Source: Candidatus Bathyarchaeota archaeon
GTDB lineage: Archaea > Thermoproteota > Bathyarchaeia > 40CM-2-53-6
Assembly: GCA_963733055.1 (NCBI GenBank)
Contig: CAVTBR010000001.1
Location: forward strand, 704,001 to 768,000
Direction: 5' to 3'
Length of the DNA: 64,000 nt
Part shown: piece by piece, positions 1 to 64,000 of the stretch
Layout of the letters: each line of letters opens with the position of its first letter
How positions within the stretch are numbered: position 1 is the first letter of the stretch
Made by a program: the position numbers and the translations under genes
The notes under the pieces: generated by a model
The model's database searches: none
The model's input: only the letters and a program-made list of their open reading frames with translations
What the model was told of the DNA's origin: nothing

Positions 1-195
1 GGGCTGTTTCAGCTGACTAACGAATTTCTCCAATGAATACTCCGACAAGAATCCAGGATACTTTCCAACGAAATCCCTTGTCCTCTCGCCCGTTCGATTA
101 TAGACGGCGACGGTATACCCGTGATTTTGGATGTTTCGGGCTAGGTTTTGCCCCATGACTCCGAGTCCGATCAGGCCTATGTCTCCATCAACCAA
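1..195 (-). CDS. gnd: 6-phosphogluconate dehydrogenase, decarboxylating (5' part; runs off window)
   Basis: Manual translation from TTG at 195: MVDGDIGLIGLGVMGQNLARNIQNHGYTVAVYNRT...SLEKFVSQLKQP, the typical Gnd N-terminus. Not in ORF track. Confidence 0.85.
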   Translation of the reverse strand, partial: MVDGDIGLIGLGVMGQNLARNIQNHGYTVAVYNRTGERTRDFVGKYPGFLSEYSLEKFVSQLKQP

Positions 196-244
196 ACGCG
201 ACTTTCCTCCAGCTACTCTCTCGTGGCCGGAGTTGGAAAAAGGT

Positions 245-1357
245 TCAGGTCGGCCGTCGTGAACGTCTTCGTCGTCTGGTTCGCGTCCGGGGCCGCCTCG
301 CGGGTTTAGTTTTTCTCCGGCGGAAGACGAGGTACGCCAAGACAAATGCGGCTAGGATTCCTAGTGTAATTCCCCCCGGAACGGTGTAGTCAACCTGCCA
401 AACCGCAGTTAGGCTGTGGGGTTTGTCCATCGAAATGGTTCCATTCGGTGAATTGGTGACGAGTTGAGTGTTCTCGTACCAACCTTGGAGTGCTGACCTC
501 GCCCCTATCTCTCCCAGTGGGCCCGTGATTGGTTGATACGGGTTCGTGGAGAAGGTTGCGACGGTGTTGTTGTCATACCATCCCGCCCCTGTGGCGTTCT
601 CTCCTGCTCCAACTAGAGTAAGTAGGTGCTGGGTTACGTAGGTCGCCTCGATGCTTGCGTTTCCTGTTACTACGATTGTGTCAACTGTTCCGAGAGTACC
701 ATCCGACCAATGGTCAAACCTCAAGCGGGTCGTTGGGTCCACCTGCACGAGGGCTGGCACTGTGATGTTATGTTGACCTAACCCTACCCCTACCGTTGCT
801 GGGCCAGGAACTTGTTGTACTCCATCCACGAAAGCAGCCACAGGTCCGGGCACGACTACGTTTAACGTGATGCCAGTCAGGTTGATACTGAATATGTCAC
901 TGCTCGTTGAATGCGGAATGAGACTTCCCTGCGCGTCCTCGAGTACTGAAGTCATATTCAGTTGCCACAAACCTGGAACACTATTCCCTCCGAAGATACC
1001 CCCGATCTGAAATTCAATATGTTCAACTCCGGACGCCGCGGGAAGTTTGATCACACAAAGAGCGCCAAATTCCCCTTGATTGATGCAAGGGTCAGTAGCA
1101 GTGACAACGATTCCAGGAACGATTGCTTGAGAGGAGACCCCTACGCTGAGTATTCCGACCGCAAGCCGGTAACCGGGAGTTGTGTCATTGTAGTAAACCG
1201 TTGCTATCACAGGTATGGGATCCTGACCACCGGCGACAACGCCGGGCGGATGAACGATTTGATAAATCCTAGTTGACTGCGCAGCTTGAACGTGCGGGTA
1301 CATGCATATAATGGCAACCAGAAACAAACAAACAATAGAAGCATTTGACGACTTCAA
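245..1357 (-). CDS. Secreted, C-terminally membrane-anchored surface protein
   Basis: N-terminal hydrophobic signal; beta-rich body with FDHWSDG/GAGWY repeat-like motifs; C-terminal TM helix followed by an Arg/Lys-rich tail. Confidence 0.8.
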   Translation of the reverse strand: MKSSNASIVCLFLVAIICMYPHVQAAQSTRIYQIVHPPGVVAGGQDPIPVIATVYYNDTTPGYRLAVGILSVGVSSQAIVPGIVVTATDPCINQGEFGALCVIKLPAASGVEHIEFQIGGIFGGNSVPGLWQLNMTSVLEDAQGSLIPHSTSSDIFSINLTGITLNVVVPGPVAAFVDGVQQVPGPATVGVGLGQHNITVPALVQVDPTTRLRFDHWSDGTLGTVDTIVVTGNASIEATYVTQHLLTLVGAGENATGAGWYDNNTVATFSTNPYQPITGPLGEIGARSALQGWYENTQLVTNSPNGTISMDKPHSLTAVWQVDYTVPGGITLGILAAFVLAYLVFRRRKTKPARRPRTRTRRRRRSRRPT

Positions 1358-1483
1358 TGTGAACTACCCAGTTGTGAAAGCTCCGCTACTGGATGTAGTA
1401 GAAATTCCTTCCGCTAAGAAGGCCCTGAATTCAAAGAACCCTAGTCGTTTTCAAGTAGCGAGCTATCCTAGTTCTCTTCCGTT

Positions 1484-4301
1484 TTAATGCTGCAGAAGCT
1501 TAGCAACCCTGTTTGAGGTGGCTAGGGCTGCTAGGAGGAGAGTTGAGAGGACGATTGTCGCTGAACTGATCATCAGTATGCTTGAGGACGCGAGCGCTTC
1601 ACCGACTGTGAGTGCGGTGATTCCACCCAACACGGTTAGCGCGAGATATTTCTCCATTGCAACCAAACGACGAAGCCGTCGCACTCTTGATCGGATCAAG
1701 CTGAGTGGTAACCCGAGGTAGAAGGCGCCGATTAGACTACTGGCAATCAAACCGGATAATAGAACTGCTAATTCGGGGAAGCTGGCTGTTGCGGAGTAAA
1801 GGTTCGAGGTTAGGTAGAGGACGCCTACAAGCGGGTAGAGCACTGCTTTCATTACTGTTCGTTCCGCTGAATGTGCGGATATGTAATTTGCCACGCCTGG
1901 GCTGAAGGAGTAGTACCAGGCATTGAACACGACCATGAAACTTGAACCTGCTTGAGTCTTCATGATTGACTTGTCGCGGAAGTTGCGGAGTAGCTGAACT
2001 TCCGGCGCGACTTGAGAGCCGTATGTCGCCGTGGCGATCAAACAGACCGGCGCACCCGCGGCCGAGGATGTGCTGCTGGTGCTAGTCGTAGTTGCTGGCG
2101 TCGTAATGAGAACGCCAACGTTGGTGCTGTGAGTAAGCGAACCGCTCGTTCCAGTAACCTGCACTGTAAACGAACCCGTTGATGAAGAAGCCGTCGCGCT
2201 GATCGTGAGAGTTGACGTCGCGGGCGTTGCAGTCGGAGTAACCGGGCCAGGGAGAGTTATTGAAACCCCAGTAGGCGCCGTGCCAACCCACGAATAGCTC
2301 AACGTGACGGCGGAATTGAATCCGTTGATCGCGCCGACACTAATCGTTGACATTCCACTGCCACCTTGAACGAGCGATACCGTACCAGGAATCGCAGTAA
2401 TTGAGAAGTCCGCCGTTACAGTGACGGTTAGCATGAGAACTTGCGAATGAGTAAGGCTGCCGCTTGTGCCGGTGAATGTTATCGAAGATGTTGAGGCTGG
2501 TGTTCCTGAATCAACACTGACCGTCGCAACTGAGGAAATGGTACCACCCGAGGGTGGCGTTACCGGATTTGGATTGAAGGAGACATGTACGCCAGCCGGT
2601 AATGATCCATAGCTAAGAGTAACGGGAGAATTGAAAGATCCGATCGAAGTTATCGTGACTGTATCCATTCCTGAACCTCCTGCACCCACGCTCAGGGTGG
2701 GGGAAGTTAGCGAGATGGAGAAATCAGCGCCGGAAGTGATTGTAAGTGAGAAAGAGGTTGTGTGGGTCCCAGATGCCCCGGTCCCACTAATCGTGATCGG
2801 AAAGGTTCCTGTGGGAGCGGCTGCCGCAACGTTCACCGTCAACGAAGCGGAGGCGGTTCCCCCTGAAGGGAGAGAGATTGGATTCGGGTTGAATGTCGAG
2901 AAAGTAACTCCACTGGGAACAGAACCCGTCACCGATAAAGTAACTGCACCCGCGAAACTCAATAACGAACTTCCAATGACAGTCACTCCCGCAGATCCTC
3001 CCTGTGCAATCGAAATCGTGGGCGTTGTGACGCTCAGGCTAAAGTCCGGCGTTGTGGGGGTTAGCTCCCCAACTTTGTTTGTTCCGCTTTCGAGGAACCA
3101 AATGTTCCCAGAGGCGTCGGCTGCAACATCATGAAGCTGGCTTCCGCTTCCCGTTGACCACTCCGTGAACTGCCCGTTCGGCAGCTCCGGCACTTGGCCC
3201 GCTCGTGGGCACGACGACATGGGTTGATGGAGCAACTGTTGCTGTTGTTGACGTAGCCGTTCCGGAATTGCTGACAGTGGGCGCGTTTGTTGGTACTGAA
3301 GGAACAACATTGCCTCCCGAGGACGGGTCTAGTTCAGCGACTTTTCCATTCCCCGCATTCTGTGAATCTTCAGCTATCCAAGGATGTTGAGTGAGAGGAT
3401 TGATGCTAACCACTCTTGGGTCGGAGCCTATCGTCGGAATCTGCCATTCCTTAATCGTGTTATCACCACGCAGAACGCCAACATAATTGTCAGCTCCACT
3501 TGCGTCGCTGACACCCTGAGTGTACCAAATTTGACCTAGAGCATCGACGGCTAGAAATCGGCCAATAGCCGACCCGTGAGTTGGTAACGGCCAGTAGGTG
3601 TACTGATCGGTCGCCCTGTCCCATTTGATCAGCGATGAACTCTGGGCAAACCAGATGGTTCCGGGACCAGCGTAGACGCCATTAGCGCCACTCCCCGATC
3701 CGGCAGGAAATGGGTCCTCAAATAAAGTCGCTGAGGAAGGTGTAGAAGGGTCGAAGACTAATTCACCCAGATTGTTTGCTAGAATTTCAGTGAACCAAAC
3801 TCTAACACTTGATCCGGCTGGCTCGACGGAAAGGTATTCTGGGCCGGATCCCGCCTTAACTGGGAATTCGTAGAACGTGTTCGTGCTGGGGAGGAAGACG
3901 AAGATCTTGTTTGTCGTGAACTCTGTTCCCCAAACCTCCACTTGACCATTGAATGTGACGGTAGTGATCCCGGTGGGGTTTGCTGCAGCCGTCGGCAATG
4001 CCCATTCTTGGAACGTACCGGTTGACGGGTCGATGTGCGCGAGGTTGTTCGCGAAGTATTCTAGGAACCAGCAACACTTGCCCGACGGATCCAGGGCCAT
4101 GCCGTAGGGGCCGCTTCCAGAAATTGGGTCAGTCCACTCGGTTAGCGTGTAGCTGGTAGCAGCGTAAACGGGTTTGAGCGGGACGATTCCCATCCCAATT
4201 ATAGAGATAGAAACTAGAAACAAAGACATGAGCAGGAATGCCTTAACCGCGATAGTGCGGTTTCGACCTGCATACGGCTGTCTACTACGAGATGAATTCA
4301 A
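1484..4301 (-). CDS. Large surface protein: Vgb-lyase-like beta-propeller, Ser/Thr-rich Ig-like repeats and CFI-box-CTERM; split by an apparent frameshift near 3180
   Basis: ORFs 3129..4301 and 1484..3310 join if one base is removed at ...GGA GCT GCC G AAC GGG CAG. EW...P...G/WF.E propeller repeats continue across the junction; three DFS(L/I)S...SGSLTH repeats; CLIATATYGS...LRNFRD...YYSFSP motif. Confidence 0.8.
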
Positions 4302-4524
4302 GGCTAGAACATCTGAGGACTACATTCTGAAGGAAGTAGATTATATGCTTTCTATACCGAGGCACCATATCAACAATGTAGATTCAAGAACAGCTTCGGC
4401 GGTCAACGCGTCGACGAGTCTTCAATTCAGGAATGGCTGAGTCTTTAGTCTCGGTGAACATTAAGGCGCCTTAGAAATCGAAAGTAATTAGTAAACCACC
4501 GGCAACACTTTCTAGGAACAACTC

Positions 4525-5409
4525 TTGAATCTCCATCCATCTGAAGGCTATCTGAACGTTCTCGGGTACAAACTATTCTACAAAACCTTCGGCGAACCGG
4601 AGAGGGGTACGATTCTTTGCCTTCATGGTGGTCCCGGCGGAACGCATGATTACATGCTGCCGCTCGCGGATCTTGCACATTCCGGTTACCGAGTAGTCTT
4701 CTATGATCAGATAGGATGCGGGAAATCTGAACTGCCGAAGAACATCACTCTCTTCACGGTTGAACGGGCAGTCGAAGAGGTAGAAGGAATGCGCCAGGGA
4801 CTTGGCTTGGGGAAGGTCAACCTGGTTGGGTCAAGCTGGGGTGGTATGTTAGCCATCGCCTATGCTCTCAAGTATCAAAGGAACCTCAAGAGCATGGTTA
4901 CGATAGGCGGCCTAGCAAATGTCCCACTCGCAACAGCCGAAATGGAGAGAATGAAAGGTCAGCTACCAGCCGACATCATTGAAGTGCTAAACAAATATGA
5001 GCAAGAGGGAGACTTCGAGAATTCCGAGTATCAGAAGGCTGTTGAAGTATTTTACCGGCGACACCTTTGTAGGTTACCCCAATGGCCCGAAGAATTAGTC
5101 CATACGCTGGAACATGTGAGTCGGCCAGTCTATCACACAATGAATGGACCTAACGAATTCACAATCATAGGCAACATCCGGTACTGGGACGCTACAAATC
5201 AGCTCAACAAGATCCGTGTCCCAACCCTCGTGACTGGTGGAAGGTACGACGAAGTATCCCCGAAAGTAGCGCGAAGTATCCACAGAGGAATAAAACGATC
5301 CAAACTAGTCACCTTCCCCAATAGCTCCCACCTACCGTTCTGGGAAGAACGAGAGAAGTTCATGGGAGTAATTCGACGTTTCCTGGATAAGGTCAATGAA
5401 CCCGCCTAG
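4525..5409 (+). CDS. pip: Proline iminopeptidase-family alpha/beta hydrolase (tricorn factor F1-like)
   Basis: LHGGPG, YDQIGCGKS, GSSWGG nucleophile elbow, MNGPNEF, SSHLPFWEE. Confidence 0.88.
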   Translation: MNLHPSEGYLNVLGYKLFYKTFGEPERGTILCLHGGPGGTHDYMLPLADLAHSGYRVVFYDQIGCGKSELPKNITLFTVERAVEEVEGMRQGLGLGKVNLVGSSWGGMLAIAYALKYQRNLKSMVTIGGLANVPLATAEMERMKGQLPADIIEVLNKYEQEGDFENSEYQKAVEVFYRRHLCRLPQWPEELVHTLEHVSRPVYHTMNGPNEFTIIGNIRYWDATNQLNKIRVPTLVTGGRYDEVSPKVARSIHRGIKRSKLVTFPNSSHLPFWEEREKFMGVIRRFLDKVNEPA

Positions 5410-5417
5410 CTGAAGGT

Positions 5418-5876
5418 TTGGCACCACAATTGGCGCTTGAGAACTACAAGAAGAAGAGAAATCTCTCCCGAACCCCCGAACCTGGTCCAAAGGTCAAGAA
5501 GACTGAACAAAATCGCTTCGTGGTGCAGGAGCACCGAGCAACCCGATTGCATTGGGACTTCAGGTTAGAGTTGGACGGAGTGCTGAAGAGCTGGGCGGTC
5601 CCGAAGGGGCCGCCTGAGGAACGGGGACTGCGAAGATTGGCGGTCGAGGTTGAAGACCACCCTGTCGATTACATCACATTCGAAGGCACAATCCCAAAGG
5701 GGGGATACGGAGCGGGCACCGTGAAGATCTGGGATAAAGGGAGTTTCAAGCTGAAGATCCGGACGAAGGACATGTACGAATTCTGGCTCAAAGGCAAACG
5801 GTTGAACGGCAAATATGCCCTCGTGCGGTTCAAAGAAAAGAACTGGTTACTGTTTAAAACGAAAACTGACGATTAA
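5418..5876 (+). CDS. Stand-alone LigD 3'-phosphoesterase domain protein
   Basis: FVVQEHRATRLHWDFRLELDGVLKSWAVPKGP and EDHPVDY..FEGTIPKGGYGAGTVKIWDKG signatures. Confidence 0.93.
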   Translation: MAPQLALENYKKKRNLSRTPEPGPKVKKTEQNRFVVQEHRATRLHWDFRLELDGVLKSWAVPKGPPEERGLRRLAVEVEDHPVDYITFEGTIPKGGYGAGTVKIWDKGSFKLKIRTKDMYEFWLKGKRLNGKYALVRFKEKNWLLFKTKTDD

Positions 5877-6580
5877 CGGATTAGCATTTTATTAAAATCG
5901 GCCGCCATGTTGGCAGCGTCACCGGTCTCGTCATGCATAAAGTAGACGAAACAGTTCTCTAGGTCGACCGCGAATTTCATCAGTTTCTCTGACCATTCCT
6001 TCAGCTTTCCTTTCGAGTAGCGTTCATGGCGTAGCCTTGCATAGGTGAAGTTGGCAGTCTTCTCGAATACGGGTTTCATATCTTCGGTATCAGCGATGCA
6101 TAGTGCAGCATTGTATTTGGACAGTAGGTTGTTCAATTTGTCACCGAACCATGAGTTGTGTCGAAACTCGATCGCGATGGAAGCCCAATCAGGTTTCTCT
6201 TCGAGAAAGGTTTCAAGCGTCTCATAATCCTGTTTCATGTACGGCGGTAACTGTACGAGAACACACCCAAGCTTCGCCTCAACGGGCTTCAACCCCTTCA
6301 GAAAGAACTCGAACTCAGCCTTAGCGCCTTTCAGTTTCTTGAAGTGGGTAATTTTGCGGCTCGCTTTGAAGCTGAACCTAAAATCTTGTGGCGTTGAATT
6401 GCCCCATTTTGAGGTCGTGGTTTGCGTTGGCATGTGGTAGAAACTGGAATTGACTTCTACGGAGTTCAACTTCTTGGAGTAGGCTTCCAACATTTCGTTC
6501 GATTTTGTGGTTTCAGGGTAGAAGACCCCCTTCCAGCTGGCATAGCTAAAGCCCGACACGCCGACCCAAAATCGCACCAT
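5873..6580 (-). CDS. DUF72 (YecE-like) protein
   Basis: GVSGFSYASWKGVFYP, SVEVNSSFY, FSFKASRKITH, LVQLPP, IEFRHNSW. Start moved to the ATG at 6580, behind a GGGTGA RBS. Confidence 0.9.
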   Translation of the reverse strand: MVRFWVGVSGFSYASWKGVFYPETTKSNEMLEAYSKKLNSVEVNSSFYHMPTQTTTSKWGNSTPQDFRFSFKASRKITHFKKLKGAKAEFEFFLKGLKPVEAKLGCVLVQLPPYMKQDYETLETFLEEKPDWASIAIEFRHNSWFGDKLNNLLSKYNAALCIADTEDMKPVFEKTANFTYARLRHERYSKGKLKEWSEKLMKFAVDLENCFVYFMHDETGDAANMAADFNKMLIR

Positions 6581-6606
6581 CGCACTCACCCTCAGTCTGA
6601 TTGGGG

Positions 6607-7563
6607 TTACAATACGCACTCTGACGGAGTCTTGTCGAAGCGAAACCTCTCGAACCTAGGCAACCGAAGTTTGCGGTCCCTTGTCATGTTCATATAACCA
6701 ACTTCAACCACTAACTGAGGTTTCACCCATTTGACCGGAGCTGGAGCTTTGACCTCGCCGGGCACAGTTTTAGTTTTCGTTTGAAGCGATTTCAATAGTT
6801 TCATTAATCTACGAATGAGAGCGTCCGTGAACCCGGTCCCCACGTTTCCTAAATGGATAAGCTTTCCATTTCTCTCGTACGCGGCCAATACTAGAGCTCC
6901 GAAGCTAGATGAGCGCAAACCCGCGCCCACTGTGTAACCTGCGACAATGCAATCCAGAGTCTTAACCTGTTTCAGCTTTAGCCAATCTTCGCTTCTCGTT
7001 CCGATCTGGTAGGCGGAATCGGCTTTCTTAGCCATAGCTCCTTCGAATCCGAGCTTTAACGCGTTTTTGAAGTAGGATTTTCCATGCGTGGACACATACT
7101 GACTGAGCAGCATGTGAGGCCCGTTTGAAACTATCTTGGCCAGTTTTTGTCTACGATCTATGAGAGAGCCATTTACGAGGTCTTGGCCGTTCAAATGCAG
7201 AAGATCGAATACTATGTACGTGGTAGGCGTTTTTCTCGAAAGCATTCTAATCTGAATAGGATTGTTCGCGCCGAAACGGTACTGAAGTAGTTCAAAACTT
7301 GGTAACCCTTTGTCGAGTATAACAATTTCCCCGTCGAGAACTACCCTATTTGATTTGACGTTGTTGGCGATTGTTTCGAGTTCGGGATATGATTTTGTGA
7401 CATTTCTCAAATTGCGGTTTTGCAGTTCCACTTTACCGTCTTTGAGGTAGGCGATGCACCTCATGCCATCCCATTTCGGCTCGAAAACGTGTTGCTCAGA
7501 ATCGAAAGGGTCTGATGTTTGCGCCAGCATTGGGCGAATGTTGCGTTCGTCCAGTAAGGTCAA
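6607..7563 (-). CDS. ligD: ATP-dependent DNA ligase, LigD-type ligase domain
   Basis: PMLA, EPKWDGMR (motif I), LDGEIV, FDLL, EGAMAK, WLKLK, GNVGTGF, LRLPRF. Confidence 0.92.
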   Translation of the reverse strand: MTLLDERNIRPMLAQTSDPFDSEQHVFEPKWDGMRCIAYLKDGKVELQNRNLRNVTKSYPELETIANNVKSNRVVLDGEIVILDKGLPSFELLQYRFGANNPIQIRMLSRKTPTTYIVFDLLHLNGQDLVNGSLIDRRQKLAKIVSNGPHMLLSQYVSTHGKSYFKNALKLGFEGAMAKKADSAYQIGTRSEDWLKLKQVKTLDCIVAGYTVGAGLRSSSFGALVLAAYERNGKLIHLGNVGTGFTDALIRRLMKLLKSLQTKTKTVPGEVKAPAPVKWVKPQLVVEVGYMNMTRDRKLRLPRFERFRFDKTPSECVL

Positions 7564-8339
7564 CCTTTAGCACTGACTTTGATGCTGGCCTTCAGGGCTT
7601 CCATCAAATCCTTCGTGGCCTCAATCTCCGGAACCTTGGGTTCGAAGACCTCTTCCTTCCCCTTCATTTTGGCTTCTACCATTTCTGTCAACGCTTCCTG
7701 GTACCGGTCCTTGTACTCCTTCAGGTTGAACGGTTTCTTCATGATTCGTATGAGCTGCCCGGCGAGTTCCAGCTCCTCAGGTGAAACTTCGACCGGTTTT
7801 CTGAGTTCTTCAAAGTCGCTCGGGTCCCGGATTTCGTCCGCGTAATGCATCGTCTCCATGAGGATTGAGTTTCCGTAGGGTCGAATGGCTACCAAATGTT
7901 CCCGTTCATGCATGACGACTCTGCCTACGGCGACCTTTCCGTTTGATTGGAGTGCTTCGAGTAGGAGGAAGTATGGTTTCTTTGAGTCTTCAGTAGGGAC
8001 GAGGAAGTAGCCTTTGTCGAAGTAAATCGAATCGAGCTTATCCATGTCAACGAAGCGGAGGATCTCGATTGCTTTGCCGGATTTGATCTCGATCGTTTCA
8101 AGGTCTTTGTTTGTTAGAGCAACGTACTTTCCTTTCTCTACTTCATACCCTCGGAGGATGCTGTTCCATGGGACTTCTTTCTTATCCTTCGCGCAGACGC
8201 GCTTGAATTGTATCGGGCTCTTATCTCTGGGACACAGCAAGCGTAGGCCTACTTTGTGCTCAGAAACTGCTCCGAATCCCTTGACTGGGATGCTGACGAG
8301 GCCGAAGGTTATGGATCCACTCCAAGTAGCTCTTGGCAA
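7560..8339 (-). CDS. ku: Ku DNA end-binding protein
   Basis: MPRATWSGSITFGLVSIPV, RGYEVEKGKYV, YADEIRDP, YKDRYQEAL, DLMEALKASI. 4-nt overlap with the ligase gene. Confidence 0.95.
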   Translation of the reverse strand: MPRATWSGSITFGLVSIPVKGFGAVSEHKVGLRLLCPRDKSPIQFKRVCAKDKKEVPWNSILRGYEVEKGKYVALTNKDLETIEIKSGKAIEILRFVDMDKLDSIYFDKGYFLVPTEDSKKPYFLLLEALQSNGKVAVGRVVMHEREHLVAIRPYGNSILMETMHYADEIRDPSDFEELRKPVEVSPEELELAGQLIRIMKKPFNLKEYKDRYQEALTEMVEAKMKGKEEVFEPKVPEIEATKDLMEALKASIKVSAKG

Positions 8340-8518
8340 GGTTTGACCGATGGGATGGGGAGACGGGTGTACTTCAACAGTGTTCTTCCAATGCTACCCA
8401 CTTAGCTAAATCTTGCCAAACTCGGCATGGCCGGGCGGATGGTTTAACCCGCAGACAGTGCAATGTTCAATGAAAATAGAACCGTTAGGTTCATCCTCAA
8501 ATTCCCTGGGAACGTTTC

Positions 8519-9415
8519 TTGGCAAATAAAGAACAACTGGTTCGAGTCGACGGCCGCGACCTCAAACTCACTAATTTAGATAAGGTCCTCTGGCCGGATG
8601 AGAAGATAACTAAGGCTGAAGTGATAAAATACTACGCGGACCTAAGCGAGTACATCATATCGTTTCTCAAAGACCGGCCCATAATGACGCGCCGTTATCC
8701 TCAGGGGATAACTGAACAATACTTTGTTCAGAAACACTTTCCCCACGTTCCTGAATGGGTGAAGCTCTTCTCTTTCAAATCCGAACACTATGTTCTCTGT
8801 AACGACCTTCCCACTCTGATTTGGTTAGGAAATCTCGCGGCAATTGAGATCAACCACATGCTCGCGAAAGCACCCAACGTAACCAGACATGACATGGTTC
8901 TCATAGACCTAGACCCACACCTACCGGCCAGTTTCGACGATGCGAGAGTCGCTGCTCGCGGCGTGGCAACCGTGCTTGAACGGTTAGAACTGGAATTCCT
9001 GCTGAAGACGTCGGGTGCAGACGGAATACACTTCCTAATTCCGATCGAACGACGTTACAGTGTTGAGAAGATTAGGAAGTTCGTGTACCTAATCGGAAAA
9101 CTCATCGAGAAAGCAAATCCAGATTTGGCCACCGTGTCAACGAAGGCGGATGGGAAGAAAGGCCACGTGTACGTGGACTTCCTGCAAAACGGTCTAGAGA
9201 AAACGATTACCGCCCCGCTAAGCATTCGGGCACTTCCAGGAGCCCCTGTCTCCTATCCTCTATCAGTCAAACAGTTGGACGACCATAAACTGAACCCACA
9301 AAATTTCACGGTCCGAAAAGCCCCTCGAAAATCCGCTGCGCTCCGAAAGATGCTTCGCATCAATCAACCCCAAGACCTTGGCCGGGTCTTCGCCAAACTG
9401 GGCATTAAGACCTAA
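8519..9415 (+). CDS. Stand-alone LigD polymerase (AEP primase-polymerase) domain
   Basis: LTNLDKVLWP, RYPQGI, IDLDP, KTSGADGIH, VDFLQN, APLSIRA..GAPVSYPL. Confidence 0.92.
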   Translation: MANKEQLVRVDGRDLKLTNLDKVLWPDEKITKAEVIKYYADLSEYIISFLKDRPIMTRRYPQGITEQYFVQKHFPHVPEWVKLFSFKSEHYVLCNDLPTLIWLGNLAAIEINHMLAKAPNVTRHDMVLIDLDPHLPASFDDARVAARGVATVLERLELEFLLKTSGADGIHFLIPIERRYSVEKIRKFVYLIGKLIEKANPDLATVSTKADGKKGHVYVDFLQNGLEKTITAPLSIRALPGAPVSYPLSVKQLDDHKLNPQNFTVRKAPRKSAALRKMLRINQPQDLGRVFAKLGIKT

Positions 9416-9467
9416 TCTATCCAGTGACGTTTTCGGCGTGTTTGCGTGGAAGTTTCCGGTAGCGAAC

Positions 9468-10454
9468 TTAGAGCCACAAATGCCTTTCTTTCAAAATGGT
9501 TTTTCCATCGATTTCGACGTGTGCTCGCTTGAAGACTAGGTCTATGTGAAGAGGCGCTTTGTTCTTGCCTCCCAACTTACCGTTGTCCCCTAACGCGATG
9601 TGTGCTGTTCCAAACGCTGCCTCATCCTCAATAATAGCACCTCGAATTTGCGCGAGTGGATTCAGCCCCATCCCAAACTCCGCTACGTTGAATACGGCTC
9701 CATTTCGCGCATCCTGAAGGACCTTCAATAGCAAACGTGCCTCGCGTCCCCCCGTGATCTTTGTAGCTCTGCCTTGTGAGAATTCAATTTTGATGGGTTG
9801 GCGCACGACGCCGTTCACTGAGGTGCTGCCATCAATTACTAGGGTCCCATTTGTTGACCCTTCAACGGGGGCTACGTACGCCTCAATATCAGGAACTCCG
9901 GTTGCATCGCCTGGACGTTTGGACATTCCGGTTACCGCACCCCCTCTTCTTCCAAACACGCTCAAATCGAGATCAGTGCCTGCCCGATTTCTTACTCTGA
10001 TTCTTCTCGCAAGAGTCAAACGGCGCGCTACCTTCTTAACGAGAGTTTCTTGTTTTTCGAAGTCAGCAAACATGGCGTTGGAAGCCAAGACCGGCAGAGT
10101 GCAGCAAGCCATTGATAGAAACCGAGCCCCCGCACTGCAGGCTGCAATCCTCGCGTTGGAATGATAGAGCGTCGTACTAGCGACGGATATGATGATGTCA
10201 GAGGATTGCATCGCAGAGACGACGGGACCGGGTGGCTCGCTTCCGGGCAGCGATCTAGGTCTCATCGTAATCATGCTTGCTTCTATATCCAGCGAATTCG
10301 CGGCGGCGACTATCATATCGCCTATGCGCGGATCGGTCTCAGAGTCCGTCACGATTAGAAGGCTCTCATTAGGTCTCGCGCGAGCGCAAACTCGAAGCAG
10401 ATTCACCGCACCTTTGAAGGCTCTCGTCAGAGTGTTCACCCGATCGACAAACAC
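9468..10454 (-). CDS. Aminopeptidase T / M29-like metallo-aminopeptidase family protein
   Basis: ESLLIVTD, GTDLDL, EAYVAPVEGSTNGTLVIDGS, AEFGMGLNP, IEDE..FGTAHIALGDN...H.D. Confidence 0.8.
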   Translation of the reverse strand: MFVDRVNTLTRAFKGAVNLLRVCARARPNESLLIVTDSETDPRIGDMIVAAANSLDIEASMITMRPRSLPGSEPPGPVVSAMQSSDIIISVASTTLYHSNARIAACSAGARFLSMACCTLPVLASNAMFADFEKQETLVKKVARRLTLARRIRVRNRAGTDLDLSVFGRRGGAVTGMSKRPGDATGVPDIEAYVAPVEGSTNGTLVIDGSTSVNGVVRQPIKIEFSQGRATKITGGREARLLLKVLQDARNGAVFNVAEFGMGLNPLAQIRGAIIEDEAAFGTAHIALGDNGKLGGKNKAPLHIDLVFKRAHVEIDGKTILKERHLWL

Positions 10455-10543
10455 AGAATTGGGCTAATGTAAGGAATATTCAATCTACGTGGCCTCGAAG
10501 GGACTCCGCTCGCAAAGGGAGCGGTGAAATGAAACATTTCGTA

Positions 10544-11512
10544 TTAAATTGGAGCTAAACGCTTAATGATTCGTTCCAAGAACGCGGTTCGTTCTTCCAA
10601 CTGTTCTATAGCCGCTTTCTGTTCCCCTATCTGTGCCTGCTGTTCATTATTCGTGGTCGTTAGTTCCTTTATCGCTTGCACTGCGACAGCTAGTATCGCC
10701 AGATGGTCGTAGCCTTCAGCGTAGCCCGGTTCTGCTCGGTCCCAGTCTACGACGGTTGGTAGAACTTTCCCTACTTCTTCAGCTATGAAGCCCATTGTCT
10801 TCTTAGCAGGGGTTTCTTTGCGGTTGTAGGCGACCGGGTGAAGTTGCTTAAGCATCTCAACTCCAGCCGTTAAGGGTTCAATGTTCTCCTTCCAGCGCAC
10901 AGATGAACCCGAGATCCATGCACCTGTCCCATCGCAGTATGCTCCACCATTAAGGTGAATCAGGTGCGAAGGATGAGCCGTACCAACACCGATGTTCCCT
11001 TTCGAATCGATTAACAGTCTTATGGTTCCCGGCGGATTCTCGAGGTAGAACTGCCCTGCCGTTAGCCCGAAACCGTTGTTGGTTCCTCCTACAGCCACGC
11101 GCCATCTCACGTTGTCTCCAGAAAGCCAGTCTACAAGCGCAGTCCTGTCCCGATCTATGCGTGCGACGTTCTTGAACTGTGCAACAAGGTAGCCGCCAAA
11201 GGCCTCTGCGCTGAGAGCGTATTCATTCCCTTCGTCGTTGGTAGCTCGAACACCTATGCCTGAGGAGGAATCACCCTCGACACCAATCCCGCTCTTTGAA
11301 GCGCCATTTACGCCTACGCGGGAATCCGACCAACCTTGGACACCGGTGTTGTCCGAGGAATTACCATAGACGCCCGCCCCGCCTGACGAGTTGCCATAGA
11401 CACCATAACCCAAATCTGAATCACCTTCGACAGCTGTTAAACCTGAGGTACTGGTTGCGCGGAGAACCGGACTCTTTGCGTCAGAGTATGAGGCAGTGGT
11501 CAAACTCATCAC
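10544..11512 (-). CDS. Tail-fibre-like protein with C-terminal intramolecular chaperone (peptidase S74-type) and coiled coil
   Basis: GVxGxS repeats, GNIGVGT, SSVRWKENIEPL, MGFIAEEV..VLPTVV, AVQAIKEL, then a heptad coil. Confidence 0.85.
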   Translation of the reverse strand: MMSLTTASYSDAKSPVLRATSTSGLTAVEGDSDLGYGVYGNSSGGAGVYGNSSDNTGVQGWSDSRVGVNGASKSGIGVEGDSSSGIGVRATNDEGNEYALSAEAFGGYLVAQFKNVARIDRDRTALVDWLSGDNVRWRVAVGGTNNGFGLTAGQFYLENPPGTIRLLIDSKGNIGVGTAHPSHLIHLNGGAYCDGTGAWISGSSVRWKENIEPLTAGVEMLKQLHPVAYNRKETPAKKTMGFIAEEVGKVLPTVVDWDRAEPGYAEGYDHLAILAVAVQAIKELTTTNNEQQAQIGEQKAAIEQLEERTAFLERIIKRLAPI

Positions 11513-11513
11513 G

Positions 11514-11627
11514 TAAGATTCGTATGACGAAGTCTTAATTCTTCCGGAAGTCCAACAAGTCTCTTCGAATACCGAAGTAATGCTTACTTCAGAGTTGACG
11601 AATTCTACCTGACCTTCTAAAGAAGGT
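11514..11627. promoter_or_regulatory. Dense array of short inverted repeats upstream of the S74 gene
   Basis: TAAGATTCGT/ACGAAGTCTTA; CTTCCGGAAG; CTTCG/CGAAG; GAAGTAA/TTACTTC; AGAGTT/AATTCT; ACCTTCT/AGAAGGT, almost back to back. Confidence 0.45.
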
Positions 11628-11642
11628 TAAAGCGAAGATGGT

Positions 11643-12227
11643 TTAGAGGATGAACGGAATCAATCGCTTCGTTCGCTTCAAGTATTGCAGGTATTCGTCT
11701 CCAAGTTCTCCAATGAGCAGCTTTTCTTCCACTTTAATTCGGTAGGTAAAGGCAAGGGTGAACAGAACGGCGAGAACGAGGACACCCGCCAAAGATCGAA
11801 GCGCGAATCCTAACCCAATAATGGTCAGCATGGTACCAGTGTATGCGGGATGACGCACGACGCTGTAGGGACCGTTTTGTACGACCTTGTGGTCTTCACG
11901 AACTCGAACGCTGTAGGAGAAATACCTTCTCAGCGTCACAACCGCCCATTCTCGGACAAAGATTCCTAGCAGCATCATTACGATGCCGAGGTAGAACACC
12001 CAGCCAGTTAGAATCCATACTCGAGTCTGGGCGAAATAGAAGGCGATTGTGATGGAGATGAAGATGCTTCCGTATATTATCAAAAGTGAGCCCCTGTCCC
12101 GTCTAACCCTTGTCCCGCTCTGACCACTCCGAAGGATGATAATTCGTTCCAATATGAGACTGAGTATCCAGCCGGCGTAGACCACGTAGAAGGCTGCTTG
12201 ATCGAGTTGCGATGCGAACGGGGACAT
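11643..12227 (-). CDS. Isoprenylcysteine carboxyl methyltransferase-family membrane protein
   Basis: HKVVQNGPYSVVRHPAYTG, RIKVEEKLL, Y.QY.KRTKRLIPFI. The ATG at 12227 is the more likely start. Confidence 0.88.
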   Translation of the reverse strand: MSPFASQLDQAAFYVVYAGWILSLILERIIILRSGQSGTRVRRDRGSLLIIYGSIFISITIAFYFAQTRVWILTGWVFYLGIVMMLLGIFVREWAVVTLRRYFSYSVRVREDHKVVQNGPYSVVRHPAYTGTMLTIIGLGFALRSLAGVLVLAVLFTLAFTYRIKVEEKLLIGELGDEYLQYLKRTKRLIPFIL

Positions 12228-12330
12228 CTGAGCCTGAGCCCTGCTCCCCTTGTCGATCCCTCCTTCATAATGCCTAGCGAAGGCAAGTATCACTCTCTAG
12301 AAAGGATCTAGGCATGGAAGTTTGTTCCCC

Positions 12331-12556
12331 CAGGAACAAATTCAGTTTCCGAGCCGCCTCGAACACGGGGCTGCTGGGGTAGGGGTTTCGAGAAGGCGTG
12401 TGTGTGATACACGGTGAATTACACCAATCTTTTTCCCGGCACAATGGGGCGGCGACAGCCTGATTTGTGCACATCCTAGGAACCCTCTACCCCAAGTCCA
12501 CGTATTCTCACGTACTGCGGGTGAACTTGGACACAGTTGAACTGAACTGGGTCCTG
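12331..12556 (+). ncRNA. Candidate structured non-coding RNA (or MITE-like element), no family recognised
   Basis: Nested helices read by eye: 12331-47/12540-56 (14 of 17 pairs), 12356-61/12366-71, 12375-89/12479-94, 12390-96/12429-35, 12397-403/12407-13, 12439-44/12465-70. Several G-U pairs form only on the + strand. Confidence 0.55.
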
Positions 12557-12582
12557 GTTCGTTCCTTCGTTCTGTTCCTGAG

Positions 12583-12960
12583 TTAGAGGTATTTTCTGAT
12601 CTGGGTCTCGAGTTCTTCTGGGCTGACGATGTGGACATTGGACCCTACGTCGCCTAGAAGTTTGCGTGCTTTCTGGCGAAGCTGGGATGGGGCAATCAGT
12701 AGGACCGGTATGTTGTGTGTTTTGCAGGCAACGAGCATGTTGTTCAGCATGAGCTCGAACATAGCCGTACGCTCTTGTTCGGCGGGTATAATCTTGTGGA
12801 GGTATCCAACAACTACGTCCACCTCCCCTTTGCCCAAGTGATTAACGGGTTTCCCGTGTGCGTCCCACGTGTTTGCTATGGGAAGTGTTTCAATTCCTTC
12901 AACAGCGAGCGTGGCCAAGAGAAGAGGGTCAGTTCCCTCGAAATATCCCACCCTACCCAT
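12583..12960 (-). CDS. Conserved hypothetical small alpha/beta protein (VGYFEGTD...VVGYLHK family)
   Basis: Clean 125-aa ORF with alternating beta/alpha pattern; function unknown. Confidence 0.8.
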   Translation of the reverse strand: MGRVGYFEGTDPLLLATLAVEGIETLPIANTWDAHGKPVNHLGKGEVDVVVGYLHKIIPAEQERTAMFELMLNNMLVACKTHNIPVLLIAPSQLRQKARKLLGDVGSNVHIVSPEELETQIRKYL

Positions 12961-13094
12961 ATTTTCAACTTCTAATGAAACCGACCGTTAAGTTCGGACT
13001 GCTTCAACTAATGAACATAACGTACCCCTGAGCCTTTGAAGTCAAGGTTTTCATGAACGATCTGAATGATGCTGACACCTAAGGAGATCGGACT

Positions 13095-13934
13095 TTGAAA
13101 TCTCAGGTTGAGAAAGCTGAGGAATTCCGCTCGCTTCACCACACGAAACGCCTGCTTGTCCTTCCGAATGCTTGGGATGTCCCGAGCGCTAGAGTATTCG
13201 AAGACGCCGGTTTCCCCGCCATCGCAACATCAAGCGCAGCCCTATCAGTGTCTCTCGGCTATCCTGATGGGGAAAAAATAGACAAAGACGAACTATTTGC
13301 GGTGGTAAGGAAGATCGCGGGCATTCTCACAATACCCCTCAGCGCGGACATAGAGGCGGGATTCGGTGCCAGCATAGAGCAGCTCTCCGACACTATTCGT
13401 CGAGTAATCGAATCCGGTGCGATAGGCGTAAACGTCGAGGACATATCTGACTTCGAAAAGAAATCTCTCGTTCCGATCGAGAAGCAGGTTGAGAGGCTTA
13501 AGGCCGTCAGGAGAATTGCGGATTCTATGGGCGTTCCTCTCGTGATAAACGCACGCACCGATGCCTACCGGTTTGGCGCTGGGGACGAGAAGTCTAAGCT
13601 TGAGGAGACGATTCGAAGGGAGAAAGCCTACGAAGCGGCAGGTGCAGACTGCCTGTACCCGATGGGGTTGACAGACAAAGAAACCATCGCTACTTTCGTC
13701 AAGGCTGTAAACAAACCGGTGAATATTATGGCGCGCAAAGGGGCACCCACAATTTCTGAGTTAGAGAAGATCGGCGTCAAACGACTCAGCCTCGGGCCGG
13801 GGCCAATGTATGCCTCCGTAGGCCTCTTGAGAAGGATTGCGCAAGAATTGAAGCAGAACGAATCTTACGAGAGTTTGCTTGCTGGTGCGATTACCTTTGA
13901 CGAGTTAAACGCCCTCGCCAAGCCTAAACCCTAA
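13095..13934 (+). CDS. Isocitrate lyase/PEP mutase family protein
   Basis: LPNAWDVPSAR, ATSSAA..SLGYPDGE, ADIEAGFG, INARTD, AGADCLY. Confidence 0.9.
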   Translation: MKSQVEKAEEFRSLHHTKRLLVLPNAWDVPSARVFEDAGFPAIATSSAALSVSLGYPDGEKIDKDELFAVVRKIAGILTIPLSADIEAGFGASIEQLSDTIRRVIESGAIGVNVEDISDFEKKSLVPIEKQVERLKAVRRIADSMGVPLVINARTDAYRFGAGDEKSKLEETIRREKAYEAAGADCLYPMGLTDKETIATFVKAVNKPVNIMARKGAPTISELEKIGVKRLSLGPGPMYASVGLLRRIAQELKQNESYESLLAGAITFDELNALAKPKP

Positions 13935-13944
13935 TTGGAGCACC

Positions 13945-14166
13945 TCAACCCGCATGCTTGCCATTTTGAGCAGTTACTCCGTAGAGCAGAAGGAGTGCGG
14001 CTAGGAGGATTAAGGGGATCGCGATCAACAGGTTCGGGTAGATTGTCACGTCGCGTGTTGGGTTCTGTAACGTTACAACGAGTGGAATAGGAGCCGCAAC
14101 CAAAACGACAGCTAGAACCACTACCCCGAGCAAAAGCCCAAGTCTATTCAACGCACCATACCTCAA
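13945..14166 (-). CDS. Small two-helix membrane protein
   Basis: 73 aa with two long hydrophobic segments. Confidence 0.65.
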   Translation of the reverse strand: MRYGALNRLGLLLGVVVLAVVLVAAPIPLVVTLQNPTRDVTIYPNLLIAIPLILLAALLLLYGVTAQNGKHAG

Positions 14167-14239
14167 TACTCTCTAGTCGCGAGCGTCGATAAACTATAAG
14201 CGTAGGAAGATAATTCTTCCCTAAGAGCAGTTAGCCTTG

Positions 14240-14350
14240 ATGTCTAGGTTCGAGAAAGAAGGCCAGCGTCTTGCTTGCGATAAGTGCGGTTTCGAAGCGA
14301 ACAGTCAAGAAATCTTCGCCCTCCATAAGAAAAACTGCCCTAGAATCTAG
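14240..14350 (+). CDS. 36-aa C2HC zinc-finger microprotein
   Basis: MSRFEKEGQRLACDKCGFEANSQEIFALHKKNCPRI (CxxC-x12-H-x3-C); below the ORF-track cutoff. Confidence 0.65.
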   Translation: MSRFEKEGQRLACDKCGFEANSQEIFALHKKNCPRI

Positions 14351-14414
14351 AAATCAGACTCAATCTAACCCGATATAGATTCAAGGCACATACAGAAAAC
14401 AGGCGTATGCTTTC

Positions 14415-14675
14415 ATGGTCACAACTGTGGAAGGGTTTTCTTTCAGCGAATTCTGCCTAAAGTGCCAGAAAGTTACGGAACACAGAGTCGAAGTTGAGGG
14501 TAAGGACTTCTTCGGAGCCTGCTCTTCATGCGGCCAAAGTCGAATAATGACCGGTTTGAACCAGGTCTATTACCCGAAAACAGAGCTATGGGTCACTCGG
14601 TTCAAGATCGGAAACCTAGCGGGCGTCGTGACTGGAAAGCTCCTAGACGCCGCCAAACACGTGAGCAGGAATTGA
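14415..14675 (+). CDS. Small zinc-ribbon protein
   Basis: CLKC...TEH...CSSCG pair. Confidence 0.7.
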   Translation: MVTTVEGFSFSEFCLKCQKVTEHRVEVEGKDFFGACSSCGQSRIMTGLNQVYYPKTELWVTRFKIGNLAGVVTGKLLDAAKHVSRN

Positions 14676-15070
14676 AGATCGGAAAGTAAACCATGAGGAT
14701 GATAAGAGATTCAAACCGACATTACGCGTAAGTGAGCACGTATTTCCCCGCAAATTGCAGCAAAAGGATCACTGCTAACGTCGCGAAAACACTCACAGCC
14801 GATGAAACGTTTCCGAAAATTTTCATTCGAAATTCGGAATCTATGAGCATTCGCTGAGATTATTCTCGCAAAAGAAAATTCTAGTTTAGGGATTCGCTGT
14901 AGCATTTCGGGCCTGCAAGGGAATGCGAACCGATTTTCGTGATGCTACGGAAAATTTAGGAAGAAAAAAATTTCTTGAAAATAATTTTTCGTCGAGGTAA
15001 CGCTTATATCTCAATTATTTAATCATAAGGAAAATAGGGATTTCTAACCGGAGGACCTTGAGTACAAACA

Positions 15071-15523
15071 ATGTCTCCTAGACCTTACGCTTACAGACAT
15101 GTTGTCGCAACACTCCATGGATGCCGCGCAGACATGCTCGACGACAAATTGATGCTCGACACAACCTTGAAAGCAATTCACGACGCCAACATGCACTTAG
15201 CCAAAACCAAGACCTCGAACCCACTCGTCTACCGAGTCGGAGACGACATCATGGGTGGAGGAGTAAGCGTAAACGCGTTGATTACAACCAGCCACCTCAC
15301 CGTCCACACGTCCAGAAAATTCCGAACGGTGGAGTTCGACTGCGCCACATGTGGGTGTGACAGTAACCCGTGGGCGTCTCTGGACACGTTTAGGCAAGCA
15401 TTGGGGCCGACGCACGTGACTATGCAGTACCAACACGGAGAACGCCCGTTGCTAACCCTTCCTCCAATTCCGGCGATTTCGCGGCCAAGGCGAAGTAAGC
15501 AGGAAGCTGCGCTTAGCTACTAG
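15071..15523 (+). CDS. Divergent pyruvoyl-dependent AdoMet/arginine decarboxylase (SpeD/SpeH fold) homologue
   Basis: RHVVATLHGC, GGVSVNALITTSHLTVHT, DCATCG; upstream TTATAT and GGAGG. Confidence 0.75.
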   Translation: MSPRPYAYRHVVATLHGCRADMLDDKLMLDTTLKAIHDANMHLAKTKTSNPLVYRVGDDIMGGGVSVNALITTSHLTVHTSRKFRTVEFDCATCGCDSNPWASLDTFRQALGPTHVTMQYQHGERPLLTLPPIPAISRPRRSKQEAALSY

Positions 15524-15944
15524 GCCCTTTTTCCTCGTCCTCGGCTACTGCTAACTCTAGTTTTCTTACAGAATTCCCTATTTCGTCAAGCAATGCTTGG
15601 TCTACTTGCGGCTCAAGGCTCAGGATCAGTAGGTGCGCAGCCGTTCGATAGAGCGCCAAGAACACCTTATCATAACGAACCGTTAAACGCCTCATTGCTC
15701 CGCAGAACGGCCGCAGCTTTTCTGCCGAATCGACCATCAACGGCGCGGCCATTCTTATGAAATCGCGGTCAGTTTGAGCTGGAGTAAGAGAGGAAACCCC
15801 TTCCCGCATCTTTGATTCGAGCAGATCATATCGAGGGTTCAGGATTGCAACGTATCTGATCCGCTTGTCAAGTTTGAAGACGTTTTCAGTTATTCCCTTG
15901 ATGTCAACCAAGCCATTTCGCATCTGATTGTTTATCCGTTTCAT
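15513..15944 (-). CDS. Roadblock/profilin-like small protein of the Thaumarchaeota-enriched type (DUF6659-like)
   Basis: LDKRIRYVAIL...MREGVSSL...VRYDKV...LSLEP pattern. Confidence 0.7.
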   Translation of the reverse strand: MKRINNQMRNGLVDIKGITENVFKLDKRIRYVAILNPRYDLLESKMREGVSSLTPAQTDRDFIRMAAPLMVDSAEKLRPFCGAMRRLTVRYDKVFLALYRTAAHLLILSLEPQVDQALLDEIGNSVRKLELAVAEDEEKGPSS

Positions 15945-16031
15945 ATATGAACTTCAACCGCCAACCCAGATTACCTGGCGTAAACGCTTAATTCAAAGCA
16001 GCCTTGGAAGGCGCATAGAAGCGTTCGAACA

Positions 16032-16550
16032 TTGCTCGACTCAACCAAGATAAGACGTGAGATAGGAAGACAATACGAAAAAGACCCCCAAGGGTGGCGG
16101 GTTTTAGTAGGAAAAGATGGGTCGGGCTTCTACGACGCCCTGATCTCACACGGAAACGAAGCTTGGCAAGTAAAAGAGTACCAGGTCAACCCGTACAAGT
16201 TCGTAGGCCTCGGTTCACGACTCCCAAGCCTAAGCTCCAGTCCGCTGATACCTCAGGAACACCCATTCGGCCTTAGGGCGATCGGGTTAGACCAAATTAA
16301 GGAAATGGCGTCCATAATCGATGATCCCAAGACCATGAATGAATTCGCGGCCAAACTTCTCAGTCGAAGCCCAGTAAGCGCTAGCGAGGCAGTAGAAAGC
16401 CCAGCCATCTTACAGGGCCCAATACTTCAGTCCCCAAGGCCCTTAGAGGCCCTCTCCTCTGCTCACACAGTATTAGACGACAAACTAAGGAAAGAGCTGC
16501 AGAACCTTATCCGCAGAGACTACCGCCACACGCTCACCCCATACATTTGA
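16032..16550 (+). CDS. Conserved hypothetical archaeal protein
   Basis: 172-aa intact ORF with upstream TTAATT; DPQGWRVLVG and PFGLR motifs. Confidence 0.75.
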   Translation: MLDSTKIRREIGRQYEKDPQGWRVLVGKDGSGFYDALISHGNEAWQVKEYQVNPYKFVGLGSRLPSLSSSPLIPQEHPFGLRAIGLDQIKEMASIIDDPKTMNEFAAKLLSRSPVSASEAVESPAILQGPILQSPRPLEALSSAHTVLDDKLRKELQNLIRRDYRHTLTPYI

Positions 16551-16632
16551 CGAGATTCCCACCGCGAGATCCTGCCAATTGGCGGAAAGTTACGAGTTGA
16601 GATAGTTCAGGAATCCCCTACGATGAGTACGG

Positions 16633-18405
16633 TTGGTTGAAGTTCGGAAGACTGCTGAAGAAAGAGAAGAAGCAAGAATCGGGCTTCTCACTCTCATTGC
16701 AGGCATAATCGGCTTTGCGGCCGGAATAATCGCTTTCATACTATACCACCTTATCGGATTTCTCACGAACCTCTTCTTCTACCAAAGACTTGACTTCTCG
16801 TTCGTATCTCCTCAATACAACCACCTAGGCCCGTTAGTTGTACTGATTCCTGCATTCGGCGGCCTGATCGCGGGATTGATGATAAAATATGGGTCAACTA
16901 GAATAATCGGCCATGGAATTCCTGAAGCTATCGAATCCGTCCTACTTGGAAAGAGCAAGATCGAACCAAAAGTTGGAGTGCTGAAAGCTCTATCGGCTGC
17001 GTTCACGATAGGCTCAGGCCAACCGTTCGGCGCTGAAGGTCCTATAATTCAAACCGGCGGTTCATTCGGCTCCCTGATTGGCCAGCTCATAAGCGTAACC
17101 GGGTCAGAAAGAAGAATCCTCTTGTCGTGCGGTGCTGCCGCGGGAATGGCGGCTACATTCGGCACCCCGATCTCAGCCGTCTTCCTGGTAATCGAACTCT
17201 TACTCTTCGAGTTCAGAGTGAAATCGTTGGTGCCGGTCGCTATTGCATCCGCCATCGGTGCGTGGATGCATATCTATCTAATCTCCCCCAAACCTCTCTT
17301 CTCAACACCAGTCTACAGTTTCGGCGGCCTCAACACACTCCCATTCTATGTCCTCCTGGGTCTTCTATCCGGCATAACGGGAACGATACTTTCTCGCGGG
17401 TTGTACAAAACTGAGGACCTATTCCGAAAGCTACCCCTCGGACAACCATGGCTCCCAATGCTTGGCGGCATAGCTGTGGGTGTGATTGGATTTTTGGTGC
17501 CGCAGATTCTTGGGGTTGGCTACGACGTGATTAACTCCCTTATTGACTCGAAGATCGCTTTAGAGTTGGCAGTTCTAATTCTGATTGCCAAAGCCGTGGC
17601 TTGGGTGCTGTCCATGGGTTCTCAAACCTCAGGGGGAACTTTGGCCCCGCTCTTCATGATAGGGAGTGCATTGGGACTCGTCTTCGGCACGGGAGTAGTA
17701 GCCTTGTTTCCAGGGCTCGGGGTTGTCCCAGGTGTATTCGCGATTGCGGCGATGGCCGCAGTTTTCGGAACGGCATCAAGGGCTCCTTTCGCATCCATAG
17801 TCTTCGCCTTGGAGGTTACGCAAGCCTACCAAGGAGTTCTACCTGTCATAGTAACGGTAGTGATCGCAGAACTAGTTGGAGAATACCTGATGGCAGACTC
17901 AATCATGACTGAGAAACTGGCGAGAAGAGGTCTCAGGGTCAGGCACATTTACGAATTCAACCCCCTCAGGCAAACCCGGGTGAGAAGCATAATGTCACCA
18001 TTGATCACAGTTGACAGTAAGGAGCGCGTGATGGAAGTTTTCCGGTTCATGAATTTGCCAGACCATCAATTCGCGAAGAGAAAGAGGCTGGTGGTTCTCA
18101 AGGACGGAATCGCTGTCGGCACGGTTGATAGATCTCAACTGTTCTCTGAGGCTTCCAAAGCAGACCCTGAATTGAAGGTGGGACAGGTGGCTTCGAAATC
18201 GTTCCTAACTATTAGAGAGGATGAGTTTGGTTTCGAGGCGCTAAGGCTAATGACCCTGAACGATGTGCCTTTCCTAGTCGTCGTCAATAAGGACCACAAA
18301 GCCGTGGGCTACATCTCGCGCGGGGATTTGATCAGGGCTCAGAAAGAGAAAATCCGAGACGACACGATTATTGAGAATGGCATTTGGACACGGTTATTCA
18401 AGTAA
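16633..18405 (+). CDS. ClC chloride channel/antiporter with C-terminal CBS pair
   Basis: GHGIPE, GAEGPIIQ, GAAAGMAATFGTP, SGGTLAP, IMTEKLARRG, then CBS domains. Confidence 0.93.
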   Translation: MVEVRKTAEEREEARIGLLTLIAGIIGFAAGIIAFILYHLIGFLTNLFFYQRLDFSFVSPQYNHLGPLVVLIPAFGGLIAGLMIKYGSTRIIGHGIPEAIESVLLGKSKIEPKVGVLKALSAAFTIGSGQPFGAEGPIIQTGGSFGSLIGQLISVTGSERRILLSCGAAAGMAATFGTPISAVFLVIELLLFEFRVKSLVPVAIASAIGAWMHIYLISPKPLFSTPVYSFGGLNTLPFYVLLGLLSGITGTILSRGLYKTEDLFRKLPLGQPWLPMLGGIAVGVIGFLVPQILGVGYDVINSLIDSKIALELAVLILIAKAVAWVLSMGSQTSGGTLAPLFMIGSALGLVFGTGVVALFPGLGVVPGVFAIAAMAAVFGTASRAPFASIVFALEVTQAYQGVLPVIVTVVIAELVGEYLMADSIMTEKLARRGLRVRHIYEFNPLRQTRVRSIMSPLITVDSKERVMEVFRFMNLPDHQFAKRKRLVVLKDGIAVGTVDRSQLFSEASKADPELKVGQVASKSFLTIREDEFGFEALRLMTLNDVPFLVVVNKDHKAVGYISRGDLIRAQKEKIRDDTIIENGIWTRLFK

Positions 18406-18438
18406 TGGTCATGTTGAATGGTGTAAGGATATGAGAGT

Positions 18439-19623
18439 TTGAAAATCACTAACGCAGACGTTTACGAGCTAGGTGCCAAAACAACACCGGGCAGCGCGGC
18501 TTGGGCTGCAAACTCGATCATTCTGAAACTCACCACGTCCGACGGTATGGTTGGTTACGGGGAGGCTGTTCCGACTCTGAGAACCCAACCGGTCATTCAA
18601 GCATTGCATGAAGTTGCCCGAGTATACGTCGGTAGGGACCCAATGAAGGTCGAAGAAAATTGGCATGAATGGCATAAGCATGACTTTTACCTCCCCGTCT
18701 CATTCGAGTCAACAACAGCAGTCAGTGCTTTCGACATCGCATGCTGGGACATTATCGGAAAACACTTCGGCGCACCATTACACCAACTCCTAGGCGGCGC
18801 CATCCGACCTCGGATTCGATTGTATTCGAATGGCTGGTACAACGGATGCGTAACCCCCGAACAATTCGGCGACCGCGCAAAACAATACACCAAAATGGGT
18901 TACACCGCCCTGAAATTCGATCCTTTCGGAGACTATTATGATTGGATCGACGAGAGAGGCCTAAAGATTGCTTATGATCGAGTGAAAGCCGTCAAAGACG
19001 CAACCGCCAGCAAGGTCGATCTCCTCATCGAGCACCATGGCAGATTCAACCCCAATTCCGCAATCGCGATCGCCAAGAGACTGGCAGAATTCGACCCCTT
19101 CTTCATGGAGGAACCGATACATCCAGAAAACCTTGAAGGATTGAAGAAATACCGTGCCGCGACGAGTGTAAGGATCGCTGTCGGCGAAAGGATACTTACG
19201 AAGGAGCATGTGGCCACTCTTCTTTCAGGGAATTTGATAGACTTCCTCCAGCCTGACATTACGAATATTGGAGGAGTAACACAGTCAAAGAAGATCGCAG
19301 CGCTAGCCGAAGCCTACGGAGTGGAGATCGCCTTCCACAACGCCTTCGGCCCAATCCAAAACGCCGTAACCATTCAAGTCGACGCATCGATTCCGAACTT
19401 CCTCATACAGGAATCATTCTACGACGTCTTCCCACCATGGAAGAGGCAACTGGTCAGGGATGAACCCAAGGTTGAGAATGGACACTCTCCCGTTCCAACA
19501 AGGCCTGGCCTCGGCGTTGACGTAGATGAGAAATTCCTAGAGGAACACCGAACCGAAGGTCAGGAATTTTTCGACCCTGCAGAGCCCGTCTGGGTCGTGA
19601 AAGACACTTGGAAATCACCTTGA
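18439..19623 (+). CDS. gad: Enolase-superfamily acid-sugar dehydratase, gluconate/galactonate dehydratase-like
   Basis: LKFDPFG, IEHHGRF, MEEP, GER, HNAFGPIQNA; C-terminal EPVWVVKDTW as in crenarchaeal Gad. Confidence 0.8.
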   Translation: MKITNADVYELGAKTTPGSAAWAANSIILKLTTSDGMVGYGEAVPTLRTQPVIQALHEVARVYVGRDPMKVEENWHEWHKHDFYLPVSFESTTAVSAFDIACWDIIGKHFGAPLHQLLGGAIRPRIRLYSNGWYNGCVTPEQFGDRAKQYTKMGYTALKFDPFGDYYDWIDERGLKIAYDRVKAVKDATASKVDLLIEHHGRFNPNSAIAIAKRLAEFDPFFMEEPIHPENLEGLKKYRAATSVRIAVGERILTKEHVATLLSGNLIDFLQPDITNIGGVTQSKKIAALAEAYGVEIAFHNAFGPIQNAVTIQVDASIPNFLIQESFYDVFPPWKRQLVRDEPKVENGHSPVPTRPGLGVDVDEKFLEEHRTEGQEFFDPAEPVWVVKDTWKSP

Positions 19624-19678
19624 ATGGAACTGGAGCTAGAGAACGGGTTAAGTTCCCGAAAGCAACCCCTCCTGATCC

Positions 19679-20685
19679 ATGCGAATACAATTTGGTTACA
19701 GAGCCGAAGCTGAGGGCCATCAACCCGACGATCTGCTAAGATACGCTTCCTTAGCTCAGAAAGTTGGTTTCGATTTCATTCCAATCAGTGACCATTTTCA
19801 ACCATGGTTCGACACCAACGCAGCCTGTCCGTTTGCGTGGTCATGGATCCCAGCCGCTGCGGCATCAATACCCAACGTCAGGTTTGGAACGATCGTTACC
19901 GCACCAATCGGAAGATACCACCCCGCAGTAATCGCCCAAGCTTACGCAACCATGGGGGCAATGTTTCCTGGTAGAATCTTCATTGCGCTGGGAACAGGGG
20001 AGGCAATGAATGACTTTCCGCTAGGCTACCCTTGGCCTAAGTTCCCAGAAAGGCTAGGACGGTTGACGGAGTGCTTAGAAATAATGCGCAAACTGTGGAC
20101 GGAGGATTTCGTGAATTATTCTGGCAAATACTACACGTTGAAGGAAGCTAAGCTCTACACGAAACCAAAGGCCCCAATCCCTGTCTACGTTGCAGCCAAC
20201 GGCCCCCAAGCGGCAGCCTTGGTAGGGAAATACGGCGATGGTTATGCCACGTTCGATAGCGCCATGGGGAACATCAAATCCCTTTGGCCCATAATCGATG
20301 AAGCGGCTAAGAGCGCTGGCCGTAACGTCGGCGCTACTGAACAAGAACGTTGAACTCTTCATATCATACGCTGAGGATTACGATGAGGCACTGGCCTCGG
20401 CGAGGAGATGGAAATCCGCTTTGATACCAAACATATTGAACCTCTCAATCGCAGACCCGCGAAGAACTCGAGCGACTCGGAAGTCGGATCCCTGATGCAG
20501 AGTTTGCCAAGGTCTGGACGATCGCAACCAGTCCAGAAGATGTAATCAAGAAAGCCGAGAATGCGATCGGTTTGGGTTATAACGAAATTCAATTCCACAA
20601 CACAGGCCCTTCAGAAGAAAACTTTCTGAACATGTGTCAGAAAGAAGTGCTTCCACCCCTCAAACAGAAATACGCTTCCGCCTGA
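19679..20685 (+). CDS. F420-dependent LLM oxidoreductase (G6PDH-like); two apparent frameshifts near 20335 and 20462
   Basis: SDHFQPW, RYHPAVIAQA, GTGEAMN. Downstream frames continue LNKNVELFISY...DPR/ELERLG...KEVLPPLK to TGA at 20685, colinear with paralogue 28986..30026. Confidence 0.8.
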
Positions 20686-20717
20686 TTGAGAGAACCTGAA
20701 TCGATGAGGATGAACGC

Positions 20718-21497
20718 TTGCAGAATATTGATTTACTATTCATTATCGAACCCGCAATCGTAGTCGCATTTAGCGTTGGCACAGTCCTGTACTGGCATCG
20801 GAAACACGGTTTCGCCAGGGCCGTGCTTGGATTCTCACTATTGGCCTACGGTGGCGCAATAGGGCTCAAAGTGATCCTTCAATATCTCACCGCCCCGGTT
20901 ATTCTGGCAGCGTCCCAAGCCTCCGTGTGGTGGCTGGGACTCTACATCGGCCTTCAAACGGTAGTCTTCGAGGTAGGGGGCGCATTCCTAGTTGCCCGCT
21001 TTGCAATCTCAAGAGGTAAGATGAAGCAAAGCGATGCCGTAGCATATGGGTTAGGCTTAGCCTTCTGGGAGAACGCGGTCCTCCTCGGAGTAATCGCGCT
21101 ACTGAGCACAATTTCCTATTTCATAGTAATCTCACAAGGTGGGCAGGCCGCCGAGAGCATGTATACTCTTCTTTCAACGACACAACCACAGCTCTTCTAC
21201 CCGCCTCAATCCGCATTGCCACTCGCAGGATGGGGTTTGCTGGAGAGGGTTTCATCCTTGATGGTCCATCTGTCATGGGGATACCTATGCGTAAACTCAG
21301 CCACGCAAGACAAACGAGAATTTCTATTCCTCGCGTTGCCAATGGGTTTCGTAGACTTCCTCGTTCCCTTCGTTCAAATCCTGACAGCGCCCCTATTCGA
21401 AATCACAGTTTTCATGCTGGCGTCAATATGCGTCTTCGTAACCGTTTACTTCACGAGAGTTAGGGTAGGCCCCAAAAGAGGGAAATCGAGCAAATGA
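20718..21497 (+). CDS. YhfC/PrsW-like intramembrane metalloprotease family protein
   Basis: Multi-TM; VFEVG, AYGLGLAFWEN, LERVSSLMVH. Confidence 0.75.
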   Translation: MQNIDLLFIIEPAIVVAFSVGTVLYWHRKHGFARAVLGFSLLAYGGAIGLKVILQYLTAPVILAASQASVWWLGLYIGLQTVVFEVGGAFLVARFAISRGKMKQSDAVAYGLGLAFWENAVLLGVIALLSTISYFIVISQGGQAAESMYTLLSTTQPQLFYPPQSALPLAGWGLLERVSSLMVHLSWGYLCVNSATQDKREFLFLALPMGFVDFLVPFVQILTAPLFEITVFMLASICVFVTVYFTRVRVGPKRGKSSK

Positions 21498-21521
21498 AGT
21501 CAATGTAATTTGGTAGGTTGG

Positions 21522-22559
21522 ATGAAGGCCGCCAGACTTCATAGGATTCATGAGAAACTGAGTCTGGATCAGGTTCCAATCCCCAAGATCACGGCTTTGG
21601 ATGTTTTGGTAGATGTCCGGGCTAGCGGAATCTGTCACTCCGACATAAACTACCGTGATGGTGTTGCACCCGTAGCGAAGCTACCAATCATTCTGGGGCA
21701 TGAGATTGCAGGAGTAGTCGTTGAGAAAGGAACCCGGGTTAAGGGCTTGGAGATAGGCGACCCGGTGCTTGTTCACTATGTGTCAAGCTGTGGTCGATGC
21801 AGGTATTGTCTCACGAACAGGGAAAACTTGTGTATCAAGTATGGGATGATAGGAAAGGATGTTGACGGCGGATTCGCCGAATACTCCCGCGTCCCAGCCT
21901 CAAGCACAGTACGATTGCCTGAAAGGATACCGTTCGATCAAGGCGCGATCATAGGTTGTGCGGTCTCGACTGCGTACCACGCTCTCAAAAGGGGACGGTT
22001 GAAGCGTGGAGAAACCGTAGCAATCATTGGAATTGGTGGTCTTGGCATGCACGCGGTTCAACTCGCCAGAAAGATTTTCCATGCAAGCCAGGTCGTTGCC
22101 GTGGATCGATTCGACTGGAAACTAAAGCACGCCAAACGGCTTGGGGCAACCGACACTGTAAATGTTGAACACCAAGATGCGACTGAAGCGATGAGAAGAT
22201 TATCACACGGCAGGTTCGCGGATGTGGTAGTCGATTTCGTAGGACATGAGAATACTATCCGACAGGGCATCAATCTTGTAGCAAAGGGAGGTAGGTTAGT
22301 TGTGGTTGGCATAGGCGCCAAATCAGTGACCATCTCCCCCTACGAGAGCCTGATCGGTAAGGAGATGGAAATAGTCGGTGTTGATGACCATTTGAAAAGC
22401 GACCTGATAATACTGATCGATCTCGTCAGGACCAGGAAATTAGATCTCTCACATTCCGTTACGCACAAGGTTAGTCTTGAGGACATTAACGCTGGCTTCA
22501 AGATTCTTGAAAACCCGAAGGAACAGCCGATAAGAGTCGTAGCCTCGAAGACAGGATAA
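21522..22559 (+). CDS. Zn-dependent alcohol dehydrogenase (MDR family)
   Basis: GICHSD, GHEIAG, CGRCRYC...C, GIGGLG. Confidence 0.92.
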   Translation: MKAARLHRIHEKLSLDQVPIPKITALDVLVDVRASGICHSDINYRDGVAPVAKLPIILGHEIAGVVVEKGTRVKGLEIGDPVLVHYVSSCGRCRYCLTNRENLCIKYGMIGKDVDGGFAEYSRVPASSTVRLPERIPFDQGAIIGCAVSTAYHALKRGRLKRGETVAIIGIGGLGMHAVQLARKIFHASQVVAVDRFDWKLKHAKRLGATDTVNVEHQDATEAMRRLSHGRFADVVVDFVGHENTIRQGINLVAKGGRLVVVGIGAKSVTISPYESLIGKEMEIVGVDDHLKSDLIILIDLVRTRKLDLSHSVTHKVSLEDINAGFKILENPKEQPIRVVASKTG

Positions 22560-22568
22560 CTAAACGGT

Positions 22569-23033
22569 TCAGCGTTTTAGACGTCTTGAGACGAAGCAGG
22601 TTGCCCCGATCACTAAAACGACTACGAAGACCGACAGGTTGGGTTGAAATTCTGGTACAGCCGAAGAAGGCTGTTGCTGTAAGTAGAAATTGACAGTGCT
22701 CGAAGAACCATCTGTTACATTTACGTTAGCGTTCGGAGCCCAATACTGGGGGCTGTAGGGATCGTATACGGAGACATTGTATGTTCCAGCTGGAACCCGC
22801 ATCAAATAGAACCCACTAAAACCTGAAAAAGCTTCGAAAGTCTGATTGCCACTAACCGCTGAGATTTGAGTCCAATCGACAACCATCCCGGTCGGCCCAA
22901 TCACCGTCCCACTTATCGTCCCTCCTGCTCCACCATAATAATTTGGCACGGGGGAGGCGAACACGAAAGATTTGCCTGCCAATACCAATGCGACGACCAC
23001 GAGGAAACATGCGAAAATTGTCAAGTTCCGCAA
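22569..23033 (-). CDS. Secreted carboxypeptidase-regulatory-like domain protein with PEF-CTERM sorting signal
   Basis: Signal peptide; GTISGTV...VPAGTYNV; C-terminal VPEF + TM helix + RRLKR. Confidence 0.8.
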   Translation of the reverse strand: MRNLTIFACFLVVVALVLAGKSFVFASPVPNYYGGAGGTISGTVIGPTGMVVDWTQISAVSGNQTFEAFSGFSGFYLMRVPAGTYNVSVYDPYSPQYWAPNANVNVTDGSSSTVNFYLQQQPSSAVPEFQPNLSVFVVVLVIGATCFVSRRLKR

Positions 23034-23139
23034 ATCGATTCACAGAAGAATCACTGTGTTGTGGATTAATGATAAAAGAGTTGGGAAAACCACGAGTAAG
23101 TACTCTCAACCGTATTGAAAAACTGCACCGAGTGCTCCG

Positions 23140-23931
23140 TTAGGTGCAATATCCTCCTCCACGTCGCAGGAATCGAAGAGAGACGGCGTGCGTTAGTAAG
23201 CTCACTCCAATAGCGGCCAGGAAGGATGCGGCTACTCCCAATGCAACCAGCGTCAAGGACACTACCAGAAAGAACGCTATGAACGTGAAAGAACCTGCAA
23301 TGACTCCCCTAAGGAGCAGCACCGCCTGATCTCTGCCCTGAAACCGATGAGTGAAAGCAGCCAACGTTGCGGCATACACTGGAAAAGGGGAGATGAGCCC
23401 CGTTAGTTGCGGCCCAAGCGACTGAGCAACCCCGGTGATCAAGAATACGAGCGCAGTAGCGGAAACTACTCGCGCGGGAAGCTCCCACCGTAAATTCAGC
23501 GCCCGCGCATTGAAGCTGTGTACGCGCGGCAACAATTGAAGAGAAACCAGTAGAACGAGTATTGACAATGCGAACCCGGTCGCCAACGACAAACTAGCCA
23601 TTTGTAGGAGATACGTGCATGCAAGAAAGGCTCCAAACCCCAATAGCAAACTCGGCAACACCGTTAATCGTGCTGCCGACCAGCTGTAGACCAAGCAGAA
23701 AATAAATACGGACATGATTCCAACCATTATGGACTGAGACGCCTCAGAGGCGAAGGTTGATCCCTGCTCCAAAGCCAAGAAGAAAGCTACCGGTCCAGAA
23801 GTTAATGGGAGTCCGATAAGCCAACCACTGACAGTTAGCCCCCAGCGCCGACCTGCGAGAGTCACCGCGGCGATGAAAATTGGCACAAGGATGAGCTTGA
23901 GTACAATGGTAACTAAGTCGACGCTGATCAT
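23140..23931 (-). CDS. Multi-pass membrane protein with internal repeat
   Basis: RRWG..VSGWLIGLPLTSGP and LGPQLTGLISPFPV half-repeats. Confidence 0.8.
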   Translation of the reverse strand: MISVDLVTIVLKLILVPIFIAAVTLAGRRWGLTVSGWLIGLPLTSGPVAFFLALEQGSTFASEASQSIMVGIMSVFIFCLVYSWSAARLTVLPSLLLGFGAFLACTYLLQMASLSLATGFALSILVLLVSLQLLPRVHSFNARALNLRWELPARVVSATALVFLITGVAQSLGPQLTGLISPFPVYAATLAAFTHRFQGRDQAVLLLRGVIAGSFTFIAFFLVVSLTLVALGVAASFLAAIGVSLLTHAVSLRFLRRGGGYCT

Positions 23932-24068
23932 TCAGAAATCAAATCGACGTAATCCATAGTTCACTGAATCGAATCTCCACCGATCGGTCACGCGAATATT
24001 AGAACGAGCATAACTGTATATCGTGTCGAAGCCTCAATTGGGGACGACGTCTCGATAAAGAAGGTGAC

Positions 24069-24904
24069 TTGAGTTCGCAGCTTCCGCATCGCCAGTAAAG
24101 ATTTGTCCTCTCTGCAACGAGCCTTCCGCTTACGATGAGTTAACTGATTTTTACTTTTGCAACCACTGTGACCAATTCATTCAGTGGGTGCCCGATAGCT
24201 ACGCTTTGATAATGACTGGCCCAGCGGGAGCGGGTAAGACTCCGTCATTTAACGCTTGGTCCGACTTCTACGTCCGAAACTGTCGGCCCGTAGTCCTATT
24301 TGCCTTCGATGACTTTCCTTCGAACATTCGCACCGCCTTTTCTGATTACTACCAGCAGAAACTACCCGATTACGAAAGAGCAGGGTTAGTTACAATTGTT
24401 GACTGTTACAGCTCAATCGCGGGCGCCCCCAGTCAGGAGAAATATGCGCTGAAGAACCGTGCGGACCTGAATGAGTTAAGCCTCATGATTTCTGACTTGG
24501 TAAACGCGAAAGCGAAACTTGGGAGTCCGAAATTCATCATCGATTCTGTTACGCCACTGTTCACTTACAAGGATCCGCAGGTTGTTGTGCAGTTCCTGGC
24601 ATCCACTGCCGTGAAGGTTAAGTCGAGAGGAGGAGCGTTAGGAATATCGCTAACGAGCGGGACCGTTAACGAAGAAACTTTTAGACGATTGGAAACGCTG
24701 ATGGATTTTGCCATCGAGATCCGGCTTATCGACGAGGAGGGGCGAAAGAAGAGGCTTATGCGCTTCGTAAAAGCTCGCGGACAACGGATCTACGAGGAGT
24801 GGGTCCCAATATACATCGGAGGAAAAACTATCTCAATCGACGTTGGGGAAGATCCGGAGAAATATGAGAGGCTTAAGAAGGCTCTTTACCCGAAGCCTTC
24901 CTAA
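24069..24904 (+). CDS. KaiC/RAD55-family ATPase with N-terminal zinc ribbon (apparent 1-nt deletion near 24087)
   Basis: GPAGAGKT, IIDSVT, DFAIEIR, KARG. In frame upstream of GTG 24188 is CPLC...CNHC; a TTG at 24069 follows AAGGTGA in an adjacent frame. Confidence 0.8.
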
Positions 24905-24905
24905 G

Positions 24906-24989
24906 TTACATTTGCTTCATCTGTTGCCCACAACACATACCCGCAGAGCTAGACTCTTTCCCGCACGACGCACACTTGTACATGGCCAT
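24906..24989 (-). CDS. 27-aa desulforedoxin-like metal-binding microprotein
   Basis: MAMYKCASCGKESSSAGMCCGQQMKQM; perfect GGAGGTGA RBS 7 nt upstream (24997-25004). Confidence 0.75.
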   Translation of the reverse strand: MAMYKCASCGKESSSAGMCCGQQMKQM

Positions 24990-25242
24990 TAGGAACTCAC
25001 CTCCACACCAAGAAGAAAACAGCCCAACATACCTAGAGGCTCATCCGTCTGTATATTTGATTTTTCCATAGGAAAATTCCATAGAATGATCCATACATGC
25101 CCACAAATATTCGTGTGTCGAGCCACGACACGCCTTACCCCGGGGAGAGCAGTTTTCTAAGCGCCGGGACTTCTGGCTGGCTAGCGAACCTAAATAACCA
25201 CATTCCAAGTGGTTGCCTTCTCCTCCATAAGGTAGACCTAGC

Positions 25243-26238
25243 ATGAATCCAGTCGAAGTCAAACAGCTCTCAAAAACATTCGAAACCCGAGAGGGAGGGG
25301 TATTTCGGAAGGTTTCGAAGAAGATCGTAGCGGTCGACGCGATAGACTTCAGCGTGCCCAAAGGTGAAATCTTTGGCCTACTCGGCCCCAATGGCGCCGG
25401 CAAAACCACGAGCGTCAAGATGCTCTGCACTCTGATTACACCCACCTCGGGTGACGCATACATCAATAACTTCAGCATTGCCAAAGACCAACAGAAAGTC
25501 CGCGAGAACCTGGGAGTAATGCTAACCGGGGAACGAACATTATACTGGAAATTGACGGGGCAGGAGAACCTCGAGTACTTCGCCGCCCTTTACCATATGG
25601 ATTCCACCTACGCAAAGAAACGCATCCACTCACTCCTTGACCTGGTTGGGTTAAGCGAACGCCAAGACACGCTAGTTGAAAATTATTCAACCGGCATGCG
25701 GATCCGACTGTCATTCGCAAAGGCGTTACTGAATGAGGCACCCGTGCTTCTATTCGACGAACCTACCGCAAGCCTTGACCCACAATCCTCCCACCTGATA
25801 CGCGACATAATCAGGAACCTGAAACGGCAGGGGCACGCAATCATCCTAACCACCCACAACATGGAAGAAGCCGACGCCTTGAGCGACCGAGTCGCCATAA
25901 TCGACCACGGAAAAATAGTCATACTAGGGTCTCCATCAGAACTGAAACAGAAAGTGAAAAGCTCAGACATAATCGAGATCGAAGCCAGGAATATGACTGA
26001 CCAGATAGTAAATGCACTTCAATCCTTCAGCGAAGTATCAAAGGTTGCAATCACATCCCCCAATCAAGGACGCGAAACACAACTACTTCGCGTGCACGTC
26101 GAGAAAGGTAAAGAGGTTCTTCCAAGAATACTCGAATTCCTCGTCCGTAAGCAAGTCACCATAACAAAGGTCAGCTTCATTGAACCAACCCTTGAAGACG
26201 TCTTCATAGCTGAAACCGGCAGGAGCCTGAGAGACTAA
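25243..26238 (+). CDS. ABC-2 exporter ATP-binding subunit
   Basis: GPNGAGKT, YSTGM, LFDEPT, TTHNMEEAD, EPTLEDVF. Confidence 0.95.
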   Translation: MNPVEVKQLSKTFETREGGVFRKVSKKIVAVDAIDFSVPKGEIFGLLGPNGAGKTTSVKMLCTLITPTSGDAYINNFSIAKDQQKVRENLGVMLTGERTLYWKLTGQENLEYFAALYHMDSTYAKKRIHSLLDLVGLSERQDTLVENYSTGMRIRLSFAKALLNEAPVLLFDEPTASLDPQSSHLIRDIIRNLKRQGHAIILTTHNMEEADALSDRVAIIDHGKIVILGSPSELKQKVKSSDIIEIEARNMTDQIVNALQSFSEVSKVAITSPNQGRETQLLRVHVEKGKEVLPRILEFLVRKQVTITKVSFIEPTLEDVFIAETGRSLRD

Positions 26239-27078
26239 GTGCGAACAACTTCAGGCGTGAAGATTCATGTACAGGCTTTGGCCGCAATTTTTTGGAAGGG
26301 ACTGAAACATCACATCAGATACCCGGGGGAATTCCTAATCTTCTTGCTGTTGCCTTTCCTTTTCACATTCCTAATTCTCGGAATGGGAAACGCGGTTGGA
26401 GGAACCAATGCGGCATCATACTTTGCAACTCGAACAGGTACGACGAACATAGTCATTTACGAGGTCCTTGGTAGCGCGGTTTGGATGACCAGTTGGGTTG
26501 TCATTGAAGATGTTGGAGCAGGCATACGAGATGAACAGATCAAGGGAACCCTTGAACAGAATTTTCTGGCACCTGTCAACCGTTTCACCTTACTTGTAGG
26601 CCTGAGCCTGACGGACATCGTGATCACGTCAGCACTCTTCCTCATCGTGGTCGGCGTTTCCGTTGCCATCGTGATCCCGTCAAGTTTCCTGACCATAATT
26701 CCAGCGTTTCTTACCTTACTACTAGGACTAATCCCGTTGTTCGGGATTGGATTTCTCTTTGCAGGTTTTGTGGTGCGCTTCAAGGAACCTTACATCTTCA
26801 TTCAGATAGCCAACCTCCTTTTCGCCACCTTAACGGGAACATATTACCCGGTAACCTTTCTACCCTATTGGGTTCAATTCCTCTCAGGTGTACTACCTCA
26901 AACCTATGTGATCGACGATATGCGTCGAATCGTAATAGCGAATCAGACATTGGTGAATCTCTATGGGAGCATTTTCATCCTTCTGACCCTCGCTCTCGCT
27001 TACCCACTGATAGGTTACGGTGTGTTCAGGAAGATTGAGAAAAGGGCGGCTGTGACCGGTGAATTCTCGAAATACTAG
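26239..27078 (+). CDS. ABC-2 permease
   Basis: EQIKGTLEQ, GTYYPVTFLP; six TM helices. Confidence 0.92.
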   Translation: MRTTSGVKIHVQALAAIFWKGLKHHIRYPGEFLIFLLLPFLFTFLILGMGNAVGGTNAASYFATRTGTTNIVIYEVLGSAVWMTSWVVIEDVGAGIRDEQIKGTLEQNFLAPVNRFTLLVGLSLTDIVITSALFLIVVGVSVAIVIPSSFLTIIPAFLTLLLGLIPLFGIGFLFAGFVVRFKEPYIFIQIANLLFATLTGTYYPVTFLPYWVQFLSGVLPQTYVIDDMRRIVIANQTLVNLYGSIFILLTLALAYPLIGYGVFRKIEKRAAVTGEFSKY

Positions 27079-27901
27079 TTACTCTCTTAGGTTATTTGAG
27101 GAATTCAAGGCCTCCTTCCTCAAAGACCTCCGGTCCTACATCCGATATCCAGCATGGCTCATAGGGGAATTTGTAAGTACCCCACTCTGGTTCTTCTTTT
27201 TCGCACTAGGCGTAACCCTCTTCGCGCCGGTCGCTTCAACCGCGTCCAACGTCCCTGGCGGTGGCTCTGGGATGGCGTACTTCTTTTTCGGGTTTATTTT
27301 CATCATACTATTCAGCACCTCGGTCTGGGGAGTTGGTCAAAGTGTCAGAAACGAACAAACATCTGGAACATTGGAACAATTCTTCCTCGCCCCCGCCAAC
27401 CGCGCCACACTGATCCTCGGTCGGTGGGCTAGAATCTTCTTGACCGACTCACTCATCATCGGTTACACGACTTTGATACTTTATCTGCTCGGCGGAACCG
27501 CCGTCAGCGTTCTCAACCCTGCGCTCTTTCTCGTCTCTCTAGCACTTTATGAGGTCAGTTTGATTGGTTTCGGGCTTTTCATGGCGGGTTTGACTATGCG
27601 AATCAAGGCTTTCAACTCGGTTGGAAACTTGATTTTCTTCGGGTACATGATTCTTACAGGTGCACTCTTCCCGATCACCGTCCTCCCTACTCCGGTTCGC
27701 TACTTCTCGATGGTGATCCCATTCACATACCTAAACGACGTGATGAGACATGCAGCGTTGGGTACGTCTACCATTTTTCCGTTGAATCTCGAGTATGTCG
27801 CCGCGGTAGCGTCGTCTTTGTTCATGCTAGTATTCGGTTTTGTTTCATTCAATAGAATTGAGCAAGACGCTAGGGTCAAGGGCAGCATTGCCTCCAGTTA
27901 A
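27059..27901 (+). CDS. ABC-2 permease
   Basis: EQTSGTLEQ, GALFPITVLP; six TM helices. Confidence 0.92.
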   Translation: MNSRNTSYSLRLFEEFKASFLKDLRSYIRYPAWLIGEFVSTPLWFFFFALGVTLFAPVASTASNVPGGGSGMAYFFFGFIFIILFSTSVWGVGQSVRNEQTSGTLEQFFLAPANRATLILGRWARIFLTDSLIIGYTTLILYLLGGTAVSVLNPALFLVSLALYEVSLIGFGLFMAGLTMRIKAFNSVGNLIFFGYMILTGALFPITVLPTPVRYFSMVIPFTYLNDVMRHAALGTSTIFPLNLEYVAAVASSLFMLVFGFVSFNRIEQDARVKGSIASS

Positions 27902-27919
27902 CTAAGCGACCATCACTCA

Positions 27920-28903
27920 GTGTTACTCTTGGAGTTCAAGGAACTCGGTAAATCAGGAATCAAAACCTCAGCCGTCGGGCTTGGTACCTGGCAGTGGGGA
28001 AGCCGCGAATGGGGGTGGAACCGAAACTACGGAAAGAAAGAGGTGCTCGAAGCATTTCAAAAGGCTCTCGAAGTTGGAATCAATTTCATAGACACAGCTG
28101 AGATTTATGGAAGAGGAAAATCCGAGCAACTGATCGGTGAGGCGATCAAAGGGTACCGTGACGAAGTCGTCATAGCCACAAAGGTATGGCCTTGGAATCT
28201 AACATCCGGAGGAATCATTCGATGCGCGGATAGGAGTGCATACAGGTTGGGTGTAGATGTAATCGATCTTTATCAGATCCACTGGCCAAATCCGTTCTTC
28301 CCAATCCGCAATACAATGAAAACTATGAAAAAACTCGTACAACTTGGGAAGGTGCGTTGCGTCGGCGTTAGCAATTTCAATCTGGCGAGAACTAAGGCGG
28401 CCCAGATGGCTCTGTCGCCGCTAGAACTGGCGTCAAACCAAGTCAAGTATAACTTGCTCGACAGAAAAATTGAGAGCGACCTTCTCCCTTACGCTCAGAG
28501 CTCTAATGTTACAGTTATCGCATACAGCCCATTGGCGCACGCCTTGCTAACGGGCAGGTACACGCCTAAGACTAGACCAACGAGCCTAGTCCAGGCCGCC
28601 AACCCGAGATTCTCATCCCAAAATTTGACTAAAATGATTAACTTCTTGCAATTACTCTCATCAATAGCGAGCGAGCACAACAGAACGGTTTCGCAAGTCG
28701 CGTTGAACTGGTTGATAAGCAAACCAAACGTGGTTGCCATACCCGGGTCCAAGAGACCCGAACATGTTGCTGATATGGCTGGAGCTGTGGATTGGCGGCT
28801 CAGAGAAAACGAAATCAAGAGACTCGAGTTGGCGGCCTCAGAAATAAGGTTCGATTGGTTGAGTGGAATTCCAAATCTTCTCAGAGCCGTATTACATCTC
28901 TGA
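27920..28903 (+). CDS. Aldo/keto reductase
   Basis: GLGTWQWG, DTAEIYG, IDLYQIHWP, GVSNF, AYSPL, AIPG. Confidence 0.94.
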   Translation: MLLLEFKELGKSGIKTSAVGLGTWQWGSREWGWNRNYGKKEVLEAFQKALEVGINFIDTAEIYGRGKSEQLIGEAIKGYRDEVVIATKVWPWNLTSGGIIRCADRSAYRLGVDVIDLYQIHWPNPFFPIRNTMKTMKKLVQLGKVRCVGVSNFNLARTKAAQMALSPLELASNQVKYNLLDRKIESDLLPYAQSSNVTVIAYSPLAHALLTGRYTPKTRPTSLVQAANPRFSSQNLTKMINFLQLLSSIASEHNRTVSQVALNWLISKPNVVAIPGSKRPEHVADMAGAVDWRLRENEIKRLELAASEIRFDWLSGIPNLLRAVLHL

Positions 28904-28985
28904 TCATTGAAATGTGGCTGCTGGGTGATTCTGGAAACTTTAAGCCAAGGTTGCGGTAAGTAGACGTTCTTCAGGGCGCGTATAG

Positions 28986-30026
28986 TTGGTTGCCACGCTT
29001 CGGCTAGGTTATTGGGCGGCTCAGGAACAGTACGATCCTCAACGCCTGCTCCAATACGCGGTGCATGCCGAGGTCGTAGGCTTCGACATGATAGTTACCA
29101 GCGATCATTTTCACCCATGGGGCGACACTGGCGGCCAGTCAGGGTTTCCATGGATATGGCTTGCGTCCGCCGCCGAAAAGACTAGGAAAGTTGAAGTTGG
29201 AACAGCGGTCACAACTCCCCTCTTCCGTTACCATCCCGCGATAGTGGCGCAGGCGTTCGCAACCCTCGATAATCTCTACCCCGGACGAATCTTCGTAACA
29301 CTCGGTACAGGGCACTCGATGAATGAAACACCGCTCGGATTCAAGTGGCCTGGTTTTGAGGAAAAGGTCGTGCGGTTACAGGAAGCAGTTGAGATTATAC
29401 AGAAATTATGGGCGGGGGATTTTGTAACTTACGAAGGGAAGTACTATCACCTGAACAAGGCGAAGCTGTACACGAAACCTAAGACTAAGATCCCCGTCTA
29501 CCTAGCCACCTCCAACGAAAGGATAGCCCGCCTTGCGGGACAGTTCTGTGATGGCATCCTAACCAACCCTAGGGGACTCGACAGGTTCAGAAAGATTGTA
29601 AGCGCAATGGAGAGGGCAGCCACAAGGGTGGGACGAGACCCGTCGAAACTTAGCAAAAGCATGGAGTTCAAAGTCGCTTACGACATAGACTACAACCGCG
29701 CACTAAAATCAGCCATGTTCTGGGCCACCACCGCGATACCGAGAGAAAAACGGGAAAACGTCTGGGATCCCAGGGAGCTTCAGGCCCTAGTTGGACCAGA
29801 AGAGGAGAAGAAGATCAAGGAATCCTGGCTCATCACGACCGATTCGGATGATATCATCAAACGCCTTGGAGAATTCCTCAAAATGGGCTTCGATAGAGTG
29901 TACATACACAGCGCGAGTCCGATCGAAGAACGATTTCTCAACCTTCTAGGACGCGAGATACTCCCGTGGATGCGCGAATACTACGAGAGTCTCTTCCGGC
30001 CGGTGCGCACCGTAGCCGTCGAATGA
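28986..30026 (+). CDS. F420-dependent LLM oxidoreductase (G6PDH-like family)
   Basis: AAQEQY, SDHFHPW, RYHPAIVAQAFATL, GTGHSMNE. Confidence 0.88.
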   Translation: MVATLRLGYWAAQEQYDPQRLLQYAVHAEVVGFDMIVTSDHFHPWGDTGGQSGFPWIWLASAAEKTRKVEVGTAVTTPLFRYHPAIVAQAFATLDNLYPGRIFVTLGTGHSMNETPLGFKWPGFEEKVVRLQEAVEIIQKLWAGDFVTYEGKYYHLNKAKLYTKPKTKIPVYLATSNERIARLAGQFCDGILTNPRGLDRFRKIVSAMERAATRVGRDPSKLSKSMEFKVAYDIDYNRALKSAMFWATTAIPREKRENVWDPRELQALVGPEEEKKIKESWLITTDSDDIIKRLGEFLKMGFDRVYIHSASPIEERFLNLLGREILPWMREYYESLFRPVRTVAVE

Positions 30027-30125
30027 CTATGGGCTCAGCACACGTTGGAGCACCGTCTGTGGCCCTGTCAGGCTAATGGCACAATAGAGAGGAGAAAGGG
30101 ATTGCACCCCTTCGGTTCGAGACGA

Positions 30126-31140
30126 CTACTTAGGTGAAGTTTTGTCGCCTTGCTTCGTTGTTCCTGCAAGAGGTACGGGGATCATCTGTCGCGCGTGTTC
30201 TAGTTCGCTCAGGATCAATGAAATTGCGTTTCCTTGTGGAACAATGATCTTCGCGTTGTCCTTCAAGGATGTCGCGATTGTATCAAGTTGCTTGAAGGTG
30301 ATCGCGGTGTCTTTGAAGTAGGTCGTTAGCGCTTCGTTACGCAGCCTAGTTGCTTCAGCGTCGCCTTCAGCAATTTTTATCGTCGCTTGCCGTTGACCCT
30401 CGGCTTCAAGAATTGCGGACTGCTGACTCCCTTCCGCGTTCTTGATTGCGGCTCGCTTGAAGCCGTCGGCCTCAAGTTCTTCGAGCGTTTGCTTGGTTCT
30501 GAGCGGCTAAGCGTAGGTTGTCGGCTTTGATGACGTTATTCATCGATTCTTGGATGTCGGGGGGAGGCTGGAGGTCTTTCAACTCCGCACGCATGATTTC
30601 AATCCCCCAGTCGGCGGATTGCTGAGATAGTTGATCCTTCAGTTCTGCATTGATTTTCTCTCGGCCAATGTTCGCTTCGCTCATTTCCATTGTACCAATG
30701 ATGTTTCGAAGAGTGGTGCGCGCGAGCATTTCGATCTGTGCCTCGAAATTATTCACGTTGTACTCGCTGGCCTTAACCGACTGCTCGTCAGGCTTGACTT
30801 TGAAGAATACAACCGCATCGACGTTCAGTACTACCTTATCCTTTGTTATGACCTGCTGAGGTTGGACTTGGCTCATGCGCTCGGTGATGTTAATGCGAAT
30901 AAGGCGATCGATCAATGGTCCGAGAAATGTTAGGCCAGGTTGAACGAATTTATGATATTTACCGTATCTTTCCACTAGGCCTCGTTCCGTGGGCCTAACT
31001 ACTCTCGCGCTTTTGCTCACAAGCCATAGGATAAGTACCACTATAAACAGCAGTGGAAGCCAAATCCAAGCAGCTGTGCCAACGTCTGGCGAAAGATTGG
31101 TCTGCGAAACCGAACTTAACTGATTCAGATAAAAGATCAT
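30126..31140 (-). CDS. SPFH/band 7 (slipin/QmcA-like) membrane protein; apparent frameshift near 30480
   Basis: TM helix, VRPTERGLVERYG, QQVITKD, TTLRNIIG. The next frame continues ELEADGFKRAAIKNAEG...AEG to TAG at 30126. Confidence 0.88.
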
Positions 31141-31390
31141 TCTTTACACCTGCGTGAGAGAATGCTCAGTTTCGAGGACATAAGAGCAGTCCCTAACAGT
31201 GGGTATATGACATCGACCGTTTCAAGGTCCCAACCAAAGTTCGACTTACAATATGCAAAATCTATAGAAAATGCAAGGGCGTTTCCCACCGAGGAACATA
31301 TCAAATCAGGATAAATGGGGCAGCGATCTTAAGTCTCGCGAATAAGGAAACCCCAATATTCCACGAATCCTTGTGCGGGCTTGAGTGTTC

Positions 31391-31678
31391 ATGTCGAAAC
31401 CGGATGATATTGGATTTAGCCCATTGGATGAGCTTGACCGTAGTGAAGCTCGCATTGTTGTAAAATTGGAGTTTAGGCGGTTTCGCAAGCCCGTGACTAT
31501 AATACAAGGTCTGCCGGACGCGCGACTTGCGGACATTGCTCGTGAACTCAAGCGCAAGTTCGGTGCGGGAGGAACGACGAAGGGCAATGAGGTTCTACTT
31601 CAGGGGGATCATCGGAATCATGTTAAAGACGAGTTGGTCAAGCTGGGGTTCCCAGCCGACCACATTGACATGATCTAA
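31391..31678 (+). CDS. sui1: Translation initiation factor aIF-1 (SUI1)
   Basis: RRFRKPVTIIQGL, ELKRKFGAGGT, LQGDHR. Confidence 0.92.
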   Translation: MSKPDDIGFSPLDELDRSEARIVVKLEFRRFRKPVTIIQGLPDARLADIARELKRKFGAGGTTKGNEVLLQGDHRNHVKDELVKLGFPADHIDMI

Positions 31679-31692
31679 GACGTTCGATTAAC

Positions 31693-32862
31693 TCAGGATG
31701 TTACCGAGTGGTGCCATCGGAGGATGTACTCCGGTAGTCTGAGTCCCCGTTCTCCAACCTTCTCGACAAGGTAGATTGGTAGTGGGCTTAGTGCGAAGGC
31801 GGTTTTGATGTAGAAGCTATTCGGTTTTCCTTCCACACCGTTGCCCTTTATCGTGAAAGAGAGATCGGATGTTGCGGCGATGGTGCTGTCGGGGTTTCCG
31901 ACAATTGAGGCGACGGTGGCTCCCATGCGCTTGAAGTTTTTGCACCACCCTGCAACAATCTCCGTCTCCCCACTATTCGAGATCACTAGCAGTACGTCGC
32001 CTGCCCGCGGTGCCGGTGTGTTTGATTCTCCGGCAACGTAGATCTGGTCCCCCATGGCCCGTTTCACATGCCCGATTCTAACGGCCGTCATGCGTGCCAC
32101 TTCTCGGCCGCTGCCCAACCCCACGAAGAAACATGAACGCCTTTGCTCTAACGCGTCCACAAGTGACTTGAAGAAATCTGAGGCGACGATCTGGTCCACC
32201 ACGGCCCCTATTTCGGTGAAGATTTGCTTGGATCGCCCTATGACGGTCTCCGCCGAAGCTTCTTCGTTGAGAGCTTCAGCAATTGCCTGAAAGAGCACTC
32301 CCGTTCCAAGTATAAACAAGTCTTCGAGTATTCCCGCGGTTCGAAACTCCTTGGACTCGGTGGGCGCTTCATCGGGTTCGCGCCCCTTCAGAACGAGGAC
32401 ATTGCCGTACTTGGTCCCAAGCTTACCGATTGGCGAGTCCCGCTCCGAGGTCAACACATCTATCCGAAAGTCTCTCGGGTTGCCATGCTGAGCAATGTAC
32501 ATTGCCAATTGTTGAGCATCCAGAAGGGGCATCATGGACTTTCCGCTCCCCGAATTGATCAGCAGGCACACCTCTCCGAATCTCTGTTTCAAGATAGGAG
32601 CCGCTTCAATCATCGTTCTGCCCGGAAAACCGATATCTCCTCTATCCAGAACGAGCTTACCGCGACTCATCTTAGCCATTTCACTGCACGCGATACTAAG
32701 CGCCCCTTTCGAACGCCCCTCTCCGGACGGCAGAATCACGCCCGCACCCATAATGTCATGATATAGCGCTTCAATTTCGGCGCCGTTGGCTTGTTCAAGG
32801 TTTTGGAAGATCCGGTTTACGAAAGTCATACTACTGATTTCTGATGGCAATTGATTGTTCAC
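31693..32862 (-). CDS. Tandem SIS-domain protein (6-phospho-3-hexuloisomerase-like)
   Basis: Two SIS halves: GEGRS...INSGSGKS and GLGSG...YVAGESNTP...GDVLLVISNSGET. Confidence 0.75.
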   Translation of the reverse strand: MNNQLPSEISSMTFVNRIFQNLEQANGAEIEALYHDIMGAGVILPSGEGRSKGALSIACSEMAKMSRGKLVLDRGDIGFPGRTMIEAAPILKQRFGEVCLLINSGSGKSMMPLLDAQQLAMYIAQHGNPRDFRIDVLTSERDSPIGKLGTKYGNVLVLKGREPDEAPTESKEFRTAGILEDLFILGTGVLFQAIAEALNEEASAETVIGRSKQIFTEIGAVVDQIVASDFFKSLVDALEQRRSCFFVGLGSGREVARMTAVRIGHVKRAMGDQIYVAGESNTPAPRAGDVLLVISNSGETEIVAGWCKNFKRMGATVASIVGNPDSTIAATSDLSFTIKGNGVEGKPNSFYIKTAFALSPLPIYLVEKVGERGLRLPEYILRWHHSVTS

Positions 32863-33095
32863 GACGCGCCGAGGCGCCCTTCACTCCTCATGTGACTCTC
32901 AAATATGTGGTTTCGCATGCGTTATCTGAAGAAACGGATACCCATGTGTTGGGTTTTGGGCAAGAAAATAGGTTCCTAAAACGAATATAATGTCACTACT
33001 TGACAAGAGATATTCTTTCTTTTCCAAGCACGGTAACTACTCTGACCTCTTAAGTACAATCCAATTCAGATTCGCATTTTGAGGTTCGTCTGAAC

Positions 33096-33638
33096 GTGAC
33101 GCAATCGCAAGAGCTTACCAACCAGACGACCTCGACTGTTCATCAATGGCAATCACAACTCAACGAGGTGCTCACTTCGAGCTCACCAGAATCAAAGCTT
33201 GCATTAGTTGGCCTAGGCCACCCCTTGCGCGGCGACGATTATGTCGGCAGCTGCATCATCAAGGGGATCATCAAGACGTGTGGCGGTGTGCGGTCTGGTA
33301 ACGTCTACTTATTTGACGCTGAAGATAACCTAGAACGCGCCATCACTAAACTCTCAAGAATCGGTCCGAAGCAGGTGGTATTCATTGATGCGTGCGAGAT
33401 GGGGGCTAAACCCGGCGAAACGAAATTACTGCCGATTGATGAAACTACCTATCCATTCTTCACGACCCACGGAATCCCCCTCAAAGTCCTAACGGAACGA
33501 CTTCTCATGGGGTGTAAAGTGTGGGTTCTGGCGATTCAGCCAAAGGAAACAGACTTTGGTGACGACCTCTCGCCCGAGCTTTGCGACACGGCGAACTACG
33601 TTTCGAGGTTTATTGGATCAAGGCTAGCGAAGGAGTGA
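33096..33638 (+). CDS. hycI: Hydrogenase maturation endopeptidase (HycI-like)
   Basis: GLGHPLRGDDYVG, FIDAC, FTTHGIPL, AIQP. Confidence 0.88.
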   Translation: MTQSQELTNQTTSTVHQWQSQLNEVLTSSSPESKLALVGLGHPLRGDDYVGSCIIKGIIKTCGGVRSGNVYLFDAEDNLERAITKLSRIGPKQVVFIDACEMGAKPGETKLLPIDETTYPFFTTHGIPLKVLTERLLMGCKVWVLAIQPKETDFGDDLSPELCDTANYVSRFIGSRLAKE

Positions 33639-33645
33639 AGGAAAG

Positions 33646-34068
33646 TTGTTTGAGCGATTAACCAAGTGGGCGAGGACACGTTCCCCATGGGTTTACCACA
33701 TAAACGCCTCCTCATGCAACGGCTGCGACATAGAGCTGGTCGCGAGCCTTACACCTCGTTACGATATTGAAAGATTCGGAGCGATTCTAGCGCCGAGCCC
33801 GCGACACGCCGACGTTCTAATAGTAACAGGAACGGTTAACGCCCAAACAAAGGACCGGCTGAAGCGAGTCTATGATCAGGTGCCAGAACCGAAGCACGTC
33901 ATAGCTCTAGGTGCATGCGCGGTATCGGGCGGCGTGTTCAAGGGATGCTACAACGCCGGACAGGGCATCCAGGATGTCATACCTGTTGACATGTTCATCC
34001 CAGGCTGCCCACCGCGGCCTGAAGCCATCATGTACGGAGTCTTGAAACTGCTGGGGGAAGTAAAATGA
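33646..34068 (+). CDS. Group 4 [NiFe]-hydrogenase small subunit (NuoB-like)
   Basis: SCNGCDIE, SPRHADVL, GAC..SGG, IPGCPPRP. Confidence 0.93.
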   Translation: MFERLTKWARTRSPWVYHINASSCNGCDIELVASLTPRYDIERFGAILAPSPRHADVLIVTGTVNAQTKDRLKRVYDQVPEPKHVIALGACAVSGGVFKGCYNAGQGIQDVIPVDMFIPGCPPRPEAIMYGVLKLLGEVK

Positions 34069-34547
34069 GCGAAAACTTGCTTGAGCAACTCCAAACCTAC
34101 GCATCTCAATCGAACAGCAAAGTCTCGGTCCCACGGAAAGGCGAAACTTTCATTGAAGTCAATCAAGATCACATTAAGGACTTCATCTCTCACCTGGTCA
34201 ACGACCTCAGAATATTCCACCTCCAAACAATAACAGGCCTAGATCTGGGCGAGAATATAGGAATCATCTATCACTTTTCGCAGGACAAGAACACGATCAA
34301 CGTTAAGAGCACCGTGCCGAAGGCTCAGTCAGCGGCCGCTTCAATCGTTGGCATTATTCCCGGCGCGATTTTGTATGAGATGGAAATTCACGACATGTTT
34401 GGGGTCACATTTACAGGAAACCCTTGGATGAACCAGAAACTCCTTTTACCAGACAACTGGCCCGACGACCTACCTCCTCCTCTTCTGAAAACTACGAAGC
34501 CAGCGGAGATCCGAAAACGATTACACTTGGAAGTCGAACAAAAATGA
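34065..34547 (+). CDS. NuoC-like hydrogenase subunit
   Basis: TITGLDLG, YEMEIHDMFGVTFTGNP, LPDNWP. Confidence 0.9.
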   Translation: MSENLLEQLQTYASQSNSKVSVPRKGETFIEVNQDHIKDFISHLVNDLRIFHLQTITGLDLGENIGIIYHFSQDKNTINVKSTVPKAQSAAASIVGIIPGAILYEMEIHDMFGVTFTGNPWMNQKLLLPDNWPDDLPPPLLKTTKPAEIRKRLHLEVEQK

Positions 34548-35812
34548 GCGATGAATCGAAGCGTAGGGAAGAGTCCGCAGGATTAATGGAGTTTTCAGTC
34601 GAGAACCTCGTTCCCTTCGGACCCATCCACCCAGCGCTGAAGGAACCTGAGTACTTCAAACTCATTCTCGAAGGGGAGAAGATCATCCAGGTCATTCCTA
34701 GAATCGGATACGTACACAGGGGCCTCGAGAAAGCCGCAGAATCACGCCCATGGGTGCAGAACATGTACATGTTCGAACGTACTTGCGGAATCTGCAGCTT
34801 CGTTCACAGCCTCTGCTATGGCCAAGCCGTGGAAGGCCTAACTATCTATGAAGTTCCTAGAAGAGCGAAGTACATTCGCCTCATCATAGCCGAACTGGAG
34901 AGAATTCATAGCCATCTGCTCTGGGTGGGGCTAATGGGGCATTGGGCAGGGTTCGAAACTCTGTTCATGTGGGTTTGGAACGATCGAGAAGTTATACTGG
35001 ACTTAGTAGAAGCCATTTCAGGAAACCGAGTCCACAAATCAATGAACGCGTTCTGCGGCGTAAGGCGTGACATGCCGGAGAACATGGAAGATCGAATCGT
35101 TGAACGTATGAAATTCATTACCGACCGAGCCCACTACTACCGAGAGATTATCGACACCGAAGAGACAATGCTAGCGCGGACTGAAAACGTAGGCAACAAG
35201 ATAAATCAGGAAACAGCTCAGAAACTCTGCGCCGTCGGCCCAATGGCAAGATACGTTGGGCTGCGACAAGACGTTCGACAAAACGACCCTTATGCAGCGT
35301 ACGACGAAGTTCCTTTCGACATCGTAACCCGCACCGAAGGCGACGTCCGTGCACTACTACGCCTCCGCCTAGACGAACTAATCGTTTCAGCGAACATGAT
35401 CAGTTACGCTGTGAAGCACCTTCCCGAGGGGCCGATTAGAGTCAAGATCGCACCCATCATCCCGGCGGGCGAACATTCATCCCACTGCGAAGCACCACGA
35501 GGCGAGATATTCTACTACGTGAAATCAACAGGTGGCCGAACCCCGGACCGTGTCAAGTCAAGACAACCAACCATGGCCAACATTCCAACGGCCCTTGAAC
35601 TCTTGAAGGGTCAGACACTTGCCGACCTGCCAATGGTCTTGACAGCAATCGACCCATGTTTTGGCTGCATGGACCGCATGTCATTCCTCGACACAGAATC
35701 GCACAAGCAGTGGACATGGTCAGGTGAACAACTTCGCCAGTATGGAATCAAACACTACTTCCCAAACCGATTCAACTCTCCAAACCCCTCAAAATTCAAG
35801 GAAGCCCACTAA
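34544..35812 (+). CDS. Group 4 [NiFe]-hydrogenase large subunit
   Basis: GPIHPALKEP, GYVHRG, ERTCGICS (L1), EAPRGE, DPCFGCMDR (L2) plus C-terminal extension. ATG 34544 overlaps the upstream stop. Confidence 0.93.
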   Translation: MSDESKRREESAGLMEFSVENLVPFGPIHPALKEPEYFKLILEGEKIIQVIPRIGYVHRGLEKAAESRPWVQNMYMFERTCGICSFVHSLCYGQAVEGLTIYEVPRRAKYIRLIIAELERIHSHLLWVGLMGHWAGFETLFMWVWNDREVILDLVEAISGNRVHKSMNAFCGVRRDMPENMEDRIVERMKFITDRAHYYREIIDTEETMLARTENVGNKINQETAQKLCAVGPMARYVGLRQDVRQNDPYAAYDEVPFDIVTRTEGDVRALLRLRLDELIVSANMISYAVKHLPEGPIRVKIAPIIPAGEHSSHCEAPRGEIFYYVKSTGGRTPDRVKSRQPTMANIPTALELLKGQTLADLPMVLTAIDPCFGCMDRMSFLDTESHKQWTWSGEQLRQYGIKHYFPNRFNSPNPSKFKEAH

Positions 35813-36202
35813 TTGCCACGCAGAAGACCTGGCGCAGCCATACCGGAAATGTTCCGGCAGATGCTCGAGAAACCAAGCACCGAAGCCTACCCCTACAAAC
35901 CAATCCAATTACCCGACCGCTTCCGCGGCAAACTCGACGTTGATCCCGAGAGGTGCACGGGCTGCCAGGTGTGTGCGGTCGTCTGCCCAGCGGGGGTCAT
36001 CACAATGATTGACAAGGGCACCAGAAAGGTAGGAGACAGAGAACTACCAGTCAAGCGCCCGCTCTTTGACCTATCAACCTGCATCTTCTGTGGCGAATGC
36101 GTCGACAACTGCGCCTTCAGAGCCTTGGAAATGACGAAACAATTCGAGCTTGCCACGCCAAACAAGGCCGACCTCATCATGAGGAAAGCGGTCGAGAAAT
36201 GA
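35813..36202 (+). CDS. 2x[4Fe-4S] NuoI-like subunit
   Basis: FRGKL, CTGCQVCAVVCP, CIFCGECVDNC. Confidence 0.92.
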   Translation: MPRRRPGAAIPEMFRQMLEKPSTEAYPYKPIQLPDRFRGKLDVDPERCTGCQVCAVVCPAGVITMIDKGTRKVGDRELPVKRPLFDLSTCIFCGECVDNCAFRALEMTKQFELATPNKADLIMRKAVEK

Positions 36203-36546
36203 CCGGCTTCGACATCATGACAGTCGGCGGCCCACTCTTAATCATCGTCGCTGATCTAATCATCTACCTACTTGTTGGAAGACTAGGGAAGAGGTCTTCG
36301 GGGAAGGGAGGCAAATTTCAACCATTCACCGGTGGTGAAGAAGAAATTGCCCCGCGAGGCACGTACAGCTCCGAACTATTCGTTTACGCAACTCTCTTCA
36401 TGATTGCGGAAGCCTTCGCCCTATTACTCGCGGGCTCCTTTGCGGCCGCATCCTACTTCTATCCGTTACTCTTCTTGGCGGGTGGATCCAGCGTAATTCT
36501 TGTCGTAACCTGGTGGCTTATGATCGTCGGAGGCCTGAGGCCCTAA
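36199..36546 (+). CDS. NuoA-like three-helix membrane subunit
   Basis: ATG at 36199; KFQPFTGGEE loop; YATLFMIAE. Confidence 0.75.
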   Translation: MTGFDIMTVGGPLLIIVADLIIYLLVGRLGKRSSGKGGKFQPFTGGEEEIAPRGTYSSELFVYATLFMIAEAFALLLAGSFAAASYFYPLLFLAGGSSVILVVTWWLMIVGGLRP

Positions 36547-37518
36547 ATGATTGCAACCCAACTCTTGGAAATTCTGCTGTTTCCGGGCCTAACATTTTTC
36601 GTTTGGATAGGATTCATCTTCGATTGGCTCGACCGGAAAACACAGGCGCGTATGCAATCGCGGAGAGGTCCTATTCTAGCGGGACCGTTCGGAATTCTAC
36701 AGCCGGTAGCGGACTTCTTCAAGCTTACTTCGAAAGAGGAGATCATTCCGGAGGTCGCTGACAAATTCGTTTTCTTACTCGGCCCGTCACTCTTCTTTTC
36801 CGCACCGGCAATCGGAACCATCTTCATCCCGGTACTAGGATCGCAAGCAATCGTCAGTAACGACTACGACCTTCTCTTCGTTCTCTTCATACTCGGATTT
36901 TCCGCGCTCATGGCCACTATGTTGGGCTACGCGGCAGGGGGAAGGTGGGCCATAATTTCGATCGGACGATTGGTTGTGCAGTACACCGGCTATGAAGTAC
37001 CATTAATCGTCGCCTTAGTAACACCAGCTCTATTGGCCCACAGCCTGTCGATCAGCGGCATTGTTGCTGCGCAACAGAATATTTGGTTCATAGTGCTGGC
37101 GCCCTTGAGTTTCTGTGTCTTCATCGTCGCAGCCTTAGCCGAATTGGAGAAACCTCCGTTCGATATTCCCAGCGCCAAGACCGAGATTGTTGGGGGTTGG
37201 ATGACTGAATTCTCGGGCAGGCCACTCGCTTACATCAAGCTCACAAAAGAGTTAGGTTACGCCTTTCTTTCCGCGCTTGCGGTGAGCCTATTCCTCGGTG
37301 GCCCACTTGGTCCCGTGCTTTTCGCTGACCCGGCTCTTCAGAGTATTCTTTACTTCATCTACTTCATCGTCAAGTTGTTTGCAGTTGGATTTCTAATTTT
37401 CACCATAAAGACGGCTTTAGCCCGAGTCAGGATCGATCAGGCCGCTCGATTGTTTTGGATGGTGATTACGCCATTGAGTCTGATTCAACTCGGGTTAGTC
37501 ATGGTGTTGAGGTGGTAA
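36547..37518 (+). CDS. NuoH-like membrane subunit
   Basis: RKTQARMQSRRGP, QPVADFFKL..KE, PFDIPSAKTEIVGG..TEFSG, RVRIDQ. Confidence 0.93.
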   Translation: MIATQLLEILLFPGLTFFVWIGFIFDWLDRKTQARMQSRRGPILAGPFGILQPVADFFKLTSKEEIIPEVADKFVFLLGPSLFFSAPAIGTIFIPVLGSQAIVSNDYDLLFVLFILGFSALMATMLGYAAGGRWAIISIGRLVVQYTGYEVPLIVALVTPALLAHSLSISGIVAAQQNIWFIVLAPLSFCVFIVAALAELEKPPFDIPSAKTEIVGGWMTEFSGRPLAYIKLTKELGYAFLSALAVSLFLGGPLGPVLFADPALQSILYFIYFIVKLFAVGFLIFTIKTALARVRIDQAARLFWMVITPLSLIQLGLVMVLRW

Positions 37519-37520
37519 GG

Positions 37521-38003
37521 TTGGCGACGGAAGTAGCGTTGCTCCTCTGCGCAGCTCTCCTAGTCGCTATCATTGCCGCCATTTTCTCGAGATCCATCTC
37601 AGTGACAATCATCATGCTGTTTTACGCTAGCCTCATTCTAGGTGTCATCTTCACAATCTACCAAGGGGTTGTGATAGGGGTCTTACACATCACTATGTTT
37701 GCCGGTGCGATGTCGGTAATGTTACTGACCGTTGTATTGATGACGGGAGAATCGAAACTAGACATCGGCAATCGCACGCTCGCTGCACTGCTCGCAGCCA
37801 TTACGTCCCTAATCGTTGCCGCATCATCCTACTCACTCTTCTCCGGCCCATCGTCCTTGCCACAATCAGCACCCCAGTTAACGGAAGGCACTCTGGCTTT
37901 CGTTTGGATGTTCAGGCCGTGGGACTTGCTGATTCTCATCATCATTTTCGCGGCTGCAATGATCGGAGTGGTCAACCTGCTTTCGAAGGAGGAACGCGCT
38001 TGA
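37521..38003 (+). CDS. NuoJ-like membrane subunit
   Basis: Five TM helices, FAGAMSVMLL, position between NuoH-like and NuoK-like genes. Confidence 0.75.
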   Translation: MATEVALLLCAALLVAIIAAIFSRSISVTIIMLFYASLILGVIFTIYQGVVIGVLHITMFAGAMSVMLLTVVLMTGESKLDIGNRTLAALLAAITSLIVAASSYSLFSGPSSLPQSAPQLTEGTLAFVWMFRPWDLLILIIIFAAAMIGVVNLLSKEERA

Positions 38004-38308
38004 TATCTGATCAAACGGTTTTCGCAACCGCGGCCACGGTCATATTCTTCCTAGGGCTCTTCTCAATGTTCTATTCACGGAATCTGTTGAAGACGATTGT
38101 CTCCTTCCAAATCGTCGTATTCGGGGCTAACCTCGCCCTATTCTCATCGGGCCTCGGCCACGTGTCCAATCTGATGGCCAACACGCTCGTTCTCTTTTCC
38201 ATAGTTGTTGGTGCGGGTGTCGAGGCAGTTGGCCTTGCACTCATCGTGCTAGTTCACAGAGCGTATGGAACTTTGGATCCTTGGAAGATTAAGAGGCTTA
38301 GACATTGA
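38000..38308 (+). CDS. NuoK/MrpC-like membrane subunit
   Basis: RNLLKTIVS, GAGVEAVGLAL...YGTLD; TTG overlapping the upstream stop. Confidence 0.85.
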   Translation: MISDQTVFATAATVIFFLGLFSMFYSRNLLKTIVSFQIVVFGANLALFSSGLGHVSNLMANTLVLFSIVVGAGVEAVGLALIVLVHRAYGTLDPWKIKRLRH

Positions 38309-41300
38309 TCGATTTCAATCAAATGGCTCTGCTAGGCACAGTGGGGTTGCCATTTTTCGGCGCACTGATAATCGTCGCGTTTAGAAATCATCCAAATGCA
38401 CGGGAATCAATCTCTCTGATCGTCTCGGTAGGGACCTTCCTTTGTGCGGTCTTCAATCTTCCACAGGTCTTCAATGGCCAGACCGTGGCGGTTACTCTAG
38501 CGGTCATGTCGTCTCACCCTGAGTTGCAACTGGTGCTGTGGGCTGATGGGCTTGGACTCATGTTCGCGAGTCTCGCCTCATTCCTTTGGATCATCACGAC
38601 GGTATACTCTACGGGTTACATGCGCGGGTTGAAAGAGCATTCGCAGGGTCGCTACTTCGCGTTCTTCGCGCTCGTGATCGGAGCGACGATGGGTGTCTCC
38701 GTTGCCGCGAATCTCTTAACTTTGTTCATCTTCTACGAAATCCTCACCATCTCAACCTACCCTCTCGTCGTCCACAATCAAACTGAGGAGGCGTTCAAGG
38801 CCGGCCGAAAATACCTCATCTACACCCTCGGCGGAGGAGCCTCTGTCCTCGTCGGAATGCTAGCCCTGCTGGGGGCGGGGGGCGGGTCAGCGATCACGTT
38901 CATGCCTGGAGGAAACCAAACGGTGGGCTCCATCCCCTTGGAATTCGCCAGGGTAGCCTTCGTGTTGCTCTTCGTTGGTTTCGGCGTGAAAGCCGCCCTC
39001 GTTCCGGAACACGGTTGGTTGCCAAGCGCAATGATAGCGCCCACACCGGTAAGCGGACTACTTCACGCGGTTGCGGTTGTGAAGGCAGGAGTATTCGGCC
39101 TTCTGAGAGTGCTGCTGTTTCTATATGGGCCGAACTTGATGCAGTCGCTTGGACTCCAGAACCTGGTCATAGCGGCAGCAGTCATAACCATCCTTGTTGG
39201 ATCCTTATTCGCCCTGACACAAGACAACCTAAAGTTGCGATTAGCATATTCCACCATAAGCCAACTGAGTTACATCATACTCGCAGCCGCAGTTCTCGCT
39301 CCCCTCGGCGTCAGCGTAGACGGTCGCAGTGCAGCCGTCATAGCCGCGGTCTTCCTAATCGCAGCCCATGCGTTCGGGAAACTTACGATGTTCTTCGTTG
39401 CTGGCGCAATCTCCGTGGAGACTGGGAAAACGAAAGTCTCTGAGTTGGATGGGATTGGTAGGAAAATGCCTGCAACGATGTTCGCGTTCTTCCTAGCCAC
39501 ATTGAGTATGGCGGGACTGCCTCCGTTAGCCGGGTTCGTTGGGAAATGGTACCTCTCGGTGGGGGTGTGGAATGGAGGATATTGGTGGATTCTCTTCGTA
39601 CTTGTACTCTCTGGAGTGTTGAACCTCGCCTACTTCATGCCAATCATCTTCCGAGCTTTCCTCGGTCCATTCGACGGAGTTCGGGCTGAAGCTCGCGGTT
39701 TCCTCCTCGGTCCCATCATCGCAACCGCGACAGGGACAGTTGCGCTGGGCATCTGGACGACGATGCCGTACGGCCCGCTGCAGATAGCGGGAAGAATTGC
39801 CGCAGCAGTTACTGGGGCCGGTATTGTCGCCACCGGAAGCTTTGCTGCGGGAGCTACAGTTCCGCCGTTCATTTTCTTCCTAATTGGCGGTCCAATGGTA
39901 GTTTGGCTATTCAGGGGAAGAGTGCGACAGGCACTTCTCATAGCTGTCGCGGCCCTCGCGCTGATCGACACAGTCTCCTTGCCTCATTCAACCGGATGGA
40001 CCTTACCGTTCATGGGCTACCAGCTGGTTCTGATGAAAGTTGACAACCTATCTTACTTGATGGGGGTCATCTTTGCTACAATCACATTCCTGGCGGTACT
40101 CTACGCGGCTGGATTCGCCAAACCTTGGATGCACATCTTTGCGATGCTGTACGCGGGAACATCACTGGGTGTTGTCTTCGCGGGGGACTGGATCACCCTT
40201 CTAATCTTCTGGGAGCTTATGGCGGTAACATCGTTACTACTGATATGGGAAGCGAGGGGTGAGGCTGTTCAGGCTGGGTACCGATACTTACTCTTCCATG
40301 GCTTCGGAGGTGCGATGCTCGCGGCGGGCATCACCCTACTTGTTCTCCAAGGAGCTACCCCCGCCATCGGCCCAATCACTGGGTTCTGGCCTTCACTCTT
40401 CATCCTCATTGGAATTGGCGTCAACGTGTGCATGATCCCCTTACACACGTGGCTTCCCGACACTTACCCGAAGGCGCATATCGCTGCGTCAGTCTTCCTA
40501 AGCGTCTACACGACGAAAGCTGCCGTGTATCTCCTCGCGCGGGCGCAACCCAGCACGGAACTCGTGGCTCTGATGGGGGGTGTCATGGCTGTGTATGGAG
40601 TGAGTTTCGCGGTTCTTCAGACAAACATGAGGAAGCTTCTCTCCTATCACATCGTTTCGCAGGTAGGTTACATGGTTGCTGGTGTTGGGTTGGCAAGTTG
40701 GCCGGGGATATCAACGCAGATAGCCCAACTTGCATTGGACGGAGCAATGGCACACGTATTCAACCATATACTCTACAAGGCGTTGCTCTTCATGACTGTC
40801 GGGGTGGTGATCTGGAAGACCGGTGAGAACACGCTGGACAAGTTGGGTGGACTCATGCGGAAAATGCCCGTCACCGCAATAGCGTTCTGGATCGCCGCGT
40901 TCTCAATTTCCGGAGTGCCTCTCTTTAACGGCTTCATCTCAAAGGGCATGGTTGTAACGGCCGCCCAGCAAAGCAACACGCTGCTCTTCGTACTCCTTGA
41001 GATCGCATCATTTGGCACGTTCCTCTCATTTCTGAAACTCGGATATTTCGCATTCCTCCGCCCTGGAACAGTTGAAGCCAGTGACCCCCCCCTGTTAATG
41101 AAAGCCGGAATGCTTGGCGCCGCTGCGCTTTGCATCGCGATCGGTGTGTATCCGCCGCTCCTCTACGCTATACTACCATTCGGTGGCTCCGGATACCAAC
41201 CTTTCGCACTCAACGAACTACTGCAAACCTCACTTGTCTTAGCCGCGGCAGCCTTGACTTTCTTCGTACTCGGACGAAAGTACCTGGCACCACATGAGAC

Positions 41301-41535
41301 GCGATTGAGAGACTTCGATGTGGCGTATGTTGCGATAGGCCACGGGTTCATCGTCTTCGCGGCGGCTTTGCAGCATGCCTTCGGAATGGTATACTCCGGT
41401 ATAACTGATAGAATTATGCCGCGAGCGGCGAGGGCAGCAGGCGATGTCCAGACGGGTGTGCTTGGCGTAAATGGAATTTTGATGTTAGCCGCGTTGGTAA
41501 TTCTGCTCATACTGGTTGCATTGTGGGGTGTATGA
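38305..41535 (+). CDS. Fused double antiporter-like subunit (two MrpD/NuoL-M-type modules)
   Basis: Two full motif sets in one 1076-aa ORF: FYEILT...HGWLPSAM.APTPVSGLLH...YSTISQL...LPP.AGF.GK and FWELM...HTWLPDTYP...YHIVSQVG...VPLFNGFISK. Confidence 0.9.
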   Translation: MIDFNQMALLGTVGLPFFGALIIVAFRNHPNARESISLIVSVGTFLCAVFNLPQVFNGQTVAVTLAVMSSHPELQLVLWADGLGLMFASLASFLWIITTVYSTGYMRGLKEHSQGRYFAFFALVIGATMGVSVAANLLTLFIFYEILTISTYPLVVHNQTEEAFKAGRKYLIYTLGGGASVLVGMLALLGAGGGSAITFMPGGNQTVGSIPLEFARVAFVLLFVGFGVKAALVPEHGWLPSAMIAPTPVSGLLHAVAVVKAGVFGLLRVLLFLYGPNLMQSLGLQNLVIAAAVITILVGSLFALTQDNLKLRLAYSTISQLSYIILAAAVLAPLGVSVDGRSAAVIAAVFLIAAHAFGKLTMFFVAGAISVETGKTKVSELDGIGRKMPATMFAFFLATLSMAGLPPLAGFVGKWYLSVGVWNGGYWWILFVLVLSGVLNLAYFMPIIFRAFLGPFDGVRAEARGFLLGPIIATATGTVALGIWTTMPYGPLQIAGRIAAAVTGAGIVATGSFAAGATVPPFIFFLIGGPMVVWLFRGRVRQALLIAVAALALIDTVSLPHSTGWTLPFMGYQLVLMKVDNLSYLMGVIFATITFLAVLYAAGFAKPWMHIFAMLYAGTSLGVVFAGDWITLLIFWELMAVTSLLLIWEARGEAVQAGYRYLLFHGFGGAMLAAGITLLVLQGATPAIGPITGFWPSLFILIGIGVNVCMIPLHTWLPDTYPKAHIAASVFLSVYTTKAAVYLLARAQPSTELVALMGGVMAVYGVSFAVLQTNMRKLLSYHIVSQVGYMVAGVGLASWPGISTQIAQLALDGAMAHVFNHILYKALLFMTVGVVIWKTGENTLDKLGGLMRKMPVTAIAFWIAAFSISGVPLFNGFISKGMVVTAAQQSNTLLFVLLEIASFGTFLSFLKLGYFAFLRPGTVEASDPPLLMKAGMLGAAALCIAIGVYPPLLYAILPFGGSGYQPFALNELLQTSLVLAAAALTFFVLGRKYLAPHETRLRDFDVAYVAIGHGFIVFAAALQHAFGMVYSGITDRIMPRAARAAGDVQTGVLGVNGILMLAALVILLILVALWGV

Positions 41536-42992
41536 GTTTGTGGTTAACCGACATCATGGAGATCCTCTTCGCCGGCGCCATGACCTGCCTCCTAATCGAC
41601 TTGGCCAAACAATACACCGACAAGTGGAGAGTGTACGCGGGAGGAATCATTTGCACCACAGCCTTAGCCGTTTCTCTCATTGATGTACTTGTCAACTGGT
41701 CCGCGAGCATTGCGGGCGAGATATCCCTGCGCCCAATCGAATCGAACCTAGCAAGCTTGTACATCGTGGATAAGTTTGGAGTCTTCGTAATTTTCACGGT
41801 TCTTGCCATTGGGACAATCGTCTCCTTTTTCTCATGGCGAACTCTGGGCCTCAACGAGAATGTTGGGCCTTTCTTCTCACTGCTCCTGATTCTGTTGCTG
41901 TCGCTCGTTGGAATAATCGCGGCCGGCGATCTTCTGACCCTGTTCCTCTTCTGGGAGGGGATGAGCGTCGCCGCGTATGGCCTAGTGGCTTGGAAGAAGA
42001 AAGTCGCCATCTCACTCGAGGCAGCTTTGAAGTACTTATTCCTCGCAGGCGCTGGGAGTTTAATCGCGCTCTTCGGTATTTCGATAATCTACTCCCTCTC
42101 TGGAAGTATTCAACTCAAGGACCTGCCCATGATGTTTCAGAGCGACCCGAGACTGGCCACATTCGGCTTAGCCATGCTCTTTGCCGGGTTGGGTGTTGAA
42201 GCTGCCATATTTCCGCTACACACGTGGCTGCCTGACGCATATTCTGCGGCTCCAACGGCGGTAAGCGCTACGTTGGCAGGAGTCGTTACGGAGACAGCGG
42301 TCTTCGCACTCATCAAAATCATTAACCCAACATTCATCATACCCCAAGTTCAAATTTCGCCCAACCTGACCGCCGCGTTTCAGCTTGCGCTTGTTCTCAT
42401 CGCGATACTTACGATGTTAATCGGAAATCTGGGTGCGTTGGGACAGAGTAACATTAGGCGCCTATTGTCATACAGCTCCATAGCCCATGTCGGTTACATG
42501 CTAGCTGCACTCGCAACTTTCTCAACTCTCGGAATCGTAGCGATTCTGTTTCACCTCTGGAACCAAGGCCTGGTGAAGTCATCTTTCTTCATGCTGACTG
42601 GTGAGAAGGGTGAGGAGTACGAACAGTCTGAGTTGAGCGGGATAAAGGGGCTCTTCGGCCAAAACAGGCTTCTAGGAAGTATGTTCGCGTTATCCTCACT
42701 CGGTATGATAGGCGTCCCTCCTTTCGGAACTTTCTGGAGCGAACTCCTCATAGTTCAAGCGCTCTTTGCAACCAATCAGCTCACATTCTACGCCCTCGCA
42801 GCAATCGTCGTCCTAAACATCGCACTCTCCGTAGGATACTTCTCCAAGATCATAACCGCAGTCTCCCAACACTCAGAGAATGGCGAGAGGATGAAAACCT
42901 CGTGGCGGCTAACAATCTCACCGTTGCTACTGCTGCTTCTGAGTCTGTTGACGGGGTTTGTTCCATGGTTGTTGTTGGGAAGGATCTCTTGA
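41532..42992 (+). CDS. NuoN/MrpD-type antiporter-like subunit
   Basis: FWEGMS, EAALKYL, HTWLPDAYSAAP, YSSIAHVGY, GVPPFGTF. Confidence 0.92.
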   Translation: MSLWLTDIMEILFAGAMTCLLIDLAKQYTDKWRVYAGGIICTTALAVSLIDVLVNWSASIAGEISLRPIESNLASLYIVDKFGVFVIFTVLAIGTIVSFFSWRTLGLNENVGPFFSLLLILLLSLVGIIAAGDLLTLFLFWEGMSVAAYGLVAWKKKVAISLEAALKYLFLAGAGSLIALFGISIIYSLSGSIQLKDLPMMFQSDPRLATFGLAMLFAGLGVEAAIFPLHTWLPDAYSAAPTAVSATLAGVVTETAVFALIKIINPTFIIPQVQISPNLTAAFQLALVLIAILTMLIGNLGALGQSNIRRLLSYSSIAHVGYMLAALATFSTLGIVAILFHLWNQGLVKSSFFMLTGEKGEEYEQSELSGIKGLFGQNRLLGSMFALSSLGMIGVPPFGTFWSELLIVQALFATNQLTFYALAAIVVLNIALSVGYFSKIITAVSQHSENGERMKTSWRLTISPLLLLLLSLLTGFVPWLLLGRIS

Positions 42993-43083
42993 GGGAAGGC
43001 ACCATGCCTACGCTGGAATTTGTTCAACACCCTAATCTGAATGTTCGGACGATTTACCGTGACCATGCTATGAGGGATTCCCC

Positions 43084-43422
43084 GTGAGTGAGAAAGGTAG
43101 AGAACGAATAATCAAAGACATAGAAACTTTAGACCAAGCCGTCAAAGCTGAGAAAGACGTTGAGTCAGGCTATCATGGAGTGATCGACGAGAACATCAGT
43201 TACTGGCTTGCGGTGGAGCAAGACATCATAGACAGCTACACAAAACTCGCAAACGAAAGCGAGAACAAGAAGGTTAAGTCAACTCTCACGGGGATTGTTG
43301 AAGATTCAAAGAACCACATACGAATGCTAACATCAATTCGGAAGACCTTCGATAAGATCATGACCGACGAGGAGCGACACGCCAAACTTCTTCAAGAACT
43401 AGCGGACAAGCAAAACAAGTAA
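43084..43422 (+). CDS. Ferritin-like helical small protein
   Basis: D/ExxH-type motifs (EDSKNH, DEERH); all-helical. Confidence 0.65.
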   Translation: MSEKGRERIIKDIETLDQAVKAEKDVESGYHGVIDENISYWLAVEQDIIDSYTKLANESENKKVKSTLTGIVEDSKNHIRMLTSIRKTFDKIMTDEERHAKLLQELADKQNK

Positions 43423-43490
43423 TGGAGAAATTGAACTCGGATTACGTACACATTATTAGCGTCCTCGACCAAGTACGTTGGTGATTCTGC

Positions 43491-43967
43491 TTGGCAGTAG
43501 ATATTCGGATTAAACGTGCTCCTGCGTACAAAGTAGCATCTATGCTCCGAGTCGGATCATATGAGAGCAATATGCTCCGGTCTGAATTCAGCCAACTTGT
43601 AAAGTGGGCGGAGAAGAGAAAGCTCCGAACCGGGAAATGGATGTTGTTTTTCATAGATGAGCCAGGTGGACGTAGGCCGATGAACAAGCTCCGATCCGAA
43701 GCCTGCCTCCAAATCAAGGGAACTGCACAGAGTGAAGGAAAAATTAAAGTCAAGACACTTTCCGCACAAAAGGTTGCTAGTGTCACATTCAACCCTGACA
43801 AGGTCTCACCCCGCCTGGTCTACTCGGGAATCTACGGATGGTTGAGGTATGCAGGGTTCAAAGACTCTGTCCAAGGCCGAGAAATATACAATGGAAACCC
43901 ATGGCGCAACCCTCGCGCTTGGGCCAACGCGGAAGTTCAAGTTCCCGTGAAAAAGAAGAAGACGTAG
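43491..43967 (+). CDS. GyrI-like small-molecule-binding domain protein
   Basis: VASMLRVGSY, LRSEACLQI, IYGWLR...REIYNGNPW...EVQVPV. Confidence 0.8.
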   Translation: MAVDIRIKRAPAYKVASMLRVGSYESNMLRSEFSQLVKWAEKRKLRTGKWMLFFIDEPGGRRPMNKLRSEACLQIKGTAQSEGKIKVKTLSAQKVASVTFNPDKVSPRLVYSGIYGWLRYAGFKDSVQGREIYNGNPWRNPRAWANAEVQVPVKKKKT

Positions 43968-44028
43968 TTAGTCACAAAAGAAGATGCCGTAACAGGCGGC
44001 AGAATTAATGAACTGCGGTGCCGTCGCG

Positions 44029-44196
44029 CTAGTTGCTAGCTATCTGCAATCGGCGTTCTTTCATCTCTACTGATGCAAGTGCATGAGTAACACAATTTAA
44101 TTCGCATGCTTCTGCTTCCTCGAATTCCTTGTAAACAAACCCGCAAAAACCACACTTGAACTGCATGTCCCATGCCCTATGCTGGTCGCCTAACAT
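44029..44196 (-). CDS. 55-aa archaeal zinc-finger microprotein
   Basis: MLGDQHRAWDMQFKCGFCGFVYKEFEEAEACELNC... (CxxC-x12-C-x3-C); not in ORF track. Confidence 0.65.
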   Translation of the reverse strand: MLGDQHRAWDMQFKCGFCGFVYKEFEEAEACELNCVTHALASVEMKERRLQIASN

Positions 44197-44403
44197 TCAC
44201 ACTCGACTCGAAAACGACTTCCGCGCTGAAACGTGTTAAATTTAGGTGGAACTTGTGGAAGGATCCCCAACTAGTTCTACTCAGTAGAAAAAGTATAACG
44301 CCCCAGCACCTCGTGTCCGGCTGGCATACTTGACGGTTAGTAGGACCTCACTGGAAGTTCATTACGCTAATACCGGCGGTTTGAATCAAACCTCACTCTA
44401 CCA

Positions 44404-44459
44404 GGTAGAAATTAGGAACATTATACATTTCTTACTTTTTCTCCAGCCGCTGTTAAATA
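44404..44459 (+). promoter_or_regulatory. Conserved promoter/operator block of micropeptide copy 1
   Basis: GGTAGAAAT-n3-GAACATT...TTACTTTTTCTCCAGCCGCTGTTAAATA; matches 57724-57779 with the same 49-nt spacing to the TATA-like box. Confidence 0.7.
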
Positions 44460-44508
44460 TTGTGACCCAACATAGACGCTTCCAGAAGATTTGTGGAGGT
44501 GTTTGAGG

Positions 44509-44589
44509 TTGGCTAAGAAACGCAAGGTTAAGATGAGTTTAGGTAAGGAGCACGACAAGAACGTTAGACAAGAGGAAATGGTAGCATAA
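44509..44589 (+). CDS. 26-aa micropeptide, copy 1 (MAKKRKVKMSLGKEHDKNVRQEEMVA)
   Basis: TTG start 7 nt after GGAGGTG (44495-44501); same peptide as 57845..57925; followed by a GGCGG/CCGCC hairpin and T-rich tract. Confidence 0.8.
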   Translation: MAKKRKVKMSLGKEHDKNVRQEEMVA

Positions 44590-44691
44590 GCTGCCACGGG
44601 AGGCGGTTGATTCCGCCCCTGCTCTCGTTTCACTCATTAATTCTTATTTTGTTAGAATCTTTTCGGAGTTTCCAGCGGCGCTAGAGTGGGT

Positions 44692-45585
44692 TTATGGTTT
44701 GTAGTTCTCCAGCCACCACTTAGCGATGTCGATTCTGCGGGCGATCCAAACCTTCGGTTTCGCTTTCACGTATCTGAGGAACCTGTCTACCGCAACGGTC
44801 CTGCCTGGTCTGCCGGAAATTCTAACGTGCAAACCAACGTTCATCATCGTAGGGTTTTCTCTACCCTCATCGTACGTCTGGTCGAAGGAGTCCTTCAGAT
44901 ACTGATAGAACTCCTCGGCGTTGCTGAACCGGTTCGAAAAGTAGTGAAAATCATTCACGTCAGGTGTGTAGGGAATGAGGAGAAAATTCTTGCCGCTGAC
45001 GTTCACATAGTATGGGATGTCGTCGTTGTAGACATCGGAATCGTATAGGAACCCTCCCTCTTCGGCGAGAAGCTCAATGGTGTTTTCGCTGGGCTCTCTG
45101 CAATACCAGCCTACAGGTCTCTGGCCCGTTATCTTCTGAATCGACGCTACAGCATTCCGGATAGCCTCGCGCTCTTCTTCCCTGGACAGGGTGAAGTGTT
45201 CTACCCACCTGTAACCGTGGCTGCAGATCTCATGCCCTTCGCCGACTATCTCTTTCGCCGCCTCCCGGTTCGTTTCCAATGTCTTTGCGGTTGCGAAGAA
45301 CGTAGTCTTTGCATTGTGCTTGGCAAAGGTTCTGAGGATTCGCCATATCGCGACGCGTGTTTCATATTCGAAGATAGATTCAATTGTTAAGTCGCGCTTT
45401 GGCGGCGTCCCATACGACGGAAATTCACCGAAAGTTTCAGGGCCTTGATCTCCAAAACCCAAGGCGCGTTCGCCGCCGGCCTCGTAGTTGATAGCGAACG
45501 TTAGTGCAAGTTTGGCGCCCTTGGGCCAACGCACCTTAGGACGAGATTTCCCATATCCGACGAAGTCACGTGGTATTGGGCTCAT
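44692..45585 (-). CDS. puuE: PuuE-type allantoinase / polysaccharide deacetylase family
   Basis: PRDFVGYG...WP.GAKLA..FAINYE.GGE, ESIFEY, HEICSHGYRW, GLHVRISGRPGR. Confidence 0.82.
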   Translation of the reverse strand: MSPIPRDFVGYGKSRPKVRWPKGAKLALTFAINYEAGGERALGFGDQGPETFGEFPSYGTPPKRDLTIESIFEYETRVAIWRILRTFAKHNAKTTFFATAKTLETNREAAKEIVGEGHEICSHGYRWVEHFTLSREEEREAIRNAVASIQKITGQRPVGWYCREPSENTIELLAEEGGFLYDSDVYNDDIPYYVNVSGKNFLLIPYTPDVNDFHYFSNRFSNAEEFYQYLKDSFDQTYDEGRENPTMMNVGLHVRISGRPGRTVAVDRFLRYVKAKPKVWIARRIDIAKWWLENYKP

Positions 45586-45647
45586 AAGTTAGCTCCTAGT
45601 CTGAGTGAGCAGGAAGTTCTTATCAGGCTTTTCAGTTCCGCTTGCTT

Positions 45648-46226
45648 TCACGATTTGCTCTGGGTTTCTCTATGCAGAAGCAGGTTGATTATTCTGAAGG
45701 TTAATCCCCATATCACGTGACCCTGATAGACATACGAGTCAGCTGAAAGAGTACCTTCGTCTGCCTTAACCTCTCGACTCTCCACCTCAAGTCTGCCAAG
45801 ATCACTCAACGGTACCCAGAAGGTTTCAGCGACTTCCTCGCTTACACGAATACTTACGGTTGACTTGAGTTGAAAGACGAAAGGCAACACCCGCATCCGC
45901 CTTGATCTCGTAGTGACGATTGAAAGACTACCAAGTAATTCGTGGCCGCTGAGTTGTAATCCAATCTCCTCCCGTGTCTCTCGGACCGCTGTTTCAACCA
46001 AGCCCTTGTCCGCAGACGATTTGCGTCCACCAGGGAACGCGATCTGCCCCGACCAAGGATCTCCTCTTCGCTCGGTCCTCTTGATGAAAAGTACTGAGCC
46101 GCCACGATCATTTGGATTGATGATTATCGCAACGGCGGCTACAGGAGGCCCTTCCCCTGCCTCAGGAACAGAATTCTGAGGCAATAGCCTGTTCTTGAGA
46201 GATTCTAGGTTGAATTGGCCAGTCAC
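45648..46226 (-). CDS. Nudix CoA pyrophosphatase
   Basis: DPWSGQIAFPGG, TAVRETREEIG, IWGLT. Confidence 0.9.
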   Translation of the reverse strand: MTGQFNLESLKNRLLPQNSVPEAGEGPPVAAVAIIINPNDRGGSVLFIKRTERRGDPWSGQIAFPGGRKSSADKGLVETAVRETREEIGLQLSGHELLGSLSIVTTRSRRMRVLPFVFQLKSTVSIRVSEEVAETFWVPLSDLGRLEVESREVKADEGTLSADSYVYQGHVIWGLTFRIINLLLHRETQSKS

Positions 46227-46320
46227 AGTGAAGCACTAGCCTAGTGGCAATGAGAATAATCCTGATGATATTTGAACGATCTTGCTTTCAGTGCCTGGTT
46301 TTCGGGTTTTAAGCTGTACG

Positions 46321-47037
46321 TCACCCGATTTTGATTCCAACGTAGAGTCCTCTTCCGATGAGACCCTTGTCATAGTGGGTTACCTTCAAACCGGCTAGTC
46401 GAAACGCGTTCATGTACTCGGAATGCGTGAAGAGTCCAAACTCCTCACGTTCCCTGAGATATTGCGTGTCCTGTTGCGTCGCTATCAAGTACTGAAAGTC
46501 CAATGTCGAGATGCGGCCTCGAACCATTGATTTGTCAATCCGTGCAATCTTTAGTTTGGGTTCATTCACGAATACAGCGTGTATTTTTCCTCTAATGACA
46601 TTGCGTGGGGTTATCCAGGGCTCAACTATCAAGACACCTCCCGGCTTAAGGTGAAGGCTCATGTTTCTCACCGCTCGCCGGAGTTTCCGAAGCGTCGTCA
46701 TGTAGCCGACCGCACTGAATAGGCAGGTAACAATATCGAACTCTTTACGGAGGGCGAATGTGAGCATGTTGCCTCTATGGAAATGAATTTCCGGATTCCT
46801 TTTCTTGGCTATCGCAAGTAGCCCAGGATCAAGATCTAGGCCCTCGACGGAATAAGATGACTTTAGATATGAAATGTGTCGGCCCGTCCCGCATGCGACA
46901 TCGAGTAGTGCGTTGCCTTGTGATTTTTTGTGTCGTCGAATTAATTTGTTCAGCCGCTTGGATTCTTCTTTGTAATTCTTCCCTGCGGCATCGTAGATGA
47001 TGTCATAGTAGGGTGCTGACCGGTCAAACAAAGTCAA
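46321..47037 (-). CDS. Class I SAM-dependent methyltransferase
   Basis: LLDVACGTG, FDIVTCLFS, LKPGGVLIVEPW. Confidence 0.92.
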   Translation of the reverse strand: MTLFDRSAPYYDIIYDAAGKNYKEESKRLNKLIRRHKKSQGNALLDVACGTGRHISYLKSSYSVEGLDLDPGLLAIAKKRNPEIHFHRGNMLTFALRKEFDIVTCLFSAVGYMTTLRKLRRAVRNMSLHLKPGGVLIVEPWITPRNVIRGKIHAVFVNEPKLKIARIDKSMVRGRISTLDFQYLIATQQDTQYLREREEFGLFTHSEYMNAFRLAGLKVTHYDKGLIGRGLYVGIKIG

Positions 47038-47144
47038 ACCTAACCACTCGTGCAGAAGGCTTTGCTAATTGGCAATTGGGTTGCGGTAGTCAAGCTTTAT
47101 CTTTTGGTCGAAGGCCAACCTCAATTCAACTAAGCTGATATCCG

Positions 47145-48365
47145 ATGGCGAACACAGCTGATGCGATGCGTTGGATCGACCAGTCTCATGATGAGCTTAC
47201 GAGATTCATGGTGGACATGCTACAGATCAAGGCCGTAAACCCGGATGGAGGAGGTAAGGGCGAATACGCTCGTGCCCTCTTCGTGAAGAAATGGCTTGAA
47301 GACCTTGGGTTGAAGGTAACAAGGTACGATATTCCCGACAGTCGAGTGCCCGAAGGAGTTCGGGTAAACCTGACGACGACCATCGAAGGTGAAGATAAAG
47401 GGCGGACTCTCTGGTTGGCCGCGCACTTGGACACAGTCCCTGAGGGCTCACGTGAACTCTGGACAACAGACCCCTATGTCCCGGTCGTGAAAGACGGAAA
47501 GATTTTCGGAAGGGGCTCAGAAGACAATGGGCAAGCGGTTGGTTCAACCCTATTCACGTTGAAAGCAATCAAGACGTTAGGGATTAAACCCAAAATGACC
47601 CTCGGCCTTGCTCTTGTATCTGACGAAGAGTCGGGGAGCAAGTACGGGGTGATTCCGCTTCTTGAAAGGGGCGTATTCAAGCCAACCGACATAGCGCTGG
47701 TACCCGACACTGGAAAGCCGGACGGATCAGAGATTGAAATTGCGGAAAAGAGCATTCTATGGCTGAAGATAACGACGACAGGCAAGCAAGTTCATGGGAG
47801 TACGCCTGAAAAAGGATTGAACGCCCGCCGCGTAGCTATGAAGTTCGCCATTCAACTCGACGAGATGCTACATTCTAAGTACTCCGCCAAAGATTCCTTA
47901 TTTGAACCAGAATCATCAACCTTCGAACCCACGAAATGCGATGCGAACGTTGACAACGTAAATACCGTTCCTGGCGTTGACGTTCAATATTTTGACTGTC
48001 GAGTTCTCCCGCTATCCGTTAGTTGACGTTCTCAAAGAGGTTGAATCTGTTCGGATGAAGCTCGAAAAGGAAACCGGAGCTACTATCGAGGTTAACCCCA
48101 TCCAACATGAGCAGAACACGAACCCCACCCCTATGGACAGCCCGATCGTAGTAAGATTGAAGGCTGCGTTGAAACAGCTGCGTGGGCTGGACGCGAAGGC
48201 CATCGGAATCGGTGGTGGGACTGTTGGCTTATACTTTAGACGCAAGGGAATCCAAACTGCTGTCTGGTCGACCCTGGACGATAAGGCCCATCAACCCAAT
48301 GAATACTGCAAAATCGAAAACATGGTCAACGACGGAAAGTGTTCCTTCACGTCGCCACAGCGTAA
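47145..48365 (+). CDS. M20/DapE-family metallopeptidase; apparent frameshifts near 48010 and 48334
   Basis: AHLDTVP, GRGSEDNG, DEESGS, GKQVHGS, NVNTVPG, DCRVLP, then GIGGGT...AHQPNEY...(DA)KVFLHVATA* in shifted frames. Confidence 0.85.
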
Positions 48366-48370
48366 TACAA

Positions 48371-49228
48371 TACGGTGCGTTTCAGACGAGGCCAGCTCTG
48401 TTCAACTCCACAATTGCGACACCATCCGACCTGCACTCGGTAGCTAGGCTCTGCCGCCGAGCCGTTGGCCCATCAGACTATGTGCTCAGAATACTTCCCA
48501 GAGCTGCTGCGCGTGGCCGACTCTTCTTGGCTTGGTATGGAAACGAACTTGTGGGCATGACGCTCCTCGATAAGTGCCTCGACGGCAGCGGATGGCTAAG
48601 CATGGCACGCACCGACCCGGGTTGGCGCCGGCAAGGAGTAGCCATCTTCCTTCAACGTCGAATTCTCGAGTACGCGAGGGGCGAAGGAATCAACTCATTG
48701 AGACTATGGACGTTGTCTACGAACCAGGCGTCGATAAGGGCTTGCGAAAAAGGGGGTTTCAAGCAGGTCTCCGAAGCTGCTCACATCTCCCGCCGTCTCA
48801 AAATCTCGAAGAATAGGAAAACCAAACCGAATTCCGTGTCTACCGCCCGCTTACGCTCGTTACTGAGCTCGAACTACATCGCCAAGACGAACGGTTACAT
48901 TGCACGTGATTGGTATTTCATGAAAAGCTCGGAAAGACTACTTAGACAATTGGAAAGACGAGGTGAACTTTATGATTCTGAAGACTATGCTTTCCTAGTA
49001 ACGAGGCCAGAAATAAGATTCAAAGAACCTCAAAGTAGTCTAACAATTCTCACTGGCCCTGTGTCAAAGTCGATGGAGAGTGCGCAGGAAATAGCGGCGG
49101 CACTTGGAGCGAAGATTCTAAGTTCCTACATACCGTATGAACCCTACCAATTCTCAGTCGCAAAGAAACAGCATTTCAGAAGGAGCCCGTGGGGCAACCA
49201 TTGTTTAGTGTTCGAGAAGAAAGTATGA
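48371..49228 (+). CDS. GNAT-family acetyltransferase (true start unresolved, downstream of the M20 stop)
   Basis: GWLSMARTDPGWRRQGVA and NQASIRACEKGGF motifs. Confidence 0.8.
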   Translation, partial: YGAFQTRPALFNSTIATPSDLHSVARLCRRAVGPSDYVLRILPRAAARGRLFLAWYGNELVGMTLLDKCLDGSGWLSMARTDPGWRRQGVAIFLQRRILEYARGEGINSLRLWTLSTNQASIRACEKGGFKQVSEAAHISRRLKISKNRKTKPNSVSTARLRSLLSSNYIAKTNGYIARDWYFMKSSERLLRQLERRGELYDSEDYAFLVTRPEIRFKEPQSSLTILTGPVSKSMESAQEIAAALGAKILSSYIPYEPYQFSVAKKQHFRRSPWGNHCLVFEKKV

Positions 49229-49294
49229 GCGCTATTCCAGATGAAACAGAATACCTAGAATTTAAGAACATGACGCGACCGACGTAGGAGCAAG

Positions 49295-49585
49295 GTGCCG
49301 CATGTGATTACAGCATTCGTCATGATGAATGCAGAAAGAGACCGCATCGCCGCGATACCCAATGAGTTACTCACAATCACCTCCGTAACCGAGGTTTACT
49401 CAATCGCTGGCGACTTCGACCTCGTCGCGATAGTCCGCGTGAAAGAAGCTGAAGACCTAGCGGGGGTTGTCACAGAAAGGTTTGCCAAGGTAAAGGGCAT
49501 AACGCGAACGATGACGCTGATCGCATTCAAGTCGTACAGTAACTACGATCTCGAGAATATGTTTCAAATAGGGTTCAAAGGTTAG
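49295..49585 (+). CDS. Stand-alone Lrp/AsnC ligand-binding (RAM) domain protein
   Basis: ITAFVMM, EVYSIAGDFDLVAIVRV, GITRTMTLIAF. Confidence 0.9.
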   Translation: MPHVITAFVMMNAERDRIAAIPNELLTITSVTEVYSIAGDFDLVAIVRVKEAEDLAGVVTERFAKVKGITRTMTLIAFKSYSNYDLENMFQIGFKG

Positions 49586-50550
49586 CCATACTTCGACAGA
49601 ATCTTGGACAGTAGTTTAAGAGAGATATTTCCCCCACTCACAACCACCACGATCTCAGAACCTGGTCTGAAATCGGTTTTCTGCACGAGAGCGGCGACGG
49701 CCGCTGCTGCCGACGGTTCAATGACCAGATGACACTCTCGCATGACAGTGAAAACGGCTTTTTCGATCTCCTCTTCACGCACCAGAAGAATTTCATCCAC
49801 GTAACGCTTTGCGCATTCGAACGTGAGCACCCCTGGTTCGCGCGTTGCTAAACCATCCGCGATGGAGGTTGTGTCTGTTAGCCGAGTAATCTTCCCGTCC
49901 TTGATTGAACGGTACATCGACGAAGCCTTCTCAGGCTCCACCCCGAAGACCTTCGTTTCCGGCGTCAAGCTCTTCAATGCTGTAGCGATTCCGGAAATGA
50001 GTCCGCCCCCACCAATAGGGACAATAACCGCATTTACGGTCGGCAAGTCCTGATGGATTTCCAGTCCAATGGTTCCCTGTCCCGCAATTATCTCCGGATC
50101 GTCGAAGGGCGGAATAAGAACGCCTCCCGTCCTTTTCTGAATCTCAAATGCCTTCTCGTAGCGCTCATCGTGAAACAGTCCATGCTTGATAACTGTCCCC
50201 CCGTACTCTTCAATCGCCTTTACCTTCTCTTCTACCGCAGTAGTTGGCACCACTATCGTTGCCTTGGTTCCCGTCAATTTTGCGAGATATGAAACTGCAA
50301 GCCCATGATTCCCGGATGAGGCCGCGACGAGCCCTCGTTTCCGTTCCTCTTCGGAAAGTTTCAGGATCTTATTTGCCGCGCCTCGGACTTTGAAGACCCG
50401 TGTTGGTTGATACGACTCGAGTTTCAGGTATACCTTTGCGCCGGTGAGATTGCTAAGACCCGGAGAATGGTACAAAGGGGTCTTGTATGCTACGCCCGCG
50501 ATTCTACGGCTGGCGTCTTTAATCGCGTCTAGATTGACTAAGTCCCTCAT
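49582..50550 (-). CDS. ilvA: Threonine/serine dehydratase (short PLP-dependent form)
   Basis: KLESYQPTRVFKVRGA, ASSGNHG, PIGGGGL, SIADGL, SGGN. Confidence 0.88.
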   Translation of the reverse strand: MRDLVNLDAIKDASRRIAGVAYKTPLYHSPGLSNLTGAKVYLKLESYQPTRVFKVRGAANKILKLSEEERKRGLVAASSGNHGLAVSYLAKLTGTKATIVVPTTAVEEKVKAIEEYGGTVIKHGLFHDERYEKAFEIQKRTGGVLIPPFDDPEIIAGQGTIGLEIHQDLPTVNAVIVPIGGGGLISGIATALKSLTPETKVFGVEPEKASSMYRSIKDGKITRLTDTTSIADGLATREPGVLTFECAKRYVDEILLVREEEIEKAVFTVMRECHLVIEPSAAAAVAALVQKTDFRPGSEIVVVVSGGNISLKLLSKILSKYG

Positions 50551-50602
50551 GAACCCACATTCTCAATTAGATAGCTGAGCATCACACTTACCTCGTCTTC
50601 GG

Positions 50603-50992
50603 TCAAGCGGAGACCTGGCGCGGACCCGAGAGTTTGCCGGAATAGCGTTGCACTTCGGGTTGCATAAGTAAGTACAAGATTATCAAGTCCATGACCAATG
50701 AAACGAACTCGCCCGCACGCGGCCTCACAAACAGTATGAATATGAGAACGGCTATGCCGAGAATCGCGAAGACCATGGAAGATACCCAAGCCCACCTTCT
50801 CTGACTCCACAGTCCATACGCCAAAATGAAGCAGATCATCGTGAAGACTAGTGACCCCAGATCGTTGATGATGCCAAATCTTGGAAATGCCCGCGTCTGT
50901 GGAACGAGTAGCGGTAGAAGCGCAAGTGCACCTAGCAACACGTCTAGGGCCACAAGTAGTTTAACTGTAAACGGACGGACAGACGTTGGCAA
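50603..50992 (-). CDS. Small four-helix membrane protein
   Basis: RPF.V, AYGLW...WAW, ILYLLMQPEV..Y. Confidence 0.75.
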   Translation of the reverse strand: MPTSVRPFTVKLLVALDVLLGALALLPLLVPQTRAFPRFGIINDLGSLVFTMICFILAYGLWSQRRWAWVSSMVFAILGIAVLIFILFVRPRAGEFVSLVMDLIILYLLMQPEVQRYSGKLSGPRQVSA

Positions 50993-51003
50993 TCGCTGTA
51001 GTC

Positions 51004-51138
51004 CTACTTACTTGTGCTCGGGTTTTTCTCAGTCAAACGCTGTCGTATCTTCTCAGCTAAGTTTTTCCGCTCGGTATCATCCCTCGCGGAAATCCATTGC
51101 AGTTTCAAATAGAAAATGTCTTGGTCTTTTGAGGGCAT
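51004..51138 (-). CDS. Putative 44-aa helical microprotein
   Basis: MPSKDQDIFYLKLQWISARDDTERKNLAEKIRQRLTEKNPSTSK; upstream AAAGTTATATTG and a G-rich RBS; fills the intergenic gap. Confidence 0.5.
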   Translation of the reverse strand: MPSKDQDIFYLKLQWISARDDTERKNLAEKIRQRLTEKNPSTSK

Positions 51139-51278
51139 CTTTTTCCCCCGAATTGGATGGTTTGCTTCGACTCCGCAAGAGTCTGGAAATGCGCAATATA
51201 ACTTTAGACTGCAAAACCCGTTTCCTAGCGAAGTACACTCCAGCTAGGATTTTGAGTTTCTGCGTGAGTCGAAAGGGG

Positions 51279-51716
51279 TCAGATGGTTTTGCGCATTGCC
51301 AAAGCCGTGGCACAGCACGCTCCGAACTCTTGCGACTCTTTAACCACCTCATCGATGCTATTTCGGTCCGTTATAGTGAATCCGAGTTTCTCGAAATATT
51401 TGGATGCGTTCTCCGTCAGCAGGTAAACGTCGCGGACTCCATTTTGCCTGGCGTTTGACAGGGCGGCATTGACCAATGCTTTGCCGTATCCCATTCCTCT
51501 AGAGCTCTCGTCAACGGCAACCGAACGAAGTAATGCACACTGGCCGTACAGTTCAACCCCTGCGATTCCGTACCAGACGCCCTTCGCATCTGTTGCGATA
51601 AGAAAGTTCGAGTAGCAACTTTCGACTCCAATCGTTGGTAAACCGTTACCGTTTAGGAAGCTTACAATGTGTTGAAGATCAGTTGCTTCGGCCGCCCTAA
51701 TTTGGAATCCCGGCAA
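51279..51716 (-). CDS. arsN2: ArsN2-like N-acetyltransferase
   Basis: GLPT.G, ALLRSVAV...RGMGYG, YLLTENA..YF, SQEF...C..A..M. Confidence 0.8.
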   Translation of the reverse strand: MPGFQIRAAEATDLQHIVSFLNGNGLPTIGVESCYSNFLIATDAKGVWYGIAGVELYGQCALLRSVAVDESSRGMGYGKALVNAALSNARQNGVRDVYLLTENASKYFEKLGFTITDRNSIDEVVKESQEFGACCATALAMRKTI

Positions 51717-51734
51717 GTCTGTTCCCCGTTCTCT

Positions 51735-52895
51735 TCAGGTAACCGTGATCGAGGTTTCGATGTTCCGCTTTTCTAGTTCGGAAAGCATTCCGTCGGGGGG
51801 AACGCAGGCCTCGGGAGCAAACACCCCTTTCTTTGTTATTGCTCCCGTCATTATCATCTGAGCAACAATAGACGCACCTATACCGGTCAAAAGCGCGGTC
51901 GCATTCTTCACTCCAAATACTGGATCCGGTTTCCCTACAACGTCACAGGTAACAATCCGACTTTTTCCTTCTTTCATGCCCTCAACCATCGTTCTTAGGG
52001 CAACACACCTTTCTGGTTCCTCACTGCTAGAACGCGATTGAAGATAGGCCACGGCGAAGTCGCGAGGTGAAACCTTCGCTCCCTTCACTTCGATGGGAAC
52101 AGGATCGTCTAAACCCGCGTCAATCATGGGCCTAATGGCTTTGAACAGTTTCGGAGACACACCAAGCTTGAAGTCCACATCTGTAACTTGCTTGAAATTC
52201 AGCGGCAGCGTTGCGATTTCGGAATGGATGGAGTAGTGGCAAATGTTCCTACCAACCGGTTCGTTAAACTCCACCACCTCATCTCCAGATAAGGGAGCGA
52301 CCTCCTGAAATTTCGAATCGACGTACATTACCGGCGTCTTAGAATACTCGTCGAATATTGTCGAAACGGCAAACGGAAAGCCCAACCTGTCCCCTACTGA
52401 TCCACCTCGCGCTTCAACCCCTCCAACGCGGATTCTAATCTTCCTAACGCTATCCAATCTCTTTGCGCATAGGGCGACCATTACGTTAGTGATTCCTGGG
52501 CTTTCTCCTCCACCTAGAACGGCGGTGATGCCTGCGTTCTCAGCATTCTGATGTAGCTCCATTTGTTTTCGCGTCATGTGAAAAAGGCCCCCAAGGTCAT
52601 TATAGTGAACCTTTGCCCGAATCGCGGCTTTCATCACGTCGAGATTGTGTTCGTACCACACGGCGTTGATCAAGATCTGGGATTCGCTAAGTTTCTCAGC
52701 CAGTTTGGCTTGATCGGTCGCGTCAACTTTCACCGTTCTAATTTTGTTAGATGCAATAGCGCTCCTGGCATGCTCAGCTCTGGTAATGTCAACATCGCCA
52801 ATGATTACTTCGTCGACTACGCCTGATCTACAGAGGTCGCGGACGGCGACCTCTCCCATTCGTCCTCCCCCAAGTACGAATACGGAATTCGACAT
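51735..52895 (-). CDS. Saccharopine dehydrogenase / lysine 6-dehydrogenase-family oxidoreductase
   Basis: LGGGRMG, HYNDLGG, GESPGITNV, HSEIATLP, GVFAPE. Confidence 0.85.
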   Translation of the reverse strand: MSNSVFVLGGGRMGEVAVRDLCRSGVVDEVIIGDVDITRAEHARSAIASNKIRTVKVDATDQAKLAEKLSESQILINAVWYEHNLDVMKAAIRAKVHYNDLGGLFHMTRKQMELHQNAENAGITAVLGGGESPGITNVMVALCAKRLDSVRKIRIRVGGVEARGGSVGDRLGFPFAVSTIFDEYSKTPVMYVDSKFQEVAPLSGDEVVEFNEPVGRNICHYSIHSEIATLPLNFKQVTDVDFKLGVSPKLFKAIRPMIDAGLDDPVPIEVKGAKVSPRDFAVAYLQSRSSSEEPERCVALRTMVEGMKEGKSRIVTCDVVGKPDPVFGVKNATALLTGIGASIVAQMIMTGAITKKGVFAPEACVPPDGMLSELEKRNIETSITVT

Positions 52896-52946
52896 ACGAG
52901 CCGCAGCTCTCCTACGGTTGGATTGGGCGGCGGTGGTTAGGTCAGA

Positions 52947-54605
52947 TCATTCGGGCGGTATCTGTTGAAAGGCTTTCTCGAAAGGTAAGCCTTCACGTTT
53001 TCTGAAGACCTTCGCTACGTAGAACCACGCTAGGCAAATTACGAATAGGGCTATCACTCCCCCTAAGAATGGGAAGTAGAGATTTGCAGCTAAAGTGCCC
53101 GCTCCGAAGTAGAACACATAGTTGTATGAATAGTATCCAATCGTAATGAGTGAGTAAGCTAGAGCGATTATCCCCAGCCAAGAGAGGATCGGGATCTTGG
53201 CGATCTTTTTCTTGATCGGACAGGCTGTGTCGTAAAGTTCCTTACGCGTGTAGGGGAACACTATCGCGGAGATTGAGGCCAATACAAACGTAACGCCCAC
53301 TGCTGCTAGCCCAGCGTATGAGTAGAGTAGAAAAGCGTAGTTTGAAGTTGAGGGCCCTACGACGCCACTCAGGAACGCGAGGAAAACTTCGCCTCCAACA
53401 GCTGCGACTAGGATTGTGTTGGTTGGAGTATGGAATCGTTCGTTAATGTTTGTGAATAGGCTAGGGGCGAGTCGATCGAAGGAGTAGGAAAACACGATTC
53501 TAGACATCAAGAGCATACATTGGGGCGTAACCAGGATAAATCCAGCAATTACTCCAATTCCGATAAACCAGACGAGAAGCGGGTTATTTGCTAGCAACGA
53601 AGCGAAAAGAGTGAGGTTAGGTATGACCGGTAGGGGGTTCGTAACGTACCCGAAAGCGTAGTACCCCGCACCGGTTAGAAATTCTGGCCCCAAATTGTTG
53701 TAGGCTAATCCGAGGACGGCCGCGGTAGTGATGAATATAATTGCGAAACTACCAAACAACGCTGTCTTCGCGCTAGACCTAGCGCTCTTGAGTTCACCAG
53801 CTAAGTAATTTGAAACATATACCCAGAACAGAACAGTGAACCAGAGAGGCACCAAGGTGAAGGTCGACATAATATCCGTTGGAACCGAACCTCCCCAGTA
53901 CGACGTGCCGGTGGCGGTAAAGTTCGCATAGGCACCTTCACTCATTGACACACCTTGTGAAGTAGCGTAGTTGTTGAATACTGTAGCAAAGGAGGTGGGA
54001 TTGGTACTGGCCAATAAGGCAACGATTATCACGATAGCTGCTATCGCTATTATCATGCAGACGTTCTGAATTCGAAAGTATAACTTTGTACTGAACATAA
54101 CGATCAAAGTGAAAATGATGATGGCAACGGTGCCTACCAGGAAGGTGGTCAAAGGTGTGAAGGTTCCCGCGGCATTAGTAGCCCACTGCTGTCCAGTCAA
54201 AGACCCATACACGCTTAGAGTCTGGGCAAGTCCTTGGCTTGAGAAAACGTCCGCTGCATCACCAATCCAGAACCAGAGGAAGAAAGTGTAACCCGCAAAG
54301 TTGGCTGCAAGACCAACTGCCGGGTGGATGATTCGGCTAATGAAAACGTAATCTCCCCCAGATCTAGGCATGCTCACTTGGAAAATGTAATACACGCCGA
54401 GCAATGCGAGGATTCCAGGTGCAGTGAGCACTAGGCTAGCGAGCACATTACCGCCGTAAAGTGGGGCGTATTCCAGCGCGTAGATTATCGACCAAGCTCC
54501 CCCGAAAGAGACTATGTTGAGAAAGAGCATATCCCACGCGGACATGGATCGAACGAGTCCGGTTGCTTCCCTAACAAAAACGGCAGGCTTTGACATCAGA
54601 TTCAC
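52947..54605 (-). CDS. APC-family amino-acid/polyamine permease
   Basis: FVREATGLVR, MPRSGGDYVFISR, YLAGELK, SRIVFSYSFDR, F.QIPPE. Confidence 0.92.
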   Translation of the reverse strand: MNLMSKPAVFVREATGLVRSMSAWDMLFLNIVSFGGAWSIIYALEYAPLYGGNVLASLVLTAPGILALLGVYYIFQVSMPRSGGDYVFISRIIHPAVGLAANFAGYTFFLWFWIGDAADVFSSQGLAQTLSVYGSLTGQQWATNAAGTFTPLTTFLVGTVAIIIFTLIVMFSTKLYFRIQNVCMIIAIAAIVIIVALLASTNPTSFATVFNNYATSQGVSMSEGAYANFTATGTSYWGGSVPTDIMSTFTLVPLWFTVLFWVYVSNYLAGELKSARSSAKTALFGSFAIIFITTAAVLGLAYNNLGPEFLTGAGYYAFGYVTNPLPVIPNLTLFASLLANNPLLVWFIGIGVIAGFILVTPQCMLLMSRIVFSYSFDRLAPSLFTNINERFHTPTNTILVAAVGGEVFLAFLSGVVGPSTSNYAFLLYSYAGLAAVGVTFVLASISAIVFPYTRKELYDTACPIKKKIAKIPILSWLGIIALAYSLITIGYYSYNYVFYFGAGTLAANLYFPFLGGVIALFVICLAWFYVAKVFRKREGLPFEKAFQQIPPE

Positions 54606-54688
54606 GCTTTTGACGATTGCAAATATCGGTTTTCATTGGTTAAAAGACTTAGCAATGTATATTCCAAAAGTAGAGTGACCGTGTTTGT

Positions 54689-55618
54689 TCAACAGTTGAA
54701 AGTCCTAGTATCTGTCGACGCGATTCCGGCAAGTTTGGACCCGTCGGGGGCCCAGGACACACGGCTGAAGAAGAATTCGTTGCTGCTGTAAAGCGAAGTG
54801 AACCTTTCCCCGTCCCATAAGATGAGTTGACCGTTCCCCGTTCCTACTTGCGTTGTTGCTGTGGCGATGGCTGCGGCCTTACCCTTCGGATCCCATCTTA
54901 CGGCAACCGGGTAGACCCTGCTGTTTTCGAATTTGATGGGTGACAATGTGTTTTCTTGGAATTTCGCGATTAGTCCATTGTGCCAAACGACATCATACCC
55001 AACCACTAAAGCGTAAGCATCATCTGGCTTCGAATCGATACCGATTAGGTCTGAGCGCCCTTCGTTGGCGCCTCTCAGAACGTTTGATTTTGTTTCGTAA
55101 GTGAAGAGGTTGGGGGAAGGGATGAATTCTTCAGCGAAGCAGTTGGAGGCTACGAGTGCTTGATCAGAGGAGTGTCGCCAAGAGATATCACGGAGATTTG
55201 CTCTGCCATTGTCAATCGTTTCTATGTGGTTGTCGTAGTATTTCATTAATGCCCCGTTGTTTCCAGCGATCACTGCTAGATCGCCTTTCGGATTCCAGGC
55301 TACGGTACGAAGATTTTCGTTAGTTAAGGTGCTTAACTTTCTGAAATTTCCATCCTCATCAAGCAGTAGGGCCGTACCCGCATTTCCCACTATCAAGGCT
55401 GAGTCGTTGGTTGGGTTTACTGATATTGCGCGGAGGTTGTGCTTGGTGTTTGGATTGAGTCTGTGTATTTCGCCCTCCCGGATTCTTATGACCTTTCCCC
55501 CGTTGCCTACGAGTAATAAGTCAGGACCGTGTCTGTCCAAAGCCAATGCGCGAAAATTTGTCCGGAATAGCCTTGTCTCTATCCTGTTGCCATCGTAAAG
55601 GACTAAAATTGACGACAA
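54689..55618 (-). CDS. WD40-like beta-propeller protein
   Basis: Repeated NLR.(I/V).W.P....ALIVGN.G units. Confidence 0.8.
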   Translation of the reverse strand: MSSILVLYDGNRIETRLFRTNFRALALDRHGPDLLLVGNGGKVIRIREGEIHRLNPNTKHNLRAISVNPTNDSALIVGNAGTALLLDEDGNFRKLSTLTNENLRTVAWNPKGDLAVIAGNNGALMKYYDNHIETIDNGRANLRDISWRHSSDQALVASNCFAEEFIPSPNLFTYETKSNVLRGANEGRSDLIGIDSKPDDAYALVVGYDVVWHNGLIAKFQENTLSPIKFENSRVYPVAVRWDPKGKAAAIATATTQVGTGNGQLILWDGERFTSLYSSNEFFFSRVSWAPDGSKLAGIASTDTRTFNC

Positions 55619-55720
55619 TCAGCGAACTTCCTTGATTCTGTCTCGTCCGTGACCCCGTTTATGGTTGACTCAAAAAGTAGATTTGAGTGTTCTATTAACA
55701 TTGGAAACTTCGGGTAGTCG

Positions 55721-56062
55721 TTGATGAGAGACGGTGGAAAGCGGACTTCAAGGGTAGGAGTGTACTCTGAGCGTCCAATCAGAAATGAGAAGGATCTGTT
55801 AGACTTCATCGAAGCCTTAGATGAGGACGAAGGAGTGCGTGCAGACGGGAATCTGGAGAATCATGTAAACGGAGGTTTCGTCTTTGTGGGCATCTTCAGG
55901 GGCAGTTACTGTGTGAATATCTGCGATAAATTGTGGAATCCCAAGTTACGGAAGCATGTTGCTGGAGGAAAGGATGAATGGTATTATTTCGATACCGGGA
56001 AGGAAGCATTTCGCTTCGTCCTCAAGGAAGCGAGGCATCCGCTTCGTGCTTGGCTCTATTAG
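55721..56062 (+). CDS. Hypothetical protein
   Basis: 113-aa ORF filling the gap between convergent genes. Confidence 0.65.
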   Translation: MMRDGGKRTSRVGVYSERPIRNEKDLLDFIEALDEDEGVRADGNLENHVNGGFVFVGIFRGSYCVNICDKLWNPKLRKHVAGGKDEWYYFDTGKEAFRFVLKEARHPLRAWLY

Positions 56063-56069
56063 GTTGGAT

Positions 56070-57285
56070 CTAGGTGAGTAGGCCAAGCACCCCTGCCAGA
56101 CTTCGAAATGTTTTTTCGAACTCTGTTTTCGTTCCTTGATTGAGAGTCGGACCGACTCTTGCGAGCTCGTCAGCGAATTCTGTTAGGACGTTCAGTGCTC
56201 CGGGTGTATCGAAGTCATTGTTCATATGGCGTGTGAATGCTGACTTGTATCTGACCAGTTTTGCGGGCGGGTTTCTCGCCTTTAGATCCGCGGCGGGTTT
56301 TGCGTCTAAGAATGAGTTGAAATTTTTCAAGAGACGATCGAGCTTACGTTTGGTCTTGATCAATCCGCTGTTTGAAAATACCATAGGTTGCCTGTAATGT
56401 ACCGATTCAAAGTAGAATCTGATTTCCGGTGCGGTGTGATCTCGGAGGGCGTCCCGAATACGGATTACGTTACCCAATGATTTACTCATCTTACGACCCG
56501 CTACGTTCAACAAACCCGTGTGGAGCCAGTAACGCACAAACGGGATCTTCCCGGTCAGGGCTTCTGCCTGCGCGATCTCAGCTTCATGGTGTGGAAAAAT
56601 CAGTTCTGAGGCACCACCATGGATGTCATAGCTATTTCCGAATTGCCCCATCGATACGGCTGTGTCCTCAATGTGCCATCCCGGCCTGCCTCGTCCCCAA
56701 GGCGAATCCCAAGCGAGTCCTTTCTCATACTTTCTCCACAATGAGAAATCCTCGGGCTTTCGCTTCGAAGAACATAGTTCAAGCCTTCGCAAGCCCAGTT
56801 CTTCGTGGGTTAGGCCGGAGAGTTGGCCAAATGTGGGGAACTTGTCGACCTCGAAGTAGACGCCGGTCTCTGTTTCGTATGCTATTCCCCTGTCGATTAG
56901 GCCGGTTACTTGCGCGATCATTTTCGGAATAGCTTCGGAAGCTCTTTCGAACCGATCAACCTGTGTTACTCCAAGAGACTCCATGTCTTCCAAAAATGCG
57001 CGTTCGTATTCTCGGGCGAGGTCGAGAGGGTCTCGTTTTAGCTGCTCGGCTCGTTGAACGACTCGCTCAGCTACATCTGTGATATTCATGAGGTATTGGA
57101 TTCTGTAACCCAAGAACTTCAGGTAACGAGTAATCGTATCAAAGGCAAGATATGTTCTAGCGTGCCCCAAGTGAGGGAAGTCGTACACAGTGGGCCCACA
57201 CACGAACATCTTGACTTGCGCAGTCTGGGGATACGGTGAATAGTTCCTTCCTGCGGGTAAGCGAATTGTAAACTTTGAGTTGCAT
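56070..57285 (-). CDS. cysS: Cysteinyl-tRNA synthetase-like protein, short atypical form; apparent frameshift near 57220
   Basis: MQLKVYNSLTRRKE.. from ATG 57285, then VKMFVCGPTVYD, HLGH, GRPGWHIED, FPHHE, KMSKS and the DFDTP (DALR) domain. Confidence 0.85.
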
Positions 57286-57475
57286 CGTCTGCTCCCATCT
57301 CCAGCATAGGTAGTGCCGTTAATCAGTTCCGTAATCTCCCAGACCGCTGTCTTAGATGCAGTATAAACTTCTCAGCGGCAATACCGTCATGAACAAGCTA
57401 TAGTCGACGCGGTCCTCCTATGTCACCGAAAATGGGCGAATTTACCGGAGAGGCGTGGATTTGGAACGTTTACGG

Positions 57476-57712
57476 CTACGTTGACTGTTTTTTCGCTTTG
57501 CTCTGGACAATGTAGTAGTTTTCGTCCACGTCAATCTCCAAGTCTGGCACGAAGGCTAAGATGAATTCGATTAATTCATCCATGCTTCGCTTGCGTCTCT
57601 CTTTCAACTGGAGAAAACCCTGTAGACTCACAAGCCGCTCGTACATATCGGAGCTGATCTTGATGCTTCTGCTTAACCGCCTCTTCTTGCCGGGTTCAAA
57701 TGTTCTCGACAC
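57476..57712 (-). CDS. Small ribbon-helix-helix-like DNA-binding protein
   Basis: RSIKISSDMYERL...SMDELIEFIL (beta-alpha-alpha). GTG 57712 after CGGAG is preferred over TTG 57766. Confidence 0.7.
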   Translation of the reverse strand: MSRTFEPGKKRRLSRSIKISSDMYERLVSLQGFLQLKERRKRSMDELIEFILAFVPDLEIDVDENYYIVQSKAKKQST

Positions 57713-57723
57713 TAAGTATCTCC

Positions 57724-57779
57724 GGTAGAAATGTAGAACATTCGGGCTTTTTACCTTTTTCTCCAAGCCGCGTTATATA
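57724..57779 (+). promoter_or_regulatory. Conserved promoter/operator block of micropeptide copy 2
   Basis: GGTAGAAAT-n3-GAACATT...TTACCTTTTTCTCCAAGCCGCGTTATATA; contains the palindrome AATGT-AGA-ACATT. Confidence 0.7.
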
Positions 57780-57844
57780 CAAGATTCATGCCCGCTCCCA
57801 GTAACCTGGTAATGCAACACCAGAAAACAGGGAGGTGAGTTGAG

Positions 57845-57925
57845 ATGGCGAAGAAACGTAAGGTTAAGATGAGTTTAGGTAAGGAGCACGACAAGAACGT
57901 TAGACAAGAGGAAATGGTAGCATAA
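57845..57925 (+). CDS. 26-aa micropeptide, copy 2 (MAKKRKVKMSLGKEHDKNVRQEEMVA)
   Basis: ATG 7 nt after GGAGGTG (57831-57837); 78 of 81 nt identical to 44509..44589, all differences silent. Confidence 0.8.
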   Translation: MAKKRKVKMSLGKEHDKNVRQEEMVA

Positions 57926-57997
57926 GCCCACTAGTTGGGCTCCGTTTCCGGATCAAGCCCCCGTTCTAACTTTTTCTGTCTATCTTTTCGTTTTTTC
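57925..57997 (+). terminator. Hairpin plus T-tracts after micropeptide copy 2
   Basis: AGCCCA-CTAGT-TGGGCT followed by TTTTTCT...TTTTCGTTTTTT. Confidence 0.55.
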
Positions 57998-58090
57998 GAT
58001 GCGAACTGCTTTTCTTCTGTCGGTTTGAGTACAGATAGAGTCTTAAGCAAACTACCGCATAAAATGGCGAACACGCGTAGTGTTCATCTT

Positions 58091-58861
58091 ATGTTGGAAT
58101 TAATCCCGGGCCATATATCGCAAGCGATACTACTCATTGTCGTGTTGATTGCGATTTACGAAGTATCAAGGGTCGCGTCGAAAAGGAAGCTGAAAACGCG
58201 GGGCATCCCTGGACTGGAGAGGATTGATGAATGGATTAAGGAAGCAGCAAAACTCAAGCGAAGCGTATTCTTCACGCCCGGAACGGGCAGTGTCACCTCA
58301 CCGGACACGCTCGCGGCACTCGCCCTTCTCCAATATGTTGCAAAACACTGTGTTGAACATGACGCCCGGATCTTAGTTGCAAACTCCGATCCCCAAGTGC
58401 AACAGGTTACGGAGGATATCGTGAAAAGTGCATACGCTAAAGCGGGCAGAGAAAAAGAATTCAGCACGGACATGGTGCGGTACGTATCCACTCGGCAGTT
58501 CGCATATGCAGCAGGTGTTATGGGAATTCTACGCCGCGAAAAACCCGCCGTCAACTTTTTCGTTGGCGACTTTCAGGCGGAAGCGTTGCAACTCGCCGAG
58601 ACTGGAAGAAGCGAAGCGCTTTACCAGTTCGGGGGCACAACAAACACCGACCAACTACCATTCTTCATGACAACTTGCGATCAAACCCTAATCGGAGAGG
58701 AGCTATACACAGCACAAGGATACCTTTCCTCGGATCCTGAAGCCGTTTCCCGCCTCGTCGGACCCGACGCAGGAAAGATCCTCGCGATTCTCCTCATTCT
58801 AGCTGGCGCGCTTCTCATAACTTTCGGTAACTCGATCCTGATCGCCTTGATGGAGTTCTGA
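58091..58861 (+). CDS. DUF6754-like membrane-anchored protein
   Basis: TM helix + RGIPGLERIDE, QFAYAAGV, AEALQLAETG, QLPFF..TCD..LIGEELY.A..YLS + C-terminal TM. ATG 58091 preferred. Confidence 0.8.
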   Translation: MLELIPGHISQAILLIVVLIAIYEVSRVASKRKLKTRGIPGLERIDEWIKEAAKLKRSVFFTPGTGSVTSPDTLAALALLQYVAKHCVEHDARILVANSDPQVQQVTEDIVKSAYAKAGREKEFSTDMVRYVSTRQFAYAAGVMGILRREKPAVNFFVGDFQAEALQLAETGRSEALYQFGGTTNTDQLPFFMTTCDQTLIGEELYTAQGYLSSDPEAVSRLVGPDAGKILAILLILAGALLITFGNSILIALMEF

Positions 58862-58868
58862 GGCACCA

Positions 58869-59561
58869 ATGAGCTCAAGCAAGAAGAAGATGACTCGAGG
58901 AGAATTTGGCCTTCAGCTGATTATCTTCGGCCTGGGCTTCTTCTATGCAATAGTCTACTATGTTGCACTGCCAGGAATAGTCGATTTGCAGGCTGTTTCT
59001 GACCAGTTATTGGCCTACTTGACCGCGATGCTCACGGCCACGTTCGCGATCGGAATCATCAACCTCACTCGCGTCCATGTGAACAACATCAAAAGAAAGC
59101 GGGCGACTTGGAGGTACAGCGTGATTCTCCTCGTATCCCTTTACGCAATGGCGATCTTCAGTATGATCGCCTCACCTTACGCGCTGGACCCACAAGCGGC
59201 TGTAATACCAACAAATGTCATTGCCTTCTCAACCCCCATCTGGGAATTCCTGTACTACAAAATTCTTGTGAACATAAACTCAAGCATCTTTTCTCTTCTC
59301 GCCTTCTTCATCGCTTCAGCAGCTTACCGAGCTTTCAAAGCACGATCCTTAGAGTCGACGATTCTGCTAGCCGCAGGCTTACTAGTCGTGCTGGGACAGG
59401 CGCCAATAGCAGATTTGGCGTGGCCAGGATTCAGCGTGATTCGCGACTGGATATTGGCTTTTCCCAACACGGCGGGGCAAAGAGGCATCCTCATCGGCGC
59501 TGCACTAGGAATTCTTGCGTTCAGTGTTCGCAGACTAATCCGGTACCCTTGGGGAGACTAA
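58869..59561 (+). CDS. Uncharacterised multi-pass membrane protein
   Basis: About six TM helices; FSLLAFFIASAAYRAFKARS, PNTAGQRGILIGAALG. Confidence 0.85.
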   Translation: MSSSKKKMTRGEFGLQLIIFGLGFFYAIVYYVALPGIVDLQAVSDQLLAYLTAMLTATFAIGIINLTRVHVNNIKRKRATWRYSVILLVSLYAMAIFSMIASPYALDPQAAVIPTNVIAFSTPIWEFLYYKILVNINSSIFSLLAFFIASAAYRAFKARSLESTILLAAGLLVVLGQAPIADLAWPGFSVIRDWILAFPNTAGQRGILIGAALGILAFSVRRLIRYPWGD

Positions 59562-59565
59562 CAGG

Positions 59566-60414
59566 ATGGCTGCGACAAGTCTCAGATCGGACCCCAGGCT
59601 AGTGTACCTAATCCTGTTGCTAGTTATCACAGTGCCTATTCTTTCACACGCGGTGATTGCTGTTCCAATCGGCCCAACTACGCGTGCATTGTATGATTTC
59701 ATTCAGAACCTGCCGCCCAACAGCCTTGTAATAGAGAGCTTCGATTACGCTACAAGCGTCGTCCCAGAATTGCACCCCCAAGCCATAGTTGTCACACAAC
59801 ATATCTTCATGAGGCCGCTTAAGGTTCTCTTCGTAGCGCTAGATAATAATGGCCCGACACTGGCTGATGCAGTCCTCGACGCGATCAATAAGGGCAATAA
59901 GAGCTACGGTGTCGACTACGCAAACCTTGGATATATTCCCAACACTGCTACGCTAATCGGCATGCCCTCAAACATAGCTCAATTCCTACCACTTGACACG
60001 CACGGTAACCCTACCGCCAGCCTTCCGATCATCAAAGAATTTCCCGCCGCCAAGGACGCGGCGTTGGTAATCACCTTCGACGATGACAGCAGCGCCCTCT
60101 ATTCCTATCTTCAATATTGGCAAGGGCGTTCCAACATCGCGGTTGCGGTTGGAGCTACGGCCACGATAGCCCCAGGCTTCGAGCCGTTCTACAACTCAGG
60201 CCAGCTTGTGGGCATTCTGATCAGCATACGCGGGGCCGCAGAATATGAGTTGCTACTGAGCCAGCAGTATAATTGCTGTTTGGGGATCAGCGGAGCCTCC
60301 TCCGCTATGGTTGCGCTATCTGCGTCCCATTTGCTGATAGTCGCGATGGTCGTATTCGGCAATGTGGCCTATTTCATTGGCCGGCGAAATTCAACTTCGA
60401 AGAGGGCGAAATGA
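59566..60414 (+). CDS. Uncharacterised membrane-anchored alpha/beta protein
   Basis: N- and C-terminal TM helices; YGVDYANLGY, GQLVGIL..IRGAAEYELL. Confidence 0.85.
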   Translation: MAATSLRSDPRLVYLILLLVITVPILSHAVIAVPIGPTTRALYDFIQNLPPNSLVIESFDYATSVVPELHPQAIVVTQHIFMRPLKVLFVALDNNGPTLADAVLDAINKGNKSYGVDYANLGYIPNTATLIGMPSNIAQFLPLDTHGNPTASLPIIKEFPAAKDAALVITFDDDSSALYSYLQYWQGRSNIAVAVGATATIAPGFEPFYNSGQLVGILISIRGAAEYELLLSQQYNCCLGISGASSAMVALSASHLLIVAMVVFGNVAYFIGRRNSTSKRAK

Positions 60415-60417
60415 GAC

Positions 60418-61194
60418 ATGAATCCAATTGATCTGATTGGAGTTGTGGTTGGTGTATTCATTACCCTGATGGTGCTTAGTTTTCTATACAAGGAAAACCC
60501 ATTCTTCCGCTTAACCGAATACTCCTTTATTGGCCTCGCCGCTGGCTACGCCCTCGCCGCTTCCCTACGCCTTTTCGTAAACCAAGCCCTTAACCCAATT
60601 TTCATAGGTGGCGACCTAACATTCGTAGTACCACTGATCCTAGGCTCGCTGTTCTACGCCCAGTTCACAAAGAAGTACTCGTCCCTGTACAGGCTGCCGT
60701 TGAGTTTAGCGATTGGTTACGGTCTAGGGGTCACTATCTGGAGCATATTTGCAACATTTTTCGTGAAACAGGTGACTGCAACAATAATTCCCCTGTATAC
60801 CGGGAACATTCTCACTACCTTCGACAATGTTGTCTTGGTTGCAGGAACTATACTGACCCTCTCCTACTTCATCCTACTCAGAGAGCAGAAAGGAGTCTGG
60901 GGAGGAGTTACAAAAATTGGCAAATATTTGATACTTGCTACTCTTGGCGCTGTCTTCGGAAGCACGGTCTTAGGACGGATGGCAATAATAATTCAGAGAG
61001 TACAATTCCTTGTTGGCGATGCCGCTTTCCCTTGGCGCGCATTAGGAATGGGAACCGCCACTGAAGGCGCCTATGCTCCGATTGGGGTAGTGGCATTTCT
61101 GGCTATTTTCGGTTACTACATGTACAGGGAGAAAAACAAGAGATCAAGTGCTAGTGCTGAAATTAAGCCGAAGGCATCTAAGGCTCAGACTTAG
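60418..61194 (+). CDS. Uncharacterised multi-pass membrane protein
   Basis: SFLYKENPFFRLTEY.FIG.AAGY, LSYF, ATLGAVFGSTVLGRM...RVQFL. Confidence 0.85.
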   Translation: MNPIDLIGVVVGVFITLMVLSFLYKENPFFRLTEYSFIGLAAGYALAASLRLFVNQALNPIFIGGDLTFVVPLILGSLFYAQFTKKYSSLYRLPLSLAIGYGLGVTIWSIFATFFVKQVTATIIPLYTGNILTTFDNVVLVAGTILTLSYFILLREQKGVWGGVTKIGKYLILATLGAVFGSTVLGRMAIIIQRVQFLVGDAAFPWRALGMGTATEGAYAPIGVVAFLAIFGYYMYREKNKRSSASAEIKPKASKAQT

Positions 61195-61456
61195 ACAGTT
61201 CCTCTATTCGGTCGATAATTCTACCTACGTTCTGCTTCTTCATGAAAAGCCCAGTATACTTAGGGCCTTCAAGATCGAAGAGCCATTGCAGGGGACCGAG
61301 GACGACTATTGCCAGCTGCGAAGCAATGAAGGATAGAGGCTTCGTAACCTCAAGGAACATAATTGCGGGTGCTTCAAGCCCCTTACCGACAACGAGCTTA
61401 GCAACGTTGTTGATGAGCTTCTCTTCTTCCTCGTCGGTTAAGTCGAATTCGGACAA
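61178..61456 (-). CDS. Conserved hypothetical small protein
   Basis: LEAPAIMFLE..KPLSFIASQ motif. Confidence 0.75.
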   Translation of the reverse strand: MSEFDLTDEEEEKLINNVAKLVVGKGLEAPAIMFLEVTKPLSFIASQLAIVVLGPLQWLFDLEGPKYTGLFMKKQNVGRIIDRIEELSKSEP

Positions 61457-61479
61457 AGCTCGGCAATCATCTTAACCGA

Positions 61480-62250
61480 CTATACTGAACGGAAGACAGT
61501 CTCTTCAGGGTAGACCTCTATGCCCTCAGCCGTAATCCTGTATGGGCACAATCTATCCGTATGTTTGGCGCCGCGCATTTTGCGAACTTCAAGCGCTTTG
61601 ACGTTAGACTCTTCAACTCGGTACATGTGAAGCACGATTACACCCTGCGCAAGAAATGCTTCAGCACCAAAACGCGTCATGTCCTGCCTGTCTTCTGGGT
61701 TCTCGGCCAACATGATTGTAGTGAGGTTCATCTCCGTCAAATCCTTGATGAGTTTCAGCGTCTGCTGCCTAATTTCAAAATCGTCCTTATACTGCAGGGT
61801 GAGGGCCGAAATTGAGTCAATCACGCAGCGCTTTGCATTCACTTTTTGTTTGACTTCTCTGATCGCGGCCACGACGCTATCGATGTTGAATTTGGCGCCT
61901 CCTAGGAAACTTTGGCCGAGAGATGGTGGGACGAACGTGGAGGGTCTTGCCTCACGTTTTATCGGTGAAGCATCGACGAAGGATATCTTCCCGATCTTCT
62001 CCTGCTCATCGAGATTCCAACCGTACCGTTCACTATTCCCGGTGATAGAATATGGTGGCTCGTCGAATGTGACGTACATCCCGCCCTCCCCATATTCGGT
62101 GGCGCCTTTGTACAAGTATTGAACTCCAAATGTAGTCTTTCCCGTACCTGGCCCGCCAAGCAAGAGAAAACTGAAACCTCTAGGCAAGCCGCCTTCGATT
62201 AGTTCATCGAGACCTTTGATCCCGGTCTTGACTCTTTCACTTTCACTCAA
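61480..62250 (-). CDS. Single-domain KaiC/RAD55-family ATPase
   Basis: RVKTGIKGLDELIEGGLP, GGPGTGKT, VIDSIS, RKMRG. Confidence 0.92.
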   Translation of the reverse strand: MSESERVKTGIKGLDELIEGGLPRGFSFLLLGGPGTGKTTFGVQYLYKGATEYGEGGMYVTFDEPPYSITGNSERYGWNLDEQEKIGKISFVDASPIKREARPSTFVPPSLGQSFLGGAKFNIDSVVAAIREVKQKVNAKRCVIDSISALTLQYKDDFEIRQQTLKLIKDLTEMNLTTIMLAENPEDRQDMTRFGAEAFLAQGVIVLHMYRVEESNVKALEVRKMRGAKHTDRLCPYRITAEGIEVYPEETVFRSV

Positions 62251-62393
62251 CGCGAACACTATCCAATATGGAAACACAATGGTATCCGTCGTGACCTTCC
62301 ATTTTCAAGTTCGCTAGACTGCCCGCTACCCAATAAAAGATACTATAGGCAGGTTCCACATTATGCCCCATTGCATCCGCAAAGGCCCTGCGC

Positions 62394-63935
62394 ATGGAGC
62401 AAATCCGACGACTAGTTCAGGAACTAGCATTGGCAGGATACCAACTAGACCGATCGGCATACGATTATCTCAAAACCATGGAAGAACCGGAGGCATCAAG
62501 ATTCGCAAAAAACGTCATCCTTTCAATCGGCGACAACACCAACACTTCTCACATATTATCACGACAAGAACTACTCGAGATCTCCACACATCCTCTCTTG
62601 GAGCCCCCGCAGGTCCAAACTTCCGTAGCGCGTACCATCCCGGCGAAGCAAATCTCATCGCGATTAGAAGTTCTCAGAGATCCATCCAAGGAGATCGGCA
62701 CTGGGGGCACCATAGATGACTTTTCTCACTATTTCAGAGATAGATTTCAGAAACTCAACCGGACTTTCCGCGAGCGACCAGACTCAAGAGACGCAACAAG
62801 CTTAGCAGTTGCCCTCGGCCAAGAGCAGAACAAGAAGGTAAAGTTCACCGCGATGGTCATGGAGAAGCGAGAAAGACAGCAAAAACTGTTCTTGCAGCTA
62901 GACGATTTGGAAGATACGGCGACGGTTTTGATTTCGCCGGAGGAAAGAGCAGCATATGAGACAGCCCAAAAGATTCCCCTGGATCAAGTAATATGCGTAG
63001 GCGGGGTCCGGGCGAAGGGAGACCTGTTCGTAGCGAAAGAAATTCTACTCCCTGACATTCCAGATCACAAACCACACTTAGCTGAAGAAGACGTGTGGGC
63101 AATCCTGCTCTCCGACCTTCACGTGGGAAGCAAGAAATTCTTGAGCCGAGAGCTAAGCAGAGTTTTCGACTGGCTAAACCTGAAGATCGGAGACCCGAAC
63201 CAACGGGATATCGCCGAACGGACAAAGTATCTGGTAATCTGCGGCGACATTGTCGACGGCATTGGAATTTATCCGCGGCAGGAACATGAATTGGCAATCG
63301 TTGACCTGTATCAGCAGTACCAGGAGGCGGCCAAATATGTTGGCAGGATACCTGACTATATTGAAACCGTCGTGATTCCTGGGAACCACGACCCCGTCAG
63401 ACAGGCCCTTCCTCAACCGCCCATACCAAGGAATTTTGGGGAACCCCTGTATGAATCACGTGAATTAGTCTCTCTCGGAAACCCAGCCGAGGTTTCCTTT
63501 CACGGCGTCAGGTTCCTTCTACACCACGGCAGAAGCCTAGACGATGTGATCTCAAGTGCTCCAAATGTGGACTTCACTCAACCAGAAAAGGCAATGAGGC
63601 TCCAACTCCAGTGTAGGCATTTAGCGTCAGAGTACGGGAACAGGAGCTCCATTTCTCCTGAGAAGGTTGATCATTTAGTGATTGAGAAAGTTCCGGACGT
63701 TTTCCAATCCGGCCACATACACGTAGTTAGGTACGAGAACTACCGCGGCACTCAGATAATCAACTCTGGAGCTTGGCAAGCACAGACTGACTACCAGAAA
63801 AGAGTCGGCTTGGTTCCAACCCCAGGAATATTGACCGCGTTAAACCTGCACACCATGCAGGTTCGCCTGATAAATTTCATCGAACCCGACTCTAGCATCC
63901 CACAGGGATTGGCCCAACAGATCCCAGCGTACTAA
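62394..63935 (+). CDS. polB: DNA polymerase D small (proofreading) subunit DP1
   Basis: YFRDRF, OB fold, LSDLHVGS, GDIVDGIGIYP, PGNHD..RQALPQP, HGRSLDD, GHIH, NSGAWQAQT. Confidence 0.96.
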   Translation: MEQIRRLVQELALAGYQLDRSAYDYLKTMEEPEASRFAKNVILSIGDNTNTSHILSRQELLEISTHPLLEPPQVQTSVARTIPAKQISSRLEVLRDPSKEIGTGGTIDDFSHYFRDRFQKLNRTFRERPDSRDATSLAVALGQEQNKKVKFTAMVMEKRERQQKLFLQLDDLEDTATVLISPEERAAYETAQKIPLDQVICVGGVRAKGDLFVAKEILLPDIPDHKPHLAEEDVWAILLSDLHVGSKKFLSRELSRVFDWLNLKIGDPNQRDIAERTKYLVICGDIVDGIGIYPRQEHELAIVDLYQQYQEAAKYVGRIPDYIETVVIPGNHDPVRQALPQPPIPRNFGEPLYESRELVSLGNPAEVSFHGVRFLLHHGRSLDDVISSAPNVDFTQPEKAMRLQLQCRHLASEYGNRSSISPEKVDHLVIEKVPDVFQSGHIHVVRYENYRGTQIINSGAWQAQTDYQKRVGLVPTPGILTALNLHTMQVRLINFIEPDSSIPQGLAQQIPAY

Positions 63936-64000
63936 TTTCCTAATTGTACCAACGTGAGCCTGGCGCCGTACTCTGCATGGTCTCGATGTGGTCACCATTT

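What the first reader, a model, noticed from the sequence alone, without database searches (positions are those of the whole stretch)
44509..44589. Identical 26-aa micropeptide gene present twice, 13.3 kb apart, in unrelated neighbourhoods
Seen: 44509-44589 and 57845-57925 both encode MAKKRKVKMSLGKEHDKNVRQEEMVA. They differ at only 3 of 81 nt (TTG/ATG start, GCT/GCG, CGC/CGT), all silent. Identity stops two bases after the stop codon. Both have GGAGGTG exactly 7 nt upstream, a TATA-like box, and their own different hairpin/T-tract downstream. The flanks have clearly diverged, yet 68 consecutive nt are identical. Inference: a strongly translated, conserved microprotein with a basic N-half and a more acidic C-terminal end. 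It could be a signalling or secreted peptide, a RiPP-type precursor, or a ribosome/DNA-binding factor. Perfect identity even at third positions also suggests RNA-level constraint or gene conversion. I do not recognise the peptide family.
Basis: partly seen in the sequence, partly recalled or inferred. Interest (0 to 1): 0.85.

Follow-up and report, generated by a model that had tools for sequence, protein, structure and literature searches.

The report
Multicopy hidden micropeptide gene family
The two identical 26-codon genes belong to a 13-copy family of tiny, self-contained protein genes confined to one group of uncultured peat and soil archaea, and the copies are kept alike by copying sequence from one to another.

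Summary
The window's two ORFs (44509-44589 and 57845-57925) encode the same 26-aa peptide. They belong to a family of 12 clear members, 1 probable member and 1 fragment in this 2.88-Mb archaeal (Bathyarchaeia) genome.

Each copy is a roughly 220-nt stand-alone unit. It has an inverted repeat (TTCYAC-N3-GTRGAA), a TATA-like box, a perfect GGAGGTG Shine-Dalgarno 7-8 nt before the start, the ORF, and a hairpin with T-tracts.

The family is multicopy in 14 of 22 other genomes of the same genus. It was not convincingly found in 36 genomes of four sister genera. More than 118 further ORFs turned up in metagenome contigs.

The conserved parts are the N-terminus MAKKRKVKM, L/I at position 11, and a C-terminal E-x-V-A followed by the stop. 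The middle is variable, hydrophilic and free of Cys. Frame, length (23-30 aa) and dN/dS (about 0.16) all indicate a translated protein.

The 68-nt identity comes from short-tract gene conversion. ORF nt 19-81 are 63/63 identical among three paralogs but differ at 4-9 sites from each positional orthologue, while the flanks follow orthology.

The peptide matches no Pfam, NCBIfam, PADLOC, PHROGs, PDB or Rfam entry. It is absent from a 15-billion-protein collection. Its function is unknown. My best guess is an abundant, co-regulated cytosolic two-motif peptide that docks on a polyanionic target such as the ribosome or RNA.

The parts
44396..44410 (+). Copy A: inverted repeat CTCTAC-CAG-GTAGAA, the left edge of the conserved promoter block. 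Its right arm starts 105 nt before the start codon.
   Evidence: Read. The arms are tabulated for 33 units. The block is conserved across paralogs and species.
44453..44459 (+). Copy A: TATA-like box TTAAATA.
   Evidence: TTAWAK lies at -75..-40 in 108 of 111 metagenome units.
44495..44501 (+). Copy A: Shine-Dalgarno GGAGGTG, 7 nt before the start.
   Evidence: The 16S 3' end is complementary.
44509..44589 (+). Copy A: 26-codon ORF with a TTG start, plus the stop codon.
   Evidence: Positional orthologues in G013 and G019 also start with TTG.
44524..44591 (+). Copy A: 68-nt run identical to copy B, read as a gene-conversion tract. Its 5' edge lies between ORF nt 16 and 19.
44597..44655 (+). 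Copy A: GC-rich hairpin (44597-44621) followed by a T-rich tract. Presumed transcript end.
   Evidence: fold, z -1.29. A convergent gene ends at 44692.
57476..57712 (-). Conserved 78-aa gene transcribed divergently from copy B. Its SD and 5' leader overlap the inverted-repeat half of the block. Candidate DNA-binding regulator (inferred).
   Evidence: The AlphaFold2 model has no significant fold match.
57718..57730 (+). Copy B: imperfect inverted repeat ATCTCC-G-GTAGAA. The left arm doubles as the SD (GGAG) of the minus-strand 78-aa gene.
57773..57779 (+). Copy B: TATA-like box TTATATA.
57831..57837 (+). Copy B: Shine-Dalgarno GGAGGTG, 7 nt before the start.
57845..57925 (+). Copy B: 26-codon ORF with an ATG start, plus the stop. 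This is the locus with the widest conserved synteny in the genus.
57860..57927 (+). Copy B: 68-nt run identical to copy A (gene-conversion tract).
57925..57999 (+). Copy B: hairpin (57925-57941) and then several T-tracts before the DUF6754 gene.

Best explanation
SHOWN. These are two members of a multicopy, lineage-specific family of stand-alone micropeptide genes in a Bathyarchaeia genus. Each copy carries its own conserved promoter block, a near-maximal Shine-Dalgarno and a 23-30-codon ORF. The ORF product has an invariant cationic N-terminus (MAKKRKVKM, then L/I at position 11), a variable hydrophilic Cys-free middle, and a C-terminal E-x-V-A. The near-identity of the two window copies is due to recent short-tract gene conversion among paralogs that already sat at these loci before the species split.

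INFERRED.
(a) All copies are co-regulated through the shared inverted repeat TTCYAC-N3-GTRGAA. At the most widely conserved locus this repeat is the leader/operator region of a divergently transcribed, highly conserved 78-aa gene, which is the candidate regulator (odds about 0.4).
(b) Many copies with the strongest SD in the genome point to a peptide made in bulk.
(c) The peptide works as a two-motif ligand. The alternating basic/hydrophobic N-terminus docks on a polyanionic target, and the acidic tail with its E-x-V-A carboxy-terminus contacts a protein pocket. My committed guess for the target is the ribosome or RNA, so the peptide would be a dispensable, conditionally made, lineage-restricted ribosome-associated factor in the manner of RMF or Sra (odds about 0.25). 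A protein partner such as a regulator or protease is about 0.2, and DNA is about 0.1.
For: Copy number: 10 intact 26-codon copies and 1 fragment, two further members and one probable member.

Promoter block: all 12 nhmmer hits with E<=3.6e-6 in the genome lie upstream of family ORFs and of no other gene. The block is present in 107 of 111 metagenome units.

Coding:
- 34 of 35 ORFs from four genomes are exactly 81 nt, and the other is 90 nt.
- pN/pS is 0.24 and dN/dS is 0.16. Variable sites by codon position are 14/15/22 of 25.
- In a metagenome scan constrained only on the SD and the first 9 codons, 65 of 67 distinct peptides are 23-30 aa. Among the 66 that are 20-31 aa long, E sits at -4 in 63, V at -2 in 61 and A at -1 in 58.
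- The first 9 codons show free synonymous variation.

Translation signal: the 16S 3' end is complementary to GGAGGTG. Only 6 of 2004 open frames of >=200 codons have an in-frame start behind the full heptamer, and 148 have one behind GGAGG.

Gene conversion: in G000, ORF nt 19-81 are 63/63 identical among three loci. Each differs at 4-9 of 63 from its positional orthologues in G013 and G019. The upstream 140 nt, ORF nt 1-18 and the downstream 100 nt are closer to the orthologues (matrix; orthology by 1.3-kb flanks at 75-92% identity). G016 shows the same pattern (L111/L112).

Distribution: 14 of 22 other genus genomes match. Sister genera give 2 of 36, both single 2-mismatch matches. In the global species-genome scan, 35 of 49 hits are SD-led sORFs, all in records titled Bathyarchaeia, Bathyarchaeota or 'archaeon', and 14 are chance hits elsewhere.

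Operator reading: the repeat arms do not covary as an RNA stem would. Genomes without the peptide keep the repeat half next to the 78-aa gene.
Against: No expression or proteomic evidence could be obtained. The dN/dS value comes from paralogs that exchange sequence, so it is approximate. Low synonymous variation in codons 14-18 and 21-23 could hide an extra constraint.

The downstream hairpins are not better than shuffles. The family is missing from 8 of 23 genus genomes, so it is not a core component.

Nothing computed here links the peptide to ribosomes, RNA or any other partner. The 78-aa gene occurs in 5 genomes that lack the peptide, and its model has no significant structural match, so its role as regulator is conjecture. 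Neighbouring genes give no consistent clue.
Confidence: 0.6

Rival explanations
1. A precursor of a modified or exported peptide (RiPP or signalling peptide). The conserved N-terminus would be a leader recognised by a maturase or exporter, the variable middle the core, and the scattered multicopy precursors would resemble prochlorosin genes.
For: The layout of conserved N-terminus plus hypervariable middle across 67 distinct peptides fits. So do the many scattered copies without dedicated neighbours.
Against: None of 66 peptides contains Cys, and there is no hydrophobic or double-glycine signal. PqqD/RRE occurs in 2 of 23 genus genomes (one with and one without the peptide, and not in G000). 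YcaO occurs in 1 of 23. No maturase, protease or ABC exporter sits beside any of the 11 G000 loci examined. The C-terminal E-x-V-A is as conserved as the 'leader', and within a genome most copies encode the same peptide.
Confidence: 0.08
2. A small toxin-like or selfish cassette. The basic peptide would be harmful in excess and held in check by the neighbouring 78-aa protein, and the unit would spread and be kept by duplication and conversion rather than by benefit to the host.
For: Distribution within the genus is patchy, with one demonstrable loss. Copy number varies from 2 to 13. One copy lies near an integrase. The 78-aa neighbour has an antitoxin-like size and basic N-terminus.
Against: There are no terminal repeats or target duplications at the unit edges. 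Three loci are stable across four species. The 78-aa gene is single-copy, occurs without the peptide and is divergent from it, not co-transcribed. PADLOC and PHROGs give nothing. The peptide lacks the hydrophobic helix of known small toxins.
Confidence: 0.08
3. A regulatory micropeptide that binds and modulates one specific protein (an enzyme, a protease/AAA+ unfoldase or a transcription factor) through its two short linear motifs.
For: Two short invariant motifs are joined by a linker of free sequence and length. The C-terminal acidic-x-V-A carboxylate resembles motifs read by peptide-binding domains (recalled, not tested).
Against: Ten or more gene copies with maximal SDs suggest far more product than a regulator of a scarce protein needs. 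No candidate partner co-varies or co-localises.
Confidence: 0.2
4. A non-coding RNA or cis element whose open frame is incidental.
For: Codons 14-18 and 21-23 show very little synonymous change.
Against: Rfam gives no hit in the window. Fold z-scores are -1.66 and -0.03. The start codon, the SD spacing, the frame and the stop right after V-A are kept in species where the middle nucleotides are unrelated. dN/dS is 0.16.
Confidence: 0.03
5. An assembly artefact: one locus is a chimeric copy of the other.
For: None, beyond the identity itself.
Against: Both loci have positional orthologues with the same flanking genes in independently assembled genomes (locus A in 2 and locus B in at least 9 others). 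The two copies keep locus-specific 5' differences that they share with those orthologues.
Confidence: 0.01

Closest known systems
Stand-alone prokaryotic small proteins under 50 aa, for example the small proteins described in Methanosarcina mazei and Haloferax volcanii (recalled, not retrieved here)
   Same: A monocistronic sORF with its own promoter and SD, missed by gene callers. Exact look-up found none of 8 family peptides in a 15-billion-protein collection.
   Different: There is no sequence relation. This family has 12-13 copies per genome, a family-specific promoter block used by no other gene, and concerted evolution.
Small basic ribosome-associated stationary-phase factors of bacteria (RMF, Sra) and tiny basic ribosomal proteins such as eL41 (recalled)
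   Same: Very small, basic, likely abundant, dispensable and lineage-restricted. This is the functional analogy I favour.
   Different: No homology. The tail is acidic and ends in a conserved E-x-V-A. The gene is multicopy, and no binding data exist. It is absent from 8 of 23 genus genomes, so it is not a core ribosomal protein.
Prochlorosin-type multicopy RiPP precursors (recalled)
   Same: Many scattered small genes with a conserved N-terminal part and a hypervariable remainder.
   Different: There is no Cys (0 of 66), no co-occurring maturase family among those tested, a conserved C-terminus, and near-identical copies within one genome.
Concerted evolution of duplicated genes by gene conversion, such as tuf or rRNA operons (established knowledge)
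   Same: Paralogs are more alike than orthologues inside a tract, while the flanks follow orthology.
   Different: The tract is only about 63-68 nt and lies inside an 81-nt gene. It has spread one derived haplotype (S10/K13) to at least five loci.

Membership tests
Translated small protein gene (sORF) | A start codon with a ribosome-binding site at a fixed distance | tested here: met
   GGAGGTG sits 7-8 nt before ATG/TTG/GTG in 10 of 13 G000 members and in relatives. The 16S 3' end is complementary.
Translated small protein gene (sORF) | Reading frame, length and stop position conserved, with purifying selection on amino acids | tested here: met
   34 of 35 ORFs are 81 nt. dN/dS is 0.16. 65 of 67 distinct metagenome peptides are 23-30 aa, and 60 of 67 end in VA or VS.
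Translated small protein gene (sORF) | A transcript and a peptide detected | not testable with these tools
   No RNA run was listed.
RiPP precursor | A co-localised or co-occurring maturation enzyme or RRE | tested here: not met
   PqqD is in 2 of 23 and YcaO in 1 of 23 genus genomes, and neither tracks the peptide. The neighbours lack such genes. Other enzyme classes were not searched.
RiPP precursor | A core rich in modifiable residues (Cys, or Ser/Thr patterns) | tested here: not met
   0 of 66 peptides contain Cys. The window's peptide has one Ser and no Thr.
RiPP precursor | A conserved leader and a variable core | tested here: met
   The C-terminal four residues are also conserved.
Secreted or signal peptide | An N-terminal hydrophobic signal segment or a double-glycine leader | tested here: not met
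   The sequence has no hydrophobic run of more than 2 residues. Positions 11-12 vary (LG, LA, IG, LE and others).
Known RNA family or structured RNA | An Rfam match, or a fold more stable than shuffles | tested here: not met
   0 Rfam matches. Fold z-scores are -1.66 and -0.03.
Core ribosomal protein | Present in every genome of the lineage | tested here: not met
   Not found in 8 of 23 genus genomes, including genomes 99% and 95% complete. A remnant at the syntenic locus of G022 shows loss.
Gene conversion among paralogs | A tract where paralogs are more alike than positional orthologues, while the flanks follow orthology | tested here: met
   63/63 identity among paralogs against 54-59/63 to orthologues. 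Upstream identity is 82-92/140 to paralogs against 108-132/140 to orthologues.
Type I toxin or small membrane peptide | A hydrophobic transmembrane helix | tested here: not met
   Read directly from the sequence.

The most novel reading that the evidence does not exclude
A genus-specific micropeptide gene was born on the far side of a small regulator gene's promoter and then amplified to as many as 13 co-regulated copies, which gene conversion keeps in step. Its product is a bulk, bivalent 'two-motif' peptide, with an NLS-like cationic strand and an EEVD-like acidic carboxy-terminus, that tethers or shuts down a major cellular machine such as the ribosome. That would be a new kind of archaeal dormancy or stress factor, invisible to every annotation pipeline.
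Probability: 0.15. Interest if true: 0.8.

Novelty: new variant of a known kind. Interest (0 to 1): 0.6.

Why it matters
Bathyarchaeia are abundant, uncultured archaea of peat, soil and sediment. This family shows that a gene likely to be among the most strongly translated in these cells is absent from all protein catalogues queried, because it is shorter than the gene callers' cut-off.

It also gives a clean natural example of concerted evolution acting on an 81-nt gene, and of a peptide built from two invariant short motifs joined by a freely evolving linker. If the peptide proves to be an abundant ribosome- or nucleic-acid-binding factor, it would point to lineage-specific control of growth or dormancy in organisms that matter for carbon cycling.

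Tried and rejected
- Expression: the look-up of sequencing runs listed no RNA holder, so expression could not be addressed.
- Read laying on window 43500-58800 with four DNA runs gave only short, low-depth contigs, and none bridged either locus. It was uninformative about the assembly. Loose ends in two runs show the ORF with other flanks in related organisms.
- Pfam, NCBIfam, PADLOC, PHROGs and PDB sequences gave 0 hits for the peptide.
- Rfam gave 0 hits and there are no tRNAs in the window.
- The bacterial-type promoter/terminator scan found no more sites than in shuffles and did not call the units' hairpins.
- Three hits in viral contigs lie inside longer frames without an SD and are chance matches.
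- The 78-aa neighbour gave no Pfam or NCBIfam family. Its AlphaFold2 model has mean pLDDT 68.5, and Foldseek's best E-value is 0.87, with only weak winged-helix-type rows. A DNA-binding fold is therefore not shown.
- I first guessed a ribbon-helix-helix fold from the sequence pattern. That guess remains untested.
- Literature: the peptide's N-terminal string gave 0 papers. 'Bathyarchaeia' plus 'small proteins' gave 1 unrelated paper. Two broader searches listed only general small-protein catalogues, of which I saw titles and abstract starts only. Those catalogues and their supplements could hold the family but cannot be queried here.
- Recurrent neighbours: 4 of 11 G000 loci lie beside paralogous surface proteins. 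These look like segmental duplicates, and the association is absent from most of the 35 units.

Full report
OBSERVATION. Window 44509-44589 (TTG start) and 57845-57925 (ATG start) both translate to MAKKRKVKMSLGKEHDKNVRQEEMVA followed by a stop. The two ORFs differ at nt 1, 6 and 15, and the next 68 nt are identical up to two bases past the stop. GGAGGTG sits 7 nt before each start, and a TATA-like box lies about 50-70 nt upstream. A hairpin and T-tracts follow each stop. These folds are not individually better than shuffles (z -1.29 and -1.00), and a bacterial-type scan does not call them. The upstream regions are not unrelated, because about 65 nt are shared.

ORGANISM. The genome's 16S scores 1452 bits with the archaeal model against 1072 bits with the bacterial one. 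The genome has 2.88 Mb in 3 contigs and 50.5% G+C. Related loci in public species genomes carry record titles naming Bathyarchaeia or Bathyarchaeota MAGs.

A FAMILY, NOT A PAIR. BLAST and tblastn against the genome find 10 intact copies, each exactly 26 codons, plus one 3' fragment.
- Three copies encode the identical peptide. The third is at C1:566921, outside the window.
- Two further members keep the termini but have other middles: LAKKRKIKMKMNDTAQIVPAPTESVA at C3:631382(-) and MKKKQKVKMIRAQTEPIQPSTQSEQVA at C1:702673(+), which lies 1.3 kb before the window.
- A probable thirteenth member is at C1:1432154.
- Among 67 SD-led sORFs with a basic N-terminus in the genome, all 10 that end in V-A are family members.

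THE UNIT. Aligning the copies shows a conserved module:
- an inverted repeat TTCYAC-N3-GTRGAA whose right arm starts 102-107 nt before the start codon in 26 of the 33 units in which it was located;
- a T-rich stretch ending in ...TCTCCAAGCC;
- a TATA-like TTAAATA or TTATATA;
- about 35-55 unconserved nt;
- GGAGGTG, then 7-8 nt, then the start codon;
- the ORF;
- a hairpin and T-tracts.

A profile of the block finds 12 sites in the genome at E<=3.6e-6, and every one precedes a family ORF, so no other gene uses it. The repeat arms vary Y/R independently. For example, TTCCAC pairs with GTAGAA in five units. This fits a protein-binding site better than an RNA stem.

The genome's 16S ends ...GGATCACCTCCT. 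Only 6 of 2004 open frames of >=200 codons have an in-frame start behind the full heptamer, and 148 have one behind GGAGG. The family therefore carries an unusually strong translation signal for this genome.

DISTRIBUTION.
- With the first profile, 9 of 22 same-genus genomes matched, and none of 18 from other genera and families of the order did.
- With the back-translated N-terminal pattern (up to 2 mismatches), 14 of 22 other genus genomes match, most with 2-8 copies. In four sister genera 2 of 36 genomes match, each with one 2-mismatch hit that does not keep V-K-M. I did not examine these further.
- A scan of one genome per species (185,579 species) gave 49 stretches. Of these, 35 are SD-led sORFs in 11 records titled Bathyarchaeia, Bathyarchaeota or 'archaeon': 31 complete at 24-28 aa, 2 cut by contig ends, one of 42 aa and one of 48 aa. 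The other 14 lie in bacterial records with no SD and no short frame.
- Three viral-contig hits are of the same chance kind.
The loci available gave 118 complete ORFs and 67 distinct peptides.
- 107 of the 111 ORFs with enough upstream sequence have the promoter block.

IS IT TRANSLATED? No RNA data could be found, so the case is comparative.
- 34 of 35 ORFs collected from four genomes are 81 nt, and the other is 90 nt, in frame.
- Mean pN/pS is 0.24 and dN/dS is 0.16. Variable sites by codon position are 14, 15 and 22 of 25.
- In the metagenome set only the first nine codons were constrained by the search. Even so, 65 of 67 distinct peptides are 23-30 aa. Among the 66 that are 20-31 aa long, E stands at -4 in 63, V at -2 in 61, A at -1 in 58 and L/I at position 11 in 61.
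- The nine constrained codons show free synonymous choice, for example GTC 49 and GTT 62, or CGC 83 and CGT 32.
- At one syntenic locus the orthologous peptides of ten species share the N-terminus and the E-x-V-A (or E-x-Q-A/E-x-E-A) end, but their middles are unalignable and their lengths run from 24 to 28 aa.
- RNA structure is not supported. Fold z-scores are -1.66 and -0.03, and Rfam gives no match.

WHY THE TWO COPIES ARE IDENTICAL. Flanks of 1.3 kb identify positional orthologues:
- locus B (window 57845) in G013, G016 and G019;
- locus A (window 44509) in G013 and G019;
- the C1:566921 locus in G013, G016 and G019.
Flank identity is 70-92%.

Within G000 the three ORFs differ by 2 nt from each other but by 5-12 nt from their own orthologues. 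The comparison by segment is:

| Segment | Among G000 paralogs | G000 against positional orthologues |
|---|---|---|
| ORF nt 19-81 | 63/63 | 54-59/63 |
| Upstream 140 nt | 82-92/140 | 108-132/140 |
| ORF nt 1-18 | 15-16/18 | 15-18/18 |

The first 18 nt keep locus-specific states. Locus A shares TTG, GCT and CGC with its orthologues.

The derived S10/K13 pair is present in five G000 copies (a sixth has K13 only), against K10/T13 in G013, G016 and G019. It has thus been copied between loci after the split from G019. G016 shows the same pattern, with L111 and L112 differing by 1 nt.

Two footprints of recombination were also seen. One is a duplicated ORF 3' end behind the stop in L106. The other is the G000 fragment at C1:1426357.

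ORIGIN AND REGULATION. Locus B is the locus with the widest synteny. The order is: CysRS paralog (minus strand), 78-aa gene (minus strand), peptide (plus strand), DUF6754 gene (plus strand).
- This order holds in G000, G019, G013, G016, G015, G021, G018, G001, G020 and G011. In G007 it is cut by a contig end. In G014 the copy is degenerate (47 aa, no SD).
- G022 keeps the 78-aa gene and half of the block but no peptide gene, which is a loss.
- The 78-aa protein is very conserved, at 84-97% identity where the CysRS paralog is 63-94%. It is present in 19 of 23 genomes, including 5 without the peptide.
- Its SD and leader overlap the left arm of the inverted repeat. In peptide-less genomes the repeat half still sits before that gene.
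- All peptide paralogs carry a copy of this element without the 78-aa gene. I infer a shared operator, possibly bound by the 78-aa protein.
- That protein's model (helix 21-38, helix 44-54, hairpin 58-71; mean pLDDT 68.5) has no significant fold match (best E 0.87, with weak winged-helix rows). Its DNA-binding role is therefore conjecture.

A tree of the CysRS paralog used 19 rows plus 3 outgroup rows. G004, G009, G012 and G017 were left out for lack of a usable orthologue. Six peptide-less genomes fall in one clade (support 88/72), and G022 falls inside the peptide-bearing clade (99/97). The base is unresolved, so gain at the root of the genus with two losses cannot be told from a later gain.

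FUNCTION. Nothing known matches.
- Pfam, NCBIfam, PADLOC, PHROGs and PDB sequences give 0 hits.
- None of 8 family peptides is in a 15-billion-protein collection. Only a 48-aa protein with the same first residues is, and it is unnamed.
- Neighbours differ from locus to locus, and a gene on the opposite strand ends within 450 nt downstream in many of the 35 units.
- The recurrent surface-protein neighbours in 4 of 11 G000 loci look like segmental duplicates.
- The RiPP idea fails on three counts: no Cys in 66 peptides, PqqD in 2 of 23 genomes and YcaO in 1 of 23 without relation to the peptide, and no maturation genes nearby.

What the sequence shows is a peptide of net charge +4. Its alternating basic/hydrophobic N-terminus (K-V-K-M-K/S-L) is invariant. 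Its linker is free in sequence and length. Its tail is acidic and ends in E-x-V-A. The many copies, the strongest SD in the genome and a private promoter block suggest bulk, conditional production. Loss in some lineages shows the peptide is dispensable.

My committed reading is an abundant cytosolic two-motif peptide that docks on a polyanionic machine, most likely the ribosome or RNA, analogous to small lineage-restricted ribosome-associated factors of bacteria. I put this at about 0.25. A specific protein partner is about 0.2, DNA about 0.1, a selfish or toxin-like cassette about 0.08, and a RiPP or signal peptide about 0.08. The resemblances of the termini to NLS-like and EEVD-like motifs are recalled, not tested.

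VERDICT. The family is real, unannotated and restricted to one genus. Its function remains open.

Noticed in passing
window 56070-57209 (-): A short CysRS paralog, 46% identical to a second, longer CysRS-like gene at G000:C3:69971-71125. An orthologue of the paralog was found in 23 of 23 genus genomes, and most also show the second gene. The role of the extra Cys-tRNA-synthetase-like gene is unknown.
   Followed up: partly
window 57476-57712 (-): A 78-aa protein with no family match but extreme conservation (84-97% identity across the genus; 37 invariant columns of 78). It has a basic N-terminus, two helices and an acidic C-terminal hairpin.
   Followed up: partly
L038 5297-7277; L039 3390-4773; L041 2101-6029; L042 3341-4821 (G000 C3, C2, C1): Clusters of paralogous secreted proteins, each with an N-terminal signal peptide and a shared C-terminal tail (PIPEYP.G, a hydrophobic stretch, then RRR). 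The tail resembles an archaeosortase-type sorting signal. One cluster lies beside a phage-integrase-family gene at L038 3235-4119.
   Followed up: partly
L087 1842-1988 (+): A 48-aa protein in another Bathyarchaeia record starts MSAKKRKVKM but continues differently and does not end in V-A. It is the only relative present in the large protein collection, where it is unnamed.
   Followed up: partly
L106 about 1998-2110 (G013): This copy lacks the promoter block and has a second, partial ORF 3' end directly behind its stop codon, which looks like a recombination scar. The fragment at G000 C1:1426325-1426357 is similar.
   Followed up: no
window 57935-61194 (+) and 61480-62277 (-): Downstream of copy B lie a DUF6754 membrane-protein gene and three ORFs (230, 282 and 258 aa) without any Pfam family, then a convergent KaiC-like ATPase gene.
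   Followed up: no
G000:C2:385187-386200 (-): A YcaO-domain gene is present in this genome only, among 23 genomes of the genus.
   Followed up: no
whole genome G000: Shine-Dalgarno use appears low. Only 148 of 2004 open frames of >=200 codons have an in-frame start behind GGAGG (a crude count).
   Followed up: no
L128 (G014), locus B: The syntenic copy in G014 has lost its SD and reads through to 47 aa, while another copy elsewhere in that genome is intact. This appears to be a decaying member.
   Followed up: no
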